Positions 1-64,000 of a stretch of 64,000 nt of DNA are shown in pieces. Origin of the DNA: an uncultured Gammaproteobacteria bacterium (GTDB taxonomy: Bacteria > Patescibacteriota > Patescibacteriia > Magasanikbacterales > GWA2-37-8); NCBI GenBank assembly GCA_964596525.1, contig CAZQUL010000001.1, forward strand, positions 12,830-76,829, written 5' to 3'. Below the pieces are notes generated by a model that was not told the DNA's origin, did not search any database, and was given only the letters and a program-made list of their open reading frames with translations. The translations under genes and the position numbers were made by a program. Position 1 is the first letter of the stretch. Every line of letters starts with the position of its first letter.

Positions 1-382
1 GGATGTACTCAACGGCAAGGCAGGCCCCCAAGCTATGTCCCGCATACCCAATGATCGGGTAACGAAACTGCTCCCTAAGCCAAGTCTCGGCCCGCTCAAT
101 GTCGGAGAGACGGTCGGAGAACGAAAACTCCGCGTGGTACACCCGATCTTCGAGCAAGAAGCCCAAATCCAAAACTACCGTAGCAAAAGAATGCATGCCC
201 AGAGCTTGGGCTAACGCTCGGTACTTAAGCTCGGCAGACGAGCGATGATAACCCGGAAGCGCGATAACGACTCCCTGCGGATTGGGAATCGTAAACACGC
301 GCAAACCTATCGAACGCGGCCGGCACGGGCCGGCAGGAATCGAAAAATACGTTCCCTCCTCAGACGACGATGCTCTTTGCAC
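1..382 (-). CDS. alpha/beta hydrolase fold protein, 5' end present (GTG start at 382 preceded by GAGGAGG), 3' end runs off left window edge
   Basis: Manual translation of the minus strand gives an open frame to the window edge. It carries a nucleophile elbow GYAGHSLGA. The listed + ORF 245..466 is antisense to it. Confidence 0.5.
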   Translation of the reverse strand, partial: MQRASSSEEGTYFSIPAGPCRPRSIGLRVFTIPNPQGVVIALPGYHRSSAELKYRALAQALGMHSFATVVLDLGFLLEDRVYHAEFSFSDRLSDIERAETWLREQFRYPIIGYAGHSLGACLAVEYI

Positions 383-457
383 GACAGCCTCCTCAAACGA
401 GCTACCTCTTACTTAACGCGTCTTGGAGACTGGTGTCAACAAGCGGACTGTATATGC

Positions 458-874
458 TTAGCCTAGCACTCGTTGATACGCTTGCTGTATTCCTTCGCGC
501 ACATGGCCTGGAGCGATGAAAGTAGGGTCGGTCTGGTAATTATGGCCATACAACTTGTCTTCAAATATCATATCCTGAAAAACGCGATGGTCGGCATACC
601 GCGGAACAAAATGCGCGTGCAGGTGGCGGTTTTCATTGCCCAAAAAACTGTAGTTGAACCAATCGGGTTTGAAAAGTTCGTGTGCAGCGAGACGTAACTC
701 CTTAATGATCGTAAACAATTCAGCTTGCTCTTCGGGCGTAGCATCGGCGAGATCGAGCGCGTCGGTACGCTTGCACCATATTATGCAGCGGCCCAGGTAA
801 CCTTGATTATGATGTACGCTGACGGTCCAGTAAGCGTACTCCTTAACTACATCGCGATAAAAATCGTTGTTCAT
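458..874 (-). CDS. HIT (histidine triad) family nucleotide hydrolase/transferase
   Basis: Histidine triad HLHAHFVPRY near the C-terminus; 138 aa, typical HIT size. Confidence 0.8.
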   Translation of the reverse strand: MNNDFYRDVVKEYAYWTVSVHHNQGYLGRCIIWCKRTDALDLADATPEEQAELFTIIKELRLAAHELFKPDWFNYSFLGNENRHLHAHFVPRYADHRVFQDMIFEDKLYGHNYQTDPTFIAPGHVREGIQQAYQRVLG

Positions 875-937
875 AGTTTTTGGGAATTAAAAAAATAGCC
901 ATCGCTATTTCTATCAGCTTAGACCTTTTGCATTGGC

Positions 938-962
938 GCGCAAGGGTTTGGAGTGGATAAGA
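938..962 (+). repeat. 25-nt direct repeat copy 1 (gcgcaagggtttggagtggataaga), upstream of minus-strand gene 458..874
   Basis: Exact 25/25 match to 2273..2297. Confidence 0.7.
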
Positions 963-995
963 AACAATAAACACCCCAGACTCGAGGCCTGGATA

Positions 996-1364
996 CTACG
1001 GAGCACGTTTGGGTCCGGTGGTGAGATCAAGAAATGGCGGATCGGCTGGATGGACTAAAAGTCCAACATGGCGAAACCAAGCAAGGGCTTCTTCTAAAGA
1101 ACTTACATCTGAATAGAAAGGGACCTGGAGAATGGATCCTGGAACAGTCCCTACACCATCTTCCTCAGGACTCTCGTGATCAATATACAGAATCCCAGCC
1201 TTAACAGAGGACGGTGAAAAACGACCGGCCGCAGACTCTTCGGCAAGGTGGGTAACGCTGCCGTGAAAGAAGCTCGCTTGTTCAGCGTCTTTCCAGCCAT
1301 CAAAAACAAGGCGAGCAACGCGGAACGGATCGGAGGGGTCAATAGGAGGATAAAAAACCGGCAT
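996..1364 (-). CDS. hypothetical protein
   Basis: 122-aa ORF with ordinary amino-acid composition; no recognisable motif. Confidence 0.45.
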   Translation of the reverse strand: MPVFYPPIDPSDPFRVARLVFDGWKDAEQASFFHGSVTHLAEESAAGRFSPSSVKAGILYIDHESPEEDGVGTVPGSILQVPFYSDVSSLEEALAWFRHVGLLVHPADPPFLDLTTGPKRAP

Positions 1365-1428
1365 ACAAAGAAAGATAATTTCATTCTAAATAAAAGCTCC
1401 TTCCGAAGCAAGGAAGGAGCAAAGCCCT

Positions 1429-2178
1429 TTAGGCGAAAACCAGGATGGCGTAACAGGCGGCGGTCAAGACAGTGGCGATAGTTGCGGCAGTAGAAACATC
1501 GATCCGCAACCCCCGTAAAAAATCGACGAGCTCCCGATAGATCTTGTTCTGATCTTCAGGATCGCACGAGCACTTGTTAACGAGGTTACGCACGCTCTCG
1601 TAGAGGCCGATACACAACTGTGTTCCCTGTCTCCAGAAAGCGATGTGCAGATCAAAATACTGGATCTTTTGGTACCTATCGTTGCAACGAAAAGCGTACT
1701 TAAGGGCATTTCGCTTGACGCAGCCCGATACATACCCCCAATCCCAGCCACCGGTGATGACAAAATTGCCACCGTCGTATCGGAGCGCAGACTGACGCTG
1801 AAAGACTACATCAGCCGTCTTTTCTCCTCCCGAAGATTGGTTGGTCATACTCCCGACCAGGACGTAGGTAGCAACGGTTCCAAGCTCAAACCGCACCTCA
1901 AGTCCCGCCGCTTGAGCGGCCTTAATACGCTCAGGCACTTGAGAAAGAAAGACTGCCGTATCGGTATAGATCGTACCATCGGGTAAGGTGGCGGTAAAAC
2001 CACCCTCCGGGGTCGTGTCAGCTTGGATTACATACCAACCAGGGCCTACAACTTCGCCACCACATCCCTTTAAAAGCGTGGCGGCGAAAAGACCTGCCGC
2101 TGTGCCAACGCCTGTCGCCAGAAAAGTTCGACGACTCGACGTGCGCATACCCGACCGACCAACCGACGTTTTATTCAT
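1429..2178 (-). CDS. Tat-signal secreted hypothetical protein with C-terminal hydrophobic anchor
   Basis: N-terminal SRRTFLATGVGTAAGLFA twin-arginine signal. RBS GAGGAGCAGG lies before the ATG. The C-terminus ends in a hydrophobic segment. Confidence 0.6.
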   Translation of the reverse strand: MNKTSVGRSGMRTSSRRTFLATGVGTAAGLFAATLLKGCGGEVVGPGWYVIQADTTPEGGFTATLPDGTIYTDTAVFLSQVPERIKAAQAAGLEVRFELGTVATYVLVGSMTNQSSGGEKTADVVFQRQSALRYDGGNFVITGGWDWGYVSGCVKRNALKYAFRCNDRYQKIQYFDLHIAFWRQGTQLCIGLYESVRNLVNKCSCDPEDQNKIYRELVDFLRGLRIDVSTAATIATVLTAACYAILVFA

Positions 2179-2272
2179 GGCCTGCTCCTCACGTAGTTTC
2201 CTGTAACAAAAAGCGCCTCACCCGAGACGCTTCTGTGCACAGTTGAAACCAATTTAGCAACTAAAAATACGA

Positions 2273-2297
2273 GCGCAAGGGTTTGGAGTGGATAAGA
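2273..2297 (+). repeat. 25-nt direct repeat copy 2, upstream of minus-strand gene 1429..2178
   Basis: Exact match to 938..962. Confidence 0.7.
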
Positions 2298-2367
2298 TTG
2301 AAAGGCTAGAATCAAAAAAAACCTGCCACACGTTTCTAGACGTTAGGCAGGCCGATTCACGGACGAG

Positions 2368-3516
2368 TTACTTAAGAGGCGGAATGACGACGATCCCGTT
2401 CGCACGTAGGGCATTGGGACCGAGAACGACACGGGTCTTGATGGTGAGCTTAGGCGCTGCCGCCTCATAAAGGACGATGGAGGCAGCGAGCGGCTCGCGC
2501 ACCAAAGCGGCCACATACGTATCGATCGCGACGATCTCAGAAGGGCCGGCTTCAAATGTATCGAACGTGGCGGCTTTCGGATCATCGATCACCACGTTCA
2601 TACCGCGCAGATGAAGGGCAGTAATACTCTTTCCATCGCTGTTGGCACTCCAACACGCACCCGTCCAGCACGAGATGGTACGCGGCAGCGCTTCGGGAGA
2701 CGTCATGTCGGTGAGTACGTTACTGCTGAGTGCAAGGTACTGATTGGAGCGCGCCAGCGTGACCACAGCTTGGTCGCTCGTCACGCCGATACCGAACGGC
2801 ATCTTGTACGTACCGGCGGGCAGCGGCATGAGCGTGCTTACGCTCCCGGTTACAACCGCGCCGTTCACGAGGGATACCGATTCAACCGTGCCGCCCATGC
2901 CGATATCATCGCCTTTATTGGTTACGAGGAGGCGCCCGGGCGGGACGTAAGCTACCTGGGCCGGATTGGTTCCCTGCAGCGCAACCGTCCCCTCGGGAAC
3001 GGCTTCGACCATATCGCCGAAGCGTGCATACGACGCCACATGGCTCACGGTAAGAACGTAAAGATGCCGATCATCGGCGGAGAACGTCGCGCTCACCGGC
3101 GTGTCGGCGGTCTTGATGAGGTCGACATAGACGGGCTGGCGCGCACGAGCAAGACTGTAAATACCAACAGCACTGCTCCGAGCGTTTACGACCGCCAAAA
3201 GGCGACGATCGGTCGAGAGCGCCAAACCACCGGCATTCCCGCTCACACCACCCTTAAACGGCGTAGGCGTCTCGGTGATAAACCGCCCCAAGCCATCGTA
3301 GGTAACGAGACGATTGTATTCTACATCGTTCGTCATTGTTACGAGGAGGGGCTGATCCGAAACCGGCAGAACTGGTGACACCGACGGAGGCTGAACCGTC
3401 ACCATTCCGAAATCCGTTCGCTCTGGCGTCAACGCACCAGGCGGGGTATCAGCACACCCCGAGAGTAAAGCGCACGAAAGAAGTGAACACGTAAACAACC
3501 AACGCAATTCCATCAT
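2368..3516 (-). CDS. lipoprotein with YVTN-type beta-propeller repeats
   Basis: Internal start MMELRWLFTCSLLSCALLSGC (lipobox LSGC) with GAGGTG RBS. Repeated beta-strand-rich segments of the lactonase/YVTN-propeller type follow. Confidence 0.6.
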   Translation of the reverse strand: MMELRWLFTCSLLSCALLSGCADTPPGALTPERTDFGMVTVQPPSVSPVLPVSDQPLLVTMTNDVEYNRLVTYDGLGRFITETPTPFKGGVSGNAGGLALSTDRRLLAVVNARSSAVGIYSLARARQPVYVDLIKTADTPVSATFSADDRHLYVLTVSHVASYARFGDMVEAVPEGTVALQGTNPAQVAYVPPGRLLVTNKGDDIGMGGTVESVSLVNGAVVTGSVSTLMPLPAGTYKMPFGIGVTSDQAVVTLARSNQYLALSSNVLTDMTSPEALPRTISCWTGACWSANSDGKSITALHLRGMNVVIDDPKAATFDTFEAGPSEIVAIDTYVAALVREPLAASIVLYEAAAPKLTIKTRVVLGPNALRANGIVVIPPLK

Positions 3517-3681
3517 TACAGCACCTCGCTCATCATACGGGTTGGACGCGTTTTGACCTGAATACATACTGCACAGGCCGCCTGCCATGGAGCAGACCGT
3601 ACGGGAGTGTACGGAACAATCAAAAAAATGTAAAGATGGCTGCCGCCGTTACCATGCGGCCATCACACATTTTGCAAAAAA

Positions 3682-4281
3682 CTACTTTAAGAGACGGCGA
3701 TATCTTTCTTGTTTGGCGGCCAAGTATTTTTGATTCTGATTGTTCGAAGAAATAAGAAGCGGCACTGTTTTCACTATACTAACTCCACTCGCTGTGATAG
3801 CCAGGACTTTCTCGGAATTATTACTTAACAAACAAATCTCACTGATACGCAAATCGTTCAATACCGTCTTAACCATTTCATACGTGCGTTCGTCAGGCTT
3901 GTGGCCGAGCTTGATATTCGCCTCAAACGTGTCCAGACCTTTACGCTGCAGGGCATAGCTCCTTATTTTATCGTAGAGCCCAACTCCCCGCCCTTCTTGG
4001 CGCAGGTAGATAAGCACACCACCCTCATGCGCGATCTGCTTGAGCGAGAGGTGGAGCTGCTCGCCGCAATCGCAGTGACGGCTACCAAACACATCACCCG
4101 TGAGACATTCACTGTGCACACGCGTTAAAACAGGGTGAGATGGGTCAAGACTAGCTGTATAGAGAACCACCGTCTCCTTGCCTTGGCGAGCGCGGTAAAC
4201 GCGAATGGTAAACTCTCCGTAGTTCGTTACCAGAGTAGTTTCGGTGAAACGGGGACGAAAAAGAGCGGAAAGGATTTTCAT
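3682..4281 (-). CDS. ribA: GTP cyclohydrolase II
   Basis: RVHSECLTGDVFGSRHCDCGEQL zinc and GTP-binding motif. Start is placed at the internal Met MKILSALF, because the longer ORF would overlap the adjacent tRNA. Confidence 0.8.
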   Translation of the reverse strand: MKILSALFRPRFTETTLVTNYGEFTIRVYRARQGKETVVLYTASLDPSHPVLTRVHSECLTGDVFGSRHCDCGEQLHLSLKQIAHEGGVLIYLRQEGRGVGLYDKIRSYALQRKGLDTFEANIKLGHKPDERTYEMVKTVLNDLRISEICLLSNNSEKVLAITASGVSIVKTVPLLISSNNQNQKYLAAKQERYRRLLK

Positions 4282-4293
4282 ATAAAATACGTG

Positions 4294-4375
4294 TGCCGAC
4301 GGAGAGACTCGAACTCTCACGCCTTACGGCACCTGCTCCTAAGGCAGGCGTGTATACCAATTTCACCACGTCGGC
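4294..4375 (-). tRNA. tRNA-Leu (anticodon UAG), long variable arm
   Basis: Hand-folded cloverleaf. Acceptor GCCGACG/CGTCGGC, anticodon stem CCTGC/GCAGG with loop CUUAGGA, T-arm GAGAG-TTCGAGT-CTCTC. Confidence 0.8.
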
Positions 4376-4730
4376 AAACTACAATCTTTACGGGTAGATC
4401 ATACGGGAAGCGAATATTTTTTTCAATACCTCGGCGTTTAAAAGTAGAAAACCTCCCAGGTAAGAGGAGGTTGTGTTATGCGGTGGGAGGGAGATGGGAG
4501 AGCTCGGCATTAAGCCGGGCGGCCAGCTCTTCATACTGTTTCATCTAACGGCGGAAGCGGTCAGCTTCATGGTCGTAGTGCGCGGCACGCTTCTGTATTA
4601 ATTCGGCCAGAAGGGGCCCAAAAAACTCATCGACGTTTACTACTTCAGCGACTACGTCTGCAGCGGCGCAGATAACTGCCTTGAACTCCCTCTTGCCGAA
4701 GAGCCAATGCAGCATGGGAAACAGACCCTC

Positions 4731-5435
4731 TTAGCAGAAAAACTTCTCTGCGTAGTAGGTCACCGCCTCCCAGCTCTCGCACGTGATGAGGCGAGGATGA
4801 TTCGGGAGTTCGGTGTCGGTTCCGGTGAGATCCCTTCCAAAGAGGAAGATGTAGCCGGCGTATCCAAGCTTGAGAAGCTCCTGGGGAAGCGAACGGCTGT
4901 TGTCGACGATGGCGAGGAGCGGGCGCTCCCTTTTCATAATCTCCGGCGCCTTCCAGGCACTGCCCGCACTCTTCGCATCGAGCGAGCGCATGGTGAGGCT
5001 CGCCCAGGGAAGTCCGCTCTCAGTGAGTGAGCGCTCGGTGCCCGGGCGGATCGTCTCCGGACGGTCGGTGATGTAGGGCGTCTCAAAGCCGAGCTTGACG
5101 AGCTTTTCTACACCCTCGCGAGCACCGTTGACGAGCGGGATACGCAGCTGCATCTCGTTCGAGGTGGCCATATACTTGACGCGCTCCTTGATGAGTGCGA
5201 ACACCTCCGGCGAAACGTGCGGCTTCCAGTATGCCGCAAGCCGCCCGATGAACTGCCAGGCAATCTCCTCGACGGTCATACCGAACGGGTTTCCAAACTC
5301 CGCGACGAGCTGTTGCGCAAAAAACACGTGCGTGGTGTGGGTCGTATCATCGATATCGATCGCGACCTCATTCACCCCATCACCATCCTGAGCTTCATTC
5401 TGGACACCGGACTCGTGAATACCATTAGTACTCAT
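4731..5435 (-). CDS. HAD-superfamily hydrolase (nucleotidase-like)
   Basis: HAD motif I VAIDIDDTTH (DxDxT). Start is placed at the internal Met MSTNG, preceded by GGAGGTG; the track ORF starts further upstream at TTG. Confidence 0.5.
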   Translation of the reverse strand: MSTNGIHESGVQNEAQDGDGVNEVAIDIDDTTHTTHVFFAQQLVAEFGNPFGMTVEEIAWQFIGRLAAYWKPHVSPEVFALIKERVKYMATSNEMQLRIPLVNGAREGVEKLVKLGFETPYITDRPETIRPGTERSLTESGLPWASLTMRSLDAKSAGSAWKAPEIMKRERPLLAIVDNSRSLPQELLKLGYAGYIFLFGRDLTGTDTELPNHPRLITCESWEAVTYYAEKFFC

Positions 5436-5581
5436 GGCGTTACACCTCCGTTTTTCGGGTTTTAGGGAACAGGCGAGCATACCAGAAGCAGACGATAAGG
5501 TCAACGCAGATTGTTGACAAAAGAAAATTCCATGCTATAGTTGGCCCACTCCAGATACTGGAGAATGCGAAGGAGGTAGTC

Positions 5582-6346
5582 ATGTACCGCTCTCAACATG
5601 GTCGCCCGCTCCCCTATATCGGTATCACCGGCCTTTCGAGCCACACGGAAACCCGCGCCGTACTCGACGGCATCAATACTCCGCCAGGCCGTCTTACCAT
5701 GATTGGCGTTCTCAATAGCCAGAACAAGAACGAGGGCAAACCGCCCAAGTTCCCAGCCCGCTATCCAGAACTCAGCGCGATCAAGGAGATTTTCACGGAT
5801 GATAGCGATGTGCTGAACCTCATCCATTACGCCACAAGGGATCAGGCAACGCTCGCCGAACAGCTCTCCCATCTCATTCGCATTGGCGGTGCCAATCTGC
5901 ACGGGCTCCAGCTCAACATGGCCTGGCCTAAACCCTCGTCGCTCGAGGCAGCCAGCCGCTCTCTGGAGCGGATCGTGCTCCAGATCGGTTATCGAGCCCT
6001 CGAAACGGGCGGGCAACCCGACCAGGTGAGTGCGCGCCTCAAAGAGTACCAGGGTTTTATCACCGACATCTTGTTTGATATGAGCGGGGGCAAAGGCATT
6101 CCGCTCAACCCGTCGCTCGCGCGGCCATACCTCGAGCGCATCAGCGCCGATCATCCCGCACTCGGCATCGGGATCGCTGGCGGGCTTTCCGCCACCACTC
6201 TCCATCTGGCAGAGCCGATCATCAAGGATTTCCAGTTCATCTCGGTCGACATCGAAGGACGGGTACGTGAAGAAGGAACAGACCGCCTCATCATCGAGGA
6301 GGCGCGTAAGTACCGCCAGGGCATGAACGCACTCCTCAACCGCTAA
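5582..6346 (+). CDS. phosphoribosylanthranilate isomerase (TrpF)-like TIM-barrel protein
   Basis: Motifs LQLHG, LFDMSGGKG and GIAGGLSATT resemble the TrpF signatures VQLHG, LDxGGSG and AGGL. The overlapping minus ORF 5501..6358 has junk-like composition. Confidence 0.55.
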   Translation: MYRSQHGRPLPYIGITGLSSHTETRAVLDGINTPPGRLTMIGVLNSQNKNEGKPPKFPARYPELSAIKEIFTDDSDVLNLIHYATRDQATLAEQLSHLIRIGGANLHGLQLNMAWPKPSSLEAASRSLERIVLQIGYRALETGGQPDQVSARLKEYQGFITDILFDMSGGKGIPLNPSLARPYLERISADHPALGIGIAGGLSATTLHLAEPIIKDFQFISVDIEGRVREEGTDRLIIEEARKYRQGMNALLNR

Positions 6347-6452
6347 GCTCTTTTCCACCTCGGCCCTTACGGGCTTTTTTTGATACGTATTTATAAAAAC
6401 CCTTCATACACAAAGCTGAAGGGTTTGACGTGAGGGGTTCGACAGGTCAATA

Positions 6453-6926
6453 CTACTTCTTCTCGCCAGCGAGCTGCTTTTCGATCTCTTCAAGGCGGAG
6501 GGATCGGAATCCCATCATCCAACCTTCGAACGCGCCGGAGAAGACGACCACGAAGGAATTGGGAGGCAAGTGTTTGACCGGTTCGATAAACGCTGCCTGA
6601 TGCCCAGCATGATGTAACTGCTCGACGAGCGTTTGGGCAGTAACGAGCGGGTCAGCAACCGGAACCGTCAGGGCCGTACTCGGAAGGTTCAGCCCGCCGC
6701 TTCGGTCCAATCGGTTAACAACAGTTCCGTCCTCAAAAACGATCTGGTGCGAAGGTCCCGAGGAAAAACGACGGATCTCCTTGAGGCCGGTTGCCACGAG
6801 CGTCTCCGCGATAATACTCTGAACCGAAGCGTCGGGAACACCGAAAACGCGATGGCCGTGAGGGATCGGCATGACAGACTCCTTTTGTGCCAGAGGTTGC
6901 ATCAGCGATTTTTTTGTACCAAACAC
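6453..6926 (-). CDS. hypothetical protein
   Basis: 157-aa ORF; no confident motif assignment. Confidence 0.45.
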   Translation of the reverse strand: MFGTKKSLMQPLAQKESVMPIPHGHRVFGVPDASVQSIIAETLVATGLKEIRRFSSGPSHQIVFEDGTVVNRLDRSGGLNLPSTALTVPVADPLVTAQTLVEQLHHAGHQAAFIEPVKHLPPNSFVVVFSGAFEGWMMGFRSLRLEEIEKQLAGEKK

Positions 6927-7033
6927 CGAGAAGTTCTGTCAAAAATTCTGCATGTCAGCATTTTCCGTAATCTCTTTTACCCTCCCCTAAGACAGTTATC
7001 TGTGTTAGGCTACCCCCATCTTTAACCTTCATT

Positions 7034-9238
7034 ATGCGCACGCCTTGTATAGCCAGCAGTTTCATTCTTACACTTATAGCCGCCATCGGTTTCGCATCTA
7101 GTGCCGAAGCTAAAACGATTCTCACCGATGTACCGCGCGCCAGCTGGGCCCGCTACGGCATCAACCCGTGGAAGCTCGATACGGACAACGACGGCATAAA
7201 AGACAGCGAGGAAATTGCCGCCAAACAGTGCCCGACGAACGCCGACCCCACCTCTCTCACCGACAAAAACTGCAAGCGCGGCACGTTTAACCTCAAAACT
7301 GAGACATACACGGCTCCAGCGGGCGCTAATTTCCTTAAGGCGCGCGAAATTAAAAAATTCCGCTCATGCACGGAACTCACCGCTGCGTTTAAAACCGCAC
7401 AGCTCGAAGGGCAGCGTGATTACTATATGCCAGAAGCGTTCGGCATAAGCCAAACCATCCTTACGTCTGCCGCCCGTGAAGCAGTAAACATTTCCGCTCC
7501 CGCAGCAGCCGGTCTCCCTGCAGCGCCACCGATTTTTTCTACTACCAACATCCAAGTGCAAGGCGTTGACGAAGGCGATATCGTGAAAACCGATGGTAAA
7601 ACCATTTACTACCTCAAAGGGGGCAGCGCCATCTACATTACCTCGGCCGACCCGAATAAAACCGAGCCGCTCGGCGTGATTCCCATCAGCACTATCATGC
7701 AGGCGCAAGAAATGTACCTCGCGGACAACAAACTGGTCGTCGTTGGACGCGCTCATTACGGTTTAGTGCAGAGCGAAACATACACCCTCAAAAACGCTCT
7801 GGGGCTTGTAGCGAGTTCGCCTGTTTTTATGGGGAGCAATCGCACCATCGCCGCTATCTTTGATGTAAGCAATCCAGAACGCACAAGCGTGCCGCGCGTC
7901 GTTGAGATCACGGGTAATCTGCGCACATCACGCCTCACCAACGGGTATTTATATCTGATCCTCAACCAGTCCATTCCCTACTACCTCTCCCCTTCAGCCG
8001 CCACCGACGCATTGCCGCAGATGCGCAACTTCAATAACATCGCTTCCATTACCACGGTTGCAGACAGTCAGTCAGCTCCCGGTTTCAAACCACTCGCTAA
8101 CTGCACGAACGTAGAATATCTCTACCCTAACCGCGGTACCGGCTACGTAGAAATTGTCGCCATTCCGGTAAATGATGCAAAAGCAGCGATCGGCAGCAAG
8201 GTCATCTGGGGCGTCGGTTCAGCCGATGAAATCTATGTTTCGCCAACGAACCTCTACATCGCCTCCCCCAATTATCAGTATCGCTTCTGGCGCGGTACGG
8301 TAGAGAGAAGTGAGCTTTATAAATTCTCGCTCAACAAAAACACCATCAAATTCGTCGCTGCCCAAACCGTACCAGGACATGTGCTCAACCAGTTCTCAAT
8401 GGACGAACAGAGCGGACTTTTACGCCTTGTCACCACTGAACGCGAACGCACGCGCACCGGTGATTTCGTCAATCATCTCTTCGTTTTGAACGATGATTTA
8501 AGCAACCTCGGCAGCGTTGATCGTTTTGCCCCGACGGAGCGCATCTATTCAGCCCGTTTCATGGGTGATCGTGCCTACGTTGTCACGTTCCGCACGGTGG
8601 ATCCCTTCATCGTATTCGACCTTAAAGATCCGCGTTCACCGCAATACATCGGCGAACTCAAGATTCCGGGCTTCTCCACGTACCTACACCCATACGATGC
8701 CACGCACATCATCGGCATTGGCCGCAACACCGGTGCCGATGAAAACGGCACGGTCTGGACCGAAGGCATCAAACTCGGCCTCTTCGACGTGACGAATCCG
8801 AATATTCCGACCCAGATGTTCTCCACCACCATCGGGGACCGCGGCACGGATTCTATCGCGCTCGACGACCACCATGCTTTCCTTTTCTCGCGCGAGAAAA
8901 ACCTCCTCGCTTTCCCGGTGCGCATCCACACGTTCACGGACGAACAAAAAAATTCCACCACTACCCGGCCATGGGAATACGGTTCGCAGACCTTCCAAGG
9001 ACTTCTTGCATACCGACTCGATCTTATGAACGGCTTTAGGGAAATCGGCCGCGTGACGCACCATTCCACGACCACGCCGGATGAAGTCTGCATCTATAGC
9101 GCAGCGCTCTTTGGCTGCGGCAGCGACGAGGTGCGTCGTTCCTTCTACATCAACGATAATCTCTATGTCTTCTCGGATAAGCAGATGACGGTGCATAGCC
9201 TGGGTAATCTGCTCAAACTATCTGAAGTGAAATATTAA
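7034..9238 (+). CDS. secreted beta-propeller domain protein (signal peptide)
   Basis: N-terminal signal peptide ending SSAEA. The VQGVDEGDIVKTDGKTIYYL segment is typical of the secreted Beta_propel domain family. It is followed by a terminator hairpin. Confidence 0.65.
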   Translation: MRTPCIASSFILTLIAAIGFASSAEAKTILTDVPRASWARYGINPWKLDTDNDGIKDSEEIAAKQCPTNADPTSLTDKNCKRGTFNLKTETYTAPAGANFLKAREIKKFRSCTELTAAFKTAQLEGQRDYYMPEAFGISQTILTSAAREAVNISAPAAAGLPAAPPIFSTTNIQVQGVDEGDIVKTDGKTIYYLKGGSAIYITSADPNKTEPLGVIPISTIMQAQEMYLADNKLVVVGRAHYGLVQSETYTLKNALGLVASSPVFMGSNRTIAAIFDVSNPERTSVPRVVEITGNLRTSRLTNGYLYLILNQSIPYYLSPSAATDALPQMRNFNNIASITTVADSQSAPGFKPLANCTNVEYLYPNRGTGYVEIVAIPVNDAKAAIGSKVIWGVGSADEIYVSPTNLYIASPNYQYRFWRGTVERSELYKFSLNKNTIKFVAAQTVPGHVLNQFSMDEQSGLLRLVTTERERTRTGDFVNHLFVLNDDLSNLGSVDRFAPTERIYSARFMGDRAYVVTFRTVDPFIVFDLKDPRSPQYIGELKIPGFSTYLHPYDATHIIGIGRNTGADENGTVWTEGIKLGLFDVTNPNIPTQMFSTTIGDRGTDSIALDDHHAFLFSREKNLLAFPVRIHTFTDEQKNSTTTRPWEYGSQTFQGLLAYRLDLMNGFREIGRVTHHSTTTPDEVCIYSAALFGCGSDEVRRSFYINDNLYVFSDKQMTVHSLGNLLKLSEVKY

Positions 9239-9262
9239 ACCAAGACAGCTAAACATAGACAA

Positions 9263-9292
9263 ATACTCTCCGTAATGGAGAGTATTTAATTT
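9263..9292 (+). terminator. Rho-independent terminator after 7034..9238
   Basis: Stem atactctcc/ggagagtat with a 5-nt loop, then a T-rich tract. Confidence 0.7.
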
Positions 9293-9394
9293 ACCGCAAC
9301 CTTGACAGAAAACAGTAGTTCAGGCATAATAAGCCGTTCCTGCATTGCTCTGTCTGCACCACAAACGCCTTTACTGCGAGATAGGAGAGCGCTC

Positions 9395-9865
9395 ATGACG
9401 ACCACCGGATCAACACCGCAGACCCCCTCCCTGGCCGATGAAGTTCGGAACACGAAGCCGGAGATCATCGACATACACAAGCTTGAAGAATGCCATCGTG
9501 ACGACGATGACGACGAATTTACGCTGGATAACGTCATAAATAGTTCGCATGTGCAGGACTGCTTCGCCTGCCTCACCAAGCTCCAGCACATGATCCAGGC
9601 GCATCGAGCCAAGCTTGTCGTTAAAGACTTGGTCCGCCGCGCGAAGCGTGTTCGGGCGGCGGGCATCAACCACATCTGCTCGCTAAAGGCGGCTCGCTTC
9701 TCGAGCGATGACATCGAGTATCACGGGGTGGAAGACTGCGCCACACCCTCAATCCACATGAAGGATGGCTCGCTCATGGAATCAACGGCCAAGGCCCTGC
9801 GTGCCGCTGGATTCACCGTCACCCACGACCAGAACGACCCCAGCAACCTCATCGCCTCCTGGTAG
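9395..9865 (+). CDS. hypothetical acidic protein
   Basis: Start at MTTTGS, preceded by AGGAGAG. Contains a poly-Asp stretch; no known motif. Confidence 0.45.
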   Translation: MTTTGSTPQTPSLADEVRNTKPEIIDIHKLEECHRDDDDDEFTLDNVINSSHVQDCFACLTKLQHMIQAHRAKLVVKDLVRRAKRVRAAGINHICSLKAARFSSDDIEYHGVEDCATPSIHMKDGSLMESTAKALRAAGFTVTHDQNDPSNLIASW

Positions 9866-9885
9866 CACCACTCCTTCTCCTCCAA

Positions 9886-9917
9886 CCCCTCGTCCTTGAA
9901 CGAGGGGTTTGCAATTT
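9886..9917. terminator. bidirectional terminator between convergent genes
   Basis: Stem cccctcg/cgagggg with an 8-nt loop, flanked by A- and T-rich tracts. Confidence 0.65.
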
Positions 9918-9933
9918 AAATCGTTTTAAAAAA

Positions 9934-10542
9934 TTATTCCTTACCTGATACAGTTGCATCTTTCTCATTAACCAACCACTCTCCCAGCTGCGTAAAATGA
10001 TTATGTTCCGCAAAATAATCGAGCAGGTTTTTAAATTCATCATCAGGCATATCACTCAGCGCATACGCATTTGTTGTCATAAACTTAGGAATATACAACC
10101 GCCAGTAGTCGGACATGAGCGGACGTTTAATTTCGCGCGGCTCAAGAGCTAGTTCACCTGCTTCAACAAGCGTAAAAACCCGGCACTCGCCCGGCCCTGT
10201 GGCGTACGCGACGCTTCGCCGCCATGAACACGAACGATCAGAAGCGCCTTCCATCATCTTAAGGATATTTTCGATACCAAGCGTTTTGAGCGAGAATTTT
10301 ACGTGCGTCATCGGAAACCCGCCGAGCGCATGGATGAAAAATCCGGAATCTTCGACTATAACCGGCTCGTTGCACAGCTTAAACGCCTGCATCGCTTTTT
10401 CGCGGGCGATATCGGCCGGATCTTCAGCCCGACTCTCAACCAAATCAGCATCCCATTGTTCAACGGAAATGCCGAATTTTAACAGTGCTTTGTGCGCCTG
10501 CTCGACTTTGCTTGTATTGGAAGTGACGAAGCGTAGTAGCAT
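9934..10542 (-). CDS. non-canonical purine NTP pyrophosphatase (HAM1/RdgB family)-like
   Basis: N-terminal VTSNTSKVEQ (ATxNxxKxxE-like) and VIVEDSGFFIHALGGFPMTHVKF (EDSGLxxxALxGxPG-like). Confidence 0.55.
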   Translation of the reverse strand: MLLRFVTSNTSKVEQAHKALLKFGISVEQWDADLVESRAEDPADIAREKAMQAFKLCNEPVIVEDSGFFIHALGGFPMTHVKFSLKTLGIENILKMMEGASDRSCSWRRSVAYATGPGECRVFTLVEAGELALEPREIKRPLMSDYWRLYIPKFMTTNAYALSDMPDDEFKNLLDYFAEHNHFTQLGEWLVNEKDATVSGKE

Positions 10543-10616
10543 ACAATATTGACGTTAGTTTATTCTTCTGATACACAACGAACGGTTCTCTCAAACGGTA
10601 TGAAAAGGAGCTCTTC

Positions 10617-11600
10617 ATGACTTACGACCTCGTTATTGTCGGCGGCGGCCCAGCCGGGCTTTCGGCCGCGATCACCGCCGCTTCCGATGGGTTGCGTACC
10701 GCCATTATTGATTCCAAGCAGGGCTGGGGCGGTCAGGCCAAAGAAAGCTCGTTCATCGAAAACTACCCGGGATTTCCACTCGGAGTGAACGGTGGTGAGC
10801 TGATCAGCAAGTTCGTTGCCCAGGCCGGAAAATTCGGCGTCGAGATGCATTGTCCGGTCAAAGTCGTCGGTCTACGGCGCGACGGCGACCGCATCATACT
10901 GACAACGCCAAGTGGGGCACTCGAAACCCGCACGGTCATTCTGGCCGTTGGCCTATCGTATATTCGGCTCGAAGCGCAGAATATCGGCCAGTTTGTCGGT
11001 CGCGGAGTGTGGTATTACAGCACCTTAACCGTTTTGCCGCACGGCCACAATCCATCATATTTCGTCATTGGCGGCGGCAATTCCGCCGGGCAAGCTGCCT
11101 TGCATCTGGCAAAAAATCCGTTCGCAACCGTGAACCTCACGGTGCGTGGATCCACGCTTGACGGCATGTCCGAATACCTGCGGCTCAAAATCGCCGCTGA
11201 AAAAAACATTCGCGTGCGCCTCGCCACCGAGATCATCAAAGTGTGCGGGCACGACGGACTAGAAGAAGTAACTCTCAAAGAGCGGGATAAAACCGAGTCA
11301 TACCAGGAACCCGCGAATGGCGTGTACATCTTTATCGGCGCACAACCCAAGACGTATTGGCTGCGTGAAACCCTCACTCTCGACCGGCGCGGCTATATTG
11401 TTACCGGCTCGGACCTGCGTGATTTGAGCGCGGGAGAGGGGCGTCCACCGCTTGATTTTGAAACGAGCATGTCCGGAGTATTCGCTGCCGGTGACGTACG
11501 CTCAGGTGCAACGAAACGAGTCGTTTCCGCCTGCGGTGCAGGAACGATCGCGGTCCAGATGGTCCGCCGCTATCTAGCCGAAAAAAATTCGGGAATCTAA
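10617..11600 (+). CDS. thioredoxin-reductase-like FAD-dependent oxidoreductase, probably ferredoxin-NADP reductase type
   Basis: DLVIVGGGPAGLSAA FAD-binding site, a second dinucleotide-binding GGGNSAG, and C-terminal GVFAAGDV. There is no CxxC redox centre at the TrxB position. Confidence 0.75.
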   Translation: MTYDLVIVGGGPAGLSAAITAASDGLRTAIIDSKQGWGGQAKESSFIENYPGFPLGVNGGELISKFVAQAGKFGVEMHCPVKVVGLRRDGDRIILTTPSGALETRTVILAVGLSYIRLEAQNIGQFVGRGVWYYSTLTVLPHGHNPSYFVIGGGNSAGQAALHLAKNPFATVNLTVRGSTLDGMSEYLRLKIAAEKNIRVRLATEIIKVCGHDGLEEVTLKERDKTESYQEPANGVYIFIGAQPKTYWLRETLTLDRRGYIVTGSDLRDLSAGEGRPPLDFETSMSGVFAAGDVRSGATKRVVSACGAGTIAVQMVRRYLAEKNSGI

Positions 11601-11649
11601 CCAACCGCAAACAACAGTACCGACGAGATGATCGCCGGTATTTTATTAA

Positions 11650-12291
11650 TCACATTCTTTTTTTGGCAATAAGAGTTTTCAGACGCCCCACCACAGCCGC
11701 ACATTTCTCTTCCACTGTTTCTTTAAGATCCACGTGCCAGTGCCGCGGATGCTGGCGCCACAGCATCGATGTTTTTTGAGCCAACTCCAGAGCTTCTTGA
11801 ATATTTTCACTCAGGTGCAGACTGCTTTTTTGATCGCGGGCATAGAGCTCTGGCACGGTAGCGACGGTTGCCAGTTCGATCACCACGTCGTAACGCCGAT
11901 ACACATCCTCAGGTGTCAGCTTGTAGCGTTCTTTGAATTCTTCCAATCCCCCATGCAGATACGCAGCAGTATCGAGCATCCCGCGATCGCATACGACGAT
12001 CGGCACGCGTGTCCGACGAGCACGGGCGCGCGCGGCTGCTTCAAGTCTCATCTGCCGGGCAATGATAGCATCCTGGAACGCCCAAAGCCGCTTATTCGTT
12101 CCGTCAGGCCGCGGAAATCCATGGTGCAACAAAAAACTTGCCGCCTCGCGTACGATGATCACGTCGCGAGCCGAAAACGCACGGCGTACGGCTTTAAGAA
12201 CGCTGCTTTTTCCGCTTGCCGGACCACCGATAAGCGAAACGACGAATGGTTCAAACGTTTTATTAGAAGTTCGTTTTGACGGCATACGCAC
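11650..12291 (-). CDS. P-loop NTPase (AAA-domain) protein
   Basis: Walker A LIGGPASGKSS. Confidence 0.6.
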   Translation of the reverse strand: MRMPSKRTSNKTFEPFVVSLIGGPASGKSSVLKAVRRAFSARDVIIVREAASFLLHHGFPRPDGTNKRLWAFQDAIIARQMRLEAAARARARRTRVPIVVCDRGMLDTAAYLHGGLEEFKERYKLTPEDVYRRYDVVIELATVATVPELYARDQKSSLHLSENIQEALELAQKTSMLWRQHPRHWHVDLKETVEEKCAAVVGRLKTLIAKKRM

Positions 12292-12343
12292 AACTCACAT
12301 GCTCGAGTTTAAAGGATAAATGCACTATACACAAAAGAAGAGC

Positions 12344-14638
12344 CTAGAATGGCTCTTCTCCGGGGAAGGGTTTAGGTTGGAAGGCATCGGGCGCAGGATT
12401 CATCGGGCGACGGGGCGGGCCATTGTGGTCGCGGCGACCACCACCGAAACCGCCAGATCGATCATTGCCGCCGCGACGCGGACCACGATCAAATCCACCA
12501 GACGGAGGCTGGTAGCCTTCAGGTTTGGGCAACAATGCTTTCATACTGAGATTAACGCGGCCGAGATTGTCGATTTCCTTAACAAGCACTTTTACTTTAT
12601 CGCCGATTTTGAGAACATCACTCGGCTTGTTGGTACGGGCCCAGGCAATCTCACTCACATGCACCAGACCGTCTTTGCCGGGAAGCACCTGCACAAAAGC
12701 GCCAAAGTCTTCGAGACGGACAACCGTGCCTTCAAAGGTTTCACCGGGCATGACTTCGCGGACAATGTCTTTGATCCAATTGACCGCTTTTTCCATACCG
12801 ACAGCATCGGTCGACGTAACGTTCACACGACCGTCATCTTCGATGTCGATCGAGACACCGGTTTCGGCGATGATCTTGTTGATCATCTTGCCACCCGGAC
12901 CGATGACTTCGCGGATCTTGTCCGGATCGATCATAATGGTGACGATGCGCGGTGCATACGGGGAGAGTTCGCTCCGGTGCGTCGGCAGGGTGCTTGTCAT
13001 CGCGCTAAGAATCTGAAGGCGCGCGTCGTACGCCGAGCGAAGCGTTTCATTGACGATATCCCACGACAAACCGAGAGTTTTGGTGTCCATCTGGATGGCA
13101 GTAATGCCGTCTTTCGTACCGGCGATCTTGAAATCCATACCGCCCGGCCCGTCTTCGATGTCTTGTAAGTCAGTAATGACGACCGCACGACCAGAGCCAT
13201 TACTCGCGAGACCCATCGCAATACCCGCAACCGGTTTCTTGATCGGTACCCCAGCATCCATAAGCGCAAGAGACGATCCGCAGGTCGAGGCCATCGAGCT
13301 TGAACCGTTCGAGCCTAGCACCTCGGATACGACGCGGATGGCGTACGGAAAATCGGTTTCGGGCGGAAGCACAGGTTCAAGAGCGCGCTCAGCCAAGGCA
13401 CCGTGGCCGATAGCCCGGTTGCCTGGACCACGCAAGGGGCCGGTCTCGCCGTAGGTTGCTGGCGTGTCATTGTAGTGGTGCATGTAACGCTTAGTACCTT
13501 CTTCTTCCATGGTATCGAGCGTTTGCACGTCGCCGGGCGCGCCGAGCGTCACAACGGAAAGTACCTGTGTATCACCACGCATGAAGATAGCTGAACCGTG
13601 CGTGCGCGGCAAAAGCGCGACCTGTGTATCCAAAGCACGGATCTCTTTAACACCGCGGCCATCGAGACGCTGTCCGCCGCTGAGAAGCCGCTCTGTAATA
13701 TACTTTTCGAGGTAAATTTTCACTTTGCCCAAGATGATTTTTTGGGCTGAATCGCTCGCCTCTTTGGCTGCCAAAAGCTCGGCGATCGCGGTTTTGAATT
13801 TGTCGACCATGGCAACTCGTTCGAGTTTGCCTTTTTTAGGCGCATCAAACATCCAATCGTCCACATGGCTGGCAACGAAAGCGTCTACCTCTTGCTCCAA
13901 AGCACGCAACGTTGCCTCGCTTTCACTGAGCTCGTGATCAAGATTCATTTTCGGCCGACCTACTTCGCGCTGGATTGTAGTGATCAGTTCGATAACCGGA
14001 GCCATAGCTCGAGCGCCGAACTGCATGGCTTTAAGCATTTCTTCTTCCGGCACTTCACGCGCACCGGCTTCCACCATGACGAGCTTGTCAGGTGTACCAG
14101 CGATCACCAAATCCAAATCGCTCGTTTCGCGTTCGGCAATGGTTGGGTTGATTTTCCACACACCATCAACACGTCCAACGCGTACGCCGGCCATCGGACC
14201 ATTCCACGGCGCTGGAGAAAGACTCGCAACAAGCGCGGCGGCTATAAGGGCCGGCACCTGCGAATCGTTTTCATTATCAAATGACAAAGCGGTGAGAATC
14301 ACCTGTACATCGTTGCGCAACCGCTGATCGAACAGCGGACGGATAGCACGGTCGACAAGGCGACCAGAAAGGACCGCTTCATCGGTAGGGCGGCCTTCGC
14401 GCTTAATGAAACGACTGCCTTTGATTTTACCGGCAGCGTACAGCTTTTCCTCGAAGTTCACCATGAGCGGAAAGAAATCGAGGCCTTCGCGGACGGTGGA
14501 ACTAACGATAAGCGTAGCTAAAATAACGGTATCGCCATAGCGTACCGTACACGAAGCATGCGCGTTGAGCGCCAGGCGCCCGATTTCTACCGTGAGCGTG
14601 CGGCCAGCCCATTCAATAGACCATTGACGCGGAGTCAT
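12344..14638 (-). CDS. pnp: polyribonucleotide nucleotidyltransferase (PNPase) with Gly/Arg-rich C-terminal tail
   Basis: Two RNase PH domains plus KH and S1 domains, collinear with rpsO upstream. The tail reads GGFDRGPRRGGNDRSGGFGGGRRD. Confidence 0.95.
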   Translation of the reverse strand: MTPRQWSIEWAGRTLTVEIGRLALNAHASCTVRYGDTVILATLIVSSTVREGLDFFPLMVNFEEKLYAAGKIKGSRFIKREGRPTDEAVLSGRLVDRAIRPLFDQRLRNDVQVILTALSFDNENDSQVPALIAAALVASLSPAPWNGPMAGVRVGRVDGVWKINPTIAERETSDLDLVIAGTPDKLVMVEAGAREVPEEEMLKAMQFGARAMAPVIELITTIQREVGRPKMNLDHELSESEATLRALEQEVDAFVASHVDDWMFDAPKKGKLERVAMVDKFKTAIAELLAAKEASDSAQKIILGKVKIYLEKYITERLLSGGQRLDGRGVKEIRALDTQVALLPRTHGSAIFMRGDTQVLSVVTLGAPGDVQTLDTMEEEGTKRYMHHYNDTPATYGETGPLRGPGNRAIGHGALAERALEPVLPPETDFPYAIRVVSEVLGSNGSSSMASTCGSSLALMDAGVPIKKPVAGIAMGLASNGSGRAVVITDLQDIEDGPGGMDFKIAGTKDGITAIQMDTKTLGLSWDIVNETLRSAYDARLQILSAMTSTLPTHRSELSPYAPRIVTIMIDPDKIREVIGPGGKMINKIIAETGVSIDIEDDGRVNVTSTDAVGMEKAVNWIKDIVREVMPGETFEGTVVRLEDFGAFVQVLPGKDGLVHVSEIAWARTNKPSDVLKIGDKVKVLVKEIDNLGRVNLSMKALLPKPEGYQPPSGGFDRGPRRGGNDRSGGFGGGRRDHNGPPRRPMNPAPDAFQPKPFPGEEPF

Positions 14639-14770
14639 ACAAAAAAGATTATGGTTGGCCCGCAGACCGGAGACCTACGTAGGAGGTCTGTGCGTGTGCG
14701 GACCAGCCGGAATAAAGTTACTATGCTAACCTTGTCACCTGCTTCCCCAGCCAGATGACAAGGTAACAAA

Positions 14771-15364
14771 CTAACTCAGGGTAGCACCTGCAGTTTTAGC
14801 ATTGTCGTTTTTTGGCCACGGACGGCGTTTGATGGGACGCTGCGGAATGAGGAACTTCGCTTTGTCCAAGCTTAAATCGGTAAAGTCGTCTGACGCTTCG
14901 AGCAGTTTGCCGCTCGTCGTATTACCAAAGGCCATTACTTCCACCTGCTTACCTTGATTGCGCAGATACTCAATAAGCGGCACGTAGTCACCATCACCGC
15001 TGACGAGCACGATCGCGTCAAGGCTCGGCGCCAAGCGGATGGCATCAACAGCAATACCCACGTCCCAATCGGCTTTTTTCTCCCCACCATAAAAGATCTG
15101 GAGCGGCTTGTCTTTGGTTTCGATGCCTTGATTATAGAGCGCATCGAAAAATGGCTGCTCTTCTTTGCTTTCCGTGGAAACTACGTAGGCAATGGCGCGG
15201 ATGAGCTTGCGGCCAGCCGTGGCTTCTTCTACGATGCGGCCGAAATTGACTTTAGCGCCAAAAAGGTTCTTGGCGCTATAGTACATATTCTGAACATCGA
15301 TAAACACCCCGACGCGCTGATCGGGGTGTTTAAGCGGATGATTTTTATCGTTAATGTGCGGCAT
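14771..15364 (-). CDS. NYN-domain (LabA-like) predicted RNase
   Basis: GVFIDVQNMYY and LVSGDGDYVPLI NYN signatures. Confidence 0.7.
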   Translation of the reverse strand: MPHINDKNHPLKHPDQRVGVFIDVQNMYYSAKNLFGAKVNFGRIVEEATAGRKLIRAIAYVVSTESKEEQPFFDALYNQGIETKDKPLQIFYGGEKKADWDVGIAVDAIRLAPSLDAIVLVSGDGDYVPLIEYLRNQGKQVEVMAFGNTTSGKLLEASDDFTDLSLDKAKFLIPQRPIKRRPWPKNDNAKTAGATLS

Positions 15365-15378
15365 GACGGATTGAAGTA

Positions 15379-15744
15379 CTAGGCGGCGGCTTCAGCCTCT
15401 TTGAGGTTCGGTTCTTCGGCTTCTTCTTCAAGGAGGGCAGCTTCGTCATTGGCAGCACCCGGTTTCTTAACGGTGCGCGCCTGTTTGATTTTGAGTTTTT
15501 TCATGAGCTTTTCGAAGCTCTCGTTGTTTTCCTTCTTGAGATACTGCATGAGATGGCGGCGGCCAGAGACTTTGCGCAAGAGACCGCGACGCGAGGAATG
15601 GTCTTTGGGATGCGTCTTAAGGTGCTCGATCAGCTCTTCGATTTCAGCGGTAAGGATGGCGATCTGGACTTCACTTGAGCCCGTATCACCCTTGTGGGTC
15701 TGGTATTTCTTGATAACTTGCGCTTTCTTTTGGGGGTCTAACAT
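15379..15744 (-). CDS. rpsO: 30S ribosomal protein S15 with Ala/Glu-rich C-terminal extension
   Basis: S15 core EVQIAILTAEIEELIEHLKTHPKDHSSRRGLLRKVSGRRHLMQYL. Lies immediately upstream of pnp. Confidence 0.9.
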   Translation of the reverse strand: MLDPQKKAQVIKKYQTHKGDTGSSEVQIAILTAEIEELIEHLKTHPKDHSSRRGLLRKVSGRRHLMQYLKKENNESFEKLMKKLKIKQARTVKKPGAANDEAALLEEEAEEPNLKEAEAAA

Positions 15745-15834
15745 ACCTGAATGATGATGATTAAGTTGCGAGCGCTCAAAGGGTATGTGCCTCTGAGGTT
15801 CGTCCCGGAGTCCGGGAAATTAAGGCTCCTTCAG

Positions 15835-15861
15835 CTTATAAGGTAGTTACTCACTTGTCAA
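15835..15861 (-). promoter_or_regulatory. sigma70-like promoter for rpsO-pnp (TTGACA-15-TATAAG)
   Basis: Read on the minus strand: ttgacaagtgagtaactaccttataag. A palindrome tcccggagtccggga lies in the leader. Confidence 0.5.
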
Positions 15862-15890
15862 GCGAAAAGGTGTTTCTTGGCCAATTTTGG

Positions 15891-16637
15891 CTAAGAACCG
15901 CCACAGGTTTTAGTATTCATGCCGCAGGTATTACCGTTGACGCAATCGCTATTCGTCGTGCATTTGCGACCCGCACCGCAGGGGCTGCAGACCGTTCCAC
16001 CGCAGTCAGTGTCGCTTTCCAGACCATCTTTTACGCCGTTCGTACAGCTTGAACCGCCCGGCATACAAGAACCGTTCTGGCAGTTGTTTGAAACGCAGTC
16101 TTTGTTCTGGGTGCAGACACGGCCGTCTTTGCAGGCATCGCAGGACCCACCGCAATCGGTGTCGGTTTCGGTACCATCGCGGAGCTTATTGTAACAAGAT
16201 TGCGCGAGCTGGGAACGCGGACCGGTCGTGTTAGCGTCGAGGAGTTCTTGGTTAGGGTCAGTGGGCGGGCGTACCTGCAGACGGTTGATGATAAAGGTGG
16301 AAATGCCGTAGGCACTCAATACTACCACCAAACCAATGACGGACGCGCTCAAAATGGATTTGGCTTTTTCGATATATTCTTCGCGACCGTTGGCTGTCAT
16401 CCAACGCACGCCAGCAAAGAGTACGAGTCCAAAAAAGATGATGCTGAGCGAACCGAGAATGATATTGACGACGGCGCCGATGAGCCCGTAAATATCCTGG
16501 TTTTGATTGTAACCGCTTAACCGAGCGGTATCCTTGAGGCCATAACTCTGTGCGGCCACGTCGGTTACGACACCACTTACTATCAAAAGAGCGAGCAGTC
16601 CGCCTATCAAGCTATAACGCACAAAGCGTGTACGCAT
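15891..16637 (-). CDS. VirB2/TrbC-like pilin-family membrane protein with C-terminal Cys-rich tandem repeats
   Basis: Signal peptide MRTRFVRYSLIGG...AAQ and the family motif FAGVRWMTANGREEYIEKAKSILSASVIGLVVVLSAYGI. The C-terminus carries two copies of E[ST]DTDCGG...C...C...C repeats. Confidence 0.65.
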   Translation of the reverse strand: MRTRFVRYSLIGGLLALLIVSGVVTDVAAQSYGLKDTARLSGYNQNQDIYGLIGAVVNIILGSLSIIFFGLVLFAGVRWMTANGREEYIEKAKSILSASVIGLVVVLSAYGISTFIINRLQVRPPTDPNQELLDANTTGPRSQLAQSCYNKLRDGTETDTDCGGSCDACKDGRVCTQNKDCVSNNCQNGSCMPGGSSCTNGVKDGLESDTDCGGTVCSPCGAGRKCTTNSDCVNGNTCGMNTKTCGGS

Positions 16638-16705
16638 ACAATATAAATCTCGAAAGAAACGAGGCCCGAACGCGGTCGCGGGGGCGTACATAGCATAGCA
16701 CAATC

Positions 16706-16734
16706 TTGCTTCTGAGGTAAAAAATAGCTATAGT
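16706..16734 (+). promoter_or_regulatory. promoter for tRNA-Arg (TTGCTT-17-TATAGT)
   Basis: Spacing and hexamers match; ends about 13 nt before the tRNA 5' end. Confidence 0.5.
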
Positions 16735-16747
16735 GGGAGCGATCTTC

Positions 16748-16819
16748 GGTCCCGTAGTTCAATGGATAGAACGAGAGCCTTCTAAGCTCTAGACCTAGGT
16801 TCGATTCCTAGCGGGACTA
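16748..16819 (+). tRNA. tRNA-Arg (anticodon UCU)
   Basis: Hand-folded. Acceptor GGTCCCG/CGGGACT, anticodon stem AGAGC/GCTCT with loop CUUCUAA, T-arm CTAGG-TTCGATT-CCTAG. Confidence 0.8.
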
Positions 16820-16886
16820 CATAAACAAAGCGTGGGTTCTTAGCAAACAATCCACCAAAAATAATCATCGATTTTTGATAGATTCC

Positions 16887-16914
16887 TTGACAAAAAGGAT
16901 TTTTTTGGTATACT
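16887..16914 (+). promoter_or_regulatory. promoter (TTGACA-16-TATACT) for 16962..17567
   Basis: Near-consensus hexamers downstream of tRNA-Arg. Confidence 0.55.
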
Positions 16915-16961
16915 GAGCGGTCCGACTGACCCCAGACAATTACCGGAAAGGAGGCTTGACT

Positions 16962-17567
16962 ATGAGCATGGAAATGATGATGGGACCACGGCTCGAACAG
17001 CACCAGACGCAGGAGCAGAAGGAAGTACAGCGAATGGAGATGCGGATGCATCTAGCCCAGATCCTGCGCGGCGAGCAGATCAATCCCGAAGCGATCTGTC
17101 CGCAATGCAACCACCGCCTCACGCCAGAGGAGATACTCGCCGGATTCACGCGCGACCCGAACGATTTTACAACGCAATGCCCTCAGACGGACTGCAAACG
17201 ACGCTTCGAAGCCCAGCTCGTTTGGGCGCGCGGAGCCGGTACGCGGGCCGAAGTGACGTTTCTGTGCCCCTCTCAAGCACTCGAACAGCTTAAGGGCCGC
17301 GATCAGCTTTCTCCCGAAACGATCATGCAGAATCACGGACAGGTATACCGCTCCGCCCTCGTGCACTTCGGGTCGCTTAAGGCGGCGTTCAAGGAGAACG
17401 GCGTCGACTATCTCTTCGATGAAATCGACGGGTGGAAGAGCAAAATCGAGCCGTTCCTCGGCTCGATGCCTGACACGATTATCGCCGAGTGCTGCGGTGT
17501 ATCGGTCGACCGTATCCGTCGGCTGCGCACCAAACTGTGCATCCGACCGTTCAATTTCAGATCCTAA
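16962..17567 (+). CDS. hypothetical zinc-ribbon protein
   Basis: ATG sits 7 nt after GGAAAGGAGG. Contains CPQC...CPQTDC Cys pairs. Confidence 0.5.
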   Translation: MSMEMMMGPRLEQHQTQEQKEVQRMEMRMHLAQILRGEQINPEAICPQCNHRLTPEEILAGFTRDPNDFTTQCPQTDCKRRFEAQLVWARGAGTRAEVTFLCPSQALEQLKGRDQLSPETIMQNHGQVYRSALVHFGSLKAAFKENGVDYLFDEIDGWKSKIEPFLGSMPDTIIAECCGVSVDRIRRLRTKLCIRPFNFRS

Positions 17568-17621
17568 GGACACCCTCTCTACCCTGGCTTTTGGCCGGGG
17601 TTTAAAAAGCTCATTTTTCCC

Positions 17622-17650
17622 TTGACGAAAGAAAAAAAGCTCGTTACAAT
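17622..17650 (+). promoter_or_regulatory. promoter for tRNA-His (TTGACG-17-TACAAT)
   Basis: Ends about 16 nt upstream of the tRNA. Confidence 0.55.
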
Positions 17651-17666
17651 GGCACCTGATATATGT

Positions 17667-17739
17667 GGTGGCCATGGTATAATGGTTATTACGCGAGATT
17701 GTGGCTCTCGCAATACGGGTTCGATTCCCGTTGGTCACC
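17667..17739 (+). tRNA. tRNA-His (anticodon GUG) with encoded G-1
   Basis: Extra 5' G pairs with discriminator C. Acceptor GTGGCCA/TGGTCAC, anticodon stem CGAGA/TCTCG with loop UUGUGGC. Confidence 0.8.
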
Positions 17740-17911
17740 CCTACGAAAGGAAAACCATGCCGAAATATGGCATGGTTTTCTGATTATCGGCGTTTTTTCT
17801 CCTATTACCAGTTGACAAAAACTAATTTTTTGGTTACTATCACACGTTACTAACCGCGCCTGAACTGTGCGGGATATGCTCTGTTTAGAACCCACAACCA
17901 CGAGGTGCCGT

Positions 17912-18226
17912 ATGAGCGATGTGCAGCTTGACTACGAATTCGACTCCCGCAACCCCCGCAACATCGGCCTGAGCATCTTTGAGAATAATCACTACGACAA
18001 TAGTCTGAAGACGATGACTGAGCTCGCCGAGAGACTCAAGGCGCTCGTGTCCTTCCCCCACGTTATTGATATCGAGCCACGAATCCGGGTACTGAGTGGT
18101 CCGCGGCATAAAGGCAGGTACGGCATCTTGATGTGGATCACCCTCACGGATATTTCTGCTGAGGAAGCCCGGACGGCTCTCCAAGCGAAAGGCTTCAACA
18201 AGGGCCTACCACCCTGCATCTTCTAA
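17912..18226 (+). CDS. hypothetical protein
   Basis: Start at MSDVQ, preceded by CGAGGTG. Confidence 0.4.
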   Translation: MSDVQLDYEFDSRNPRNIGLSIFENNHYDNSLKTMTELAERLKALVSFPHVIDIEPRIRVLSGPRHKGRYGILMWITLTDISAEEARTALQAKGFNKGLPPCIF

Positions 18227-18283
18227 AGAGCCTCTCTCTCACCACCGAGCGCTCACGAGCACACACCGCCCCTCCGGGCGGTT

Positions 18284-18706
18284 TTATGATTGCGGACGGA
18301 TCTCAAACGCTTCATGCACCGCTTCGATCATTTTAGTATACAGAGGTTCATGGAGGAAATTTCCTGGCACATGCAAGCATTCGCGATCCGGAAACACCCG
18401 CTTGAACTCATCGCGTACGCGGTTTTTTATTTCTTCGGGCGCTACGGTGATAAGCTCAGCACAACCGGCCGATTCCCAGATCGTACGGGTTTTATGCGCA
18501 CCGGAACGGAGATGTTCTTGGGTTTCATGTTCCCACTCTTGCGTATTGTTGACAGACTGCCAACGGGATTCATGGTCACTATAGCGCGCTTTAGGATGGA
18601 CTTCGGTATTGAGGCGCGTATAAGAATTTTTTCCATCGACGCGAAACCAGGCGGACTCGTGGGTGTTGGTAGCCCATACTAAGATGGGATAACTTAGCGG
18701 TTTCAT
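18284..18706 (-). CDS. hypothetical protein
   Basis: 140-aa ORF; no motif recognised. Confidence 0.45.
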   Translation of the reverse strand: MKPLSYPILVWATNTHESAWFRVDGKNSYTRLNTEVHPKARYSDHESRWQSVNNTQEWEHETQEHLRSGAHKTRTIWESAGCAELITVAPEEIKNRVRDEFKRVFPDRECLHVPGNFLHEPLYTKMIEAVHEAFEIRPQS

Positions 18707-18782
18707 AGGCGTAGAATTAAGACTTATAGAGGTACGATACCACTTTGGACAAATGATGCAGAGCGCGGGTGAGGATTTTTAA

Positions 18783-18808
18783 ACCAAAAGCAGACCGTGA
18801 GGTCCGCT
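18783..18808 (-). terminator. terminator for 18827..19495
   Basis: Minus-strand hairpin agcggacc-tcac-ggtctgct followed by a U-run. Confidence 0.55.
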
Positions 18809-18826
18809 TTCTTTTTATCTATTTAT

Positions 18827-19495
18827 CTACGGCAGACGCCATGGAACTACCTGTTCTTTAAATACGATATTTTGTTTTGACCACGGCCACCGACGGGCGC
18901 TTTCGTATACCAAAACGGCAGCGTTGGGCACGACCGATTCTTTTTTGTAGCGCTCAACCACGTCTTCGGGCGAGGTGTCGTGCAGGATTTTCTGAAGGAG
19001 TAGTAGCCAATTGCCATGAGTAACCACCAAGATACGCTGCCCCACGAAATCACGCCGCAGCATGTCGAGGAAGCTATGGATACGCAACTCCACATCGGGC
19101 CAATTTTCGCCACCAAGCGGACGGTAATGATAGAGCCCCTCCTGTTTCTTGCGGATTTCCTCGTGCGGGAAGAGCGTGCTAACCTGCTCGGCGGTAACAT
19201 TGTTCCAATAGCCGCGTTGTGCTTCGGCCAAGCGGGCATCGAGACGCGGTGTTATGCTAGGGTAAATGTACCGAAGCGTTTCGCGCGCCCGCGTGTAATA
19301 GGAAGCGAAATACGTATCGAACGCTCCGAAACGGGCACGCAGATACGCCCCGGTTTTTTCGGCTTGCTCCACGCCGTAGGGACTGAGCGGAAAAGCATGG
19401 TTAGGGATCGTAAGCAGCGCCCGCTCGTCGGGCGTACGAATATTTCCCTCGGACTCCGCATGGCGGACAAAGACGATGAGGCGCGGCCAGGACAT
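18827..19495 (-). CDS. histidine phosphatase family protein (phosphoglycerate mutase-like)
   Basis: RHAESEGN catalytic motif and VVTHGNW. Confidence 0.75.
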   Translation of the reverse strand: MSWPRLIVFVRHAESEGNIRTPDERALLTIPNHAFPLSPYGVEQAEKTGAYLRARFGAFDTYFASYYTRARETLRYIYPSITPRLDARLAEAQRGYWNNVTAEQVSTLFPHEEIRKKQEGLYHYRPLGGENWPDVELRIHSFLDMLRRDFVGQRILVVTHGNWLLLLQKILHDTSPEDVVERYKKESVVPNAAVLVYESARRWPWSKQNIVFKEQVVPWRLP

Positions 19496-19515
19496 AGAGG
19501 AGTTACTGAAAACTT

Positions 19516-20940
19516 TTACTCGATTCGAGCGGAGCGTTTTTGGCGGTCGTTGTCCATGTCTTCATGGTGTTCTACCAAACGCCGGAGCTTACGGAGCATC
19601 TCTTCGGTAATGTTATTACGGTCGTATTTTATACGATGCCCATCGCCGACATCGTAATCATAATCGGCAACATTCTTTTTGAAACGACCGGTTTTTCCAA
19701 AACGTTCGGCGTAATGATCAAAGATAGCGTGTTGAGTGGCGGTAAGGATATCAGAAGTATTCGCCATTACTTCTGGCGGAAGAACGACCTCGGAAAAAAG
19801 TCGGGAAAGCTTCTTGGCCCTGGTATTTCGAATCAGCTCAACGTCTTTCTCCCATTGCGCTCGATCAGATTCTTCTTGTGTCGCCAATTTTTCGGCGCGC
19901 GCAAAGCTGAGCTTGGCCACATCAACGGCTGGCGGCTGCACACGATCAAACATCGCAATACTCCTTTTCAGTTCGGCATTTGTTTCGGAGTGATCAATAC
20001 TTTTTCCGGCACTGCCCTGTCGCGGCAAAATTCCAGAAATATATTTTGGGTCAAGCGATCCTTTAATGGCAACTTCGGTGCCCATAGCGCCAAAATCTTC
20101 GATTTCCGAGAGCGGAATATCGATAACCACTACACCTTCTTGGCCATAACCACTCGCTTCGAAAGGATCGGTAGTGGCCGAAAGATACGGCGTAATTCCC
20201 CATTCGGCGCCGCTAATACCACCTAAGTGCTTAATCTGATTGAATACCAATTCTTTGCGCATGGTGACTCCACCAAGCACGGCCTGTTCTATTTCTTCGA
20301 GCTCAGCATCCAGTCGGCTCTGTTCTTCGGGTCGCAGGAGCGGACGCACTTTCTGTACGTACGCAACCAGATTCTCGTATGACGGTTCGTGGGTCAGCAC
20401 GTTGACTTCATGACGTACGGCTTCAAGCTTAGTGGGTTTATCAAGCCGGCCGTTCTTAACATTCTGACTACGCATGGCGTATGGAATCTGGTCGAGAAGC
20501 GATTCATCCAGATGATTGATGCCCCGATAAAGGCGGATGGTCGGCTCTTTTCCCTCGGTCGCCGCGGCTTCTTTGGTGAAGATAATGGCTTCTTTGAAAT
20601 CTCGGTTATTAGACGCGACATGAACCTCGGACTTAAAACCCGCTTTATCGAAAACCTCTACTATCTGCTTGGATGCGCGAGAATACTCGCCGGGTGCACG
20701 AGAGGAACGTCGATCAACGGATGGTTTTTCGTCTTCGACGATCTCGGCGAACTCCGTCAAATCCGGTAAAGCATCGATTTCCGAAGCGCTCAACGGGCGA
20801 GCAGGATGTTCGCCACTCTTACCTGAGTAGAACGAGGAAGCGGACTCTCTTCGCATAGTGCACAAATAAAGAATAAAGACCTTTTTTGCTGCGTAGTATA
20901 TCAGACTCCGGAGCGTAAATTCGATGCTAAGATTTTTCAT
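19516..20940 (-). CDS. hypothetical protein (474 aa; true start may be the internal Met at 20856)
   Basis: Long ORF with coding-like composition; no family recognised. Confidence 0.45.
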   Translation of the reverse strand: MKNLSIEFTLRSLIYYAAKKVFILYLCTMRRESASSFYSGKSGEHPARPLSASEIDALPDLTEFAEIVEDEKPSVDRRSSRAPGEYSRASKQIVEVFDKAGFKSEVHVASNNRDFKEAIIFTKEAAATEGKEPTIRLYRGINHLDESLLDQIPYAMRSQNVKNGRLDKPTKLEAVRHEVNVLTHEPSYENLVAYVQKVRPLLRPEEQSRLDAELEEIEQAVLGGVTMRKELVFNQIKHLGGISGAEWGITPYLSATTDPFEASGYGQEGVVVIDIPLSEIEDFGAMGTEVAIKGSLDPKYISGILPRQGSAGKSIDHSETNAELKRSIAMFDRVQPPAVDVAKLSFARAEKLATQEESDRAQWEKDVELIRNTRAKKLSRLFSEVVLPPEVMANTSDILTATQHAIFDHYAERFGKTGRFKKNVADYDYDVGDGHRIKYDRNNITEEMLRKLRRLVEHHEDMDNDRQKRSARIE

Positions 20941-21679
20941 CCTTCAACCGAACAGCCGAAGCTTCGGTAGTAACAGCTTTTTTAAGGAAGATGGTGGAGA
21001 AATAATTTACGGTGTAACGCCAGGCAGTCACGAGGTAGCCTTCTTTTTTAAGACGGCGGGCCGACGAAGCGATCGGCAGCTTGAAGGTGAAAATCACGTC
21101 ACCATACTTGTGTAGGCGGCGGGCGATGTCGGCATCCTCACCGTAAAAATTGAAGCGCGTATCAAAGCCGCCGGCAGCGCGCAAAGCGCTCGCCCGGACA
21201 ACGAAGTTGCCGCCCTGCACGAGCGAGCCCACGCGAAATACGAAACGATTAATAAGATACATGACAAATCCGGCACCGTAAAAAAATCTCACCAGGATAT
21301 TTCCCCTTGATGACAAATCATAATAACGGAACGGGCCGCTGAGCACAGCAAGACGAGGACGGGTAGAAAAAAAATCGAGGACTGTAACAAGCCAGGATTC
21401 GGTAACGCGCGTGTCGGCATCGATGTTAGCGATAAGCTCGCCCGTGGCACGGGCAAAACCAGCCTGGCGCGCGCGAGCCAATCCTTTTTCTGGTTCATCG
21501 ACCAAAACAACATCGGGAAACGACTGGATGATAGCGCGCGTACCATCAGTACTCGCATTGTTGACGACGATAACCTCAATAGCAAACGCACCCGAACGCT
21601 TGAGTTTTAGCACAGCTTCGAGGCACGGACGCAGATACTTTTCTTCGTTGTAGGCCGGAATGACAAAGCTTACTTTCAT
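20927..21679 (-). CDS. glycosyltransferase family 2
   Basis: Start MKVSFVIPAYNEEKYL. The DxD region NIDADT is present. Confidence 0.8.
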   Translation of the reverse strand: MKVSFVIPAYNEEKYLRPCLEAVLKLKRSGAFAIEVIVVNNASTDGTRAIIQSFPDVVLVDEPEKGLARARQAGFARATGELIANIDADTRVTESWLVTVLDFFSTRPRLAVLSGPFRYYDLSSRGNILVRFFYGAGFVMYLINRFVFRVGSLVQGGNFVVRASALRAAGGFDTRFNFYGEDADIARRLHKYGDVIFTFKLPIASSARRLKKEGYLVTAWRYTVNYFSTIFLKKAVTTEASAVRLKDEKS

Positions 21680-21749
21680 ACAAGAACACCAAAAGTATAC
21701 AGACCTAGAAATACCATACCACCGCCGAAACGTCCAGAAAAAGCGAATA

Positions 21750-22650
21750 AAAAAAACTCGCCTGCAGCATGCTGCCCACAGGCGAATGGATGCTCGACGT
21801 GAGCGTCCGCATCTCCAGGCATCCGGGCCGGAGAGCGGTAGGCGCACGAAGCGCGCTGGCGATTCCGGGGCAGGAAAGCCTCGGGGCCAGCGGCCGTCTC
21901 AGTCACGTCGTTGTTCGCGCCGCGCCCGACTCAGAAAGGGTCACTTCCCGGGTCGAAGCCGCTGCGCCATCGATCAGCCCCAGCCGAAGTTGCAGCCGCA
22001 GTGCCGCCCGACGCGCGAGCCCTGGTAGGCTCCCCCGCTCAGACGGAAGGTTGCAGCATGCGTCGCCGCGCCGGCAAAGTCGCGTAGTTCCGCGCTCGCC
22101 GCGTTGGCTAGACTGGTTGCGCACCTGGCGAGGGGCTGGCCCCATGCGCGTCAGGTCGCTCATCAAAGAAGGCATCAGATGATGTGATGTGTCGTTGCGT
22201 TGAGGCCCGTTGTGGGCCACACCTACATGAAGCCGCTTTGCGACTGTGACCGTCGCGGGCGGCGCCGTTGCCGGCCCTGCGTCATCGTCATGTCTTTCCT
22301 CCTTTCCTGGTCTGCGCCGTTGATGGCGAGCGCCGTCCCCTGTCCCGCGTCGCTGTGCGGGCAGAGGCCAGTCCGCCGCGCTGGCCCGAGGCAGCCCCTC
22401 AGGGCTCCTGGCCGCGCCGCGCGCGCTGCCTACTTGAACGGTTGGTTCCACGCTGCAGAAGAGTAAAAGTCCTCCCTTCACGTGAAACCGTCATCATCGA
22501 CGTGAGACGTCAGATGACAGTCCATGCTACCTCCTTTCTTTGGGACCGGTTGTTTTGATGAGACCTTCTGTTGTTGTTCGTTGGTAACCCTAGGGACAAG
22601 CTGGCCAAAGGCCGCTTTTCGACGCGCGGGTCTGTCGCGCCGACTCATAA
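21750..22650. other. GC-rich (approx 70% GC) island without a credible ORF
   Basis: Abrupt shift in composition relative to its flanks. Overlapping ORFs on both strands translate to Arg/Ala/Gly/Pro low-complexity sequence. Confidence 0.6.
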
Positions 22651-22998
22651 ATATACACGCTCCGATGAATGCTGTCAATATCTGATATCCACAGGTTATT
22701 AAGATGGCATGACATGCAGTCTACCATCGAAGCAAACGTGCGCGTGCAGACGATAGCGGCGCATCGGTTGTGGTTACTGCAAATGCGCACCGTTTATAAT
22801 CATTACACAAAAATTTTGCACGAGAAATAGAAAAATTTTTTTGAAAAATGCTATAATAAACGGGGAATCACACGCAGTGCACGCTGCTGACGTTGCGTAC
22901 GCTGTACCTATTTGTAAAACTTTGCTATCATACGCGGCGCCACGCTCTCTAAAAATTAGAGAAAAAAATCTCATCAAGTTATCAACAGTTTTTCTTTC

Positions 22999-23027
22999 TT
23001 GACCCACGTTGCACTCACCCGTACAAT
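22999..23027 (+). promoter_or_regulatory. strong sigma70-like promoter (TTGACC-17-TACAAT)
   Basis: ttgacc-cacgttgcactcacccg-tacaat. Confidence 0.6.
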
Positions 23028-23034
23028 GAGTAAT

Positions 23035-23236
23035 AATTTTCACCCTTCTGGCGCGGCAGCGTCGAGGCTATCCTTACTGCGGTGTCTCGCTGATCTATTT
23101 CCTCTCTCCACCCACGAAATCCTTGCGGTTTCATGGGTTTGGTCAACTAGCCGTCGCACCATATCGGATCTTCAATGCTGTCCGCACCAGAGTGGTGAAT
23201 CAAAAAACAATCCCGCACATCGGGACTGTTTTTATT
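23035..23236 (+). ncRNA. candidate structured small RNA (6S-like closing helix), approx 200 nt
   Basis: Bounded by the promoter above and a hairpin plus T-run at 23210..23236. The 5' segment 23039..23051 pairs with 23187..23199: 13 positions with one mismatch and one G-U. No convincing ORF. Confidence 0.35.
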
Positions 23237-23248
23237 TCAAGAAAAATA

Positions 23249-24505
23249 TTAGCGTTTGAGCATATCGGCCACAATGCTCAGGCCGTAGCGGACCAGGGCG
23301 GTAATATTGCGCCAGCGGACAATAATGGAAAGCAGACTGCGGTGGCGGTCTTTGCTGTCGCAAAATTGATATAGGAATGTTTCTTTCTCGCGCGAAATAA
23401 GATCGAAAAGAAGGCTGAAGGTACGATTGGTTTTCATACGATCCCACAAGAAGCGGTACCAGACCTGCTTACGGAAATACGTCATGAGGCCGTTGTAGCC
23501 TTGGATATGTGGGTAAAATTCGTGCAGCGCATCGCTTTCACCGGCTAGATGGCGCGGTATGAGCTCGCCTGCAACCTTGCCTGAAACAAGCGCTCCTTTG
23601 ATGCCATCGGCTGCGAAGGCACCGCAAAGACCAGCGGCGTCGCCTACCAGAAGCACGTGTCGGTTAAAAACGTTCCTGAGCGGACCGCCGATAGGAATAA
23701 GATGGCCAAAGCCGACGACCGGCTTGGTTTTATCACCATCGATGCGGATCATCTTTTTTGCCAGTAAAAGATCGATGAACTCATCGAGCTTTTTAATATC
23801 TTTAATGTCCTTTTCGAGTTTGGCCAAGCCAAGTCGGAACGCTTTCTTGCCCTTAATGATAGTAGGCGAAAGCCAGCCGCCGTAGCCAAGCGAGAATTCG
23901 CCGAACCAGAAATGGTAGATAGTTGATTCGGGGTGATCGCCGAGTAAAATATCGCCGTAAAAAACTTTTTCAAAGCCAGCCAGAAAGCGTTTGTTAAGAG
24001 AGAGTCCGGGAGTCTGACGTGCTACGGTGGAATGAGAACCGTCGGCACCAACAATGAAGCGAGCACGAATTTCTTTTTTCTGGCCCTCGTGCAGATAGGT
24101 GACTTTTACGGGATATGCCTCCCCTTCTTCGATGGCATAGCTTACGAAACCGGCACCAAGTAACAATTCGACGTTTTTGGGAACGTGCCGGGCGACATGT
24201 GCCAGCAGTTCCGGCGTGTCAGTAGAATATATCCAGGGTTTGTCGGTATGCGAGAAGAAGGAACGCTCGAAGCTTGGATCGATAACGCCGATCGTCGTGA
24301 TGCGGTTTGGGATATACGGATCACTCGTTACAAAGGTATCGAGAATTTTTTTGGTATGTTCGGTAATAAGGCCGGTACTTTCGATGGCGGTGGATAACGT
24401 TTTTTTACGGTCGAGAACAGTAACCGAAAAATGCGGCGGCAGATGATAGGCCGCAGCTAAACCGGAAAAACTGGCTCCCACGATGAGTACGTCGCAAGTG
24501 GACAT
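23249..24505 (-). CDS. geranylgeranyl reductase family FAD-dependent oxidoreductase
   Basis: N-terminal DVLIVGASFSGLAAA; GDAAG motif LLVGDAAGL. Confidence 0.7.
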   Translation of the reverse strand: MSTCDVLIVGASFSGLAAAYHLPPHFSVTVLDRKKTLSTAIESTGLITEHTKKILDTFVTSDPYIPNRITTIGVIDPSFERSFFSHTDKPWIYSTDTPELLAHVARHVPKNVELLLGAGFVSYAIEEGEAYPVKVTYLHEGQKKEIRARFIVGADGSHSTVARQTPGLSLNKRFLAGFEKVFYGDILLGDHPESTIYHFWFGEFSLGYGGWLSPTIIKGKKAFRLGLAKLEKDIKDIKKLDEFIDLLLAKKMIRIDGDKTKPVVGFGHLIPIGGPLRNVFNRHVLLVGDAAGLCGAFAADGIKGALVSGKVAGELIPRHLAGESDALHEFYPHIQGYNGLMTYFRKQVWYRFLWDRMKTNRTFSLLFDLISREKETFLYQFCDSKDRHRSLLSIIVRWRNITALVRYGLSIVADMLKR

Positions 24506-24652
24506 AGTATGCGCGAATAAAAAAATGTAGGCGCGCGGTGAACTACCATGTAAACATAGTTACGTAACGAGCGCAATGGTTTGGCCTGGATAAAAAACAA
24601 GTGCCGTGACAGGCAACAAGTGACACCTCAAAAACAACGTATGGGTGAGAGC

Positions 24653-25600
24653 TTATTTGACCACAACAAACGCCCCGTACAGAAGCTTAATAAGTCTTTC
24701 TTCCTGGTCTTTGTTTTGGATTTGCACGCGCCGCCAGTCGTACAGATGAGTGATGCCCGGTTTTTTACCTGAATAAATACTAACTGCACCGGTGAAACCC
24801 GCTTCGCGCGCCGCATCTATGACCGCCGCATTAAAGCTGCCGAAAGGATAGGCCAAGGAAACTACTGTAATACCCAACTTCTTCTCTAGATCTTTTTTAC
24901 TTTCCTCCAGCTGAAAACGCACTTCGCTTAGCGTAATTTTCGTGAGCTGCTTATGATTGACCGTATGCGCGCCGATTTCTACCAGGCCGCTTGCAATCAT
25001 TTCTTTCATCATCGCCCAGGTGACATTGCCGTTTTTGCCGATATCCTGGTTGATAACAAAAAGCGTAGCAGGAACGCGATATTTCTTGAGGAGTGGAAAA
25101 ACGTTAGTATAAAAACTACGGTAGCCATCATCAAACGTGAGCACTAACGTTCGGTTAGGCAGGGACCCGGTCGTGCTGGCATGCTCAAAGACATCTTTAA
25201 GGGCAAGAAAAGAGTATCCTTCATTTTGAAGAAAACGGATCTGCCGCTCGAGATTGGCTGGGGTAACGGTATAGCGGATCTGGCGCGGGCGAGCGGCTTG
25301 GGCATCAATATGATGGTACATGAGAATGCCGAACGGTATTTCGGCAAAGCGCGACGAAGAGGGACTGGCGGCAGTTGGAGCAATAGGGGCAGTCACATCC
25401 TGAAACGGAATAGAGCAGGCACTTCCGCGGACGCAAAAACCGTCCTGAGGACGAGGCGGTGCGGTAACAGGAAAAACGCGGCTTGGCACGACGACCGGCG
25501 GCAAGGTTGCCGCATATGCCAAAATGAGGCTGAGGATAAAAAATCCGGCGACAGCGAGCGGATGACGAATAATTTTATACACAACACGGGGCATGGACAT
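24653..25600 (-). CDS. polysaccharide deacetylase (NodB domain), membrane-anchored
   Basis: LTFDDGY and HTVNH motifs. N-terminal TM segment follows the MSMPRVVYKII start. Confidence 0.7.
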   Translation of the reverse strand: MSMPRVVYKIIRHPLAVAGFFILSLILAYAATLPPVVVPSRVFPVTAPPRPQDGFCVRGSACSIPFQDVTAPIAPTAASPSSSRFAEIPFGILMYHHIDAQAARPRQIRYTVTPANLERQIRFLQNEGYSFLALKDVFEHASTTGSLPNRTLVLTFDDGYRSFYTNVFPLLKKYRVPATLFVINQDIGKNGNVTWAMMKEMIASGLVEIGAHTVNHKQLTKITLSEVRFQLEESKKDLEKKLGITVVSLAYPFGSFNAAVIDAAREAGFTGAVSIYSGKKPGITHLYDWRRVQIQNKDQEERLIKLLYGAFVVVK

Positions 25601-25680
25601 AGTGTATATAAAAACTATCCGGCGAGCCATGCCATAGTTAATAAAAGCCGCCCACAAGGAACGGCTTAGAAGCTGTTTTT

Positions 25681-26055
25681 TTAGGCGCGAAAGACGATCT
25701 GGCCTGTACCGGCGACGTAGAATCGCCGGACCTTGTCGAGGTCCATGTCGCGGCCGCTGACGCGCAAGGCGTTGTAATTGGTGGCAACGCCGGCGATGTA
25801 GTCGGGAAGATCGCCCTCATTATCCCGGTAGTCGCACAAGACTCCTATGGTGTAGCCGTCATAGATGACGACCATGCCATTAACAATGGCGAAGGCTGCC
25901 TTGATGACGCCGGGCAGGATCTGGATCCGAACGTCTGCAAAAATATCGTGGACTTGCAGCGCGATTGGACGCGACATGTCGAGATCACGGCCGTGCTCGC
26001 CGCAATTGATCGACAGATGAATCGGCAACTTACTTTCGAACAATGTCCGCGGCAT
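25681..26055 (-). CDS. hypothetical protein
   Basis: 124-aa ORF. Confidence 0.4.
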   Translation of the reverse strand: MPRTLFESKLPIHLSINCGEHGRDLDMSRPIALQVHDIFADVRIQILPGVIKAAFAIVNGMVVIYDGYTIGVLCDYRDNEGDLPDYIAGVATNYNALRVSGRDMDLDKVRRFYVAGTGQIVFRA

Positions 26056-26242
26056 TCTCGACCCCCTCAGGTATTCATCGGGTTGAAGTCCACACCAGAA
26101 GATGCTCTAGTGTAGAACAGAAAACAGTAACGCATTCCTGTGCTTGGCGTCAAATTTTTGGCCTGACAGGTTTGACAAACATTGTACGGCGGATGTATAT
26201 TTGCCTGTTCCTCGAACGTGAGGAAACACTGAGGAGGGGCCG

Positions 26243-27229
26243 ATGTACGAACATCTTGTGAGCCGTTTCAACCTTCAGCCGGGTGACTACGAATTGTGGC
26301 AGCGGTGGGAACGTACCCGCAGTCAGGGAGTCAGCTGGCGGGATTACCTAAGCGTCCTTTGCACACCTGAAGTAAGGAATCCGTTCAAGGCTTTGGCGAT
26401 TATCGCACTTCTCACACCACGCAGCGCCCACATGTTTGCGCTCCACGAGCTCGACCTCACCTTGCTTTCGGCTGATGCACTGCAGTTCTTTGCGTACCAA
26501 CTCGAAAAATTCACAAAGAGCCAGGCGCTCGGCGGTACCCGGCGGCGTTACAACGATCTCATCATCAAGACACTCGAAGTCCTGGGTGAGACCGAAGAAC
26601 AGGCCGTCGCGCTCTTCCGGCTGTTTTCGATCGTCGACCCGATGGACAAGCAGGGAACGCCGGAGTACTACGGCTATCGACCACTCGGGAACCTGTGGAT
26701 TTCGGGAGTTCCGGAATTCTGGAAGCGCGAAGCCGACCGACGCATGCGCGACCGGATCGCGAGCGAAGCCCAGACGCCCAACGACGTACCGGGCGTACGA
26801 TCTCTTCTCAGCTCTTTTGCCGAAGAAATCGAGCGCGCGCACGAACAGAAAGGTCGGCCCTACAGCGGGCACCTCCTCGAGCGGCAGCTTAATACCATTA
26901 TTTTCGAGCAGCCGCAGCGTATCATCCATGGCTATAACCCGTTCCGATCAAGTCATGTATGGTACCTGCTCAGGAACCTTGGTTACTCGCGCATGGCGAA
27001 AAGCCTGATCAAGTTCGTGCGCAGCTCCGAGCGTGGTGATACGGCGTTCAAAGTGCGCGATGACGCAAGCCTGCGAAGCGCTGAGAAGATGGTGGATGTT
27101 CTAAAGGATGATACCGAGGTGGCAGAGGAAATCCGGGACATGATCCGCACCTACACTAGTTCTCCCGAAGTTAGAGAACGCGAACACGCAATGCAAGAGT
27201 CCGAGCTCGCTTTCCACGCTCTGTGCTAG
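26243..27229 (+). CDS. hypothetical protein
   Basis: 328-aa ORF with coding-like composition, followed by a terminator. Confidence 0.5.
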   Translation: MYEHLVSRFNLQPGDYELWQRWERTRSQGVSWRDYLSVLCTPEVRNPFKALAIIALLTPRSAHMFALHELDLTLLSADALQFFAYQLEKFTKSQALGGTRRRYNDLIIKTLEVLGETEEQAVALFRLFSIVDPMDKQGTPEYYGYRPLGNLWISGVPEFWKREADRRMRDRIASEAQTPNDVPGVRSLLSSFAEEIERAHEQKGRPYSGHLLERQLNTIIFEQPQRIIHGYNPFRSSHVWYLLRNLGYSRMAKSLIKFVRSSERGDTAFKVRDDASLRSAEKMVDVLKDDTEVAEEIRDMIRTYTSSPEVREREHAMQESELAFHALC

Positions 27230-27236
27230 CACACAC

Positions 27237-27270
27237 AAAAACCAGTCCGGTCGGGCCGCACTGGTTTTTA
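27237..27270. terminator. bidirectional terminator between 26243..27229 and leuS
   Basis: Stem accagt/actggt flanked by A- and T-runs. Confidence 0.6.
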
Positions 27271-27284
27271 TAATTACTGTCGTT

Positions 27285-30200
27285 TTAGACCACAACGGAA
27301 AGAAGCTTGCCTTTCACGTAAATGATCTTCTTCGGTTCATTGCCTTCGAGCCATTTTATCACTTTCTCGCTCGCGAGCGCGCGCTTTTTTATTTCATCCT
27401 CGCTCGTTTCAGCGGCAACGGTGAGCGTATCGCGTACCTTGCCGTTAACCTGCACGGCGATTTCGAGTTCCTGCGCTTTGGCAAGATCTGAATCATATGC
27501 GGGCCAGGCGGCGTACGCCACACTCCCCTCTTCGCCGAGCGCGCGCCACAGCTCTTCGGACAGGTGTGGCGCAAAAGGTGCGACGAGCCGAACGACGATT
27601 GATAGCGTTTCACGGGTTAAATTTTCTTCACGAGCCAAATCGTTAGAAAGTTCCATCAAACTTGCGACCGCAGTGTTGAAACGCATCGCTTCGATGTCTT
27701 CGGAAACTTTCTTGATGGTCCGATGGAGAGTATTGAGCACACCGGGAGAATCCGAGGTTTGAGATTCAGTTTCTGCAATCTTTATTTTCTGCGTGAGCCC
27801 CCACACTTTTTCCAAGAACCTTCTCACCCCGACGAGTCCGTTCGTGTCCCATTCGACCGGCTGATCGAACGGTCCCATGAACATGATGTAGGTGCGGAGC
27901 GTATCGGCACCGTAGTCGGCGATCACGTCGTCGGGATTCACCACGTTACCTTTGCTTTTGCTCATCTTCTCACCACCTTTGGCGAGGATGAGGCCGTGCG
28001 AAGTGCGTTTTTTGTACGGTTCGCTCACCGGTACAAGCCCGATGTCGAATAAGAATTGGTTCCAGAACCGCGAGTAGAGCAGATGGAGCACCGTGTGTTC
28101 CATACCGCCGTTATACCAATCGACTCCGCCTTCGCCTGGCTTCGGCGAGGCAAGCCCGCCATTCGTCATCCAGTATTTTAGTTTTTCCGATGAGGCGAAT
28201 TGTTTGTCGTTATGCGGATCGCAATAACGCAAGAAATACCAGCTCGAACCGGCCCAGTTGGGCATGGTGTCGGTTTCGCGGCGAGCGGCTCCGCCACAGC
28301 GCGGACACGTAGTTTTAACCCAGGATTCGATGGCGGCCAGAGGAGATTCCCCCGTATCGGTCGGTTCGTATTTTTCCACCTTCGGCAACTTGAGTGGAAG
28401 TTCAGATTCAGGAAGCGGAATCCAACCAGGATTAAGCTTTTCTCCTTCTGTTCTAAAAGTTATGGAATCTTTATTATTAGCGCACGAGAAACAGAACACA
28501 AGCGGAATCGGCTCGCCCCAATAACGCTGACGTGAAAATACCCAATCACGCAGCTTGAACTGCACTTCTTTTTTTCCGAGACCGCGCTCTTCGAGTCGAG
28601 CGATGATTTTTTCACGCGCCTCGGCCGTTCCAAGGCCGGTGAATTCGTGGGAGTTGGTAAGAACGCCTTCGCCGGTCCAGAGCTCGTCTTTAAGGACGCG
28701 TTTCCACATGAGGCGCATGTCCTGCACCCATGAGAGGAATTGATCAACTTCGTTCTTGTTTACCCAGTGCAGATCTTGGATATCTTGCTCTTCTTTGGAC
28801 ACTTCTTTCCGGTCGCCATTCTCGAGCTGAAAAAGAAACGGCTGAAAATGCGCCCAGCGGTTTTCGCTCTTTACTACTTGGTAGTACTGCGCATGAATGA
28901 TGCCGCCGAGTTTGCGCACAAGCTTGGCCGAGGTATAACCCGTTTCTTCCACGATTTCGCGCGCGGCGGTTTGGGCCGCGTCTTCGCCATCTTCGATGCC
29001 GCCGATGACGAACCCGCGCCAATCGGTTTTTTTCCATTTGAAGCAAAGATACTTGTCTTCACTCCAGTGTTTGACGATCGCGACCGCGTTGTGGCGTTTC
29101 TTGAAGGGTTCACTGCTGCGCACCGCATCGTCGCCGGTGGTTTTCTTGAAGAGCGGTTCAACAACTTCTCTCACCGGCAAACCGAACGTTTGGGCGAATT
29201 CGAAATCGCGTTCGTCGTGCGCTGGCACGGCCATGATGGCGCCGGTGCCGTAACCCGGAAGCACATAGTCAGCGACGAATATTGGCAGTTCCTTGCCCGT
29301 GAGCGGATGAAGCGCTTTCAATCCTTTAAGCTCTACCCCACTCTTGCCTTTCGCCAGATCGGTACGTTCCAAATCCGATTTCTTGCGGGTTGCTTCGATA
29401 TACTTTCTCACCTCGTCTGCATTTGTGATATCTGCTACCCACGCTTCGACATCTTTATGTTCGGGCGCAACAACGAGAAATTCGACGCCAAACAAAGTGT
29501 CGGGCCGGGTGGTGAAGACTTCGATTGTAGTTTCGTCATTGCGAGCCGAGGTACGGGGTGAATCAATCGCTTTGTTATCAGAACTTATTTTGGCAGCAGA
29601 GTCCGAAGTTGATTTTGGGGATTGCTTCGCTTTGCTCGCAATGACAGAGAAGATAATTCGCGCCCCTTCGCTTTTCCCGATCCAATTCTCTTGCTGCGTT
29701 TTTGCCTGCGGAATGTAATCAACGTCTTTGAGCCCGGCGAGGAGTTTGTCGGCGTACTTCGTAATGGCGAGCATCCACTGTTCTTTGTCACGGCGCTCCA
29801 CGGCCGTACCGCACCGCTCACAACAGCCGTTTACCACTTCTTCGTTGGCGAGACCGATTTTGTCTTTGGGGCACCAATTGATGGGCTGGTTTTTTTTGTA
29901 GGCGAGACCATGTTTATAAAATTGTAAAAACAACCACTGCGTCCATTTAAAGTACGCGGGGTCGGTGGTATCGACGACACGCGACCAGTCGAAACTGAAA
30001 CCAGACGCTTTGAGCTGGCGCGTAAAGGTAGCGATGTTTTCAGCGGTCACGTCGGAGGGCAGCCGGCCAGTTTTGATAGCAAAGTTTTCAGTCGGGAGTC
30101 CGAACGCGTCGAAGCCGATGGGGTACAACACGTTCTCTCCCTGCATGCGGCGCTTGCGGGCGATAACGTCCATGGCCGTAAACGGACGGCTATGACCCAC

Positions 30201-30347
30201 ATGCAAGCCAGCGCCGGAGGGATACGGAAATTCAATAAGGGCGAAAAATTTTTTCTTAGCTTCGTCTTCAGAGACGGCGAACGTCTTGTTTTTATCCCAG
30301 AATTCCTGCCATTTCTTTTCGATCTCGGCGGGGGTGTACTTGTGCAT
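27285..30347 (-). CDS. leuS: leucyl-tRNA synthetase with inserted Nudix hydrolase domain
   Basis: HVGH, the editing-domain segments TTRPDTLFG and GTGAIMAVPAHDERDFEFA, and KMSKS are all present. The Nudix box GGIEDGEDAAQTAAREIVEETGY lies within an approx 160-aa insertion (aa 395-555). Confidence 0.95.
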   Translation of the reverse strand: MHKYTPAEIEKKWQEFWDKNKTFAVSEDEAKKKFFALIEFPYPSGAGLHVGHSRPFTAMDVIARKRRMQGENVLYPIGFDAFGLPTENFAIKTGRLPSDVTAENIATFTRQLKASGFSFDWSRVVDTTDPAYFKWTQWLFLQFYKHGLAYKKNQPINWCPKDKIGLANEEVVNGCCERCGTAVERRDKEQWMLAITKYADKLLAGLKDVDYIPQAKTQQENWIGKSEGARIIFSVIASKAKQSPKSTSDSAAKISSDNKAIDSPRTSARNDETTIEVFTTRPDTLFGVEFLVVAPEHKDVEAWVADITNADEVRKYIEATRKKSDLERTDLAKGKSGVELKGLKALHPLTGKELPIFVADYVLPGYGTGAIMAVPAHDERDFEFAQTFGLPVREVVEPLFKKTTGDDAVRSSEPFKKRHNAVAIVKHWSEDKYLCFKWKKTDWRGFVIGGIEDGEDAAQTAAREIVEETGYTSAKLVRKLGGIIHAQYYQVVKSENRWAHFQPFLFQLENGDRKEVSKEEQDIQDLHWVNKNEVDQFLSWVQDMRLMWKRVLKDELWTGEGVLTNSHEFTGLGTAEAREKIIARLEERGLGKKEVQFKLRDWVFSRQRYWGEPIPLVFCFSCANNKDSITFRTEGEKLNPGWIPLPESELPLKLPKVEKYEPTDTGESPLAAIESWVKTTCPRCGGAARRETDTMPNWAGSSWYFLRYCDPHNDKQFASSEKLKYWMTNGGLASPKPGEGGVDWYNGGMEHTVLHLLYSRFWNQFLFDIGLVPVSEPYKKRTSHGLILAKGGEKMSKSKGNVVNPDDVIADYGADTLRTYIMFMGPFDQPVEWDTNGLVGVRRFLEKVWGLTQKIKIAETESQTSDSPGVLNTLHRTIKKVSEDIEAMRFNTAVASLMELSNDLAREENLTRETLSIVVRLVAPFAPHLSEELWRALGEEGSVAYAAWPAYDSDLAKAQELEIAVQVNGKVRDTLTVAAETSEDEIKKRALASEKVIKWLEGNEPKKIIYVKGKLLSVVV

Positions 30348-30489
30348 AGGTAAGGTGATTATGGGCGTAGTTTAGCGGTTCATGCGCTGGAAAGCAAGTT
30401 CGAAGCGAAGGACGAGTCTGTTTTTTGTTTTGACAAAAAAACATGCTCATGAAACTATATGACCGGTCCAACCGCGATAGGAGAAACCC

Positions 30490-30999
30490 ATGCCCCATCC
30501 GCCGATCGGAGCCCATTTCCTCAACCACATGGCCGGCTGCAACCAAGAGATGCGCGAGCTCCGTCTCGCACGAGAACGGAAGGATCCGAATTTTCAGAAG
30601 ATCCAAGAAATCGTGGAATGGTTCGAAAAGTTTTTTGCGGGTCAAGCCGGCCGCATTACCAAAGAAACGCTCACCGAATACCGCGCCCGAGCGCGTTTGT
30701 GTGCCATGCCGGAGGGGAACGGCAAGCGAGAGCGATTTTACTTTCTGACAAGCGAAGGCCTAGTCGTGTCCGGGGCAGACTGGAGCATGCTCTTCGCCAC
30801 TACTCTGCACGCCTTTGCCCGCGATGTGGTGGAAAGCGGTGTTGAATTCTCGACTATCATGCACCATCTCACGCGCTCGATCGAGAACCTGGTCAACTGG
30901 ATGCCGGTTCCGTGCGATCCCGAGCCAAGCCTGCCGCTAGCTCTCATCGTTTCTCCCCAAGCCAAAGCCAACACCGCAGAACACGGTACGGCCAGCTAA
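30490..30999 (+). CDS. hypothetical protein
   Basis: 169-aa ORF. Confidence 0.45.
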   Translation: MPHPPIGAHFLNHMAGCNQEMRELRLARERKDPNFQKIQEIVEWFEKFFAGQAGRITKETLTEYRARARLCAMPEGNGKRERFYFLTSEGLVVSGADWSMLFATTLHAFARDVVESGVEFSTIMHHLTRSIENLVNWMPVPCDPEPSLPLALIVSPQAKANTAEHGTAS

Positions 31000-31148
31000 G
31001 TACGGAAGGCACTTTCTAAGCCTATGACAGCAGACTCTCCGTCTGCTTTTTTGCACCATAATTTCTCGCGGACCGAGTTGACAAAATTATACTGTCGCCT
31101 ATAGTGTGTAAGCCCTGCATCCACGCAATTCTACGACGGAGAGACACC

Positions 31149-31610
31149 ATGCAAACCGCTCTGAGCGAACTTGCTTCGGAGATTGACAGTACGCTGCAAC
31201 GAGCAGCCGCGCAGCGCAAAGCGCACGAAGAGGCAGGCAGAAGGCAGCATTTCAAAGAATTGCTCGACAAACTAGAGGAATACCTGGTCGGAACTGGGCC
31301 AGGCGGTGGATACGATATGCCTTTGCGCCGTGAAGGGGAACAGATCCGACAGCTCCTTAGCCAAACCGGCACGTTCATCGTCCTTTTTCAAGAGACCGGA
31401 CAAGTTCCGCTTACCCGCGAATTGATACTCAACCCCTCAGGCGAGATTATCTCGAGGCCACGCGGGCCGGGCTACGAATCCACGATCGAATTCTCTCGGC
31501 TCGCCGAAGTTCTGACGAGAAATGCCATTTCCTTCGAAGAGCTCCGACTGAGAGTTCAGAATCAAGCCCGTGCTATACTAACAGATCTAAAAGCCACGCT
31601 CGACATCTAA
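31149..31610 (+). CDS. hypothetical protein
   Basis: Start at MQTAL, preceded by GGAGAG. Followed by a terminator. Confidence 0.45.
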   Translation: MQTALSELASEIDSTLQRAAAQRKAHEEAGRRQHFKELLDKLEEYLVGTGPGGGYDMPLRREGEQIRQLLSQTGTFIVLFQETGQVPLTRELILNPSGEIISRPRGPGYESTIEFSRLAEVLTRNAISFEELRLRVQNQARAILTDLKATLDI

Positions 31611-31675
31611 ATGAGCAGTCTCTTGGGCGAGCACTCTAGACACGACGGTGTCAATTCGTACAAGCAATCCATAAC

Positions 31676-31723
31676 AGACCCGCCTACCTCTAGGTAGAGA
31701 GTGTTATACGGGTCTTTTTGTTT
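31676..31723 (+). terminator. terminator after 31149..31610
   Basis: Stem agacccg/cgggtct with a long loop, then TTTTTGTTT. Confidence 0.5.
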
Positions 31724-31727
31724 ATTA

Positions 31728-31756
31728 TTGACAAAAGGGCATTTTTATAGTACAAT
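31728..31756 (+). promoter_or_regulatory. consensus sigma70 promoter (TTGACA-17-TACAAT)
   Basis: ttgacaaaagggcatttttatagtacaat, directly upstream of the small-ORF pair. Confidence 0.65.
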
Positions 31757-31803
31757 TTTTTGTCCGCTTTGCGCGGCTTTGACAATCAATGAAAGGAGTC
31801 GTC

Positions 31804-32010
31804 ATGGCAACACTCGTACCGAAAATCCTACATCAGGACGCTGAGTCGGTTATCTGGAGGTTCAATCGAATTCTCGACAGCGAGCAAGAACGAGAGGTGA
31901 AAGCTGCCATCCTTGGCGAATTTAAAAGTTCCAGCCGCACAGCCGTAACAGTGCTGCCAGTCAACCGGTCATCTACCATCGTCGTTGCCCGGATCATGGA
32001 TTCTTTCTAG
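31804..32010 (+). CDS. small hypothetical protein (68 aa)
   Basis: ATG 5 nt after GAAAGGAG; 17 nt from the next ORF. Confidence 0.45.
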   Translation: MATLVPKILHQDAESVIWRFNRILDSEQEREVKAAILGEFKSSSRTAVTVLPVNRSSTIVVARIMDSF

Positions 32011-32027
32011 CACCCAAGGAGCATGCC

Positions 32028-32603
32028 ATGGACAGCCGAATCAACGTAATCATCGAAAAGATCCAGGCCTTCTTGAAAGGCCCGCAGTGGAAGCAGGCGC
32101 TCGAGAAGCTCAACCCCAAGCAAAAAACCAACCCGCTGATCTTCTTCTACACCGGGAAAGGCCGCTTCATCATCCTCAGGCCCGACGGATTCTACGAGTC
32201 GCAGTGGGCCGAAAAAAAGAACACGCTCACTCCGCGTAGCATCGCGGAAGTCGCTGATGCCGTGACACTGCAAGAGGCCTCGATCGACCAAATCTTGACC
32301 AAGCTCATCAACGAGCTCAAGAGAAGACGGCTCATTCCGCAGTCGATCACCATCGCAATCGAAGGCCGGAACTACCAATTCCTTGTTCCGCGCGGCGTCG
32401 GACTCATCCAGATCGGCATCGAGCACGCCCTGGTCGAGTACTCCTCTTCTGAGGATTCTTACGCCGGCCACTCCCTGCGCGGAACCGGGCTTGTAATCGC
32501 CCGCGGCGAGAAAGTTCTACGCTCGATCGTTACGACCAAACTCCTTTCTACCGACTACCGAGAGTACGACGGAGCGCCGATCAATCCAGGCACGCTCATG
32601 TAG
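32028..32603 (+). CDS. hypothetical protein
   Basis: RBS CAAGGAG; 191 aa. Confidence 0.5.
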   Translation: MDSRINVIIEKIQAFLKGPQWKQALEKLNPKQKTNPLIFFYTGKGRFIILRPDGFYESQWAEKKNTLTPRSIAEVADAVTLQEASIDQILTKLINELKRRRLIPQSITIAIEGRNYQFLVPRGVGLIQIGIEHALVEYSSSEDSYAGHSLRGTGLVIARGEKVLRSIVTTKLLSTDYREYDGAPINPGTLM

Positions 32604-32871
32604 ACGCACCCCGCTTACCCCCGCCCGACGCATATCCGCGCCATCCGATGGGCACACAACAGACCCATCTCCCTTTCTTTCCAAAAAATTGGGAAAAGAG
32701 GGAGGGTCTGTTTTGTTTTTCGCTAAAAAACCACACGAAACTAAACGCGCAGTGATGAGAATTTTCCATATATTTGTCTAAATTTTGATAATCCCATCAT
32801 ATTGTTGACAATATTAAATAAAGGTGATAGGCTGTCCCCGCCTTCCAAACCAACTCGACAAGGACAACGAC

Positions 32872-33276
32872 ATGTACCAGAAGATCCGAAACGCACTTAT
32901 CGCTGCCGGCTGCACGTTTTTCCTCTCGTTTTCCGCCTGCAACGACGACGGCCTGACCGCAGAGGCCATGTCCGAAACCTGGCGCAAGATGACCAGTCCC
33001 AACGAGCTTTTGATCCGCGATGCCTGCGCGGGGAATCTCATCGATGGATTTCCTGGCAGCGGTGAAGTGAAGAGGCGCTCCATCTGCATTCTCAATCCAG
33101 AGGTATCGACCGAGGAATGCCGATATGAGATGGACAGAGCTGCCCCGATTCTGGCCAACAAGCGAACCTTGATGCCCGAGGATGGCAGCGGCAGCTGCGG
33201 CATTTCGAAGCTCCCCTTCATGGGTGGCGAGATCATTGGCTGTACCTACTGCGAATGGACAGTCCAGAAGAAGTAG
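32872..33276 (+). CDS. small Cys-rich lipoprotein
   Basis: MYQKIRNALIAAGCTFFLSFSAC lipobox; 10 Cys in the mature part. Confidence 0.5.
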   Translation: MYQKIRNALIAAGCTFFLSFSACNDDGLTAEAMSETWRKMTSPNELLIRDACAGNLIDGFPGSGEVKRRSICILNPEVSTEECRYEMDRAAPILANKRTLMPEDGSGSCGISKLPFMGGEIIGCTYCEWTVQKK

Positions 33277-33308
33277 CCAGCAACGCTAGCTAGATTTTCC
33301 CCGACGAC

Positions 33309-33330
33309 AGCCCTGCGGGGCTTTTTTATT
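33309..33330 (+). terminator. terminator after 32872..33276
   Basis: agccc-tgcg-gggct followed by TTTTTTATTTT. Confidence 0.65.
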
Positions 33331-33410
33331 TTATGCGAAAGATGTTTAAGAATTGACAAGAAACCACAGCTTCATTAAGGTTGCAAAGAACCTCCCGCTA
33401 GGAGCCCATC

Positions 33411-33803
33411 ATGAAAGCGTTCTTTGCCGCATCCATACTCAGCACCGTCGCCCTGTGCGCACCCGCTACAGGCCGTGCCGAAAACAACAATCCCGACGCC
33501 TACTGCCAAACAGATCAAGGCCTGCACGAACTGAAAGCGGGCGATCACTGCCCGGGCGTCTATGTCACCAAGCTCGCGCTTAACACCTGGTATGAAAGCG
33601 TGTGCAAGGGCGTGCTCATGGTCGATTTTGTAGGCCGAATCAACATAATTTTCAGCTGCTACTCGTCCCTGGGCCGCATCCAGCGCTCCCATGTCTGCGC
33701 CGAAAATCGACCCGATGTTCATATTTCACACTCGGGCCCGCATAAAGGCGCCGGAACAGGCGGCGGGAGCTCCATCAAAGCGCTGTGCGCGATTCGCAAA
33801 TAA
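33411..33803 (+). CDS. small secreted Cys-rich protein
   Basis: RBS AGGAG. Signal peptide MKAFFAASILSTVALCAPATGRA. Confidence 0.55.
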   Translation: MKAFFAASILSTVALCAPATGRAENNNPDAYCQTDQGLHELKAGDHCPGVYVTKLALNTWYESVCKGVLMVDFVGRINIIFSCYSSLGRIQRSHVCAENRPDVHISHSGPHKGAGTGGGSSIKALCAIRK

Positions 33804-33839
33804 CCGCCAACAAGACTGCTGCAATATTCGCATCCAGCG

Positions 33840-33866
33840 CGCGCCTTCTGGCGCGTTTTTTATTTT
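33840..33866 (+). terminator. terminator after 33411..33803
   Basis: GC stem cgcgcc/ggcgcg with loop ttct, then T6. Confidence 0.7.
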
Positions 33867-33903
33867 AATAAATCTTGCACGATAGAATCGTTGAGACAAA
33901 TAT

Positions 33904-33929
33904 AAAAGGTCCTCTTTTGCGAAGACCTT
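33904..33929 (-). terminator. terminator for 33971..35044
   Basis: Stem aaaggtc/gaccttt with a 12-nt loop, then a U-rich tract on the minus strand. Confidence 0.5.
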
Positions 33930-33970
33930 TGCAGTACTGAGACTACCGTTTTTCTCCTAGGAACTTACTA

Positions 33971-35044
33971 TCAGTCTGTTCCCAGCGTAATTCCAGCCAC
34001 ATCTCCCCGCTCGGTGAAGTGGTAGAGCGTGTTAGGAGGACTGTAGTCAATGACCGGAACTGACCGCGCACTCATGCTTGTCCGGAGGAAGCACCAGGCA
34101 TCCATTGCGATGTTGTAGGCCTGGAGCCAATCGGAGCCCGTACCGGCCACCTCGTACTTGGTCAGGCCGTTTGCCTGCCAGACGACATCACCACGCAGCG
34201 TATACGCACCACCGCGGTTGGCGAGCCCGGCCGGCGTCTTGGATACCCAAGCGGAATTGACGAGAACGGTCACGTCGGTCGAAAACGTTTCGATGTCCTT
34301 GCCGAAGACGTAAAGGGCACCGTTGTACACCACTGCCCCATCACCCATTCCCTGCGGGCGGTCGGGCAGCATGCGCCACATCATAGTCGCGACATCATAC
34401 GCCATGGCCTTGGCCGGAGAACCGACCGGGCCGCTCAGCGCATACATCGTCCCCCCGCCAGATGCAGTGGTAGGCGGGTATTTGGGCGTTTCGGCCAGAG
34501 GGAAAGACATCACATCAACCCACGTGTCCGAGGCCATATTGTACCGCATCAGGCGATTCCCGGCCATCTTGGGGACGAAAGCATAAAGCACATTCTGCAC
34601 TTCCGCTACCGCCACCGGTCCCGTAACTCCGGCGATCGATGATCGCGGAGCCCAAGCATTTGTCTGCAAGTTGAGCTCGTAGTGATCGCCGTCGGCAACC
34701 AAGTTGAAAGCGTGGAAGCTGTTCCCTACCAGGGTCGCTCCGGCGACCTTGGGCGGGTTACGCAGGGCATAACCCGAGAAGACAGCTCCGCGATGGTTGG
34801 CTCCTGCACCCGTGGTGGTCACCAGGCCGTGGGTGATCTGCGGTGCTTGAAAGCACGGCGTAGGCCCATTAGGAGACAAATCGTCCGGACTAGGCTTGAG
34901 ATCGCTCCCGCTCATATCAACGCCACCTGCGTCCGAACATCCGCCGGTAGATAGGCAGCCCATCGTCGTATCCGGGGGAGAACCCATCATGTTGCAGCCA
35001 AAACCCGAAAACCCAATCAACGCAAGCACGAGAACTTTCTTCAT
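33971..35044 (-). CDS. lipoprotein, probable beta-propeller/Kelch-like
   Basis: Start MKKVLVLALIGFSGFGC (lipobox), preceded by AGGAG. Confidence 0.55.
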   Translation of the reverse strand: MKKVLVLALIGFSGFGCNMMGSPPDTTMGCLSTGGCSDAGGVDMSGSDLKPSPDDLSPNGPTPCFQAPQITHGLVTTTGAGANHRGAVFSGYALRNPPKVAGATLVGNSFHAFNLVADGDHYELNLQTNAWAPRSSIAGVTGPVAVAEVQNVLYAFVPKMAGNRLMRYNMASDTWVDVMSFPLAETPKYPPTTASGGGTMYALSGPVGSPAKAMAYDVATMMWRMLPDRPQGMGDGAVVYNGALYVFGKDIETFSTDVTVLVNSAWVSKTPAGLANRGGAYTLRGDVVWQANGLTKYEVAGTGSDWLQAYNIAMDAWCFLRTSMSARSVPVIDYSPPNTLYHFTERGDVAGITLGTD

Positions 35045-35282
35045 GGTCAACTCCTGACTGTCGCCTGGGGTTTCTAAGCCAAGAGGTCCTGTGTAAGCGG
35101 TCCGATGGTACGAACGCCCATTCGGGCCGTAGAGCAAAACCATCTCGTCAGTCGAGATGGCTGAGAGCAGGTTATACCATTCAAAAAGAAAGTAAAGACA
35201 ATAAAGTGGATAAGTTAGCCAAATCCGAACATATCTTGACGATGATGCTAGACCATGCTAGATTGCTGCCTTGGAGGGAACT

Positions 35283-35681
35283 ATGCTCATTATTAAAAGA
35301 AAAGTGCGGTTGACATGCCTGCTTGGGTTTTTCTTAGCTATGTGGCACACCCCGGTACAGGCACAAACAACGGAACAGGCATCCAATTCGAACACCGCCC
35401 AGCCGCCGCTTACCATCCTCAAACGCAGCTACGACTACTCGGTATTTTGCCGCGATTATAGCCGGCTTATCGTAGAAACGCAGCCGAATAAGGAATTCCA
35501 ACGGATCAGTTGCCTTCACGATGACGGCAGCGAAGACGTTATGATCTTCGCCTGCGAAAGCGGCTTCGATCAGGTGTCGCACAGCACTACCTATCGCCAA
35601 CCCAACGGCACATCGGTAACGGTGAGCTGCACCCCAGCACGGCGACATCGGCACCACCGACGATCCAACGATCGGTCGTAG
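35283..35681 (+). CDS. small secreted Cys-containing protein
   Basis: RBS GGAGGG. Signal peptide ends VQAQ. Confidence 0.5.
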   Translation: MLIIKRKVRLTCLLGFFLAMWHTPVQAQTTEQASNSNTAQPPLTILKRSYDYSVFCRDYSRLIVETQPNKEFQRISCLHDDGSEDVMIFACESGFDQVSHSTTYRQPNGTSVTVSCTPARRHRHHRRSNDRS

Positions 35682-35792
35682 ACCAACGTTTAGGCGCCAT
35701 CCACCTGCTTCATTGACGCCAACCGCTCACTCGGGCAGACTGGCGCTTGAAGGCCTTGAGATTCAGCAACCGTTCGCTTTATGGAGGAAACG

Positions 35793-36224
35793 ATGAAACG
35801 CTTTTCGCTCGCTTTTTCCCTGTTCCTTGGCACTGTTTCTGCCGCCCCAGCTTCGGCCGACTCAAATCAGGCCAGTTTCAGGGCAGAATACTGCATGAAT
35901 GAAAAGAATCAAGGGGAAGTGCGCAAGCTCGAGCAGGGCGAGGCCTGCCACGGCCTGCCCGTAAGCTACGGCACCGTTGGCGATGGGTTCTACTACTCTC
36001 TTATCTGCCCCACCTCGAAGAAGCTAAGCCATTACACGCCAACCAATCTGGGTCCGCAGGAGGATAAGACGTCGGTCGTCTTTACGTGCGACGATGTGTC
36101 GTACATGGTCATTTGTACTGCCAACGGTAAAGGTAGCAAAGAAATGTCCATTACCGTACGCGGCCCCACGCGCTTTTCGTTAAAGAAAGCTAACGTCCTT
36201 ACTGCGGAGTGCCTAAAGAAGTAA
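35793..36224 (+). CDS. small secreted Cys-rich protein
   Basis: RBS GGAGGA. Signal peptide MKRFSLAFSLFLGTVSAAPASA. Confidence 0.55.
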   Translation: MKRFSLAFSLFLGTVSAAPASADSNQASFRAEYCMNEKNQGEVRKLEQGEACHGLPVSYGTVGDGFYYSLICPTSKKLSHYTPTNLGPQEDKTSVVFTCDDVSYMVICTANGKGSKEMSITVRGPTRFSLKKANVLTAECLKK

Positions 36225-36237
36225 ACGGCCTTTCATC

Positions 36238-37101
36238 TCACTTCTGACACACGCTACACCAGTGCGTACCGCGTCCCGCGACGCGGCTTTTTTGTATCGG
36301 GCCTTTTTGGCACGTCGGACAGGTCTCCCCTTCTTTCTCATACACTTTCAAAATACTCGAAAAATTCCCCGTCTTTCCTTCGCTGTCGACGTAATTGTTA
36401 AAGGTCGTGCCGCGATACTCAATGGCAAGCGCGATAATGCGGATGGTTTCATCATACAACGCTCGGATCTCTTTCGGTTTAAGAGTGGAAGTTCGGCGAG
36501 ATGGCGCTACATGCGCGGCATGGCAGATTTCGTCGGCATAAATATTGCCGATACCAGAAACAAACGCCTGGTTTAAAAGCAATGCTTTGATATTCATCTT
36601 TTTCTTTTTGATAAGAACGGCGAACACGTCGAACGTAAAATCGTCACGCAACGGTTCGATGCCGTACTTTTCGAGAACGTTTTCCAACTCTTCATCATTT
36701 ACGATTTTGATGTATCCAAACCGGCGTGAGTCATTAAAAAACAACGTTGAACCGTCGGTGAACGTAATCGCCGCTTGTGTGTGCTTGTTCGGCAGCTCAG
36801 TATCCATGGTAGAAAAACTGTGCCCGCCGGCGAATACTTTTTCTTTCACTTTGTAAATCAGCTGCCCGGTCATTTTAAGGTGCAAGAGCACCGCGCCAGC
36901 ACGATCTTTAAGGCGGAACATAAGCAACTTACCGCGCCGTTCGATCTCGATGAATTCTGAGTGCGTTAAAAAATTAATGGTTTCCACGCGCTTCCCACCT
37001 ACGACTTTATCAAACCAAATCTCGACCTTATCGATCGGTTTATTCAAGATTTTGCGCCGCAGATCCTGGCGGATGGTTTCTACTTCGGGGAGTTCGGGCA
37101 T
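36238..37101 (-). CDS. mutM: formamidopyrimidine-DNA glycosylase (Fpg/MutM)
   Basis: N-terminal MPELPEVE and C-terminal zinc finger CPTCQ...CSVCQ. Confidence 0.9.
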   Translation of the reverse strand: MPELPEVETIRQDLRRKILNKPIDKVEIWFDKVVGGKRVETINFLTHSEFIEIERRGKLLMFRLKDRAGAVLLHLKMTGQLIYKVKEKVFAGGHSFSTMDTELPNKHTQAAITFTDGSTLFFNDSRRFGYIKIVNDEELENVLEKYGIEPLRDDFTFDVFAVLIKKKKMNIKALLLNQAFVSGIGNIYADEICHAAHVAPSRRTSTLKPKEIRALYDETIRIIALAIEYRGTTFNNYVDSEGKTGNFSSILKVYEKEGETCPTCQKGPIQKSRVAGRGTHWCSVCQK

Positions 37102-37195
37102 ATGACGTAGGATGGTAGCTTGTTAACTAGTTAGCTAGTAGGGAAAACCTGCTGCAACTGTAAACCAGCGGACGGAAGCTGGCAAATGGCTACAA

Positions 37196-37228
37196 TAAAA
37201 AAGCGCCTCGTGCTGGGGAAACACGAGG
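37196..37228 (-). terminator. terminator for 37241..37645
   Basis: Stem cctcgtg/cacgagg followed by U-run on minus strand. Confidence 0.6.
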
Positions 37229-37240
37229 CAGAAGGCTGGC

Positions 37241-37645
37241 CTAAATATCGCCGGGACACCACGCGCAGAGAGCTACGTGGCCGAACGCCTCGGTGAGGCG
37301 CTCAAGTGACGGGGCGCAGTACTCGCGGGGCGCGAAGCGGACTTCCTGCCAGCGGAGCGCGGTCGAAATGCCGAGGCAATGCGACTCTTCGCTCCGACCG
37401 TTATCCAGATCTTCCACTTCATCGTCCCACTGAGCAAAACCGAGCTCGGTCCGATCGAAGGTTGAATTCGACCCGGAGGTCAAATTTTCTCCCACGAGCA
37501 CGAACACACCCGGCTCGCGCTCCTCAACATCGATCCAGTTACTATCGAGCAGGGCTTTCGCCTCGCCCTTAAGCACTTCGATCATGTTCCCCAATGACCG
37601 GCTGAATCCTCGATGCGACAGCATGATGCGGTGAACGGTTCCCAT
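37241..37645 (-). CDS. hypothetical protein
   Basis: 134-aa ORF. Confidence 0.45.
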   Translation of the reverse strand: MGTVHRIMLSHRGFSRSLGNMIEVLKGEAKALLDSNWIDVEEREPGVFVLVGENLTSGSNSTFDRTELGFAQWDDEVEDLDNGRSEESHCLGISTALRWQEVRFAPREYCAPSLERLTEAFGHVALCAWCPGDI

Positions 37646-37880
37646 AGCAGGCTCCTTGGCGTGTTGACATGCAGGTCATTCACCACGTCGCGCGCCTGAG
37701 AAGCGTTCTCCTACCGGTTATCGCATGAATCACTCTTCGTTAGACCGCGAAGAGTAACGAGTCAGATTACTTTAAATCGAGAAGAAAGTCAAGATTGTAA
37801 ACTGAATTTTAAAGGGAAATCATCATTTTTTGGCTAAAAACAAGGCTTTAAAATCTAAGGGTATTCAGACCAGCTGATAC

Positions 37881-37909
37881 TTGACAATTTTGGCTAATTG
37901 TAGTATAAT
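37881..37909 (+). promoter_or_regulatory. consensus sigma70 promoter (TTGACA-17-TATAAT)
   Basis: ttgacaattttggctaattgtagtataat. The track ORF start at 37881 is the TTG of the -35 box. Confidence 0.7.
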
Positions 37910-37943
37910 TTTTTGTTCTGTCCCAACCCAATCTACGGAGGAA

Positions 37944-38528
37944 ATGTCCATGCAGTACGTTACGCTTCAGAATGCGACCTTCGTCATCGGAGTGCTCAGC
38001 CTCGCGTTCACGCTCTATCTGAACGTGAACATGACCCTGCGCCAGCGGCGGCACGAACGCGACAAGAAGATGAACGAGCTCGAGCGGGCCTACTACCACG
38101 CTGCCCGCTACAACGCCAAGGCCGAAAGCGATGAGCTCAAGCTCAAGATCCTGCTCTTCCTTTCGGTCGCGTCGGTCGTGATGCTACCGCTCACCATGAA
38201 GTGGCTGCCGGATCTGAGTCTCGTGGTGTACGCCATCGGCGTCGTGGCCTTCAGCCTCTACAAAGGGCTCAACCCTCAGGCCAACTGGCTGACCAACGGC
38301 AAGGCTGCCAAGGCGATCGAGGAGGCGATCGAAGACCACCACACCAAGCTCCTCACCATGGAAGAGCTCGGCAAGATCGTCTCCGCGACGATCAAGGAGC
38401 GCAACAAGAGCTGGTTCCTGGCCGCGGCGAGCATGTACCTCATCACCGCGCCCGGCTCCGACAAGGCCGACAGCACCCCTCCGAAGACTGGCTGCACCTG
38501 CAGCGCCGACAAGAACGCGCCGAAGTAG
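37944..38528 (+). CDS. membrane protein (2-3 TM), hypothetical
   Basis: ATG after ACGGAGGAA; hydrophobic helices present. Confidence 0.55.
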   Translation: MSMQYVTLQNATFVIGVLSLAFTLYLNVNMTLRQRRHERDKKMNELERAYYHAARYNAKAESDELKLKILLFLSVASVVMLPLTMKWLPDLSLVVYAIGVVAFSLYKGLNPQANWLTNGKAAKAIEEAIEDHHTKLLTMEELGKIVSATIKERNKSWFLAAASMYLITAPGSDKADSTPPKTGCTCSADKNAPK

Positions 38529-38670
38529 CCAGACACAACCCCAACCCAACCGCCCCTCGCACGTCACTTCTGTGACCTATCGCGAGGCGGCGGTTTTAAA
38601 ATTTCCAAAAATAAAGCCGCCCGTCTTACGAACGAGCGGCTTTTTCTGGTATGAATTTTATTGTTGATCG

Positions 38671-40566
38671 TTACACCTCAATCACCACCGGCAAGATCAT
38701 CGGCCGCTTTTCCGTCTTGGTGAAGAGGAACTGCGCCACGTACTCGCGGATTTTGTTACGGATCTCGTTGGTATCGGCCCACGAAAGCGGGTCCGAATCA
38801 GTGATGAGTTTTTTGACGCGCACGCGCAAATCTTCGATAAGGTCTTTATGGCTCTTGAGGAATACGAAGCCGCGCGAGATGATATCCGGATTCTGGATAA
38901 GCGTACCGGTTTTGCTGTCGACGGTCGCGATGATGACCACCATACCTTCTTCCGAGAGGAGCTGGCGGTCGCGCACGACCACGTTGGTTTGGTCACTCAC
39001 GCCAAGACCATCGACGAAGACGTAATCCGACGGAATCTTGGTTTTGGTGAGCGCGCCTTCGCCGGCTTTAAATTCCATTACCTGACCGTTGTCGGCGATG
39101 AAGGTGCGTTCTTTGGGTACGCCCACGCTCTGCGCCACTTTGGCGTTGTAGTGCAACAAGAAGTGGTTGCCGTGGATCGGCACGAAATATTTGGGGTTGA
39201 GGAGACGCACCATGAGTTTCACATCTTCGGCTTTGGCATGACCACCGGCATGCACGTCCATCATCTGGTAATGGATGACTTCGGCACCTTTGCGGAAAAG
39301 CGTGTCTTTGAGACGCTGGACACTGCGTTCGTTACCCGGAATGACGGACGACGAAAAGACCACCGTGTCACCTGGGGTGAGCACCACTTCGCGGTGCTCG
39401 CCGTTGGCGATACGCATGAGCGAAGCGTTCTGTTCGCCCTGCGCCCCGGTACAAATGATCACCACCTGTTCGGGCGGATACTTTTCGATGTTTTTGAGAT
39501 CGATGATGGTGCGCTGATGGAATTTCATGTAGCCGAGCTCTTTGGCGATTTCCACGTTACTCCGCATACTAAAGCCGCCGATCGCCACGTACTTGCCGAT
39601 CTTTTCGGCGGTTTCGATGATCTGTTTGATACGCGCGAGAAGCGAGGCGAACGTGCCGATAATCACGCGGCCCGGCGCTTTCTTCATAATGTCTTCCAAG
39701 TTCGTGGAGATTTCGTATTCAGAAACCTGGTGACCGGGCTGGCCGGCGTTGGTACTGTCGGAGAGAAGTGCCAAGACGCCTTCGCTGCCGATTTTGGCGA
39801 TGCGCTGCAGGTCGGCCGGTTCTTCGCCGGTCGGCTGGTAGTCGAATTTCCAGTCACCGGTATGGATGACGACGCCTTCCGGAGTGCGGATGACGACACC
39901 CATCGAGTCTGGAATGTTATGGTTGATGTGGAAAAACTCGATGTCAAAATTACCGAGACGGATTTTATCCCACAGATTCACGTTCTTGATGGTGAGCGGC
40001 TTAATGTTCGGGAAATCTTCCTGGCGTTTTTTGATGACGGCGCTCGTGATGGGAAGGGCAAAGATGGGCGGATAACCAATTTCCGGCATGATATGCGGTA
40101 TACCGCCGATATGGTCGTAGTGACCGTGGGTGATGATAACGCCGCGGATGTTTTTTTCTTTGCCGCGCAAATAACTCATGTTCGGGATGATGTAGTCGAT
40201 GCCGGGCATGTCGTCTTCGGGAAACTGCAAACCAAGGTCGATGATGATGATATCATCGCCGTATTCGAAGATGGTACAATTGCGGCCGATTTCTTCGAGG
40301 CCGCCGAGCACGGCAATGCGGAGTTTTTTCTCGCCCGGAGCAAGGGGCGGAAGGGTGTGCGGCACAGCGCGCAAATGGGCCGGCTGCACATGCGAAACGC
40401 GGCGTTGCGGCGCGCGGGGACGGCCATGGTGCGAACGCTCCGGAGCGGAATGCCCGGTATGGCGGCGGTCGGCCGCGGCCCGGCGGCTAGCATAACTGCC
40501 GCGCAGCGTAGGCGGCGTGTGACGGGCTGTAAAACGGCGATTCGGAGCTGCTGAAGTACTTTGCAT
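38671..40566 (-). CDS. rnj: ribonuclease J with Arg/His-rich N-terminal extension
   Basis: Metallo-beta-lactamase motif VIITHGHYDHIGG in a beta-CASP architecture. An approx 85-aa basic low-complexity N-terminal extension is present. Confidence 0.9.
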   Translation of the reverse strand: MQSTSAAPNRRFTARHTPPTLRGSYASRRAAADRRHTGHSAPERSHHGRPRAPQRRVSHVQPAHLRAVPHTLPPLAPGEKKLRIAVLGGLEEIGRNCTIFEYGDDIIIIDLGLQFPEDDMPGIDYIIPNMSYLRGKEKNIRGVIITHGHYDHIGGIPHIMPEIGYPPIFALPITSAVIKKRQEDFPNIKPLTIKNVNLWDKIRLGNFDIEFFHINHNIPDSMGVVIRTPEGVVIHTGDWKFDYQPTGEEPADLQRIAKIGSEGVLALLSDSTNAGQPGHQVSEYEISTNLEDIMKKAPGRVIIGTFASLLARIKQIIETAEKIGKYVAIGGFSMRSNVEIAKELGYMKFHQRTIIDLKNIEKYPPEQVVIICTGAQGEQNASLMRIANGEHREVVLTPGDTVVFSSSVIPGNERSVQRLKDTLFRKGAEVIHYQMMDVHAGGHAKAEDVKLMVRLLNPKYFVPIHGNHFLLHYNAKVAQSVGVPKERTFIADNGQVMEFKAGEGALTKTKIPSDYVFVDGLGVSDQTNVVVRDRQLLSEEGMVVIIATVDSKTGTLIQNPDIISRGFVFLKSHKDLIEDLRVRVKKLITDSDPLSWADTNEIRNKIREYVAQFLFTKTEKRPMILPVVIEV

Positions 40567-40630
40567 ACATTACGAAATAATTCCTACCTAAAGAGGAAAA
40601 AATAAAAAGGTTGAGTTAGGATGTTTAGTG

Positions 40631-40712
40631 TGGGGATAGAGGGACTCGAACCCTCAAGGATTACTCCATACGCTTCTGAGACGTACGCGTATACCAATTC
40701 CGCCATATCCCC
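40631..40712 (-). tRNA. tRNA-Leu (anticodon CAG), long variable arm
   Basis: Hand-folded. Acceptor GGGGATA/TATCCCC, anticodon loop CUCAGAA, T-arm GAGGG-TTCGAGT-CCCTC. Confidence 0.75.
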
Positions 40713-40746
40713 TTTCGTTACCCTTCGCGGACACGTTATGAAATGC

Positions 40747-42699
40747 TTACTCTTTATTCGGCTTCCACTTCCAGGTAGTTTCTAAATACCAATCCGCAAA
40801 CGAACGGTACCGATCGCTTGGCGAAACGAGCAAGCTGAAAGAAACGTTGCGCAAATGTTCGTTCGATAAAAACCGATACGTCGGCGAGTACAAGAATACG
40901 GCCGGCACCTCGTCTTCAAGAATCGACGTAAACTGCCGGTAAAGACGATCACGCTCTACCGTAGAGGTGGTAACACGCGCATCTTCGAGCACTTTATCGA
41001 CGGTACGATTGCTGTAGAGAGAAATGTTGAGACCTGGATATTCGCGCTGCGAAGAATGCCAGAACGGGTACGGATCCGGATCACCGCCCAAGACTTCGCC
41101 GTAGAGCACCATATCATACTCGCGGTTTTTTACCACCGTGCGCAAGAAGAATTGGCGGTTGATGAGCCGAACCATAGCGCTGACACCCACCGAGCGCCAC
41201 TCGCGGGCAATCTCTTCGGCCACACGCTCATATTCGGGCGTATCGACGGTGGTAATGGTAAAAGTGAGCGGCGCTTTCTTTTTGGTGATGCGGTAGTAGG
41301 GCTGCTCGGCTACCATTTCTTTCTGCACGAGAGCGACGACATCCGGATTAAGTTCGGTGGAAGTGGAATTAACCGTGGACGTGCTTGGGTTGGCCTTGCG
41401 CACCGCATCGTAGCGGAGTGAAAAATATTCCTCCGGCGTAATACGCGTGGTTTCTTTGTCGAGGAGCCGTTCGGCTTCTTCAGCCGAGAACGTAAGCGAG
41501 CTCGAGGCGAGGGCAAACCCGGTCATGCCCGGCAAGATCGGCCCGTACTGCTCTTCACCTTCGCCGAGGAGCCCTTCGCTCACGATGCGCTTGCGGTCAA
41601 GTGCACGCGCCAAAGCTTGGCGTACGGTTTTGGTGAGCACTTCGGTCTGAGCTTCTTGGTTAAAGAAAAGCGCGGTGTACTGCGGCAGTTTAAGCGGTGC
41701 AGAAACGACTTGTTTGAGACTGAGCGTTGACGTAGCAAGACGCGGCGGGAAACTCGTCGCCGTGATTTCTTCGGTACGCAGCGCTTCGAGGAGCGTACCG
41801 TAATCGGAATAAAACCGATAGGCAAGTGTCGTGATGTGTGGTTTGGGACCGTAGTAGCGTTCATTTGGGGTAAGCTCGAGCATTTCCACACCACTACCTT
41901 CGCGTTTCACGATGCGCGACACTTTCCACGGACCGCTCCCAACCGGCTCCATGTTGTATTTGCTGAGTTTGAGATGCGCTGGATTTTCTACGGTCTCCCA
42001 AATATGTTCGGGGATGATACCAAGCGCAAGAGCGTGGATGAATGGTGCAAAAGCCTGCTTAAGGGTAAGGCGCACCGTACGTTCGTCAACGACCGCAACA
42101 GCAACACCTTGAAACGTAGGCAAGAGTGGACTTTCTACTTCCGGATTCTGGATCATTTCAATGGTAAAGGCAACGTCCTGGCTGGTGATCGGTTTGCCGT
42201 CAGCCCACATCAAATCTGGCTTGAGCTTAACAGTATATACTTTGCCATCACTCGAAAGCGTATAGCTTTCGGCCAAATCGCCGACAATCTGACGACCTTC
42301 ATCGTACGCAAACAAACGCGCGTAGATAAGATTCGTCACATCAGCATCGACTTCGCTTGGCAATGAAAACAACGGATTGAGGTATTTAGGCTGCCCCACT
42401 ACACCTTCGCGGTACACACCGCCCTGAGCGGGAATATGCTCAATACGTTCATATACAAACGTGCCGCCAGTAAGAACGGCGAAAATAACTGCAAATACGA
42501 TCCCCCAGTTCACAAGCCTTTTTTCTGCAGCTGTCAAAAAACGACCCACATACTTGAGCTGGCGCAATGACGGCAGAAAACTCGCCCGCGTTTGGGCGAT
42601 GAGCCGGCGATCGAGCTTTTTAGTATGAAGAACGGCGCGTTCGGTCATCTTGGAACGCAGCGAACTAGAAGGGGGACGATCAGGTGTCATGGGACACAA
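40747..42699 (-). CDS. ABC transporter substrate-binding protein, family 5 (peptide/oligopeptide type), N-terminal TM anchor
   Basis: DGKVYTVKLKPDLMWADGKPITSQDVAFTIE, the typical SBP_bac_5 signature region. Confidence 0.7.
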   Translation of the reverse strand: MCPMTPDRPPSSSLRSKMTERAVLHTKKLDRRLIAQTRASFLPSLRQLKYVGRFLTAAEKRLVNWGIVFAVIFAVLTGGTFVYERIEHIPAQGGVYREGVVGQPKYLNPLFSLPSEVDADVTNLIYARLFAYDEGRQIVGDLAESYTLSSDGKVYTVKLKPDLMWADGKPITSQDVAFTIEMIQNPEVESPLLPTFQGVAVAVVDERTVRLTLKQAFAPFIHALALGIIPEHIWETVENPAHLKLSKYNMEPVGSGPWKVSRIVKREGSGVEMLELTPNERYYGPKPHITTLAYRFYSDYGTLLEALRTEEITATSFPPRLATSTLSLKQVVSAPLKLPQYTALFFNQEAQTEVLTKTVRQALARALDRKRIVSEGLLGEGEEQYGPILPGMTGFALASSSLTFSAEEAERLLDKETTRITPEEYFSLRYDAVRKANPSTSTVNSTSTELNPDVVALVQKEMVAEQPYYRITKKKAPLTFTITTVDTPEYERVAEEIAREWRSVGVSAMVRLINRQFFLRTVVKNREYDMVLYGEVLGGDPDPYPFWHSSQREYPGLNISLYSNRTVDKVLEDARVTTSTVERDRLYRQFTSILEDEVPAVFLYSPTYRFLSNEHLRNVSFSLLVSPSDRYRSFADWYLETTWKWKPNKE

Positions 42700-42747
42700 A
42701 AGTTAATCGGGAGCTTCTAGACTACTACCACCGGACCAAAGAAGAAC

Positions 42748-42966
42748 TTACAGCCAGAGACGGGCAAGGGACAAACCAAAGAAGAGAACGGCAACGACAA
42801 TCGTAACGTAATGGACGATCTTGTCGATGCCACGCTTGGTACTGTAGACGTTGGTTGAGCCGCCAAAAAGAGCGCTCGTACCGCCGCCTTTCTGCTGCAG
42901 CAATACCACAATAATAAGAATGATGCTCAAGATGATCTGAATGATGCTAAGTGCGGTTTCTTGCAT
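42748..42966 (-). CDS. secG: preprotein translocase subunit SecG
   Basis: LLQQKGGGTSALFGG motif and two TM helices; 72 aa. Confidence 0.85.
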   Translation of the reverse strand: MQETALSIIQIILSIILIIVVLLQQKGGGTSALFGGSTNVYSTKRGIDKIVHYVTIVVAVLFFGLSLARLWL

Positions 42967-43095
42967 AACGGGATGAGGGATAGGTAAGAGTGGCAGGAAA
43001 TAGAGTGCCCGAAGGAGCAGAGCTCCCGGTTCTTAGGATGGACCTACCCTACAATACTAGGCGCAGATTGTCAACAGAGCCCGCTTAATAAAGCC

Positions 43096-43119
43096 AAAAA
43101 CCTCCTCAAGTAAGGAGAT
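43096..43119 (-). terminator. terminator for HU gene
   Basis: Minus-strand hairpin atctcct-tacttg-aggaggt with one G-U pair, followed by a U-run. Confidence 0.55.
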
Positions 43120-43140
43120 TTCTGGTCAGGAACGGTAGAG

Positions 43141-43419
43141 TTACTTTTTGAGTTCGTCTTTGAGACCTTTACCGGCTTTGAATTTCGGAACCTTGACGGC
43201 CGGAATGGTGATTTTCTCGGTCGGTTTCTGTGGGTTGACACCCGTGCGAGCAGCGCGCGTTTTCACGCTGAAAGCGCCGAAACCAGTGAGAACGACTTCG
43301 TCGCCTTTCTTGAGCGTCATGGTGATGGTGTCGATGAAGGCGTTAACCATATCTTCACCTTCGCGTTTGGAAACGTTCATTTTTTCGGCGAGAGCCTGGG
43401 CCAATTCTGCTTTGTTCAT
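43141..43419 (-). CDS. hup: HU family DNA-binding protein
   Basis: Start MNKAELAQALAEK, preceded by AAGGGGG. GFGAFSVKTRAARTGVNPQ arm. Confidence 0.85.
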   Translation of the reverse strand: MNKAELAQALAEKMNVSKREGEDMVNAFIDTITMTLKKGDEVVLTGFGAFSVKTRAARTGVNPQKPTEKITIPAVKVPKFKAGKGLKDELKK

Positions 43420-43732
43420 AACGTCACCCCCTTTCCGTGGAACATGATTCTGTACATACACGCTACGTTAAGCGGAGCAAAAATGTGATAACCACACGGT
43501 GAGTATAGCACGGTGCTTATTTCTTCGCTAGTTTCAGCGAAGAATTATCCACAGACCTGTTACAAAACGAAGAAAAAATGTCAAATTGTGAAAAATGTGG
43601 ATAAAGAAGAGGTGAAATTATTCCAATTTTCCTCATTAATTAACTATCGCTATAAGCTCGTCTGTACCAAATTTTGAAAATATTTACATACCAAAAAAGA
43701 GCGGACCATACCGCCCTTTTTTGGTATGAAGA

Positions 43733-45259
43733 TTAACGTGCGTACTCAACGATTCTCGTCTCGCGCAAAACCGTGACGCGGATCTCGCCCGGATACTGGA
43801 GTTCCTGCTCAATCTTGTGGGCGATATCTTTGGCGAGCTGGTGCGCGGAGTAATCGTCCACTTCGCCGGATTTGACGAAGACGCGCACTTCGCGGCCGGC
43901 CTGGATGGCGTACACTTTATCGATGCCCGGAAAACCGCTGGCGGTTTTTTCGAGATCTTCGAGGCGGGCGATGTACTGTTCGTAGGTATCACGACGGGCG
44001 CCGACGCGGGCGGCAGAGATAGCGTCGGCCGCTTTGGCGATACTCGAGTAGATGTTGTACGGCTTGTCGTCGTGGTGCGTGAGCGCAGCCTGGCACACAT
44101 CCTCGTCGGCGTTGAATTTTTTGAGGATCATGTAACCGATCTGCGGATGCGAGCCTTGGGTTTCGTGATCAACGGATTTGCCGATGTCGTGGAAGAAACC
44201 GCAGCGCTTGGCTTTGGCTTCATCAAGGCCGAGTTCAGCCGCGATCATGGCCGAGAGATAGCCCACTTCCATACAATGATTCATCACGTTCTGGCTGTAG
44301 CTCGTACGGAATTTGAGGCGGCCGACGATGGTGACGAGTTTGGGGTCAATGCCGGTGATACCCATTTTATAGAGCGATTCTTCGCCGGCTTTCTTGATTT
44401 CGGCGGAGAGATCCTGCTTGGCGCGTTCGACGAATTCTTCGATACGCGCGGGCTGGATGCGACCGTCGGCGATAAGGCGCTCAAGCGCGATGCGCGCCAC
44501 TTCGCGGCGGATCGGCGAGAAACCGGAGATAACGATCGAGTCAGGCGTTTCATCGATAATGAGTTCGCAGCCGGTGAGTTTTTCGATGGTTTTGATGTTG
44601 CGACCTTCCTTACCGATGATGCGACCCTTCATGTCTTCACTCGTGATGTGCACCACGGTGGCGGTGGTTTCGGCAGCGTGCGAAGCAGCACAGCGCTGCA
44701 TGCAATCGACCACGAGTTCACGCGCTTTGTGCTGAAACTGCTCACTCCCCTCTTTTTCAAGTTTCATGATACGGCCCAAGATATCGGTCTTGCTTTCTTC
44801 TTCCACGATGGTGAGGAGTTCCATCTTGGCCGCATCCGTCGTGAGACCAGAAATTTCGCTGAGTTTTTTGAGCTGGTCGTCTTTTACTTTTTCCACTTCT
44901 TCTTTGATCTGTTTGACGCGTTCGATTTTTTCTTGGAGTTTTTGTTCGCGGTCTTGGAGCTCGAGAATTTTCTGATCAAACGTGCTTTCGCGGCGCTCGA
45001 GACGTTCCTGGACGGAACGGAGTTCCTGGCGGATCTGTTTTTCTTCGCGCTTAGCTTCGTCTACGATATGGACGGCTTTTTCTTTAGCTTCGAGGAGCAG
45101 TTCCTGTTGTTTGGTCTTGGCCTCAGTCAAAATTTTATCGGCTTTGGCTTCGAGGGAGTTGGCTTCGGCTTGAGCGATTTTTTTACGCGCTACGTAGCCG
45201 ATTGCAGCGCCCAGTGCCGCACCTCCGAGGAGAGCGAGCACCACTAACCATGGATTCAT
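43733..45259 (-). CDS. rny: ribonuclease Y
   Basis: N-terminal TM, coiled coil, a KH domain, and HD domain motif FHDIGK. Confidence 0.9.
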   Translation of the reverse strand: MNPWLVVLALLGGAALGAAIGYVARKKIAQAEANSLEAKADKILTEAKTKQQELLLEAKEKAVHIVDEAKREEKQIRQELRSVQERLERRESTFDQKILELQDREQKLQEKIERVKQIKEEVEKVKDDQLKKLSEISGLTTDAAKMELLTIVEEESKTDILGRIMKLEKEGSEQFQHKARELVVDCMQRCAASHAAETTATVVHITSEDMKGRIIGKEGRNIKTIEKLTGCELIIDETPDSIVISGFSPIRREVARIALERLIADGRIQPARIEEFVERAKQDLSAEIKKAGEESLYKMGITGIDPKLVTIVGRLKFRTSYSQNVMNHCMEVGYLSAMIAAELGLDEAKAKRCGFFHDIGKSVDHETQGSHPQIGYMILKKFNADEDVCQAALTHHDDKPYNIYSSIAKAADAISAARVGARRDTYEQYIARLEDLEKTASGFPGIDKVYAIQAGREVRVFVKSGEVDDYSAHQLAKDIAHKIEQELQYPGEIRVTVLRETRIVEYAR

Positions 45260-45589
45260 ACAAAAAACACCTAACCAGACGGTCGGTGAAAGCGGTTTTC
45301 CGGGTTGTATGACAAATCTTTACGGCCTTTGCGGACAGCCCAACATGCGCGCTAGCTAACAACCAAAGACGTTCGTACAAGCAAAACATCCCTTGCAGGA
45401 AGGGAAACAAGGGCTCTCGAAACGCGCATTGTAGATAAAGATGTCATAAATAGGGAGGTCGGCGGCAGCAGGCAAAAGCACACAGGCAGAGCAGGCATTC
45501 CACGGAAGACGGATCACTGATCGTATGGGATACGAATAAAGTGCCTATAAGGTAGCACGCGGTAAGGCGAAATGTCAATGTAGATATTA

Positions 45590-45616
45590 GAAAACCCGCT
45601 ACCAGAAGGAGCGGGT
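45590..45616 (-). terminator. terminator for 45655..46596
   Basis: Stem acccgct/agcgggt followed by a U-run on the minus strand. Confidence 0.5.
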
Positions 45617-45654
45617 ACTCTCAAGCGAGAGGAAAGAGCGAGGGAGCTGGCCGG

Positions 45655-46596
45655 TTATGGCTTGCAGGAGTTGGGGATGCCGGGCTCCGGGGTGGTGCAG
45701 GGCACGCTCTCGGTCTCACCGTCCGGACGCTGGTAAGCGCGGCGCAGCTGAGCGCCGGCGGGTGCGCGCACCGAGGTAAGCTCGTCGCCCGAGCGGCCGA
45801 CCAAGTGAATCACGGTATCATTTCCCGTCCGTTGCACGCACTGCCCGTCGGCGCTGCACAGGTCGATGTTCTGGCCATTGGCGTTCAAGACCAACACTCC
45901 TAACGGGAAGTTCGCATTGGCCGCGACGCCGAGCGATCCATACACACCGCCGTTCTGAATGGTGTAGGGCGCCTGGTAAAGGGCGGTTCCCACCATGTCG
46001 CGCGTACTCTTGTTGGGCACGCAGCCGTAGCTTCCGATGGTCTTGTCGCGCTCGAGCCGGTAGCAGGGGCCCGAGGGCAGCTTGTACGGGCAGCCGGGAC
46101 GCTTGGGATCGGGAACGATGCCGGGACCGCTGTTGGGCTCGGTGGGGCATTGATCCGTGGCATTGGACACGCCGTCGCCGTCGGTGTCGTTCGGGTCGTA
46201 TCCCGTGCCGCCGAGTCCGGCGACTACATCGTTGATAGGCTTTGCCACGAACTGCGGCCAGCCGGTCGGACCGCACCATGCCTGATCGACAGCACTCGCC
46301 TCGATGCGGTAAGCCTCAAGACTTCCCTTGCTCTGCTCGGTGACGAGGCAGACGGCTTGCGCTTTGGCATCGCCGTCGGGGCAGCAGGTCGCGGCTTGCG
46401 CACTATACTGATAGACCACATACCCGCCGCCTTGGCCACACATATCGATGGCCTCGTCGAGCTTCTGGCGCAGCGGAGTATCGCTCTGGCAGGTGAGGTC
46501 GGTGCGCGCCGAAAGACCGAGCCCACACCCGGAAAGCACCGTCGAAACAAGGGTGAGGATGAAGGTGGGAGGAATGAGAGAGCGAGAAGTGTGCAT
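45655..46596 (-). CDS. lipoprotein with thrombospondin type-3-like Ca-binding repeat (paralog A of 3)
   Basis: Lipobox LSGC; CCPDGDA motif; DTDGDGVSNATDQCP; RPGCPY; C-terminus ends SCKP. Confidence 0.65.
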   Translation of the reverse strand: MHTSRSLIPPTFILTLVSTVLSGCGLGLSARTDLTCQSDTPLRQKLDEAIDMCGQGGGYVVYQYSAQAATCCPDGDAKAQAVCLVTEQSKGSLEAYRIEASAVDQAWCGPTGWPQFVAKPINDVVAGLGGTGYDPNDTDGDGVSNATDQCPTEPNSGPGIVPDPKRPGCPYKLPSGPCYRLERDKTIGSYGCVPNKSTRDMVGTALYQAPYTIQNGGVYGSLGVAANANFPLGVLVLNANGQNIDLCSADGQCVQRTGNDTVIHLVGRSGDELTSVRAPAGAQLRRAYQRPDGETESVPCTTPEPGIPNSCKP

Positions 46597-46800
46597 GCTC
46601 AGACTCCTTGTTACGCAGCTACTTCATAAACAACAGCACTTATTCCGATATGATACCGGCAAGTACTGATAAAAAAATCCTATGACTTTTTTGCCTACTT
46701 GTCAACAGTATGACGGAATAAGCTGATAGGCCTGAAACAAAAAAGCCCGTTATTCAGCAGAGAAAACAGGCTTGTTTAAAAGTTGTGTGAAACCGCAGGG

Positions 46801-47742
46801 TTAGGGCTTACAACTGCCGCTCGCGCCGTTGTCCTTGGTGTCACAGGGCAGTTCGTAGATTGCGCGATTCACGAGCGAGTAGTACGTCTTAACGAGCGTG
46901 GCGCTCGCAAGACCTGTGCGTACGGAGGCAATCTCGTGGTTTGGTCCGACCACGAATACGCGGGTACTGCTCGCCCCAACTTGCTTGCACGCACCGGCGG
47001 CCGTGCACAGGTCGAACGAGCCGCTCAGGTTGGGCGTCGCAACACGCACTCCCAAAAGCACGTCGCCGACCAAATCGGTCCACAGACCGTCACTGCTTGA
47101 ACCGAACAGACGGGTCTCACGATCAAAGCTGACCGTCATGGCAAGCGTAGAGCGTTTGGGAATGCACGCGCGCTTTACGACTACGTTATCCCCCTTCACC
47201 TCGCCACACTCCCCGTCCGGAATCGGATAAGGGCAGCCGAAACGCTTAGGATCTGGGTCCGGGTAGGGCTCGGGCTTCTGGTCCGGACAGGCATCATCTG
47301 CATCCGGTACGCTATCGCGGTCACGGTCCGGCTTGACGGTCGGGCCCGTGCCTGTGAGACCAGCCATGACATCGTTGAGCTGGTAACGGCTCTTGGCATC
47401 GCCGGAAGCGAAGCCGCACCAACTGGTCAGCGCCGCTCCTTTGTTGACCCGATACAGCGAATGGATGTCCGTGGAATGGGCTTGCACGCCTTCCAGGCAG
47501 GCGATCTGATCCGGAGCATTACCATCCGGACAGCACGCCGCATAATCCGGAGCCTTCTGCGCCACGTAGCCACCGGTTCTAGCACAGCCTTCGAGCGCCT
47601 GATCGATCTTGATCGAAAAGATTTTGTCAGCTGACGCACCACAGATCAAATCTTCGGGTGGCGGCGAAGCAGTGCCGCAACCGATAGCGGTTGCAAGCAA
47701 AATGCCGAAACCACCACTCCTGTGCCGAAAAAATTCTTTCAT
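46801..47742 (-). CDS. lipoprotein, paralog B of TSP3-repeat family
   Basis: Lipobox AIGC; CCPDGNA; DRDRDSVPDADDACPD; RFGCPY; ends SCKP. Confidence 0.65.
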   Translation of the reverse strand: MKEFFRHRSGGFGILLATAIGCGTASPPPEDLICGASADKIFSIKIDQALEGCARTGGYVAQKAPDYAACCPDGNAPDQIACLEGVQAHSTDIHSLYRVNKGAALTSWCGFASGDAKSRYQLNDVMAGLTGTGPTVKPDRDRDSVPDADDACPDQKPEPYPDPDPKRFGCPYPIPDGECGEVKGDNVVVKRACIPKRSTLAMTVSFDRETRLFGSSSDGLWTDLVGDVLLGVRVATPNLSGSFDLCTAAGACKQVGASSTRVFVVGPNHEIASVRTGLASATLVKTYYSLVNRAIYELPCDTKDNGASGSCKP

Positions 47743-47940
47743 TATCTACCTCCGTAGTTTTACAGCATTGCAGCCGATACATTCGGGCAACACTGCCGTA
47801 GGGACGGTAGCGCGAAGAATCTTACCCGTCAAGAATAAGACGGAACGAATAAAAAACCTGCCTTCCCCGAAGGGTTGGCAGGCCAGAATCAAAGATCAAA
47901 TGGAAATTACAGAATCAAAGTGGAGGCAGAAGGCGGTTCA

Positions 47941-48867
47941 CTATGGCATGAGCACACAGGAGCCCGCCTCACCCATGTACTGGGCGGGGCAGGGGTCCGG
48001 GGTGACGATCGCCTTGGCGGCCACGTCCCAGTACGCCGGGCGCACGCTGAACGTGGCATTGCGCGTCCGAACCGTGGTGATGCCGCCCGGCGACACGACG
48101 TAGACCGTCTTGTTCGCCACGGGAACAGGGCGGCAGTTCCCACCCGCATCACAGACATCGACGTTGCCGGAGATCGTCCCCTGGCCGTCGACCGCGATGC
48201 CGACGAGGACCCGCGGACCGTTCGCCTTCACGTAGATGCCGCCACCCGGGGCGAGCGCACGCGAGTTCTGGTCGAAGCTCACAGGCATGGCGAACGTCGA
48301 AGGGCGCGAGACGCAGACCACGTCAGACACGACCGGATCGCTCTCGATCTTGTTGCAGGCTCCTCCGATGGGCTCCGCGTAGGGGCAGCCGGGGCGGGCC
48401 GGATCCTCGTACTGTCCGCGCGCCTCGTTGGGGCACTGGTCGTTCGCATCGGCGATGCCGTCGTTGTCGTTGTCCGGGTCGGGGCAGCCGTCGTCGTCCT
48501 TGAAGCCGTCCTTGTCCTCGGCCTCGTTCGGGCACTGGTCGCCCGTGTCCTGGAAGCCGTCCTTGTCCTTGTCGTTGTCGGGCGTGGCTTCGCAGTTGAT
48601 CGCCGCGAACTGGGACATGTCCTCGCCATCGAGGCAGGCCGCCTGGTCGCCGGTGTTGGGGCAGTACTTCTGCTTGTCGGCGAAGACCTCGGCTCCGCCG
48701 CGGCACAGGCCGTTGCCCTTCTGGGCACACTGATCGCTGCACCACTGCGGCGGGCCCTTGAGCCAGCTGCTAAACACTGAGTCGCAGCCGCTCACGAAGA
48801 ACGCTGCGATGCTCAGACACAGCACGCCAGCCGAGCGATAGACATTCTTGCCAATCTTCTTGCTCAT
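47941..48867 (-). CDS. lipoprotein, paralog C of TSP3-repeat family (three Asp-rich repeats)
   Basis: Start MSKKIG after GGAGGGA; lipobox VSGC. Repeats DKDKDGFQDTGDQCPNEAEDKDGFKDDDGCPDPDNDNDGIADANDQCP; RPGCPY present. Confidence 0.65.
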   Translation of the reverse strand: MSKKIGKNVYRSAGVLCLSIAAFFVSGCDSVFSSWLKGPPQWCSDQCAQKGNGLCRGGAEVFADKQKYCPNTGDQAACLDGEDMSQFAAINCEATPDNDKDKDGFQDTGDQCPNEAEDKDGFKDDDGCPDPDNDNDGIADANDQCPNEARGQYEDPARPGCPYAEPIGGACNKIESDPVVSDVVCVSRPSTFAMPVSFDQNSRALAPGGGIYVKANGPRVLVGIAVDGQGTISGNVDVCDAGGNCRPVPVANKTVYVVSPGGITTVRTRNATFSVRPAYWDVAAKAIVTPDPCPAQYMGEAGSCVLMP

Positions 48868-49139
48868 GACGATTCCCTCCCTATGCACTTCGATTTTCAA
48901 GGCTATCCCAATTTTGGAACCATTCCTCATTGGGACGATATAACGATGATTAGCATACCACAAAATCTGCCTATTGTCAAGACTATTTCGGGAACTATGT
49001 AGAGACGCTTTTTTCATTTAAATAAGCGAAAAAACCTTGTGTGCTTCTATTTGTTTAAGAATTGCCTACGAACTAGAATTAATATGACGGTAAGGAAGTC
49101 TGATGGTTGTGCAATTTTATCTCATATAAGCCAAACTTA

Positions 49140-49168
49140 TTGACACCGCGGCGCTTTTTACCTATACT
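49140..49168 (+). promoter_or_regulatory. promoter for infB (TTGACA-17-TATACT)
   Basis: ttgacaccgcggcgctttttacctatact, about 30 nt before the start codon. Confidence 0.55.
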
Positions 49169-49197
49169 TCCCCCATCACTCTTCTCTTCTACTCCGT

Positions 49198-51216
49198 ATG
49201 AATGTTTCAGAACTCGCCCGCCAGCTTGGGGTGCACCCGCCCCAGAAACTCCTGCAGATCTTGCCGGAATTTGGTTTTGATATTGGCGCTCGGGCGGTAA
49301 AAATTGATGACCGCGTGGCTGAACAGATTAAAAAGGAGTGGCGCCGTATCAAATTCATCATTGAACAGCGCGAACGTGCTGAACGTGAAAAGCAACGCGA
49401 ACTAGAGCGCCAGGCCCGCAAAGAAGCCGGCTTATTGGTAGAAATTCCTAACCTCATAACGGTTAAGGATTTGGCGCAGCGCTTATCGCTTCCGGTCAAC
49501 AAGCTCATCGTGGAACTCATGAAAAACGGCGTTCTGGCTACTCAAAACGAAAATATCGACCACGACACGGCCTCGATCATCGCAAGCGAGCTTGGGTTCA
49601 CCGTTAAAGCCCAAGACAAAACTGCCCAAACACCCCAGGACACGCAATTCGTTGAAGAGCTGGCCGCTAAACTTACCGAACACCTCACTACGCCGCGCGC
49701 TCCGATCGTGGTCGTGATGGGTCACGTTGACCACGGTAAAACCACGCTTCTTGATGCCGTGCGGAGCGCTGACGTAGCAGCCGGCGAAGCCGGTGGCATC
49801 ACCCAGCATATCGGCGCCTACCAAGTAGCTTGGAAAAATCCCAAGACCAAAGCCGAAAGCAATCTCACCTTCATCGACACGCCGGGCCACGAAGCGTTCA
49901 CTGTCATGAGAAGCCGCGGTGCCAAAGTAGCCGACATCGCGATTCTGGTCGTTGCCGCCGATGATGGCGTGAAGCCGCAGACCGTCGAAGCCATAAATAT
50001 TATTAAAGCTGCCAAACTACCAACCGTTGTCGCTATCAATAAAATCGACAAACCAGGCGCAGACATCGAACGCGTCAAAAGCGAACTCGCGCAGCACAAC
50101 ATCATTTCCGATGCCTGGGGCGGCGATATTCCGATGGTTGAAATTTCTGCCAAACAAAAACTCCATATCGACAAGCTCCTCGACACTCTTCTTTTGGTCG
50201 CCGACCTTAACGCCGAAAGCATCAAGGCCGACCCAGAACTGCCAGCCGCCGGCACGGTCATCGAAGCCAAAGTGGACAAAGGCGAAGGTGCGGTGGTTAC
50301 CATTCTCGTACAAACAGGAACACTCCGGGTGAACGACCCCTTGGTCGTCAACGGCGAGATCTACGGCAAGGCGCGCGCGCTTAAAAACTACCGCGGCGAA
50401 ACCATCAAAGAGGCTGGGCCAAGTACGCCGGCCCGTATTCTGGGCTTCAAAATCGCTCCGCGCGTCGGTGACGTACTTGATGTCGCTGCCGCAAGTAGCG
50501 CAAGTGCTGTTAACCTCAAAACCAAACGCACCGAACAAACCGGTGCGGAACGCAGCATTGTCGCTGATGTCAATCGTGACACGGACGAACCGACTGCCAT
50601 TCTCAATGTGGTCGTCAAAGCCGATACGCTTGGCTCACTCGAAGCCCTGGTTGGCTCGCTTGAACGCATCAAGAACAACGAGGCTGGCGTTAAAATCGTC
50701 AGTAAAGGCCTCGGCAACATCATGGCCGACGACGTTAATCGCGCGGAAGCCGCGCACGCACTACTTTTCGGCTTCAACGTCACTACCACCCCGATCGCAT
50801 TCGAACTCATCAACAAAAGCGGTGTGCGTTACTTTGAATATCGCGTCATCTACGATCTCATCGACAAAATAAAAGTCGAGCTCGAAAAAATCCTCAACCC
50901 CGAGCTCATCACGAAAGAACTTGGCAACTTCAAAGTGCTTGCCCTCTTCAAAACCGAAAAGAATAACCAGATCATCGGCGGTCGCGTAGAAATGGGCAAG
51001 ATCAGCAAAGATGCCAAGGTGCGCGTCAAACGTTCTGGCGAAATCATCGGCGTCGGAAAAATCGCTAAACTCCAGCTTGGCCGCCAGGAGCTCGGCGAGG
51101 TCCAGTCCGGATCCGAGTGCGGCGTCGAATACCATGGTAAACTGAAAGTAGAAGTAGGCGATGTGCTTGAAGCCTATAGTGAAGAGAAGAAAGAAAAGAA
51201 ACTCGTACTGAACTAA
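49198..51216 (+). CDS. infB: translation initiation factor IF-2
   Basis: G-domain motifs GHVDHGKTTLLD, DTPGH and NKID. Confidence 0.95.
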   Translation: MNVSELARQLGVHPPQKLLQILPEFGFDIGARAVKIDDRVAEQIKKEWRRIKFIIEQRERAEREKQRELERQARKEAGLLVEIPNLITVKDLAQRLSLPVNKLIVELMKNGVLATQNENIDHDTASIIASELGFTVKAQDKTAQTPQDTQFVEELAAKLTEHLTTPRAPIVVVMGHVDHGKTTLLDAVRSADVAAGEAGGITQHIGAYQVAWKNPKTKAESNLTFIDTPGHEAFTVMRSRGAKVADIAILVVAADDGVKPQTVEAINIIKAAKLPTVVAINKIDKPGADIERVKSELAQHNIISDAWGGDIPMVEISAKQKLHIDKLLDTLLLVADLNAESIKADPELPAAGTVIEAKVDKGEGAVVTILVQTGTLRVNDPLVVNGEIYGKARALKNYRGETIKEAGPSTPARILGFKIAPRVGDVLDVAAASSASAVNLKTKRTEQTGAERSIVADVNRDTDEPTAILNVVVKADTLGSLEALVGSLERIKNNEAGVKIVSKGLGNIMADDVNRAEAAHALLFGFNVTTTPIAFELINKSGVRYFEYRVIYDLIDKIKVELEKILNPELITKELGNFKVLALFKTEKNNQIIGGRVEMGKISKDAKVRVKRSGEIIGVGKIAKLQLGRQELGEVQSGSECGVEYHGKLKVEVGDVLEAYSEEKKEKKLVLN

Positions 51217-51325
51217 AGAGGGAAACAGCACCGGTAGATAAGCACATGCCAAGCCACTGTTTACTTTTTACCGCCCACCGTTTACTCTTCAAGATACACC
51301 TTCACTCATTAACATTTTTATTCAT

Positions 51326-51649
51326 ATGGAAAAACACTTCACGGACGCCACGTTCCAAGCCGAAGTCCTTAACTCTTCCACGCCCGTCTTCGTTGATTTC
51401 TGGGCACCCTGGTGCGGACCATGCCAAATGATGGGTCCGATCGTCGAGGAATTGGCTGCGGAATACGCCGGCAAAAACATCGTTATCGGCAAATGCAACG
51501 TTGACGAAAACCCAAACAGCGCGTCCGAATACGGCGTGATGAGCATCCCCACCTTCATCGTATTCAAGGGTGGCAAGCCGGTCGACCAGGTCGTTGGCGG
51601 CACACAGAAAGAAACACTCCAGCAACTCATCGATAAACATCTTGCGTAA
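51326..51649 (+). CDS. trxA: thioredoxin
   Basis: [11 protein letters not shown] active site; 107 aa. Confidence 0.9.
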
Positions 51650-51666
51650 TTCTCTGAGGGCAGACC

Positions 51667-52656
51667 ATGTGTCTGTCCCTCGTTGTTTTTAACCGTATGA
51701 ATAAACGCATCATTATCGGCCTCGTTATCGTACTAGTTCTTGCTTCATCAGGCTATCTTCTTTCCGAGAAAATAAAAAACCATAGCTACTCTGAAGAGGT
51801 TTCTTACTCTTCAAGCGGAGGAAGCGGCGGATACGATGTCGCCGCCGATTCAATAGCGCTCACTGACACAGCGTATGCCAAAAACGGAGAGGGTATGGCG
51901 CAGCAACGTGCTATGAGCAACGCGGTACCAACCGGTATGCCGCTGCCGCCAAGCGTTCAACCGGGCGTCGCACCGGACGTACAAGAGCGCATGGTAGTGC
52001 GTAACGGTACTGTTTCTTTAGTCGTTAAAAATGTTTCCACTACGGCTGATGCCATTTACAGCCTGGTCGCGCGCTCGAACGGTTTTATCGGCAGCAGCAG
52101 TTTGTATAAAAACGGGACAGCACTCATCGGCACGCTCACACTGCGCATTCCCGTAAAAAACTTCGACGCAGTCGTTGCGGAAATAAAAACCATGGGCGAA
52201 CTCGTGAACGAGAATTTCCAGGGCGTTGACGTGACCGCCCAGTACGTCGATCTTGATTCTAATCTGCGCAACCTGCGCGCCACCGAAGAACAACTTCTTC
52301 TCATCATGAAGAAAGCCACGCGCATTTCGGACGTGCTTGAAGTACAAAACCAGCTCACCTACACGCGCGGGCAGATCCAGACCATACAAGGACAGATGAA
52401 TTATTTGAAGCAGACTTCTGATTACGCCTCGCTCACCGTTACCCTTACAACCGACCCAAGCACCTTGCCAGTGGTAGAAAAAGAAGGCGAAAAATGGCGC
52501 CCGCTTGCGACATTCAAAGCGGCGATCCGTACGCTTATCTCGTTTGCGCAAGCGCTGGTGGACATTCTCATCTGGTTCGTTATCTTCCTGCCGCTCGCCG
52601 CACTTGTCTTAGGTGGCATCTACTGGATGGTACGCAAAACGCTCATCAAACGATAA
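51667..52656 (+). CDS. DUF4349-like membrane protein (N-terminal TM, coiled coil, C-terminal TM)
   Basis: The architecture and the segment TLRIPVKNFDAVVAEIKTMGELVNE...LTVTL match DUF4349 family proteins. Confidence 0.55.
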   Translation: MCLSLVVFNRMNKRIIIGLVIVLVLASSGYLLSEKIKNHSYSEEVSYSSSGGSGGYDVAADSIALTDTAYAKNGEGMAQQRAMSNAVPTGMPLPPSVQPGVAPDVQERMVVRNGTVSLVVKNVSTTADAIYSLVARSNGFIGSSSLYKNGTALIGTLTLRIPVKNFDAVVAEIKTMGELVNENFQGVDVTAQYVDLDSNLRNLRATEEQLLLIMKKATRISDVLEVQNQLTYTRGQIQTIQGQMNYLKQTSDYASLTVTLTTDPSTLPVVEKEGEKWRPLATFKAAIRTLISFAQALVDILIWFVIFLPLAALVLGGIYWMVRKTLIKR

Positions 52657-52666
52657 TCATAAAACT

Positions 52667-52700
52667 AAAAACTACCTCGCATGGACGAGGTAGTTTTTAG
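52667..52700. terminator. bidirectional terminator
   Basis: Perfect 12-bp stem aaaactacctcg/cgaggtagtttt with loop catgga. Confidence 0.8.
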
Positions 52701-52704
52701 TTTG

Positions 52705-53538
52705 CTAGCGGGCCGCAAGAATAGGCGTAGAAGTAACTCCGGGGGTGACACCGACTACCGTCGGGGTAGCGAGTGGTTTGCGGGGCGTGGCGCCCTTCAC
52801 TTCTACCGTATCACCCACCTGGAGGAATGCATATAACGCTTCTACGTCCTTGTACGCCACGTTTACGCAACCATGACTCATCGGGCGGATGCCGAACTGA
52901 TTATGCCAGTACGCGCCATGGATATAGTAGCTGCGCTTGAATTCCAGATTCCATTTGGTGTTGGGCAAATTGTAGCCTGGGCCGATGTAGTGCACAACCG
53001 GAACTTTGCGTATGACGCTAAAGGTGCCAAGCGGCGTTGGGGTACTGAGCTTGCCGCTTGAAACCGGCATGTCCCCAACAAGGACATTGTTGAGATAGTA
53101 GCTAAGCCGTTGCGTAGTAAGGTCTACAATCACTTTGCGCGGCAGCGCTGTATCGCGCCCTGCTTCCAGGGGATTGCCGCCTTTTTTAACCTCTTCGCCA
53201 TCATTTTTACCGTCTTTATCGGTATCGGCTTTGCCCAGATCGGTACCAAGCTTGAGCTCTAAGGCATCGCTTAAACCGTCTTTATCAGTATCCACCTCGG
53301 AGAGGCGCTTGCCGGCGGCAAGCGGCGAGTAATCGGCAAAAACTTCTTCTGCATCCGAAAAACCGTCGCCGTCGGTATCGGTTTTTTTAGGATCAGTATG
53401 ATACACGGCTACTTCCTCATGGTCGAACAAATTATCACCATCAGCATCAAATGCTGACACCTGCGCCTGAACTGAGGGGGCGCAGAGCAGTGCAGTTGCA
53501 ACCGCACAACCGAGCACAATATTCTTCATCATATGCAT
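52705..53538 (-). CDS. L,D-transpeptidase (YkuD) with N-terminal TSP3/dockerin-like Ca-binding repeats
   Basis: Catalytic HGCVNV; repeats DTDGDGFSDAEE, DTDKDGLSDALE and DTDKDGKNDGEE; signal peptide. Confidence 0.75.
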   Translation of the reverse strand: MHMMKNIVLGCAVATALLCAPSVQAQVSAFDADGDNLFDHEEVAVYHTDPKKTDTDGDGFSDAEEVFADYSPLAAGKRLSEVDTDKDGLSDALELKLGTDLGKADTDKDGKNDGEEVKKGGNPLEAGRDTALPRKVIVDLTTQRLSYYLNNVLVGDMPVSSGKLSTPTPLGTFSVIRKVPVVHYIGPGYNLPNTKWNLEFKRSYYIHGAYWHNQFGIRPMSHGCVNVAYKDVEALYAFLQVGDTVEVKGATPRKPLATPTVVGVTPGVTSTPILAAR

Positions 53539-53591
53539 ACCTTCTACCTCTAGTCAGAGACTCATGAGGGTACTATGTAAGTAAGATTATA

Positions 53592-54497
53592 TTAATAGTG
53601 ATTGAAAATACCTTTTCCGTCAAACCGGAAACTACCAGCTTCGTCGGTGCGCCAAACAGGTATTCCGGCACGTTCCAAACGGCGCAGCACTCGGCGTGAG
53701 GGGTGGCCGAACCGATTCTGTTCGCCCGCAGAAATTATGGCTTCGCGTGGCGCAACAGCGGCAATAAAATCTTCGCTGCTTGACGTATCGCTGCCATGGT
53801 GGCCGACCTTAAGGATCGGCGCACTAAGCTTCGGGCAGGAGAACTGTTTGACAGTTGAGGTAACGGACGTTGCAGGATCAGTATTACAGTACGTGGTGAG
53901 CAAAAACTGCTCAAGCGGCGCTTCCGCATCACCCGTAAAGAGCACGAGCGGTTTGCGCTCCGGGTCCACCAAACGAAAGACGATCGATGAGTTATTACTG
54001 TCTGCCGACTCACCGCTAAAACGTGGGTGCGGCGAAAGAATTTCGAACGCATACCCATCTATCTCCCAGACGTCCGGCGCCGTTACTGCGGCAAGCGGGA
54101 TTGCCCGTTCCTCAAAAGAACGCAATAGCTCTTTCCAAGCCGCATCATCCTTATCGTGACCATTGATGATGACGGCATGTACGGCGTAGCGCTCGACGAT
54201 TCCTTGGCACCCGGCATAGTGGTCGCTATCGGGATGTGTGATAACCAAAAAATCGATAGAACGGTCGTACCAGGGCAAAAGGCGCCCCACCTCGGCAAGC
54301 ACACGGCGGTCAGGGCCGCAATCGATGAGGATACGTTTACCGGAAGGAAGCGTTATAAAAGTTGCATCGCCTTGCCCTACATCAAGAAAATCGACGTAAA
54401 AACCTTGTTTTGAATGGGCGATGAACGCACCGATACTCAGGATAGTCATGACAACCACAGCGACGATAACGCACTGGCGAAAAAACGACACACGCAC
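53592..54497 (-). CDS. ComEC C-terminal-type metallo-beta-lactamase domain protein (stand-alone, TM-anchored)
   Basis: VGQGDATFITLPSGKRILIDCGPD and HPDSDHY, as in the ComEC/Rec2 MBL domain. Confidence 0.7.
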   Translation of the reverse strand: MRVSFFRQCVIVAVVVMTILSIGAFIAHSKQGFYVDFLDVGQGDATFITLPSGKRILIDCGPDRRVLAEVGRLLPWYDRSIDFLVITHPDSDHYAGCQGIVERYAVHAVIINGHDKDDAAWKELLRSFEERAIPLAAVTAPDVWEIDGYAFEILSPHPRFSGESADSNNSSIVFRLVDPERKPLVLFTGDAEAPLEQFLLTTYCNTDPATSVTSTVKQFSCPKLSAPILKVGHHGSDTSSSEDFIAAVAPREAIISAGEQNRFGHPSRRVLRRLERAGIPVWRTDEAGSFRFDGKGIFNHY

Positions 54498-55114
54498 TAT
54501 TTATTAATCTGTGCCGCGAAAAGTTCGGCGATCCACTGTCCGTTTTCGGTGATGCGCTCGCGACGCAAGATGGTAAAAAGGCTTTCTTCGAGCGCTTCAG
54601 CCACTGCTTCGGGACGGTGATAGTACGACTCGATCTTAACAATTCCTTGGGCTGTCTTGATTTCTGGCGGATCTTTCTGGTTGATAGCTGAAACGATAAA
54701 ACGGCCGTTAGGCACAAGTACGCGCCGCACTTCATCAAAGAAGTAATCGAGCCGTTTGAGGTGCACGATAAGGAAAAGCGCGGTCACCACATCGAATGAA
54801 GCATCGGGAAAGGGTATGTTTTCGGCTTCTCCCACGACAGTTGTAAGCCGCGCACTCCGCCCTTGTGCCACTTTGAGCATGGCCGGCGAATGATCAAGCA
54901 CAACTACTTCTCGGGCAGTAGCCGCAAACTTAACCGCTGTGCGGCCGGTACCACCACCCACATCAAGCAAACGCTGACCCGAAATGTCGCCGGTAAGCGC
55001 CCCAAGCATGCCCTGCTCAAAAGAATCCAGATACGCCTCATAGCGCCGGTACAGGGGCGCCACCGCTTCGTATCCAGCCTGTGAGGGCAGAAATTGTATT
55101 CGTTTTGAGGACAT
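54497..55114 (-). CDS. class I SAM-dependent methyltransferase
   Basis: LLDVGGGTGRTAVKFA motif I. The stop/start overlaps the downstream gene. Confidence 0.8.
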   Translation of the reverse strand: MSSKRIQFLPSQAGYEAVAPLYRRYEAYLDSFEQGMLGALTGDISGQRLLDVGGGTGRTAVKFAATAREVVVLDHSPAMLKVAQGRSARLTTVVGEAENIPFPDASFDVVTALFLIVHLKRLDYFFDEVRRVLVPNGRFIVSAINQKDPPEIKTAQGIVKIESYYHRPEAVAEALEESLFTILRRERITENGQWIAELFAAQINK

Positions 55115-55131
55115 AGCAAACTATATCGGGG

Positions 55132-56676
55132 TTATCGCACAGTTCGCTTATGCATGTCAATCCTTAAACGTGTATAACCAATACCGAAGATAAGCGCAGC
55201 ATACGCGGCAAACATGCCGAAGCGGCCCATCGCTACCGACACCACAGCAAACGGCACACGAGCCAACAAGCGCAGAAGATAAAAAATGATCCGCACTAAA
55301 CCGCCGGCTACAACACCCACTACGCTTCCCAACCCCTCATGCACCAAACCAACAAGAGTGGCAATAAAAGCAAAGAACATGATGAACGACGTGAGGGGCA
55401 CAACCAAGGTATTAGCTACAAGAGCAACAAGCGACACGCGGCCGAAATAGTACATAATGAACGGCAAGGTGCTGATGGTTGCAGATAACGTGGTAAGGCC
55501 AGCCTCGGCAAGAGCCGCCACAACACCCGTGAACCTCTTCCTCGGCACCCACCGCTCGAGGAGCGGCTGCACATACAGCAAACCGAGCGTTGCCGCCACT
55601 GAGAGATGAAAACCGATATCAAAAAGCAAGCTATACGGACTGAAGGTGATAAGAACGGCCACGGCATACATTATAAGGAGAGCTGGATTAAGCCGTCGGC
55701 TCATCTGGCGCGCCATAAGGGTGATAACCACCATGATACCAGCCCGCACCACCGAAGCCGAGGCACCGGCGAAAAGGACAAACACAATAATCGCCGCCAC
55801 GGTGATAAACCAGGTTTTACGCTCCGAAAGACCGCCCCATATAAACGCCTGCGCCACCGCGACAATGATAATGTTGAGATTCGCACCCGAAACTGCGATG
55901 AGGTGCGTTACCCCGGTTGCTGCAAATAAATCTGTTAAAGCCGGTGGCAAACCGGATCGGCTGCCATAGAGAATGCCCGCGATAAAACTCGACTCCGGTT
56001 CTTTCCATACTGCATCGATAGCGCGAGCCACCCGGGAACGCACTGCAAAAAGTATACGCCAAAACACCGACGACTCTCCTTTCCCCACAACTCCAATAGC
56101 TGAAGCCGTGCATTCGCCTACAAAACCGTTGATCCAGGCGTAGCGATCATACCGGAAAGCTTCATCGACAGCTGCCTCGGGGATACGCGGCGTACACGCA
56201 AACCGCACCAGGTCTCCGTAACGAGGCCCACTCTCACGCGGCGCACGAACGCGCAGCGCGACGGATTGTAGTTTTTCGGGACGTTCTATTTGCACGAGGT
56301 AGTACGTTCGGTCTAACCGGCGATCTGGATCATGCACGACCACCCCTTCAATATTAATCCGTTTACCTACCGCGGACGCGATACGTTCTACCGCCACAGC
56401 CGGCGTCGCGGTTTCTACGCGCCAGATGGCAAGAGTAGCTGCCAAACCAGCGGCTATCAACAAACGCAACTGCGGCCTACTCCACCACAAGCTTACCGCA
56501 CATAACAACCCGATCACCGCAAAAGGTATCAAAAAACTTATCGCGGCAACCACAGTTGGCGCTACGGTGCTCCACCCGATCGCAACGATATAGGTAACAA
56601 AAAAGACAACAACCACACCGTGCGCGCTATACCAGGGAAACCGCCGCCATCGCGAGAAGATATTCATATGAGACAA
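55132..56676 (-). CDS. comEC: ComEC/Rec2 N-terminal part (DUF4131 plus competence membrane domain), lacking the MBL domain
   Basis: THLIAVSGANLNII (compare HLLAISGLH), ASVVRAGIMV and FHLSVAATLGL competence-domain motifs; many TM helices. Confidence 0.75.
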   Translation of the reverse strand: MSHMNIFSRWRRFPWYSAHGVVVVFFVTYIVAIGWSTVAPTVVAAISFLIPFAVIGLLCAVSLWWSRPQLRLLIAAGLAATLAIWRVETATPAVAVERIASAVGKRINIEGVVVHDPDRRLDRTYYLVQIERPEKLQSVALRVRAPRESGPRYGDLVRFACTPRIPEAAVDEAFRYDRYAWINGFVGECTASAIGVVGKGESSVFWRILFAVRSRVARAIDAVWKEPESSFIAGILYGSRSGLPPALTDLFAATGVTHLIAVSGANLNIIIVAVAQAFIWGGLSERKTWFITVAAIIVFVLFAGASASVVRAGIMVVITLMARQMSRRLNPALLIMYAVAVLITFSPYSLLFDIGFHLSVAATLGLLYVQPLLERWVPRKRFTGVVAALAEAGLTTLSATISTLPFIMYYFGRVSLVALVANTLVVPLTSFIMFFAFIATLVGLVHEGLGSVVGVVAGGLVRIIFYLLRLLARVPFAVVSVAMGRFGMFAAYAALIFGIGYTRLRIDMHKRTVR

Positions 56677-56721
56677 AACACTCTGGGGTATCCCAGAGTG
56701 TTGTACGTAATGAGTGTATCT

Positions 56722-57168
56722 TTACAAAAAGAGGGCTACGAAACTGTTCGTCGGCCGACCAATGGCGATATTGATCGCCATGCTGGTCAACGAATACGAG
56801 GAGAGAATAATGACGAGACCAATCGTAGCGTTGCGGATGGTATGTTTGGCTTTATCGATCTGTTCGTCGTTGCCACCGGCCGTGAGCCAGAGATAACCGG
56901 CGTACAACATGTAGCAAAAGACGATAATAGCCAAGAGCCGCAGAATGGAGCGCACCAAAAGCATGATGGTTACCCGTGGATCCACCGGATCACCAAAACC
57001 AGCACCGCGTTTGCCGCCAGCAGCAGCAAGCTGCGCGCCAATGTCTTCACCTACGCCGGTATCTTGCGCTTGTACAGGCAGAGCCGGAAGAGCGATTGGA
57101 AGCGCAACCAAAACTGCCATACCAAGGAAGGCGAGGGTGCGTTGAACGCGGCGAGCAAACGTAGCCAT
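56722..57168 (-). CDS. VirB2/TrbC-like pilin-family protein (array member 1)
   Basis: Signal peptide, then YAGYLWLTAGGNDEQIDKAKHTIRNATIGLVIILSSYSL. Confidence 0.65.
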   Translation of the reverse strand: MATFARRVQRTLAFLGMAVLVALPIALPALPVQAQDTGVGEDIGAQLAAAGGKRGAGFGDPVDPRVTIMLLVRSILRLLAIIVFCYMLYAGYLWLTAGGNDEQIDKAKHTIRNATIGLVIILSSYSLTSMAINIAIGRPTNSFVALFL

Positions 57169-57199
57169 ACAAAATGAAGAAAGGTAAAAGAAACGAGAT

Positions 57200-57685
57200 C
57201 TAGAAAACGTAATTCCACCAGTTATCTTTGAAGGATTTGCCAAAACTAGTCCAAAAACCGCCTGTACCGTAGCCCGGGCCAACGGAACCACTTGAGGGCG
57301 CACCCGACGTAAGCGCAACGACACCTACCAAGAAGGCCGACAAACCATAGGCCGCCATTACCACGACAAGACCCATAGTAGAGGTCTTAATGATATCTTT
57401 TGCCTTATCGACCTGACCTTCATCACCCTGCGCCGTGAGCCACAAGAAACCGGCGTATACGAGCAGGATGAAAAAAATAGTACCGATAAGCGACATGGCG
57501 ATGCGGATGATGCGGCCGATGGTTTCGGACAAGGTCGTATCCGTCACTTGTTTAACATCGTAACCGCTTTTTCCAGCCACTTCTTCGGTTAAACTCATAA
57601 TGTCCGGCTGAGCCAGAGAAACGACCGGCAAAGCGAAGGCGGTCGTAGCTACAACACCGAGAATAAGGCGCGATACTTTTGTCAT
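57200..57685 (-). CDS. VirB2/TrbC-like pilin-family protein (2)
   Basis: YAGFLWLTAQGDEGQVDKAKDIIKTSTMGLVVVMAAYGLS. Confidence 0.7.
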   Translation of the reverse strand: MTKVSRLILGVVATTAFALPVVSLAQPDIMSLTEEVAGKSGYDVKQVTDTTLSETIGRIIRIAMSLIGTIFFILLVYAGFLWLTAQGDEGQVDKAKDIIKTSTMGLVVVMAAYGLSAFLVGVVALTSGAPSSGSVGPGYGTGGFWTSFGKSFKDNWWNYVF

Positions 57686-57693
57686 ACCAGAAA

Positions 57694-58104
57694 TTATTTA
57701 GCGGCCGTTGAAGAGGCCGGAGCAGCCGCTCGGGTCAAGCGATTGCCGACGAAGTAGGTTACCGAGTAGGCCGACAGTGTAATGATAAGACCCATGACGC
57801 ATGCCTTTATGATTGACTGCGCTTTTTCGATTTTTCCTTCATCGCCCTGAGCTGTCATCCAGAGAATGCCGGCGTAAATGGTGAGCAGGAAGAAGATGGT
57901 ACCGGTAATCGCCAGCACACCGCGCACCACGGTACCTATCGTACCGGTCAAATCACGGCTCAAGCCCGTACCGCTTTTATCACCCACAGCTTTATCGAGA
58001 TTACTCATTGCCTTGTCGAGCTGGGCGTGGGTAAAAGAAACCGGAGCTAAAGCCATAATACCGGCTACGAGCGAAACAGTGAGAAACGAGAAGAAACGGC
58101 GCAT
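57694..58104 (-). CDS. VirB2/TrbC-like pilin-family protein (3)
   Basis: YAGILWMTAQGDEGKIEKAQSIIKACVMGLIITLSAYSV. Confidence 0.7.
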   Translation of the reverse strand: MRRFFSFLTVSLVAGIMALAPVSFTHAQLDKAMSNLDKAVGDKSGTGLSRDLTGTIGTVVRGVLAITGTIFFLLTIYAGILWMTAQGDEGKIEKAQSIIKACVMGLIITLSAYSVTYFVGNRLTRAAAPASSTAAK

Positions 58105-58158
58105 AAAAAGTTATATAATTAACACTAATGAAGAGGAGTAAAAGCAGGCTAAGAGATA

Positions 58159-58713
58159 TTAATTTCCCACATCAACGCAACGAGCATTGTCAGTTCCTTC
58201 GTTTATCCACGCACATATCGAAGCATTCGCATTGGTGTTTTCGGCAAGACAGGAATCACGCGTAACGTTGATGACACACGAGACATTATTTCCAGCCGCA
58301 CTTGAGGCAGCAGCGTTACGGGATAACTGATCGAAGACGAACTGAGTAATAGCGTACGCAGCCAAAACGATCACCAAACCGATAACCGAAGCTTCCATGA
58401 TACTTTTCGCTTTGCTGATACTGTCTTCGCTGCCGCGAGCCGTCATCCAGAGAATGCCGGCGTAAAAGATGAGTCCAAAGAAAACGATACCCAAAAAGCC
58501 CAACACCGCACCAACCAACGTACCGACCAGCTCGGGAACGGTGCCTGCGCCGGCTATTTTAGAAGGTAAAAGATTCGCGTTGCCGCGATTAACTTCTTGG
58601 ACCGTAAGAGACAGGCCGTAATCTTTTTTCTGTTGCGCATGAGCGCCAGAAAACGGCAGGACAAGTGAGGCAAGCCCTACCACAAGGCTGCCGATGACAA
58701 GCATTTTTTTCAT
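58159..58713 (-). CDS. VirB2/TrbC-like pilin-family protein (4) with Cys-containing C-terminal tail
   Basis: YAGILWMTARGSEDSISKAKSIMEASVIGLVIVLAAYAI. Start placed at the MKKML ATG; the track uses an upstream TTG. Confidence 0.7.
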   Translation of the reverse strand: MKKMLVIGSLVVGLASLVLPFSGAHAQQKKDYGLSLTVQEVNRGNANLLPSKIAGAGTVPELVGTLVGAVLGFLGIVFFGLIFYAGILWMTARGSEDSISKAKSIMEASVIGLVIVLAAYAITQFVFDQLSRNAAASSAAGNNVSCVINVTRDSCLAENTNANASICAWINEGTDNARCVDVGN

Positions 58714-58847
58714 ACCGTACAAGGTCCTAAATGAAGAAGGTAATGCCCCGAAAAGTTGGGTCTTTGCGAAGCACTCTCTTCTTCAAACCCCTCAGTCCGA
58801 GGGAGTGGCGGCCGCACACCCCCTCGAACATAAGAGAGATTCTCGTT

Positions 58848-59264
58848 TTAGAGTCCTGAGCCCGTAGTACCGGTACCTGTCGTTGCCGCTACGAGCTGGT
58901 TGATGATGAAGCTGGTAAGGGCGTAAGCCATGAGGATGATAGCCAAACCGATAGCCGATCCGGTGATCCAAGCTTTAGCCTGAGCAGTCTGGTCTTCGTT
59001 GCCTCCGGCGGTCATCCAAAGGAAACCGGCGTAGAGCATGATAACTACCATGACGGTAGCGATAAGACCAAGAAGGGCTTTGATAATGTTGGAAACCACG
59101 ATGCGGAAATCACGGTCCGGGAGCCCCGTAGCCTTGATCTGCGAGACACCGAAGGTGTCAGCAGTTACCGATTGAGCGGAAGCCGTCGAGACAAACGTCC
59201 CAGCGGAAGCTACGAGCGTCAAACCCATTACGAAAGCGGTCATGAGTTTTTTGGTTGTGGACAT
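58848..59264 (-). CDS. VirB2/TrbC-like pilin-family protein (5)
   Basis: YAGFLWMTAGGNEDQTAQAKAWITGSAIGLAIILMAYAL. Confidence 0.7.
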   Translation of the reverse strand: MSTTKKLMTAFVMGLTLVASAGTFVSTASAQSVTADTFGVSQIKATGLPDRDFRIVVSNIIKALLGLIATVMVVIMLYAGFLWMTAGGNEDQTAQAKAWITGSAIGLAIILMAYALTSFIINQLVAATTGTGTTGSGL

Positions 59265-59441
59265 ACTGTCACCTCCCTTCGTGATAAAGCTAGGTATGGC
59301 ATGCCGTCATCCGACACACCGCTGACACAATCTTTTGAGCTTGTGCCAATGGTGTTTCTGATGATCTAAACGGCCTATGCTAGCATGATTTAGTAATTTT
59401 GTCAAGTATCCTGAGAAGCGTCCTCATTGTAGCATGTTTTT

Positions 59442-59882
59442 TTACTTCGCGCCAGTCAGATAATCCAGATAGGTGCCAAGCAGGATGTAGCTCGCTAAAA
59501 TAACGAGCACGCCAATGACGGCCCACATCATGGTCTTGCTCCCCTGCGCAATCTGGTCGCTATTTCCAGCTGCAGTAAGCCACATGAAACCGCCCCATAC
59601 CACCATCATGAGCGTTAAGGAACCCATGATAAGAAGCACGAACTGAATAAAACCACCGACTTGGGCAAAGATGTTAGTGCCGCGCGACTGGAGCGGATTG
59701 GGAATTGTGGTGCATGTGCCAACACCATCAGGGCACGGTGCGCTATTGGTGGCGTTGAAACCAGGCGTATTGGCATTCGGAAGCGACGTGGTCTGTGCCA
59801 GAACGGCGGAGCCGGATAATGCACCAACAAAAACGAGCGCGGTAATGAAGAGGCGGGGTGCGCGATGCACAAAAGATAGCAT
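59442..59882 (-). CDS. VirB2/TrbC-like pilin-family protein (6)
   Basis: WGGFMWLTAAGNSDQIAQGSKTMMWAVIGVLVILASY. Start placed at the internal Met MLSFVHR to avoid overlap. Confidence 0.65.
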   Translation of the reverse strand: MLSFVHRAPRLFITALVFVGALSGSAVLAQTTSLPNANTPGFNATNSAPCPDGVGTCTTIPNPLQSRGTNIFAQVGGFIQFVLLIMGSLTLMMVVWGGFMWLTAAGNSDQIAQGSKTMMWAVIGVLVILASYILLGTYLDYLTGAK

Positions 59883-59892
59883 AAAGTAAGAA

Positions 59893-60855
59893 TTATCCAA
59901 CGGTATCAAAGATGAACTTAACGATAAGCGAACTGCCAAGCATAGCCACTACGCCAAGCGTTGTCCATACGATGATCGTTTTCGCTTTATCGATGCGATC
60001 GCCATTGCCTGCAGCTGTCATCCACAAGATACCGGCCCAGACATAGAGCGCAAGAGCAAAAGAACCGATGAAGGCCAAAAAGACATTGATGATCTGAGCA
60101 ATAACTTCGGTGATCGTGCGGAATTTGGTTTGATTAAGTACGCTTGCTTCTTGCGTTAAGTTGATATTCCCCTGCAAAGCATCTTGCTGGGTTTGATCTT
60201 CGGCGTCGCGGAGATTCTCTTCTTGGTTGACACGCGCTTGGAAGGCCTGGCACCCAGCACCGCGGGCGATAACGTCTTTATATTTGGGATATGTCGTGCC
60301 AGTGAACGGACGGTAATCTTGGCCAAAAGAAGCGCAGGAAGGCGTAAATTTAAGGGCATCGCCCTCTTGATCATAGTCGACAGCTCTGCTGCAATCTGAT
60401 AAACGCCCACCTTGATTTCGGCAGCAGCAGAACGGGTCGAGATAGTTGCATTTTTTGGCAAAATCTTCTCCATCTCGGCTGCCACCATACCACTGCACCT
60501 CACCTACTTTTATGTCGCAACCATTTTCATTAGACGAATAGAGGAGTGGATATCGATTATACGGTTTGTCATCGACGGACTTACGCAAAACTTCAAAGAG
60601 AGGCAGGTCGTCAAAAGTATTAAAACTCATCCATTTATAACTTCGTTTGGCACCACCATCAATTTTAAAGTCAATTTCACAATAGCATGCACCGACGCAG
60701 GTTGACGGATCCCGACATTCATCGTCGTATACCTCTCTAACTCCTGACAGGTCATTAACGATGTAGGCAGCCTGAATAGATTGTGGTTTGAAAAAACCGC
60801 CGATCAAGAAAAATAGGCCCACGATGACAATCAACCTGACAAGACGTTGTACCAT
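59893..60855 (-). CDS. VirB2/TrbC-like pilin-family protein (7) with large Cys-rich N-terminal ectodomain
   Basis: WAGILWMTAAGNGDRIDKAKTIIVWTTLGVVAMLGSS at the C-terminus; 20+ Cys in the N-terminal domain. Confidence 0.65.
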   Translation of the reverse strand: MVQRLVRLIVIVGLFFLIGGFFKPQSIQAAYIVNDLSGVREVYDDECRDPSTCVGACYCEIDFKIDGGAKRSYKWMSFNTFDDLPLFEVLRKSVDDKPYNRYPLLYSSNENGCDIKVGEVQWYGGSRDGEDFAKKCNYLDPFCCCRNQGGRLSDCSRAVDYDQEGDALKFTPSCASFGQDYRPFTGTTYPKYKDVIARGAGCQAFQARVNQEENLRDAEDQTQQDALQGNINLTQEASVLNQTKFRTITEVIAQIINVFLAFIGSFALALYVWAGILWMTAAGNGDRIDKAKTIIVWTTLGVVAMLGSSLIVKFIFDTVG

Positions 60856-60859
60856 ATAA

Positions 60860-61582
60860 TTATTGCAAACGGAATTGTTGGCTGAGACCCAGAGCATCGG
60901 CCAAGATGGTAATGAGAAGATACGCACCGAAGACAACCGCGAGACCGATGACCGCGGCCACCATGGTATTCTTACCCGATTCGATCATGTCAGAACTGCC
61001 GCGCGAAAGAATGAACTTGAAGCCGCCGATGAGGAAAGCGACAAGGGCGATGCCACCGACAAGGCCGAGCAGCAAATTGGCCAGATCGATAGCCAGTTTG
61101 ATGAAAATACGCACGTCTTTGCACTCGCCACGGACCGTGCTTTCGAATACGCAGGCAGGCATGATGCGCTGCAAAATACCGGTTTGACCATTACTTTGCG
61201 CTTCAACGTTCGTCTGGTTTTTCTTGCTCACGAGGAGCCGGGCAGCATCTTGCAAGGTGGCGGTTTTAAAGTTACGGACTTTTACCGAACACGCTTCAGC
61301 GTTAGGCTGAAATTCACAGGTGGTGTATTTGCTGTTAATAGCCGGATTGCCCGGAGCACACGAAGTGGCATCGGCTTCAAAACATTCCGCGTCAAAACGA
61401 TTGGCATCATCGAATATGCTCACGTCGGTTTCTTGGACTACAGCATCTTCGGGAAACTTAAAGACATAGCAATAACAGGAACCGGCTGCCTGCGCGCCCT
61501 GAGCATTCCCTAACAGCCCTGCCAACAAGGCGAAGGCAAGAAGAGAACTAGAAACTAAACGGCGAAGAAGAAACATAGGCAT
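60860..61582 (-). CDS. divergent pilin-family-like protein (8) with Cys-rich N-terminal domain
   Basis: Same architecture: signal peptide, then C-terminal double TM GGIALVAFLIGGFKFILSRGSSDMIESGKNTMVAAVIGLAVVFGAY. The loop motif is degenerate. Confidence 0.5.
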   Translation of the reverse strand: MPMFLLRRLVSSSLLAFALLAGLLGNAQGAQAAGSCYCYVFKFPEDAVVQETDVSIFDDANRFDAECFEADATSCAPGNPAINSKYTTCEFQPNAEACSVKVRNFKTATLQDAARLLVSKKNQTNVEAQSNGQTGILQRIMPACVFESTVRGECKDVRIFIKLAIDLANLLLGLVGGIALVAFLIGGFKFILSRGSSDMIESGKNTMVAAVIGLAVVFGAYLLITILADALGLSQQFRLQ

Positions 61583-62988
61583 TAGAAGGTCTGATCAATT
61601 TTGGCGGCGGCACGATTGAGGATGGCCTGATACCAACGGCCCGGTTCTTGGCCTTCGGGAAGCGGTACCTGCCATTCGTTGATCATGTCGGAAAGGGCTT
61701 TGACGGCAGCTTCATAATTGGTTCCTTTGTACCAGTTGCGGGCAACGAGGATATGGGTGACGAACGGGAAAAGATTGGGGTTCTCGAGCTGGGTGCCGAC
61801 ATAGGTGCGCAGCGCGGTGGGGCGCTCGGTTTTGTCGAGGTATTCTTTGGTGGCCGGTGAATGGGCAATGTAGTCGATAAACGCCCAGGCTGCTTCTTGG
61901 TCCGGAGATTTTTTGGTAACGGTCTGGACCCAGTAATTAGCTACGTTGCGGGCCCGATCCGGGTCGATCTGGAAGAGCGGAATGATACCAAAATTGAGCT
62001 GCGGGGCGCGCGCCTTAATGACTGGCAAGTGATAATTATATCCAAAGAAGAACGCCAAGGAACCGTTAGTGAACGCATCGAGGGCGCTCGGCAAACTGGA
62101 GGACCAGCTGTAGGTTTCGGCAGCCGGATTGGCAAAGTCGGCGTAAAAGTTGAGGATATTGTACGCTGGCGGTTGCTCTTCGTAGGCCAGCGTGCGTGGC
62201 GGCAGCTGGAACGTAGGGCGGCCGGCTTTGTCGACAAAACTAAGACGGTTTTGCTCAAAAAGAGTGAACAGAATATCGTCAGCACCCGGAATATTGTTGC
62301 CGGTGCCGAGCGCTACGCCGGACTGGAGGATTTTGCCGTCCTTATCGATTTTGCTGATTTTTTGCACGGCGGCTTGCAGTTCGGACCAGGTTTTGGGCAC
62401 TTCGGGAATACCGGCGCGATCGAGGATGTCGCGATTATAATAGACCGCAAGAGAATCGAGCGATAAGGGCAAACCGTAAATCTGATTATCAAAAACTACG
62501 TCTTCGGCGACAGCCGGAACATATTCATTAACGAGCTGTGGAACCGTGAGCAAGCGGCGTGCGCCGGGAACAACCGTAGATTTGCTATCAAAAGAGCTGC
62601 CAGAACTGATGACGCGGTTATCCGGAACTTCGAGCGGCATGGTGGCCAGCTTGGAGCGCATGAGCGGAAGGGAGCGGTTGCGCAGAGAAACGATATCTGG
62701 ACCGCGGTCTTCGGCCAATTCTTCGATAAGGCGCTGGTAGAGCTCTTCGGGGCGGAGCTGGCGGATAGTAATGGAGATGTGGGGGCGCTCAGCCTGGAAC
62801 GCAGCTGCGAGTGCTTTGAGCTGATCCACATCGTCATAGACCGTCCAGTATTCGAGCTGTGCTGGTTTGACCGCTGCCGCCTGCTCGGCCTGTTGCGTGG
62901 ATTTGCAGCCCAAACCAGTGAAGGCGAGGATGCCTATGAGAAGGATGGCAAGGAGAGAATTTTTCTTAACGCTTTGATGCCTTAGCAT
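61582..62988 (-). CDS. ABC transporter substrate-binding lipoprotein, family 1 (sugar type)
   Basis: Lipobox LGC; overall SBP_bac_1-like architecture. Confidence 0.7.
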   Translation of the reverse strand: MLRHQSVKKNSLLAILLIGILAFTGLGCKSTQQAEQAAAVKPAQLEYWTVYDDVDQLKALAAAFQAERPHISITIRQLRPEELYQRLIEELAEDRGPDIVSLRNRSLPLMRSKLATMPLEVPDNRVISSGSSFDSKSTVVPGARRLLTVPQLVNEYVPAVAEDVVFDNQIYGLPLSLDSLAVYYNRDILDRAGIPEVPKTWSELQAAVQKISKIDKDGKILQSGVALGTGNNIPGADDILFTLFEQNRLSFVDKAGRPTFQLPPRTLAYEEQPPAYNILNFYADFANPAAETYSWSSSLPSALDAFTNGSLAFFFGYNYHLPVIKARAPQLNFGIIPLFQIDPDRARNVANYWVQTVTKKSPDQEAAWAFIDYIAHSPATKEYLDKTERPTALRTYVGTQLENPNLFPFVTHILVARNWYKGTNYEAAVKALSDMINEWQVPLPEGQEPGRWYQAILNRAAAKIDQTF

Positions 62989-63022
62989 AGCGTTAATACG
63001 GAAGATAAAAACAGTGGGCTTA

Positions 63023-63889
63023 TTATATCACACTCTTTAGGAACTTCCTAAAATCGGGAGCTAGCTTTTTGTCACGGAGGGCAAAATCGACGTTGGCTTT
63101 GAGGTAGCCGAGCTTGGAACCAGTGTCGTAATGGATTCCTTCTACCTTGCACGCATATACCGCGCGCTGCTTGATAATCTTGGCAATCGCATCGGGGAGC
63201 CAGATTTCGCGGTCTTTGCCGGGTTTGGTTTTTTCAAGTGCAGGGAAAATATCGGGCGTAAGGATGTAGCCACCGAGGCACGCGAGGCGCGAGGCGGTTT
63301 TTTCGGGACCGGGTTTTTCAATGAGACTCGAAACTTGCGCGATTTTGGAGGTAACAGGCTCGGCTTCGATAATACCGTATTTCTTGGTTCCTTCATCATC
63401 AACATTAAAGGCGGTTAAAACCGGATTTTGATACCGCTCATACACTTCGATGAGCTGTGCCAAATGGGGTTTTTTGGGCGAATAGAAAAACTCATCGCCC
63501 CAGACGACGGCAAAGGGTTCGTCGCCGACGAGGTTCTTGGCGCAGAGAACGGGCGTACCGTTACCATACGGACCTTTCTGGCGGATAAAGACGAAATTCG
63601 CCAGATCGGTGATGCGCTCAATCTCTTCGGCCTGCTCGTATTTGCCCTGTTTTTTGAGCCAGTTAACGAGTTCGGAATTGGGGCTAAAATGGTCTTCGAT
63701 GGCGCGTTTGTTGGCGCCGGTGACGAGAATGATGTCTTTGATACCGGATTTAACGGCGTCTTCTACCACGTACTGAATAGTCGGTTTATCGACGATGGGC
63801 AGCATTTCTTTGGGCTGGGCTTTGGTGGCCGGAAGAAAACGCGTGCCGAGGCCGGCGACCGGAATGATGAGTTTGCGGACGGAAGACAT
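63023..63889 (-). CDS. galU: UTP-glucose-1-phosphate uridylyltransferase
   Basis: LIIPVAGLGTRFLPATKAQPKEMLPIVDKPTIQYVVEDAVKSGI. Start at the internal Met MSSVRKL. Confidence 0.85.
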   Translation of the reverse strand: MSSVRKLIIPVAGLGTRFLPATKAQPKEMLPIVDKPTIQYVVEDAVKSGIKDIILVTGANKRAIEDHFSPNSELVNWLKKQGKYEQAEEIERITDLANFVFIRQKGPYGNGTPVLCAKNLVGDEPFAVVWGDEFFYSPKKPHLAQLIEVYERYQNPVLTAFNVDDEGTKKYGIIEAEPVTSKIAQVSSLIEKPGPEKTASRLACLGGYILTPDIFPALEKTKPGKDREIWLPDAIAKIIKQRAVYACKVEGIHYDTGSKLGYLKANVDFALRDKKLAPDFRKFLKSVI

Positions 63890-64000
63890 AGTGAAGGCAG
63901 TAAAAGATAGCTCAAGTTTAACAAACAAACGAACGACGAGCAATAAACGAACAAAGTTCGGGATATCTTGACATAGTTTTGGAGCCGTGCCAAGGTGATT

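Follow-up and report, generated by a model that had tools for sequence, protein, structure and literature searches.

A Nudix hydrolase domain nested in the proofreading domain of a bacterial leucyl-tRNA synthetase

Aminoacyl-tRNA synthetases (aaRS) have been studied heavily, and domains added to them have usually exposed new biology. In the LysRS-Ap4A-Hint/NUDT2 axis, and likewise with the bacterial enzymes ApaH and YqeK, Ap4A or Ap4N is removed by dedicated hydrolases. A precedent for a class Ia synthetase that carries an unrelated catalytic domain is given by the NCBIfam model NF040702 (isoleucine--tRNA ligase, N-acetyltransferase domain-containing). To our knowledge, no bacterial synthetase has been described in which a second, unrelated catalytic domain is nested in the proofreading domain, and a full-text literature search found no description of a LeuRS-Nudix or other aaRS-Nudix fusion. 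The bacterial-type leucyl-tRNA synthetases (LeuRS; 1h3n/2byt, 4aq7 family, TIGR00396) place the CP1 editing domain after the first half of the Rossmann fold. The enzymes of Thermus thermophilus (Tth) and Escherichia coli further contain a leucine-specific domain, which is variable across bacteria and not defining alone.

We analysed a stretch of 64,000 nucleotides, here called the window, in which leuS (27285..30347, minus strand, as are all leuS features below) is a single open frame of 1020 aa that is free of stops and frameshifts in the ORF list. The top PDB matches of the protein are the LeuRS of T. thermophilus and E. coli (E 1e-194 and 1e-185), and it scores 933.5 bits against TIGR00396 (leuS_bact; cut-off 548.4), where the match consists of two stretches flanking an insert. 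It shares with the bacterial-type enzymes the placement of CP1, the anticodon-binding and C-terminal domains, and all four LeuRS-B signatures: HIGH (HVGH, aa 49-52, 30192..30203) of the class I synthetic site, which is invariant in our alignment A2, KMSKS (aa 794-798, 27954..27968), TTRPDT and HDxRD. The N-terminal part of CP1 (aa 271-397, 29157..29537) was matched by Pfam tRNA-synt_1_2 (aa 270-402, 178.6 bits). It contains the T-rich motif TTRPDT (aa 279-284, 29496..29513) and the motif HDERD (aa 377-381, 29205..29219), which we take to hold the editing-site aspartate; both are invariant or nearly so in A2. The leuS product is a full-length, functional-looking bacterial LeuRS. In contrast to the Tth enzyme, the leucine-specific domain preceding KMSKS (Tth 583-636) is missing, as residues 792-794 span Tth 582-637, and extra segments of 18 aa and 13 aa are present, together with a disordered insert of 33 aa at Tth 238/239 and a Nudix domain of 160 aa in place of the loop at Tth 364-377.

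The position of the Nudix domain follows from the 1h3n alignment, in which residues 271-397 align to Tth 239-363 and residues 558-792 to Tth 378-582. The intervening residues 398-557 (28677..29156) form a complete Nudix domain with two linkers and replace a 14-residue loop. This loop (site B) begins 16 residues past HDERD and is a surface loop of the CP1 proofreading domain. An earlier, sequence-only reading of this DNA had put the insert at 28683-29165, within a few codons of the aligned span, and had located it between the end of CP1 and the conserved segment that follows. Instead, the insert lies inside CP1, because the following EGVLTNS...KLRDW segment is still part of the editing-domain match; this C-terminal part of CP1 (aa 558-598, 28554..28676) aligns to Tth LeuRS from residue 378 and runs into RDWVFSRQRYWGEPIP.

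Several lines of evidence identify the inserted domain. The Pfam NUDIX model (PF00293) matches aa 418-542 (28722..29096) with 48.4 bits (E 1.2e-12) in the whole LeuRS and 52.5 bits (E 6.8e-14) in the excised segment, compared to a gathering threshold of 21.1. A regex scan detected the Nudix box GX5EX7REUXEEXGU, GGIEDGEDAAQTAAREIVEETGY, at aa 449-471, exactly where it had been reported before (28935..29003); its predicted catalytic residues are R463, E464, E467 and E468. Besides this box, the scan of all six frames found no further Nudix boxes or genes in the window. When the insert was modelled in isolation with AF2 (aa 396-560), the pLDDT was 94.7 and the pTM 0.88; in the full-length model (pTM 0.72), the Nudix domain and its linkers have a pLDDT of about 90-95. 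The modelled insert folds as an autonomous domain with the alpha/beta/alpha sandwich of the Nudix fold. From the HMM match, the canonical box, the confident fold and the conservation in more than 100 homologue clusters, we conclude that a complete, autonomous Nudix domain is almost certainly nested in this LeuRS. On this point, namely the inserted Nudix domain of the 1020-aa protein, the domain search, the structure prediction and the survey of orthologues given below uphold the sequence-only reading. The enzyme has a second catalytic domain, unrelated to the first and nested within its proofreading domain, and this domain is predicted to be catalytically competent and apparently active.

To describe how widespread this architecture is, we surveyed related proteins. 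The long spacing at site B is found in 107 of the 118 anchorable close LeuRS clusters (about 90% of the 120 closest), and the named sources among the closest clusters are all Patescibacteria-type. On the basis of such homologue names, the window is assigned to an ultra-small bacterium of the Patescibacteria (CPR) type. Overall, over 100 clusters, drawn from NCBI, JGI, ENA and Logan assemblies, show the LeuRS-Nudix architecture. The Nudix domain of this subfamily lies within the LeuRS ORF in 27 GTDB species genomes, where the best match is only 50% identical, and a profile search of 1.84 billion representatives resulted in 182 matches at E<1e-30. An insert-bearing LeuRS has one to three copies. 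In the named sources, the Nudix-bearing proteins often have no more specific label than 'class I tRNA ligase family protein', while relatives that lack the insert are named leucine--tRNA ligase; essential LeuRS genes may thus be under-annotated in these genomes.

The inserts share their catalytic residues and a signature of their own. R463, E464, E467 and E468 are invariant across 36 diverse inserts (alignment A1; inserts 21-77% identical), and in 279 non-redundant copies E464, E467 and E468 are conserved at 99%, 96% and 100%, respectively. In the same 279 copies, the subfamily-specific residues R418, K493, N496 and W528 are conserved at 94-99%, and the signature R418, K493-x2-N496-R497, H524 and W528 distinguishes the domain from ApnA hydrolases and RppH. 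The aaRS-tied Nudix domains form a distinct subfamily of ultra-small prokaryotes. Outside the motifs, the insert is fast-evolving, with a mean identity of 33% compared to 60-73% for the LeuRS core.

We found that leuS genes with 90-97% identical DNA carry unrelated Nudix inserts, or none. Because near-identical leuS genes hold different versions or none, the Nudix insert is an accessory, exchangeable module and not part of the LeuRS mechanism. The sequence-only reading had not foreseen that LeuRS can dispense with the insert or exchange it, which speaks against the domain being integral to editing. No obvious target-site duplications or repeats were seen by eye at the cassette junctions of loci L094-L096. 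In the LeuRS of relatives, site B is one of three hot spots for domain insertion. Site A corresponds to the second, Ser/Lys-rich insertion that had already been noticed in this protein and that is real: it spans aa 238-270 (29538..29636), between Tth 238 and 239, and is predicted to be disordered (pLDDT about 30-36 in the full-length model). In relatives, the same site holds ASCH, DUF559, an alpha/beta hydrolase, or additional Nudix domains (one or two). Site C (aa 623-640, ANNKDSITFRTEGEKLNP, 28428..28481) appears in the Tth alignment as a gap of 18 extra residues about 30 aa past the RDW motif, where the proteins of relatives contain either an alpha/beta hydrolase (PF06821) or HAD (architectures of P0016, P0014, P0077 and P0083). 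HAD, His_Phos_1 and alpha/beta hydrolases are likewise inserted in synthetases of these organisms.

The subfamily is not restricted to LeuRS. Five ProRS clusters from a small DPANN-like archaeal clade carry an inserted Nudix domain of the same subfamily, placed after the anticodon-binding domain; insertion thus took place convergently in a bacterial synthetase of class I and an archaeal one of class II. The subfamily also exists as free genes of about 160-190 aa, which the sources automatically name 'MutT'. A metagenome scan for such free-standing copies yielded 18 loci, of which the best eight are all embedded in LeuRS-sized ORFs (934-1136 aa). Likewise, the 27 GTDB loci with a subfamily match contain no free-standing copy within 3 kb of leuS, except for one antisense-frame match (L025). 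In six of eight loci with a free-standing copy, it lies within two genes of an aaRS gene: one copy is located 87 nt upstream of thrS, one 2 nt upstream of an insert-bearing leuS, one 3 nt upstream of an insert-free leuS, and two within two genes of proS. Another copy (P0271) is located 13 nt downstream of argS, with ileS nearby, in a gene cluster that also encodes dTMP kinase, dUTPase, a further Nudix and an ITPase-like NTPase. One further copy (P0172) lies 5 nt downstream of fpg/mutM. Assuming a 10% chance per locus, a rough binomial estimate for six of eight is about 2e-5. By insertion or adjacency, the subfamily therefore seems to be tied to aminoacyl-tRNA synthetases far above chance. A related Nudix domain is also found in a GNAT-Nudix-GNAT-M17 peptidase fusion.

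In the window itself, the surroundings of leuS are sparse in recognizable functions. Pfam identified only a polysaccharide deacetylase and an FAD oxidoreductase near leuS, and no Pfam match was found for the neighbours at 26243..27229, 25681..26055, 30490..30999, 31104..31610 and 32028..32603. Rfam detected four tRNAs and nothing else in the window; neither a leader or riboswitch upstream of leuS nor an RNase P RNA was found. The HIT and HAM1-like genes to which the sequence-only reading had pointed are present according to Pfam (HIT, 458..874; Ham1, 9934..10542), but they are 17-27 kb away from leuS, to which no specific link is seen. That reading had further counted aminoacyl-adenylates among the classic Nudix substrates. 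These are instead classic substrates of the HIT family, and they are acyl-phosphate anhydrides, not pyrophosphates.

To narrow down the substrate class, we compared the insert to characterised Nudix enzymes. Among characterised enzymes, ApnA hydrolases and RppH/NudH come nearest to it by sequence and fold, at 15-26% identity. The closest structure is 2azw from Enterococcus faecalis ('MutT/nudix family protein', about 17-19% identity), a free-standing Firmicute protein in contrast to the synthetase-embedded insert; as it has no known substrate, no function can be transferred from it. In the PDB profile ranking, 2azw is followed by AvrM14 and the MutT-annotated 3fk9, and then by CT771 and the Ap4A hydrolases of Aquifex and lupin; the Aquifex enzyme is the best characterised PDB sequence match. 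RppH and the decapping Nudix enzymes AvrM14 and Dcp2 rank high by both fold and profile, and the structural neighbours also include M. smegmatis MutT1 and Rv2985 (8-oxo-(d)GTP phosphatase and ApnA hydrolase). Matches to every characterised Nudix family are far under the family cut-offs. RppH/NudH (PRK00714 models) is the top NCBIfam family for the insert and the free members, yet with 20-40 bits compared to cut-offs of 116-259 (for example, 28.6 bits against 118, short of an equivalog assignment). MutT1 is second-best for the excised insert (27.4 bits), and the MutT 8-oxo-dGTP diphosphatase models TIGR00586 and NF008044 reach 12.6 and 15.0 bits, below their cut-offs of 97.9 and 148. ApnA hydrolases are nearest at 15-24% identity, but MutT, NudI and DIPP-type enzymes score only slightly lower. 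As neighbours with the Nudix fold differ only modestly in score, the enrichment of ApnA hydrolases is suggestive at best. In ApnA hydrolases, a specificity tyrosine resides in the X-loop downstream of the Nudix box (PMC5389931). By sequence alignment only, Y488/Y489 of the insert align to Y-W of the Aquifex Ap4A hydrolase around this place; across the subfamily, the aromatic residue is Phe in 63% and Tyr in 22%.

Because the characterised enzymes closest to the insert are ApnA hydrolases and RppH, our leading guess, plausible but still short of probable, is that the insert would clear dinucleoside polyphosphates (ApnN) made by the synthetase in cis. Synthetases produce such molecules when ATP or another NTP reacts with the aminoacyl-adenylate bound to the enzyme. 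The Mg2+-binding glutamates of REx2EE would then cut the pyrophosphate bond in Ap4A/ApnN-type nucleoside or dinucleoside polyphosphates, and the products, AMP and ATP (or NTP), would return to the pool at the producing enzyme. Such recycling could be valuable to organisms without de novo nucleotide synthesis, and CPR and DPANN are not known to make nucleotides de novo. The Ap4A idea, which the sequence-only reading had also raised, fits indirectly with the nearest relatives, the ProRS insertion and the free copies beside leuS, thrS, argS/ileS and proS. Against it, the older biochemical literature describes LeuRS as a weak Ap4A producer and ArgRS as making none. Furthermore, presence, absence and replacement among near-identical leuS genes is odd for a housekeeping function, Phe outnumbers Tyr at the specificity position, and the family scores are low.

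The free copies next to fpg and among nucleotide-sanitation genes (P0172, P0271) count against ApnN clearance and fit a MutT-like sanitation of the pool, which we consider less likely than ApnN clearance. In this case, the Nudix would clear (d)NTPs that are damaged or non-canonical, 8-oxo-(d)GTP for example; it would merely be hosted by, or co-transcribed with, constitutive synthetase genes of a tiny genome and be uncoupled from aminoacylation. This is consistent with MutT1 and Rv2985 among the structural neighbours, the rank of the NCBIfam MutT1 model, the automatic naming of the free forms, the dispensability of the insert for LeuRS and the insertion of other generic housekeeping hydrolases. 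Yet the subfamily is linked to five different synthetases and to aaRS genes in six of eight free loci, which is far above chance and more specific than 'any essential gene'; the MutT models score only 12.6-15 bits, and up to three copies in one LeuRS would be odd for pool sanitation. An enzyme acting on RNA or tRNA ends, with the synthetase as a tRNA-binding platform, is rather unlikely. It might remove a 5' pyrophosphate (RppH-like) or an Np4A/NAD cap from tRNAs or other RNAs, or rid the acceptor end, while bound by CP1, of a toxic group. Among the curated families, RppH always scores best for inserted and free members alike, with AvrM14 and Dcp2 close by, one relative has the RNA-binding ASCH domain at site A, and the ProRS insert follows the anticodon-binding domain; in addition, CP1 of LeuRS receives the tRNA 3' end, which adjoins the 5' end of the acceptor stem. 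However, the scores are far under the RppH cut-offs, the free-standing members have no RNA-binding extension, and bacterial tRNA 5' ends are normally monophosphates generated by RNase P.

That inserts are rapidly gained, lost and replaced at one fixed site could also point to a conflict or immunity cassette, in which exchangeable hydrolases destroy nucleotide-type toxins aimed at the synthetase or reverse modifications that toxins have made. The several enzyme cassettes that alternate at the three hot spots, the endonuclease-like DUF559 among them, the multi-copy arrays, the analogous NCBIfam exception model 'ileS_w_GNAT' and the GNAT-Nudix-GNAT-M17 peptidase fusion would agree with this. We nevertheless regard it as improbable, as PADLOC-DB 2.0 yielded only the candidate model PDC-S07 with weak matches (three of five members, 19-26 bits, E 1.6e-6 to 1.8e-4), neither a toxin partner nor a defence island was apparent near leuS in the window, and no Nudix enzyme is known to cleave aminoacyl-sulfamoyl or phosphoramidate adenylate mimics. 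A broader reading, to which we also give a low probability, counts the Nudix, alpha/beta hydrolase, HAD, His_Phos_1, ASCH and DUF559 cassettes together: synthetases of ultra-small prokaryotes (LeuRS foremost, with ProRS and IleRS) may be docking platforms for swappable hydrolases whose targets would be the acceptor end of the tRNA or nucleotide toxins directed at the synthetase. The aminoacylation enzyme would then contain a layer of tRNA-end repair, deprotection or immunity that is swapped between strains by recombination; for example, while CP1 holds the end of tRNALeu, the Nudix in CP1 could strip off a 5' triphosphate or cap, or else a pyrophosphate or nucleotide added by a toxin. Nudix-fold proteins without enzymatic activity exist (PMC5389931), and the fast evolution outside the motifs would suit a catalytically dead structural or regulatory insert, such as a tRNA- or protein-binding surface. 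This is very unlikely, since catalytic and metal-binding residues are kept at 96-100% in 279 copies that are otherwise about 33% identical, which indicates selection for catalysis. An artefact, be it a frameshift, a chimeric assembly, mis-joined leuS and nudix genes or a spliced intein, has a negligible probability and was rejected. The frame is open, the insert and the remainder of leuS are alike in base composition, the predicted fold is continuous, and an identical protein (P0001) is encoded on an independent 1.34-Mb NCBI contig, in addition to the clusters with the same architecture. Intein features are missing as well: no intein/Hint family was among the eight families listed in a whole-protein Pfam scan at E up to 1, and the splice residues Cys/Ser ... 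His-Asn-Cys/Ser/Thr are absent at the insert junctions VVE/PLFKK ... ELW/TGEG.

Regardless of its function, the aaRS-associated Nudix subfamily, with convergent insertion and cassette-like exchange, provides a tractable system of domain acquisition. If clearance of Ap4A-type molecules holds true, this would be the first synthetase that polices its own alarmone output, and a handle on the nucleotide economy of CPR and DPANN; if the domain acts on tRNA ends or toxins, it would represent a new layer of quality control or immunity.

Compared to known systems, the LeuRS described here is similar to NF040702 in that a class Ia synthetase contains an unrelated catalytic domain. There, however, a GNAT domain is carried by IleRS at a different position; the window LeuRS scores 66 bits against this model (cut-off 1999) and matches it via the synthetase core only. 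The ApnA hydrolases and RppH (Aquifex Ap4A hydrolase 3i7u, T. thermophilus Ndx1, Chlamydia CT771, M. tuberculosis Rv2985 and E. coli RppH) are free enzymes, whereas the insert is embedded in a synthetase. With the LysRS-Ap4A-Hint/NUDT2 axis, ApaH and YqeK, the proposed ApnN clearance would share the logic that a dedicated hydrolase disposes of Ap4A/Ap4N formed by a synthetase as a side-product. There, this hydrolase is a protein of its own, of the Nudix, HIT, ApaH or HD type, whereas we propose that here it may be built into the synthetase.

The window encodes a bacterial-type LeuRS as a single ORF of 1020 aa (leuS, 27285..30347, reverse strand). The protein scores 933.5 bits with the NCBIfam model TIGR00396 (cut-off 548.4), in a match that is broken into two stretches, and its closest solved structures are the LeuRS of T. 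thermophilus and E. coli. Pfam NUDIX matches aa 418–542 with 48.4 bits in the whole protein (gathering threshold 21.1), and the segment on its own reaches 52.5 bits. A motif scan placed the Nudix box GGIEDGEDAAQTAAREIVEETGY at aa 449–471 (nt 28935..29003, reverse strand); scanning all frames, this is the sole Nudix box in the window. Both family models are matched above their cut-offs, which makes the host protein a bacterial LeuRS and places its insert in the Nudix superfamily.

In the alignment to the T. thermophilus LeuRS (Tth, 1h3n), a loop of 14 residues (Tth 364–377) is replaced by aa 398–557 of the window protein, which we term site B. The sequence-only reading had reported a Nudix domain within LeuRS, and Pfam, the box and this alignment bear out both the domain and its coordinates; the insert had been placed after the CP1 editing domain, however, and it lies inside CP1. 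A second, Ser/Lys-rich insertion had also been proposed, and we find it as 33 extra residues at the CP1 entry (site A, aa 238–270, 29538..29636, reverse strand) between Tth 238 and 239. Further additions are 18 residues about 30 aa past the RDWVFSRQRYWG motif (site C, aa 623–640, 28428..28481, reverse strand) and a small segment at about aa 729–741. At aa 792–794 (about 27960..27975, reverse strand) there is no counterpart to Tth 583–636, the leucine-specific domain, and judging by their length (821–845 aa), insert-free CPR relatives probably lack this domain too. The window LeuRS retains the HIGH and KMSKS motifs as well as the editing-site motifs TTRPDT (T-rich, T279–T284) and HDERD (with D378 and D381), and the base composition is uniform along leuS.

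The insert is a real, autonomous and probably active Nudix domain, as judged from structure prediction and residue conservation. In an AlphaFold model of aa 396–560, computed with 36 homologous inserts, strands and helices follow one another as in a Nudix fold (pLDDT 94.7, pTM 0.88). In the full-length model (pLDDT 83.5, pTM 0.72), the Nudix domain and both linkers remain at about 90–95, and the site A segment (aa 240–271) is predicted to be disordered (pLDDT about 30–36). Conservation was counted over 279 Nudix copies that are non-redundant at 90% identity and have a mean pairwise identity of about 33%. Among these, E464, E467 and E468 are conserved in 99%, 96% and 100%, and R418, K493, N496 and W528 in 94%, 97%, 94% and 99%, respectively. 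Catalytic residues that are nearly invariant at such low overall identity indicate selection for catalysis and argue against a dead structural insert.

The LeuRS-Nudix architecture is widespread and is not an artefact. A protein identical to the window LeuRS is encoded on a 1.34-Mb NCBI contig, and PF00293 is present in nearly all of the best 120 LeuRS clusters. The two flanking motifs were located in 118 clusters, of which 107 have a long spacing at the same CP1 loop (212–233 residues from motif to motif, vs 45–122 in most others; the outlier cluster P0096 is longer). Named members belong to Magasanikbacteria, Uhrbacteria, Taylorbacteria, Paceibacterota and 'Patescibacteria group'. Among the GTDB species genomes scanned, 27 have the subfamily domain within a LeuRS ORF; their labels are Patescibacteria, Paceibacterota, Taylor-, Magasanik- and further names of the CPR. 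The best match to the window in this collection is 50% identical, and the window is placed in Patescibacteria by homology. Searching 1.84 billion representative proteins with a profile of the insert yielded 182 matches at E<1e-30, a number that rises to 1828 with the threshold at E<1e-10. The source names of Nudix-bearing LeuRS are often just 'class I tRNA ligase family protein', 'hypothetical protein' or 'alpha/beta fold hydrolase', whereas insert-free relatives are named leucine--tRNA ligase. The inserts seem to degrade the automatic naming of an essential gene.

Sites A and C are occupied by domains in relatives as well, and with site B they make up three insertion hot spots. At site A, CPR relatives carry one or two further Nudix domains of the same subfamily, an alpha/beta hydrolase, an ASCH domain or DUF559, which resembles an endonuclease; at site C, relatives carry an alpha/beta 'Ser_hydrolase' (PF06821) of 160–190 aa or a HAD phosphatase. 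Three LeuRS proteins (P0121, P0122 and P0101; L018) contain three Nudix domains of the subfamily, with a tandem pair at site A and a single copy at site B, and P0101 reaches 1722 aa with an alpha/beta hydrolase and a HAD domain in addition. The window LeuRS has its Nudix domain at site B, whereas its site A holds only a linker predicted to be disordered and its site C the 18 extra residues.

Across the LeuRS relatives, the similarity of the core is discordant with that of the insert. The inserts of P0043, P0030, P0032, P0046 and P0068 are 51–61% identical to that of the window at core identities of 60–62%, whereas those of P0008, P0013 and P0020 are only 25–35% identical although their cores reach 71–73%. 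The discordance extends to a tight clade whose cores are 91–96% identical (P0037, P0060, P0095, P0104 and P0105): the inserts of P0037 and P0060 share 24% protein identity, and the other three members are without insert. We compared the leuS genes of P0060 (L094), P0095 (L095) and P0037 (L096), which carry an insert of one type, none, and an insert of another type, respectively. Away from the insert, the DNA is mostly 85–98% identical per 100-nt window. Identity decreases to 74–89% in the windows flanking the insert and to 73–89% in the last 300–500 nt of the gene, and the insert region itself is unrelated (42–60% DNA identity) or missing. The lowered identity beside the insert would fit a recombinational replacement; inspection by eye showed no repeats at the cassette junctions of these three loci. 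The variants come from independent assemblies: P0060 occurs on 18 contigs, and those that carry P0095 are several hundred kb long (474.5 kb in one case). As nearly identical leuS genes carry a different insert or none, LeuRS function does not require the module. Gain, loss and exchange of the module take place over short time scales and always at the same CP1 loop.

The top matches of the insert profile are mostly, but not exclusively, LeuRS. P0251 is a class II ProRS of 643 aa with a subfamily Nudix domain between the anticodon-binding and the C-terminal domain, which scores 137 bits with the insert profile and merely 29 bits with the generic Pfam NUDIX. In total, five ProRS clusters carry the domain (P0251 and P0287–P0290; archaeal type, about 643 aa). 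They are found among insert-free ProRS of about 485 aa, of which the named ones are Nanoarchaeota and Woesearchaeota; the Nudix-bearing ProRS probably come from DPANN archaea. One of their genes (P0289-like, L013:2762-4693) has a free-standing copy of the subfamily two genes further upstream.

Free-standing subfamily proteins have about 160–190 aa, and at six of the eight loci inspected an aaRS gene lies at most two genes away. The gene of P0283 has thrS 87 nt downstream; that of P0271 lies 13 nt downstream of argS and immediately upstream of an IleRS gene with an inserted His_Phos_1 domain; P0151 is 2 nt upstream of an insert-bearing LeuRS gene and P0170 3 nt upstream of an insert-free one (translation checked); P0174 and P0185 are two genes away from a bacterial ProRS gene and a Nudix-bearing ProRS gene, respectively. 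P0172 adjoins fpg, and P0239 is surrounded by unrelated small genes. The chance of six in eight is about 2e-5 by a rough binomial, or about 2e-4 with the two syntenic leuS loci merged; the estimate takes about 20 of 800 genes to encode an aaRS and gives each locus a 10% chance. A Nudix gene abutting an insert-free leuS, with the fused form found elsewhere, indicates functional or regulatory coupling. By similarity, free copies, both LeuRS sites and the ProRS copies are intermixed.

Other fusions of the subfamily are GNAT-Nudix-GNAT-M17 leucyl aminopeptidase (P0261, 1318 aa) and Nudix-peptidase S51 (P0286, 385 aa). According to the precomputed Pfam list, loci L005–L008 (about 7386–10890) encode an IleRS of 1167 aa with an inserted His_Phos_1 (PF00300), flanked by two Nudix genes, an MBL-fold hydrolase, PNPOx and an ITPase-like NTPase; one variant of the locus also has a HAD hydrolase.

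In the window, Pfam confirms the HIT-family (458..874, 27.4 bits) and HAM1-like (Ham1/ITPase-like, 9934..10542, 66 bits) genes noted by the sequence-only reading, but neither is near leuS. A free-standing His_Phos_1 phosphatase (18827..19495), an NYN-domain nuclease (14771..15364) and GTP cyclohydrolase II (3682..4320) are not near it either; all five are on the reverse strand. Two tRNA-Leu genes share the window with leuS (anticodon TAG, 4293..4375; CAG, 40630..40712; both reverse strand), as do tRNA-Arg(TCT) (16748..16820) and tRNA-His(GTG) (17668..17741). For the putative genes on both sides of leuS (25681..27229 and 30490..33236; 328, 124, 169, 168, 191 and 140 aa), several of which overlap ORFs in alternative frames, Pfam gives no match at E<=0.001.

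Full-text literature searches, together with look-ups in a broad Nudix-clan review and in the AARS Online database paper, brought up no account of a Nudix domain within LeuRS or another aaRS. The LeuRS-Nudix sequences are already public, with precomputed Pfam domains. No earlier description seems to exist of the aaRS-associated Nudix subfamily, of its convergent insertion into ProRS, of the polymorphism of the cassette or of the three hot spots, and an exchangeable second enzyme inside CP1 would surprise a specialist.

The characterised neighbours of the insert are enriched for dinucleoside and nucleoside polyphosphate hydrolases and for RNA 5'-end enzymes. Because of these neighbours combined with the association with aaRS, we tentatively favour that the domain may hydrolyse Ap4A/ApnN made by the synthetase, in cis or locally. 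The structural interpretation of the sequence-only reading is supported, and its functional interpretation is plausible, except that aminoacyl-adenylates, which it had listed as classic Nudix substrates, are substrates of the HIT family. A general sanitation activity of the MutT type, merely carried along with synthetase genes, would agree with the free-standing copies in fpg and dUTPase neighbourhoods, and we regard it as somewhat unlikely. An RppH-like action on tRNA or RNA ends, with the synthetase as a platform, seems less likely still. The rapid turnover of the cassette would suit a role in conflict or immunity, which we consider improbable, and a non-catalytic role is highly improbable given catalytic residues that are 96–100% conserved.

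Compared with known enzymes, the insert has its top solved structure and profile match in E. faecalis 2azw, whose function is uncharacterised. Its best single-sequence PDB match is the Aquifex Ap4A hydrolase (E 5e-4; profile E 4e-10; TM 0.80). Among NCBIfam families, RppH/NudH ranks top when the insert is scanned by itself and likewise in each of the free members tested, with MutT models scoring lower on the insert, whereas MutT1 is slightly ahead by E-value among Nudix families for the whole LeuRS. All these scores are far under the cut-offs, and the insert is assigned to neither the RppH nor the MutT equivalog. ApnA hydrolases carry a specificity tyrosine (PMC5389931); at this position the window insert has Tyr488/Tyr489, whereas most of the subfamily has Phe.

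Follow-up and report, generated by a model that had tools for sequence, protein, structure and literature searches.

The window, a 64,000-nt stretch of DNA, comes from a genome of Candidatus Magasanikbacteria (Patescibacteria; Candidate Phyla Radiation, CPR). Between the start of its RNase Y gene and the divergent start of IF-2 lies an array of three minus-strand genes, here called paralogues A, B, and C. An independent assembly (Logan, SRR11567520) aligned to positions 40676-48588 of the window with 0 mismatches. The locus comprises the following features.

45260..49197, no strand: variable island holding the array, from the RNase Y start to the divergent IF-2 start
45589..45617, minus strand: terminator-like hairpin after A, ACCCGCUCC...GGUAGCGGGU then UUUUCU
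45655..46596, minus strand: paralogue A, ORF of 313 aa covered by the alignments, TSP_3 scores, and AF2 models; lipobox VLSG/C24, N-terminal Cys module (~25-135), one thrombospondin type-3 (TSP3) unit (residues 135-170, DTDGDGVSNATDQCP...DPKRPGCP), C-terminal all-beta domain (171-313)
46677..46705, minus strand: promoter-like site for A, TTGACA-17-TAGGAT, with a leader of ~75 nt and an AAGGAG ribosome-binding site
46737..46775, minus strand: terminator-like hairpin after B, AAGCCUGUUUUC...AACGGGCUU then UUUUUG
46801..47742, minus strand: paralogue B, ORF of 313 aa; lipobox AIG/C22, N module, one TSP3 unit (DRDRDSVPDADDACP...DPKRFGCP, with Ser where Gly is expected), C-terminal beta domain
~47803-47831, minus strand: weak promoter-like site for B, TTGACG-17-TACCGT, after the hairpin of C
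47855..47882, minus strand: terminator-like hairpin after C, CCTGCC..CCTTCGGGGAAGG..GGCAGG then TTTTTT
47941..48867, minus strand: paralogue C, 308 aa; lipobox VSG/C28, short and divergent N module, two Cys-delimited TSP3 units with an extra Asp-rich loop inside the first, C-terminal beta domain
48952..48980, minus strand: promoter-like site for C, TTGACA-17-TATGCT, with TG ahead of the second hexamer; downstream, a leader of ~80 nt and a GGGAGGG ribosome-binding site

The three ORFs lie where an earlier note on this DNA had placed them, paralogue C having 308 and not 309 aa. An alternative longer ORF of paralogue C extends up to 49017. The shorter form, starting with the ATG at 48867, is likely the gene, as the TTGACA-17-TATGCT site falls inside the longer ORF and the GGGAGGG motif stands ahead of this ATG. 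The same gene contains repeated coding DNA at 48422-48582. The spacers of the array measure 204, 198, and 330 nt. Each of the six genes of the family described below has its own terminator-like hairpin and a promoter-like site made of TTGACA (TTGACG for B), a 17-nt spacer, and TAnnnT. This organization fits three separate transcription units in the array, in agreement with the independent regulation that had been proposed from the spacers and hairpins. In an alignment of the six upstream regions, conservation was limited to the hexamers of the promoter and one short segment 5' of the -35 hexamer; the idea of a shared leader RNA motif was dropped. An Rfam search retrieved nothing relevant.

The N-termini of A, B, and C combine a positive n-region (K/R within the first 12 residues), a hydrophobic h-region, and a lipobox of the type [LVI][ASTVI][GAS]C, reading ...TVLSG/C24, ...ATAIG/C22, and ...FFVSG/C28, respectively; the LSGC, AIGC, and VSGC motifs reported earlier are thus all present. 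With VSGC, LNGC, and LSGC in P0005, P0006, and P0007, a lipobox can be read from the sequence of all six members. After the lipobox Cys, 11 Cys columns are invariant and 3 near-invariant among the six paralogues, and the mature proteins have even Cys counts (14, 14, 16, 12, 18, and 14). P0005 lacks the equivalents of both C53 and C71, a joint loss as expected for a disulfide pair. These proteins are probably anchored at the surface and disulfide-bonded.

A composition rich in Cys (4.0-6.0%) and Asp might also be that of metal-handling lipoproteins, which would bind or buffer zinc or another metal at the surface under metal limitation. P0006 lies 190 nt downstream of a nicotianamine-synthase/CobW cluster and on the same strand, and probably is itself followed by P0005. 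The cluster comprises two CobW/COG0523 genes besides one like nicotianamine synthase (PF03059); this position points to a different role for P0006 than the ligand binding considered below. However, P0006 has a consensus promoter of its own, and no metal-related gene neighbors A, B, C, or P0007. The even number of cysteines in all mature paralogues, their arrangement in local pairs, and the loss of one pair as a unit form a disulfide pattern, and neither His-rich nor CxxC metal motifs are present. We consider metal handling quite unlikely.

The Asp-rich unit, DxDxDGxxDxxDxCP...DPxRxGCP, is found once in A, once in B, twice in C, and eight times across the family. Judged by its sequence, it is a bacterial OmpA-type TSP3 repeat, as the earlier note had recognized. 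Residues D5, D7, D9, D16, C18, and P19 are invariant in the eight units; B and P0007 have Ser at the Gly position, a substitution shared with the OmpA-family protein P0002, one repeat of which is 71% identical to the unit of B. A profile of the eight units matches, over five stretches and with an E value of 1e-21, PDB 5WTL, a solved TSP3 protein of the OmpA family (Dai et al. 2017, Cell Calcium 66:78, cited in PMC12045341), and the repeat region of paralogue C alone matches it with an E value of 3.4e-10. The search with the Pfam TSP_3 model (PF02412, curated cut-off 25 bits) gave a mixed outcome: the eight isolated units all match at E<=1, that of A with 26.5 bits, whereas full-length A, P0006, and C score below the cut-off (22.3, 18.0, and 14.8 bits) and full-length B, P0005, and P0007 give no match. 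The GCPY motifs were all retrieved (KRPGCPY, KRFGCPY, and ARPGCPY). They had been taken for a separate element, but the repeat unit itself closes with this motif (DPxRxGCP), and so it does in OmpA-family proteins. Likewise, paralogue C had been credited with three repeats and carries two Cys-delimited units and one short Asp loop.

A search with the family profile also retrieved 119 OmpA-family proteins, most of them with TSP_3, which match positions ~121-165 only and have a median of four repeats each. The lipoproteins and these TSP3 OmpA-family proteins (PF02412 + PF00691) have in common the unit DxDxDGxxDxxDxCP...GCP with its two cysteines. This Cys pair (C150 and C169 in A) is invariant and, by analogy with the OmpA-family repeat (Dai et al. 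2017, cited in PMC12045341), we infer that it would form an intra-repeat disulfide in a unit that binds Ca. In contrast to the OmpA-family proteins, the lipoproteins have one or two units, a few residues longer, and not ~4; they possess neither the OmpA peptidoglycan-binding domain nor a beta-barrel, and their N and C domains are unrelated. They are also predicted to be lipid-anchored, in a group of bacteria, the Patescibacteria/CPR, that is not known to have an outer membrane.

A repeat unit shared with peptidoglycan-associated proteins of the OmpA family would be in keeping with an envelope scaffold, in which the lipoproteins and an L,D-transpeptidase (YkuD, 52705..53538) build a Ca-bridged layer organizing or tethering the cell wall, much as TSP3-OmpA proteins tie the outer membrane to peptidoglycan. 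The YkuD protein, encoded ~4 kb away, does carry Asp-rich repeats, and it is likewise absent at the syntenic loci of relatives, whereas Trx and DUF4349 are present there. However, whereas the earlier note took its repeats to be of the same kind as those of the lipoproteins, they fall into TSP3_bac (PF18884; 52.7 bits, three stretches), another family, devoid of cysteines, which finds no match in A, B, or C. Searched at E<=1 or E<=0.1, the six lipoproteins gave no match to PF00691, nor was any other peptidoglycan-binding domain found in them. Furthermore, the lipoprotein and YkuD genes are transcribed separately, with IF-2, Trx, and DUF4349 between them and without anything to link them, and a structural part of the envelope would be expected to be conserved in relatives, in none of which the family was found. 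A scaffold of this kind is in our view unlikely.

The repeat joins two domains, an N module of ~110 aa, Cys-containing and alpha/beta, and a C domain of ~143 aa, all-beta and with three conserved Cys pairs. Neither has a match in Pfam, NCBIfam, or PDB, and no significant match came from PDB sequence searches run with A and with the profiles of the C domain and the N module. Of the sequence marks previously listed, the N-module motifs GGYV, CCPDG, and Q.ACL are present, though only partly in paralogue C, and the proteins do end in SCKP, SCKP, and SCVLMP. AF2 models, built from six sequences only, predict for the C domain an all-beta structure of 11 strands (pLDDT 88.5, pTM 0.83), in line with the beta-rich domain anticipated. 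Modelled at full length, the protein scores ~80 in the N module and <55 in the TSP3 unit, the latter value being expected for a loop modelled without Ca. Foldseek comparisons of the full model and of the C domain with the PDB and a viral library gave at best E values of 0.08-0.25 and TM scores <= 0.25. As the C domain has no structural relative, its fold gives no hint of a ligand; no adhesin domain is recognizable in the lipoproteins.

The relationship between the three genes extends beyond the low-complexity Asp repeats, and their description as tandem paralogues stands. Full-length identities among A, B, and C are 28-34%. Outside the repeats, BLASTP aligns the N modules of A and B with an E value of 1.8e-18, and the C domains with E values of 2.8e-13 (A and B), 3.5e-21 (B and C), and 1e-6 (A and C). 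The N module of paralogue C is shorter and only weakly similar (E 0.005 with B). The whole family consists of six members of 308-334 aa, with 23-43% identity among paralogues. One contig of 1,343,778 bp encodes them all, in the form of the present array, a lone gene, and probably a second tandem of two genes. Each member forms a singleton cluster in the representative protein set. The sequence of paralogue B is identical to that of P0001.

Our census relies on an exhaustive HMMER search of 1.84 billion representative proteins with the C-domain profile, since word-indexed searches missed some of the paralogues. Among its eight matches at E<=1e-3, six are the family members and two are spurious. 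Word-indexed searches with B and with the six-sequence alignment returned only proteins of the query genome and matches to TSP3 repeats; with the repeat-deleted N+C alignment, they returned proteins of the query genome only. C-domain patterns gave 61 matches, none of them confirmed, among GTDB species representatives, a collection that does not include the source genome, and C-domain and N-module patterns had no match in JGI metagenome contigs. As to copy number, the source genome has six copies and, by tblastn and HMM, no family member was found in the RNase Y loci of 80 relatives. We have high confidence in the architecture and in the census of the family, which is lineage-specific, confined to one genome with six copies, and not found in the other public sequence searched. 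As the nearest sampled relative has 81% identity in RNase Y, this apparent restriction may partly reflect thin sampling of the lineage.

Such orphan genes, unannotated, outside any Pfam family, and lacking homologues elsewhere, might be mis-called or decaying ORFs. However, the six paralogues are intact and have kept 11 invariant cysteines, the lipobox, and the Ca motif at only 23-43% identity, which requires purifying selection at the protein level. Ribosome-binding sites are in place, as are promoters and terminators, the C domain is modelled with confidence, and the independent assembly is identical in sequence. That these are not functional genes is highly improbable.

The interval between IF-2 and RNase Y was compared in 50 relatives, where it ranges from 459 bp to ~8 kb and differs in content. 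In some relatives the gap is empty, the two genes being 459-536 bp apart in L002, L003, and L011. Six genomes among the nearest relatives, L004-L008 and L047, have an RNase Y of 75-79% identity and encode in this gap other Cys-rich proteins with 17-39 cysteines, most of them with lipoboxes and in some cases tandem paralogues, as in L047 (41% identity) and L005. Homology between these and the TSP3 lipoproteins was considered and rejected (HMM E > 0.02, hhalign probability 0.1%). We infer a turnover of surface-protein genes at this site from lineage to lineage. With a GC content of 0.57-0.58, the lipoprotein region exceeds the window (~0.52); this excess is mild, other segments of the window reaching 0.56, and a foreign origin deduced from composition was dropped.

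An array in a locus turning over between lineages, six diverged copies that all have a promoter of their own, and a very narrow distribution could also result from a repertoire of decoys or phage-receptor variants, which would vary the surface under pressure from phages or host immunity through switches in expression, with no specific ligand binding. However, signals of phase variation, which the earlier note had suggested looking for among the paralogues, were not found: the 4.1 kb contain no simple-sequence tracts, inverted repeats flanking promoters, or long identical tracts indicative of gene conversion. In addition, no match was obtained to defence models (PADLOC) or to phage families (PHROGs, tblastn against INPHARED). 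We judge a decoy function improbable.

The reading that we favor, and to which we give roughly even confidence as a whole, is that of a fast-diverging, lineage-specific family of Ca-stabilized, disulfide-stapled surface lipoproteins, probably serving in the binding of a ligand or host. The proteins would be exported by Sec, lipid-modified at the lipobox Cys, and kept attached to the cytoplasmic membrane at its outer face; Lgt has been reported for other CPR genomes (PMC4736985). Every other Cys would be paired in disulfides, the in-repeat pair closing the Ca-binding loop as in PDB 5WTL. Loaded with Ca, the repeat may act as a stiff spacer keeping the C-terminal beta domain off the membrane. 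This domain, and perhaps also the N module, would bind an external ligand, most likely a component of the matrix or of a partner cell's surface, as the group is presumably surface-attached and host-dependent. Duplication and fast divergence would then have led to a repertoire of binding specificities. Taken on its own, the binding or adhesion role is plausible, with a probability somewhat short of even. Going further, the C-terminal domain might be a new fold, possibly together with the N module, and the six genes the set by which this Magasanikbacteria lineage recognizes its host or substrate. They would encode binding proteins, stiffened by Ca and lipid-anchored, whose rapid birth and turnover at a fixed hot spot of the chromosome, the IF-2/RNase Y gap, sets the partner specificity of a CPR episymbiont; this extended version is rather unlikely.

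Little is known of how CPR bacteria recognize partner cells and hold on to them, and most of their surface proteins lack annotation. This family of ~310 aa is tractable, with a TSP3 unit that has a solved homologue and two confidently modelled, previously undescribed domains. Its restriction to a lineage is extreme, with six copies in one 1.3-Mb genome and none found among ~15 billion public proteins. If the binding role is true, the locus holds candidate specificity determinants of an uncultivated symbiont; if not, these are an ordinary, very narrowly distributed family of hypothetical lipoproteins.

TSP3 repeats also occur in surface proteins involved in cell-cell contact, the Myxococcus TraB, MtsC/MtsD, and CglD (NF033763, NF047638/9, and NF033765). 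In TraB they link two domains (PMC12045341, citing Dai et al. 2017). The match of paralogue C to TraB reaches 32 bits, where the cut-off is 700, and that to MtsC 20.9 bits, where it is 350; both cover the repeats only. With scores far under the cut-offs (350-700 bits) and a different size and different domains, the lipoproteins are not members of these families. Within the same radiation, the Cys-rich exported proteins of Peribacteria vary between strains and were proposed to serve in attachment (Anantharaman et al. 2016, PMC4736985). They resemble the TSP3 lipoproteins in their signal peptides, high Cys content, clustered genes, variation between lineages, and unassigned function. However, they are large (mean ~1,655 aa) and made of Myxococcus-type Cys-rich repeats, whereas the TSP3 lipoproteins are of ~310 aa, contain a TSP3 unit, and are predicted to be lipid-anchored. 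In a test for this type, no match to the Cys-rich repeat families and no sequence relation were detected, the likeness being one of kind. The gap lipoproteins of the sister Magasanikbacteria (L004-L008 and L047) come closer in setting: they have the same position and orientation, are Cys-rich, mostly carry a lipobox, and are in some cases in tandem. They differ in having Dickkopf/EGF-like CxxxC repeats, no TSP3 unit, and other C-terminal domains. The gap thus offers a defined site, occupied in sister genomes by unrelated Cys-rich lipoproteins, at which the turnover of surface genes can be compared across genomes.

The three tandem minus-strand ORFs described in the earlier note are all present between the RNase Y and IF-2 genes, and every motif it quoted for them was found in their sequences.

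45655..46596, minus strand: paralogue A, ORF of 313 aa
46801..47742, minus strand: paralogue B, ORF of 313 aa
47941..48867, minus strand: paralogue C, ORF of 308 aa

A longer reading of the C ORF is possible, up to 49017. It contains a promoter-like TTGACA-17-TATGCT and a GGGAGGG ribosome-binding site before the ATG at 48867, signals that point to the 308-aa form as the likely C gene. The full-length proteins share 28–34% pairwise identity. Their proposed paralogy extends beyond the Asp-rich repeats: the N-terminal modules of A and B align with an E value of 1.8e-18, and the C-terminal domains with E values of 2.8e-13 (A–B), 3.5e-21 (B–C), and 1e-6 (A–C), which clearly rules out a similarity confined to the repeats. 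Only C has a short N-terminal module that is hard to recognize (B–C, E 0.005). The pattern of conservation excludes that A, B, and C are non-genes. Positions 40676–48588 of the window are identical in an independent Logan assembly of run SRR11567520. The Logan contig (L001) ends at 48588, within the repeated DNA of C coding for thrombospondin type-3 (TSP3) repeats (copies 48422–48483 and 48521–48582, 77% identical). Accordingly, the NCBI genome is the sole record of paralogue C.

The members of this family were counted with HMMER: a profile built from the C-terminal domains of A, B, and C was run against the full set of 1.84 billion representatives into which about 15 billion public proteins are clustered. 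At E ≤ 1e-3 it retrieved eight proteins: A, B, C, two spurious repeat proteins, and three further members encoded outside the window.

P0005: 324 aa, same full-length layout, E 5e-19
P0006: 334 aa, same full-length layout, E 1.6e-10
P0007: 308 aa, same full-length layout, E 1.2e-6

All six members are singleton clusters, and the longest contig carrying each is 1,343,778 bp long, which places all six in a single genome. Logan assemblies of two runs from one project also contain five of them. Pattern scans of GTDB species representatives and of JGI metagenome contigs revealed no further member. This is an orphan family, restricted to a single genome. P0007 stands alone. A contig ending 87 bp after P0006 shares a 24-nt overlap with a contig starting 268 bp before P0005, and the terminators of both genes are identical over at least 30 nt (GCCGTTACCTCGTGTGACGGC followed by TTTTGTG); P0006 and P0005 therefore probably form a second tandem pair. 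This shared terminator breaks short-read assemblies at that place (contigs L082, L083, and L084 of the same genome). Identity among the six members ranges from 23% to 43%, A being closest to P0005 and not to its neighbors B and C, and the array contains no long identical DNA tracts. Judged from these comparisons, the array is old relative to the rate of change of its genes, with no ongoing homogenization.

Upstream of all six genes, TTGACA is invariant and separated by 17 nt from a TAnnnT hexamer; a 65- to 90-nt leader and a good ribosome-binding site follow. Downstream of A, B, and C alike, a GC-rich hairpin precedes a U-run. These promoter-like and terminator-like sites, which are consensus matches and not proof, agree with the suggestion that A, B, and C are separate transcription units.

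The family proteins have a four-part layout: a signal peptide ending in a lipobox (VLSG|C in A, AIG|C in B, VSG|C in C), an N-terminal module of ~110 aa, the TSP3 region, and a C-terminal domain of ~143 aa. A and B each contain one Asp-rich unit and C contains two, not three as first counted. The eight aligned units of the family have the consensus P.P.DRD.DGV.DADDQCPDEA.G..PDP.R.GCPY. Invariant among its positions are the three core Asp (DxDxD), both Cys, and a fourth Asp located two residues ahead of the first Cys. The (R/K)(P/F)GCPY sequence, initially taken for a separate motif, is the end of this unit, because it is conserved in the eight-unit alignment and because the OmpA-family protein P0002 repeats the entire unit, tail included.

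The TSP3/OmpA-like nature attributed to these repeats is upheld. The eight-unit profile matches 5WTL, a solved OmpA-family protein, with E 1e-21 over five stretches, and, taken by itself, the C repeat region matches it with E 3.4e-10. A search with the family profile retrieved 119 proteins of the OmpA family, most with TSP_3, whose matches are limited to profile positions about 121–165; they carry a median of four repeats each and belong mostly to Myxococcota and other former Deltaproteobacteria. With Pfam TSP_3 (25-bit cut-off), full-length A scores 22.3 bits, C 14.8, and B gives no match; as isolated units, all eight match at E ≤ 1, that of A with 26.5 bits. These similarities identify the units as bacterial TSP type-3 repeats like those of OmpA-family proteins. 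The 5WTL paper (Dai et al. 2017, title as cited in PMC12045341) reports that repeats of this kind bind Ca and need their internal disulfide to do so.

The N-terminal and C-terminal domains are two undescribed domains. In AlphaFold models, the N-terminal module is a small alpha/beta unit (helix 41–56, hairpin 58–73, helix 77–89, strand 94–98; pLDDT about 80), and the C-terminal domain modeled alone is a confident all-beta structure of 11 strands (pLDDT 88.5, pTM 0.83). Pfam, NCBIfam, PADLOC, and PHROGs gave no match outside the TSP3 region, and PDB searches with single sequences and profiles no significant match. Foldseek searches against the PDB yielded best E values of 0.08 for the full model and 0.25 for the C-domain model (TM-scores ≤ 0.25), and against a viral library a best E of 0.14.

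After the lipobox Cys, the six members share 11 invariant and 3 near-invariant Cys columns. The Cys count of every mature protein is even (14, 14, 16, 12, 18, and 14), the equivalents of C53 and C71 (A numbering) are jointly missing in P0005, and the conserved Cys of the C-terminal domain form three local pairs (178/192, 247/253, and 300/311). We infer from this pattern a fully disulfide-bonded extracytoplasmic protein and not metal sites. The disulfides predicted for A are C53–C71, C150–C169, C178–C192, C247–C253, and C300–C311. A metal-handling role, suggested only by the position of P0006 after a nicotianamine-synthase-like gene and two CobW genes (L083 5822..11005), fits poorly with such disulfide-like Cys.

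The flanking RNase Y is up to 81% identical to its best relatives, from Candidatus Magasanikbacteria/Patescibacteria MAGs. IF-2 and RNase Y genes lie on one locus in 50 relatives and are divergent in all but two. The distance between their starts is 459–536 bp, gene-free, in L002, L003, and L011, as much as about 8 kb in other relatives, and 3.9 kb in the window, where A, B, and C occupy it. In six of the nearest relatives (L004–L008 and L047; RNase Y 75–79% identical), the gap holds other Cys-rich proteins, most with lipoboxes, with 17–39 Cys and some as tandem paralogues; in more distant relatives, it holds TruB and assorted genes. The array thus lies in a variable island that this subclade uses for Cys-rich lipoproteins specific to each lineage, and this gap is a surface-lipoprotein hot spot that varies between lineages. 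The gap proteins of the six relatives, which are sister Magasanikbacteria, are unannotated, with up to 39 Cys in 312–418 aa, CxxxxDCxSGxC-type repeats, and only weak sub-cut-off Pfam matches (Dickkopf_N, DUF7107). HMM and profile–profile comparisons revealed no relation between them and the A/B/C family.

TSP3-bearing surface proteins and lineage-specific exported proteins of Candidate Phyla Radiation (CPR) bacteria are already known kinds; the one-genome orphan family, its two undescribed domains, and the hot spot are additions to the first reading. We propose that the proteins are exported and fully oxidized, and that a lipid anchor holds them at the outer side of the cytoplasmic membrane. 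With Ca bound and its disulfide closed, the TSP3 unit would act as a stiff spacer, by analogy with TraB, in which TSP3 repeats link domains (PMC12045341). The beta domain would bind an external ligand, and the six diverged copies could represent a repertoire of specificities. This functional step, ligand binding or attachment, is put forward tentatively, as a possibility suggested by analogy. CPR bacteria are generally host-dependent in lifestyle, which is one reason for the attachment idea. Another is the precedent of Peribacteria, in which Cys-rich exported proteins vary between strains (PMC4736985). Surface variation without a ligand is a less likely reading, and against it counts the absence of switching signals: a search of the array for simple-sequence tracts and for inverted repeats around the promoters, which would suggest phase variation, found none. 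The value of the family depends on demonstrating what the beta domain binds.

A Ca-dependent envelope scaffold common to the lipoproteins and a nearby L,D-transpeptidase had also been proposed.

52705..53538, minus strand: YkuD L,D-transpeptidase with three TSP3_bac repeats

This idea is weak and was not borne out, as these repeats belong to the Cys-free TSP3_bac family, the YkuD gene lies 4 kb from the array with three unrelated genes between, and all the lipoproteins lack a peptidoglycan-binding domain. The sole point in its favor is that the YkuD gene is likewise missing from the syntenic loci: it was not found in any of 80 relatives' loci, many of which retain its neighbors, thioredoxin and DUF4349, in synteny. 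The YkuD protein may be another lineage-specific envelope gene product.

A Beta_propel protein (7034..9238, plus strand; PF09826, 482 bits) carries, close to its N-terminus, a single TSP3_bac-like motif (DTDNDGIKDSEE), so that several exported proteins of this genome contain Asp-rich Ca motifs. Two further ORFs (2368..3516, minus strand, and 32872..33276, plus strand) belong to no Pfam family and carry signal peptides of the lipobox type. ComEC is apparently split (53592..56676, minus strand) into a Competence and DUF4131 part (55132..56676) and a separate metallo-beta-lactamase ORF (53592..54497), between which lies a 205-aa ORF (54497..55114), methyltransferase-like by eye. Adjoining the ComEC genes, ORFs 56722..57324 and 58159..58722 (minus strand) match T4SS_pilin (PF18895) with about 30 bits each. 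Finally, the 1020-aa leucyl-tRNA synthetase (27285..30347, minus strand) contains an unusual insertion, a NUDIX domain (residues 418–542, 48 bits) right after the editing domain.

Follow-up and report, generated by a model that had tools for sequence, protein, structure and literature searches.

ComEC is probably a protein of two separate subunits as the standard state in Patescibacteria/CPR, and a methyltransferase gene found between the genes of these subunits is probably a long-standing passenger of their operon. The locus in question lies in a window, i.e. a whole analysed stretch of 64,000 nucleotides from an uncultured bacterium labelled Gammaproteobacteria (GCA_964596525.1 CAZQUL010000001.1:12830-76829; positions are counted from its first letter), whose placement in CPR and Magasanikbacteria is taken from its homologues only. 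Three co-oriented ORFs on the minus strand encode the channel half of ComEC, a class I SAM methyltransferase and a ComEC-type metallo-beta-lactamase (MBL) nuclease that brings a membrane anchor of its own. Their length and strong profile matches put them far beyond chance. The original prediction had placed these three ORFs, with the motifs that mark the two ComEC halves, at positions 53592 to 56676, and both the sequence and Pfam confirmed it.

The channel subunit gene (55132..56676, minus strand), assigned by Pfam, TIGR00360 and hydropathy, encodes 514 aa from TTG at 56676; ATG at 56667, giving 511 aa, is the more probable start. Its Competence (channel) domain, residues 236-499 (55180..55971, minus strand), matches positions 2-264 of the 270-position profile PF03772 (E=3.8e-48, 164.6 bits vs. 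cut-off 23), the model proposed originally as a check of the 514-aa ORF. A DUF4131/OB-fold region is located at residues 48-179 (56140..56535, minus strand; PF13567, E=4.6e-11, 43.1 bits vs. cut-off 31.6), and the ComEC_N-term model TIGR00360 gives 71.5 bits vs. cut-off 36.5. Motifs HLIAVSGANL, SVVRAG and FHLSVAATLGL are all present. According to hydropathy, there are two N-terminal TM helices and a loop of 195 residues between TM2 and TM3, and DUF4131 lies between TM helices. The C-terminus is a K/R-rich basic tail, FGIGYTRLRIDMHKRTVR, which is predicted to be cytoplasmic and follows the positive-inside pattern.

The nuclease subunit gene (53592..54497, minus strand) encodes 301 aa from GTG and is recognized by both Lactamase_B (Pfam, E=3.1e-15) and the ComEC/Rec2 model TIGR00361, of which it matches positions 420-663 of 663 (E=3.8e-44). 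It contains motifs GQGDATFI, DCGPD and HPDSDHY. Residues 9-27, CVIVAVVVMTILSIGAFIA (54417..54473, minus strand; hydropathy 2.82), form a membrane-anchor helix that is preceded by R2 and R7 and aligns with the last TM helix of fused ComECs. This helix would act as an N-in signal anchor and leave the MBL domain extracytoplasmic. In the metal-binding motif H88-P-D90-S-D92-H93 (54219..54236, minus strand), H88, D92 and H93 are invariant among 21 homologues and D90 is nearly so; D44, D190, H233, H234 and H265 are invariant as well, and residues of the H-x-D-x-D-H, GHHGS and GHP motifs are all invariant or nearly so.

That the channel and MBL ORFs are two halves of one ComEC, as originally predicted, is borne out by Pfam, TIGR00361 and collinearity with 30bt_A, a solved full-length ComEC of 801 aa. 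The channel ORF is collinear with residues 68-486 of this chain (E=4.3e-25), and residues 8-295 of the MBL ORF, anchor helix included, align with its residues 510-787. Significant matches of the MBL ORF in the PDB sequence search are ComEC entries, one of them labelled "Competence protein". Each half misses the TIGR00361 equivalog cut-off of 190 bits (81.8 bits for the channel, 150.9 bits for the MBL ORF), and only the protein pair, not one polypeptide, has the architecture of the ComEC family. The split loses nothing, since the two lengths, 514 and 301 aa, add up to what fused relatives have (about 800-817 aa); aligned with one of these (L024), the pair is interrupted at the basic loop QKQSPQCRQDIWRSLTRRLTTK, which connects two TM helices. 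Single-chain ComEC/Rec2 proteins, such as ComEC of Bacillus subtilis and the solved 30bt, contain the same three domains in the same collinear order, and the window pair retains their channel motifs, MBL metal ligands and the anchor helix before the MBL domain. Contrary to them, the window has two polypeptides, the cut falling in the cytoplasmic loop that precedes the anchor helix, and a third gene in between.

This third gene (54497..55114, minus strand) encodes a class I SAM-dependent methyltransferase of 205 aa (Methyltransf_11, Pfam E=1.9e-22; PF08241, 80.2 bits vs. cut-off 21.2). SAM-binding motif I is read as LDVGGGTGR at residues 50-58 (54941..54967, minus strand), and the same column in orthologues is LDVGAGTGR. 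The ATG of the gene follows the TAA stop of the channel gene after a spacer of 17 nt (55115..55131, minus strand), and its TAG stop shares one base with the GTG start of the nuclease gene (TAGTG, 54497..54497, minus strand). The gene is of full length, and in both its intactness and the 1-nt overlap on its downstream side the original prediction was correct. Consensus scans revealed no promoter-like or convincing terminator-like sites inside the three-gene block, an Rfam scan of window positions 44000-64000 found no RNA element, and the composition has no break across the region. The downstream neighbour, an L,D-transpeptidase (YkuD) gene with TSP3 repeats (52705..53538, minus strand; Pfam, YkuD 1.1e-24, TSP3_bac 3.7e-14), lies outside ComEC and is located 3' of the MBL gene in some relatives, too (L001, L164).

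The AF2 model of the methyltransferase (pLDDT 91.4) consists of alternating strands and helices, and the enzyme is predicted to be soluble and cytoplasmic. Its orthologues of about 200 aa (mean column identity 69%) share conserved motifs of their own, GY..A..Y..E.YL.SFE, NINQKDPP and IESYYHRPE. They form a narrow family, as a profile search of 1.84 billion representatives gave 51 matches at E<=1e-30; no fusion stood out among the top matches of this search. NCBIfam equivalogs all stay far below their cut-offs (TIGR01934 for UbiE/MenG, 68.5 bits vs. 158; BioC, 58.4 vs. 185; PmtA NF045882, 30.1 vs. 390). Its neighbours by Foldseek and in the PDB are methyltransferases that act on small molecules, lipids or proteins (TM-scores 0.6-0.76, profile-to-PDB E-values down to 1.8e-25), and the peripheral-membrane lipid methyltransferases PmtA (8ys9) and UbiG are among them. 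The same Rossmann-type fold, motif I and size are found in TM1389 (2avn), YcgJ (1xxl), PH0226 (1ve3), phosphoethanolamine and phosphatidylethanolamine N-methyltransferases and UbiG, but the window methyltransferase is only 15-23% identical to these generic Methyltransf_11 enzymes and differs from them in its family motifs. No DNA-methyltransferase family was found in Pfam (E<=0.01) or among the best 25 NCBIfam matches, and no DNA methyltransferase among the best 60 of 212 PDB sequence matches or the top 50 of Foldseek. Identity as a DNA or RNA methyltransferase, supported neither by family nor by fold in these matches, was rejected. By similarity, the enzyme resembles UbiE, BioC and phosphoethanolamine types, which suggests a small-molecule, lipid or protein-type SAM methyltransferase. 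The coupled DNA-modification module considered in the original prediction finds no backing in an enzyme of this type, without a DNA-methyltransferase match and with orthologues in unrelated contexts.

Membership in anti-phage defence systems was rejected as well. Matches to Lamassu LmuA, DRT RTasMBL, AVAST Avs1a and MADS mad2 are generic and partial (profile positions 4-79 of 345 for LmuA and 288-403 of 492 for mad2), and the genes in and around the three-gene block in the window are those of ComEC, YkuD and pilins, with defence partners absent.

Separate ComEC halves were found in nearly every Patescibacteria/CPR locus among 83 related loci, and the best 120 homologues found for the MBL ORF all stand alone, with lengths of 265-353 aa. 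At 10 loci ComEC is a single chain of about 800 aa, and each of these is labelled Chloroflexota or Bacillota in a locus set where taxon labels of many MAGs are unreliable. By locus state, the halves are directly adjacent in 25 loci, enclose the methyltransferase in 57, with 2 more scored as fused to it, and another insert in 18, and 10 loci are single-chain; same-strand adjacency of the MBL and channel genes is the commonest state. Split halves of CPR without the methyltransferase often have overlapping stop and start. A statement in PMC6744442 likewise describes ComEC-MBL fusion as essentially absent from CPR. The premise of the original prediction, that ComEC is normally one polypeptide, fails in CPR, where separate halves are the rule. 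Nor did the embedded methyltransferase split the protein: most other CPR lineages have abutting halves, as do some members of the methyltransferase-bearing clade. "Split by" in the title of the prediction is thus imprecise, as the insertion is younger than the split and far less widespread. In other lineages the junction contains an antisense Fe/Mn superoxide dismutase gene, DedA/VTT, GIY-YIG, a large surface protein or IMPDH with SDR, and in some relatives non-homologous spacers of 300-1000 nt, which gave no Rfam or tRNA matches where long. Insertions at the ComEC junction are recurrent.

Only in one clade (Magasanikbacteria) is the orthologous methyltransferase placed between the halves, at 57 loci and in 3 in-frame fusions with the channel. 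In the MBL tree, a simple neighbour-joining tree without support values, all methyltransferase-bearing loci belong to one clade nested within split-ComEC lineages. Close relatives inside the Magasanikbacteria clade also have abutting halves without the methyltransferase. Two of them (L008, L009) are 61-62% identical to methyltransferase-bearing L155, a value higher than the 37-49% identity of the window MBL domain to other methyltransferase-bearing loci. Judged from these sequences, the insertion is clade-specific with secondary loss. The lineage-specific rearrangement offered as an alternative in the original prediction is essentially right for the methyltransferase; the split itself is found across CPR. 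Orthologues with HMM scores of 306-320 occur at eight further loci with no ComEC half in the available flanks; these are 0.5-5 kb long on each side, and at five loci both reach 3-5 kb. The neighbours at the eight loci are inconsistent.

Gene order is kept across about 60 loci despite protein identity of only 40-50%. The wider neighbourhood is syntenic in the clade, with a class I aminoacyl-tRNA synthetase, probably LeuRS, upstream and YkuD, NusA and YidC downstream; because all of it is conserved, the conserved position of the methyltransferase is weak evidence for a functional link. In about half of the loci, with start codons assigned heuristically, the start of the methyltransferase gene overlaps the end of the channel gene, or the gene lies <=20 nt before the MBL start. 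In-frame fusion to the channel gene took place twice independently, in P0241/P0242 (88% mutually identical) and in P0243, which shares only 48% identity with that pair and whose junction differs; both fusions retain the methyltransferase's own Met in frame. The AF2 model of a natural fusion leaves about 5 residues from the last TM helix to the enzyme (pLDDT 89.7, pTM 0.74, scores without inter-domain error estimates from which docking is not readable). Order retention, overlaps and fusions would also suit an enzyme physically associated with the cytoplasmic side of the channel, without proving such an association, and in this respect count against a passenger.

We propose that the first subunit (about 511 aa) would comprise an extracytoplasmic OB fold and a membrane channel ending with the basic cytoplasmic tail, and that the second (301 aa) would be anchored by its N-in helix, with its ComEC-type MBL nuclease, catalytically intact, on the outer side of the membrane. 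The break would correspond to the short cytoplasmic loop which joins the last channel helix to the nuclease anchor helix in single-chain ComECs. By analogy with studied ComECs, the two subunits would assemble non-covalently, the nuclease degrading one DNA strand outside and the other strand going through the channel; the basis for this is what PMC8579336, PMC12455585 and PMC13539106 state of DNA import and of degradation of the non-transported strand in such ComECs. A split ComEC appears plausible because, as stated in a cryo-EM study (PMC13539106), the MBL domain is carried by a flexible linker and takes its position from contacts to the OB fold. Fission of ComEC would be old, with its presence in many CPR lineages. 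Later, a methyltransferase gene already present in CPR, for a protein of about 200 aa, would have entered the junction in the ancestor of one Magasanikbacteria clade. There it would have been mostly retained, presumably co-transcribed and often overlapping its neighbours; some descendants would have lost it from this place, and two in-frame fusions with the channel gene would have arisen. The methyltransferase most probably does not act in DNA uptake.

A true ComEC accessory, working at the cytoplasmic mouth of the channel and methylating, for instance, a membrane lipid, the channel itself, some other competence protein, or nucleotides or nucleic acid brought in, would be secured in its co-expression by a position between the two genes. 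In this position the gene is kept at 57 loci, often with stop/start overlaps with either neighbour, the two independent channel fusions have a very short linker, and lipid methyltransferases are among the structural neighbours; as the insertion point corresponds to a cytoplasmic loop, a SAM enzyme tethered there would face the proper side of the membrane. We nevertheless consider such an accessory unlikely, given orthologues without any ComEC gene nearby, close relatives that keep both ComEC genes with no methyltransferase between them, unrelated genes at the same junction elsewhere and synteny of the entire neighbourhood in the clade. The fusions may be near-neutral, because a small indel in overlapping genes can yield them, and DNA-methyltransferase signatures are missing from the Pfam, NCBIfam, PDB and Foldseek matches named above. 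That in one Magasanikbacteria clade the enzyme has by now become a dedicated cytoplasmic partner of ComEC, docked at the tail or, in two lineages, tethered, seems quite improbable to us. The idea, implied by the title of the original prediction, that insertion of the methyltransferase itself broke a single-chain ComEC gene would explain its location exactly at the domain boundary. It is already contradicted by methyltransferase-free halves, often with overlapping stop and start, throughout CPR and also outside the bearing clade, and by nesting of this clade in split-ComEC lineages, and we regard it as extremely improbable.

The 301-aa MBL protein could alternatively be a hydrolase in its own right, anchored in the membrane and acting, for example, as a nuclease in defence or nutrient scavenging, beside a Competence-only ComEC. 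Eight loci (L017, L021, L023, L034, L037, L051, L058, L060) have no Competence gene within 7-8 kb upstream of the MBL gene, the MBL ORF has weak partial matches to the LmuA, RTasMBL and Avs1a defence models, and PMC6299819, where it deals with such profiles, reports from transformable bacteria ComECs that have DUF4131 and Competence domains only. These defence matches span only generic MBL segments, however, the best profile is the C-terminal part of the ComEC/Rec2 equivalog, and the PDB matches are to ComEC with its anchor helix; moreover, summed length and order of the two proteins equal those of fused ComEC, and their genes are most commonly adjacent on the same strand. Independence of the MBL protein is very doubtful on these grounds. 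An assembly artefact or a decaying pseudogene, in favour of which we found no points, deserves practically no credence: the same three-gene order recurs in dozens of independent assemblies from different studies, which excludes misassembly and confirms the gene order in the synteny check suggested with the original prediction, all three ORFs are of full length with conserved catalytic motifs, and composition shows no break across the region. A two-subunit ComEC with a passenger gene at its junction remains our preferred reading.

An enzyme gene inside a competence operon has a precedent. In the comE operon of Bacillus subtilis, comEB, a dCMP deaminase gene, is placed between comEA and comEC, and to our knowledge it has no established catalytic role in uptake. 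In both cases a metabolic-enzyme gene is embedded among genes of the uptake machine. The two differ in the enzyme family, and comEB separates two different proteins, whereas the window methyltransferase separates halves of one ancestral protein.

The window channel subunit has exactly the profile named DC (DUF4131 and Competence, without Lactamase_B), a common ComEC profile according to the relevant passages of Pimentel & Zhang 2018 (PMC6299819), and corresponds to the CPR ComEC family of Méheust et al. 2019. As far as the statements on ComEC in these two papers go, they treat the MBL domain as absent or lost. Unlike in these accounts, the window and most of the CPR loci examined retain the domain on a membrane-anchored protein of its own, whose gene is usually beside the channel gene. 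No explicit description of a split ComEC with an adjoining MBL gene was found in the literature searched, though one could still exist.

Domain surveys that consider one protein at a time count the ComEC nuclease as "lost" in CPR, where it is kept as a separate membrane-anchored subunit. Since it is usually encoded next door, estimates of complete uptake machines should inspect neighbouring genes. The methyltransferase is a reason for caution, as genes wedged between halves of a machine, even ones that are sometimes fused to one half, are not necessarily part of it. As a genuine component of ComEC, the enzyme would be a new competence accessory; a dedicated partner, methylating a lipid, a competence protein or the nucleic acid or nucleotides that enter, would complete an uptake machine of three components unseen elsewhere. 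The natural two-piece ComEC would itself offer a ready system for the cooperation of nuclease and channel without a covalent link.

The window holds three co-oriented ORFs on the minus strand, and the gene arrangement of the original prediction was confirmed by ORF calls, domain matches and a 1-base overlap (TAGTG) between the stop codon of the second gene and the start codon of the third. The channel ORF (55132..56676, minus strand, 514 aa; ATG at 56667 is the likelier start) matches the Pfam families Competence (E=3.8e-48) and DUF4131 (E=4.6e-11). The methyltransferase ORF (54497..55114, minus strand, 205 aa), whose ATG directly follows a 17-nt spacer, hits Methyltransf_11 (E=1.9e-22), along with similar models for class I SAM methyltransferases. 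Its public gene call, P0121, has 188 aa and thus a later start; the longer form is favoured because residues S11, G14 and Y15 of the additional N-terminus are conserved in orthologue alignments. The metallo-beta-lactamase (MBL) ORF (53592..54497, minus strand, 301 aa) matches Lactamase_B and, more informatively, positions 420-663 of TIGR00361, the equivalog model for ComEC/Rec2 (E=3.8e-44). Base composition is uniform over the three-gene block, and no convincing promoter or terminator was found inside it. Misassembly is excluded, as many independent assemblies show this gene order too.

Several features of the window accompany this block. Directly upstream of the channel gene and on the same strand lie seven tandem paralogues (56722..61582, minus strand) with a common motif YAG.LWMTA.G, all matching Pfam T4SS_pilin PF18895 (27.3-38.0 bits, cut-off 26.6); an eighth, larger protein of the array (347 aa) matches weakly, under the cut-off (18.3 bits). 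An array of conjugation-type pilins adjoins the DNA-uptake genes. Directly downstream of the MBL gene is an L,D-transpeptidase (YkuD) that carries calcium-binding repeats of the bacterial TSP3 type (52705..53538, minus strand), a neighbour also present in the related loci L001 and L164. A G+C-rich island (47900..48800; 0.67-0.69 against about 0.5 around it), which has no Rfam match, coincides with a 358-aa minus-strand ORF with a faint match to thrombospondin type 3 repeats; a 313-aa ORF at 45655..46596 is similar to it.

The channel ORF aligns with residues 68-486 of the solved full-length ComEC of 801 aa (30bt_A), and the MBL ORF with residues 510-787, a span that takes in the hydrophobic helix ahead of the MBL domain. 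Alignment to a fused 810-aa ComEC (locus L024) places the break within a short, basic loop that connects the last helix of the channel to this anchor helix. Hydropathy and the positive-inside rule assign both the K/R-rich tail of the channel ORF and the MBL ORF's N-terminus to the cytoplasm, so that the MBL domain is predicted to lie outside the membrane. Its metal ligands (D44, H88, D92, H93, D190, H233, H234 and H265) are invariant among 21 homologues, as are four cysteines, and D90 is nearly so. Judged from these sequences, the two ORFs together are one complete ComEC, whose two subunits would assemble and be active. A non-covalent ComEC of this kind is plausible, since, according to a recent cryo-EM paper, a flexible linker ties the MBL domain to the channel and an OB-fold contact positions it (PMC13539106).

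The halves are indeed separate, as originally predicted, but their separation is the norm in the phylum. The 120 best database homologues of the MBL ORF are without exception separate proteins (265-353 aa), and those named by taxon belong to Patescibacteria (CPR) or Magasanikbacteria. A scan of one genome per species yielded 80 loci, whose six-frame ORFs we then searched with profiles for each of the three proteins. Single-chain ComECs of about 800 aa were present in 10 loci, labelled exclusively as Chloroflexota or Bacillota. Channel and MBL ORFs are separate in nearly every CPR-labelled locus and also in many evidently mislabelled loci that cluster with them. Among all loci examined, the halves are directly adjacent in 25, many of them overlapping; the methyltransferase lies between them in 57 and another insert in 18; two were scored as channel-methyltransferase fusions, and in 27, many on truncated contigs, the channel gene was not found. 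Méheust et al. already recorded that CPR essentially lack the ComEC-MBL fusion (PMC6744442). In passages of Pimentel & Zhang 2018, DUF4131+Competence is a common profile and Lactamase_B is treated as gained or lost (PMC6299819). A limited literature search turned up no account in which the MBL half persists as a gene next door. For CPR, the "split ComEC" is the ordinary architecture, and the literature already covers part of this.

Eight loci (L017, L021, L023, L034, L037, L051, L058, L060) carry a stand-alone ComEC-type MBL gene and lack a Competence gene in the 7-8 kb upstream of it, which suggests that in some CPR genomes the halves are unlinked or the channel gene is elsewhere. Locus L082 (6436..8864; Dehalococcoidia bacterium UBA6803), labelled Chloroflexota, has a split ComEC with directly adjacent halves; fission may also occur outside CPR, or the bin may carry a wrong label. 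Six loci (L006, L008, L009, L018, L022, L073) have record titles naming Gammaproteobacteria or Saccharibacteria, and their ComEC clusters with Magasanikbacteria or Parcubacteria. The same holds for many "uncultured Candidatus Saccharibacteria" loci, and automated taxon labels in the collection thus look unreliable.

The methyltransferase has a much narrower distribution. Orthologues, about 200 aa long and 44-54% identical to the window protein, make up a tight family with motifs of its own and a mean column identity of 69%; only 51 of 1.84 billion representatives reach E<=1e-30. In the genome scan, an orthologue (HMM score >300) lies between the halves only in the nearest relatives of the window (L001, L002, L004-L007, L010), and the halves abut in other Magasanikbacteria (L008, L009, L011-L013). 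Context look-up gave the order channel-methyltransferase-MBL in L001 and channel-methyltransferase-DedA-MBL in L002. Metagenomes scanned with the methyltransferase as seed added 80 loci; nearly all with enough flank have the channel upstream and the MBL downstream. All loci that bear the methyltransferase fall in one clade of a neighbour-joining tree built from MBL domains. L008 and L009, both methyltransferase-free, share 61-62% identity with L155, which has the gene, whereas the MBL domain of the window shares only 37-49% with other loci that have it. A lineage-specific rearrangement, proposed originally as an alternative, fits the methyltransferase, which lies at the junction in only one clade of the MBL tree. 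From these comparisons it appears as a later, clade-specific insertion at the ComEC junction; the simplest history would be a single insertion at the base of the clade, followed by losses from the junction. Eight loci have 300-1050 nt between channel and methyltransferase (L004, 6867..7362; L006, 4151..4556; L010, 7062..7369; L090, L101, L111, L115, L140). Apart from short L006/L111 matches these spacers share no homology, and none matches a tRNA or an Rfam family; that of L101 contains a GIY-YIG ORF.

The suggested coupling to DNA modification found no support. No DNA- or RNA-methyltransferase family is among the Pfam or NCBIfam matches of the methyltransferase ORF, which also scores far under the cut-offs of the named equivalogs UbiE/MenG, BioC and PmtA. 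A profile search of PDB sequences put phosphoethanolamine N-methyltransferases and uncharacterised Methyltransf_11 proteins on top. Foldseek neighbours of the confident AF2 model (pLDDT 91.4), at 15-23% identity, are SpnF, YcgJ, TM1389, MitM, PmtA, TleD, UbiG and NTMT1, that is, small-molecule, lipid and protein methyltransferases. PADLOC gave generic partial matches only.

That the enzyme is nevertheless a real functional partner of ComEC is unlikely, even though the gene order is kept over deep divergence. By heuristic start assignment, its start overlaps the end of the channel gene in 30 of 58 loci, and in 31 of 58 its stop overlaps the start of the MBL gene or lies <=20 nt from it. Three database proteins are in-frame channel-methyltransferase fusions, each followed by a separate MBL gene: P0241 (709 aa; L135, 3483..5612), P0242 (700 aa; L150, 3510..5612) and P0243 (695 aa; L164, 5001..7088). 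P0241 and P0242, from different metagenomes, are 88% identical. P0243 is 48% identical to P0241, has a different junction and adjoins an MBL that shares 80% identity with its counterpart at an unfused locus, which indicates a second, independent event. Fusion places the enzyme about five residues past the last transmembrane helix on the cytoplasmic side, and the fused protein is modelled confidently (pLDDT 89.7, pTM 0.74). In both fusion types the enzyme's original Met stays in frame; where the two genes overlap, a small indel could create such fusions, and they may be near-neutral.

Unrelated genes at the same junction in other CPR lineages, and orthologues away from ComEC, also speak against partnership. 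An antisense Fe/Mn superoxide dismutase of about 196 aa occupies the junction on the opposite strand in nine loci of another CPR group (L041, L042, L043, L053, L062, L063, L069, L071, L072; Pfam checked for three of the nine) and is a second, independent, recurrent occupant. Elsewhere a DedA/VTT protein, a GIY-YIG protein, a 784-aa surface protein, IMPDH plus a dehydrogenase, or non-homologous spacers of 300-1000 nt are found. Eight metagenome orthologues (L121, L129, L148, L149, L151, L153, L156, L157; HMM scores 306-320) have no ComEC half within the flanks available, which span 0.5-5 kb on each side and, in five of the loci, 3-5 kb on both; their neighbours, listed for five, are unrelated and inconsistent. 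Opposite-strand neighbours in L151 and L153 look, by eye only, cell-wall or division-like. The wider neighbourhood of the clade is itself syntenic, with a class I aminoacyl-tRNA synthetase (probably LeuRS) upstream and YkuD, NusA and YidC downstream. Given the varied junction genes, the ComEC-free orthologues and these syntenic surroundings, the position of the methyltransferase does not imply function.

The methyltransferase is thus best read as a long-resident passenger of one Magasanikbacteria clade and not as a DNA-modification partner. What seems to be new is the retention of the nuclease half as a separate anchored subunit across CPR and, within this clade, the conserved three-gene block with its occasional channel-methyltransferase fusions.
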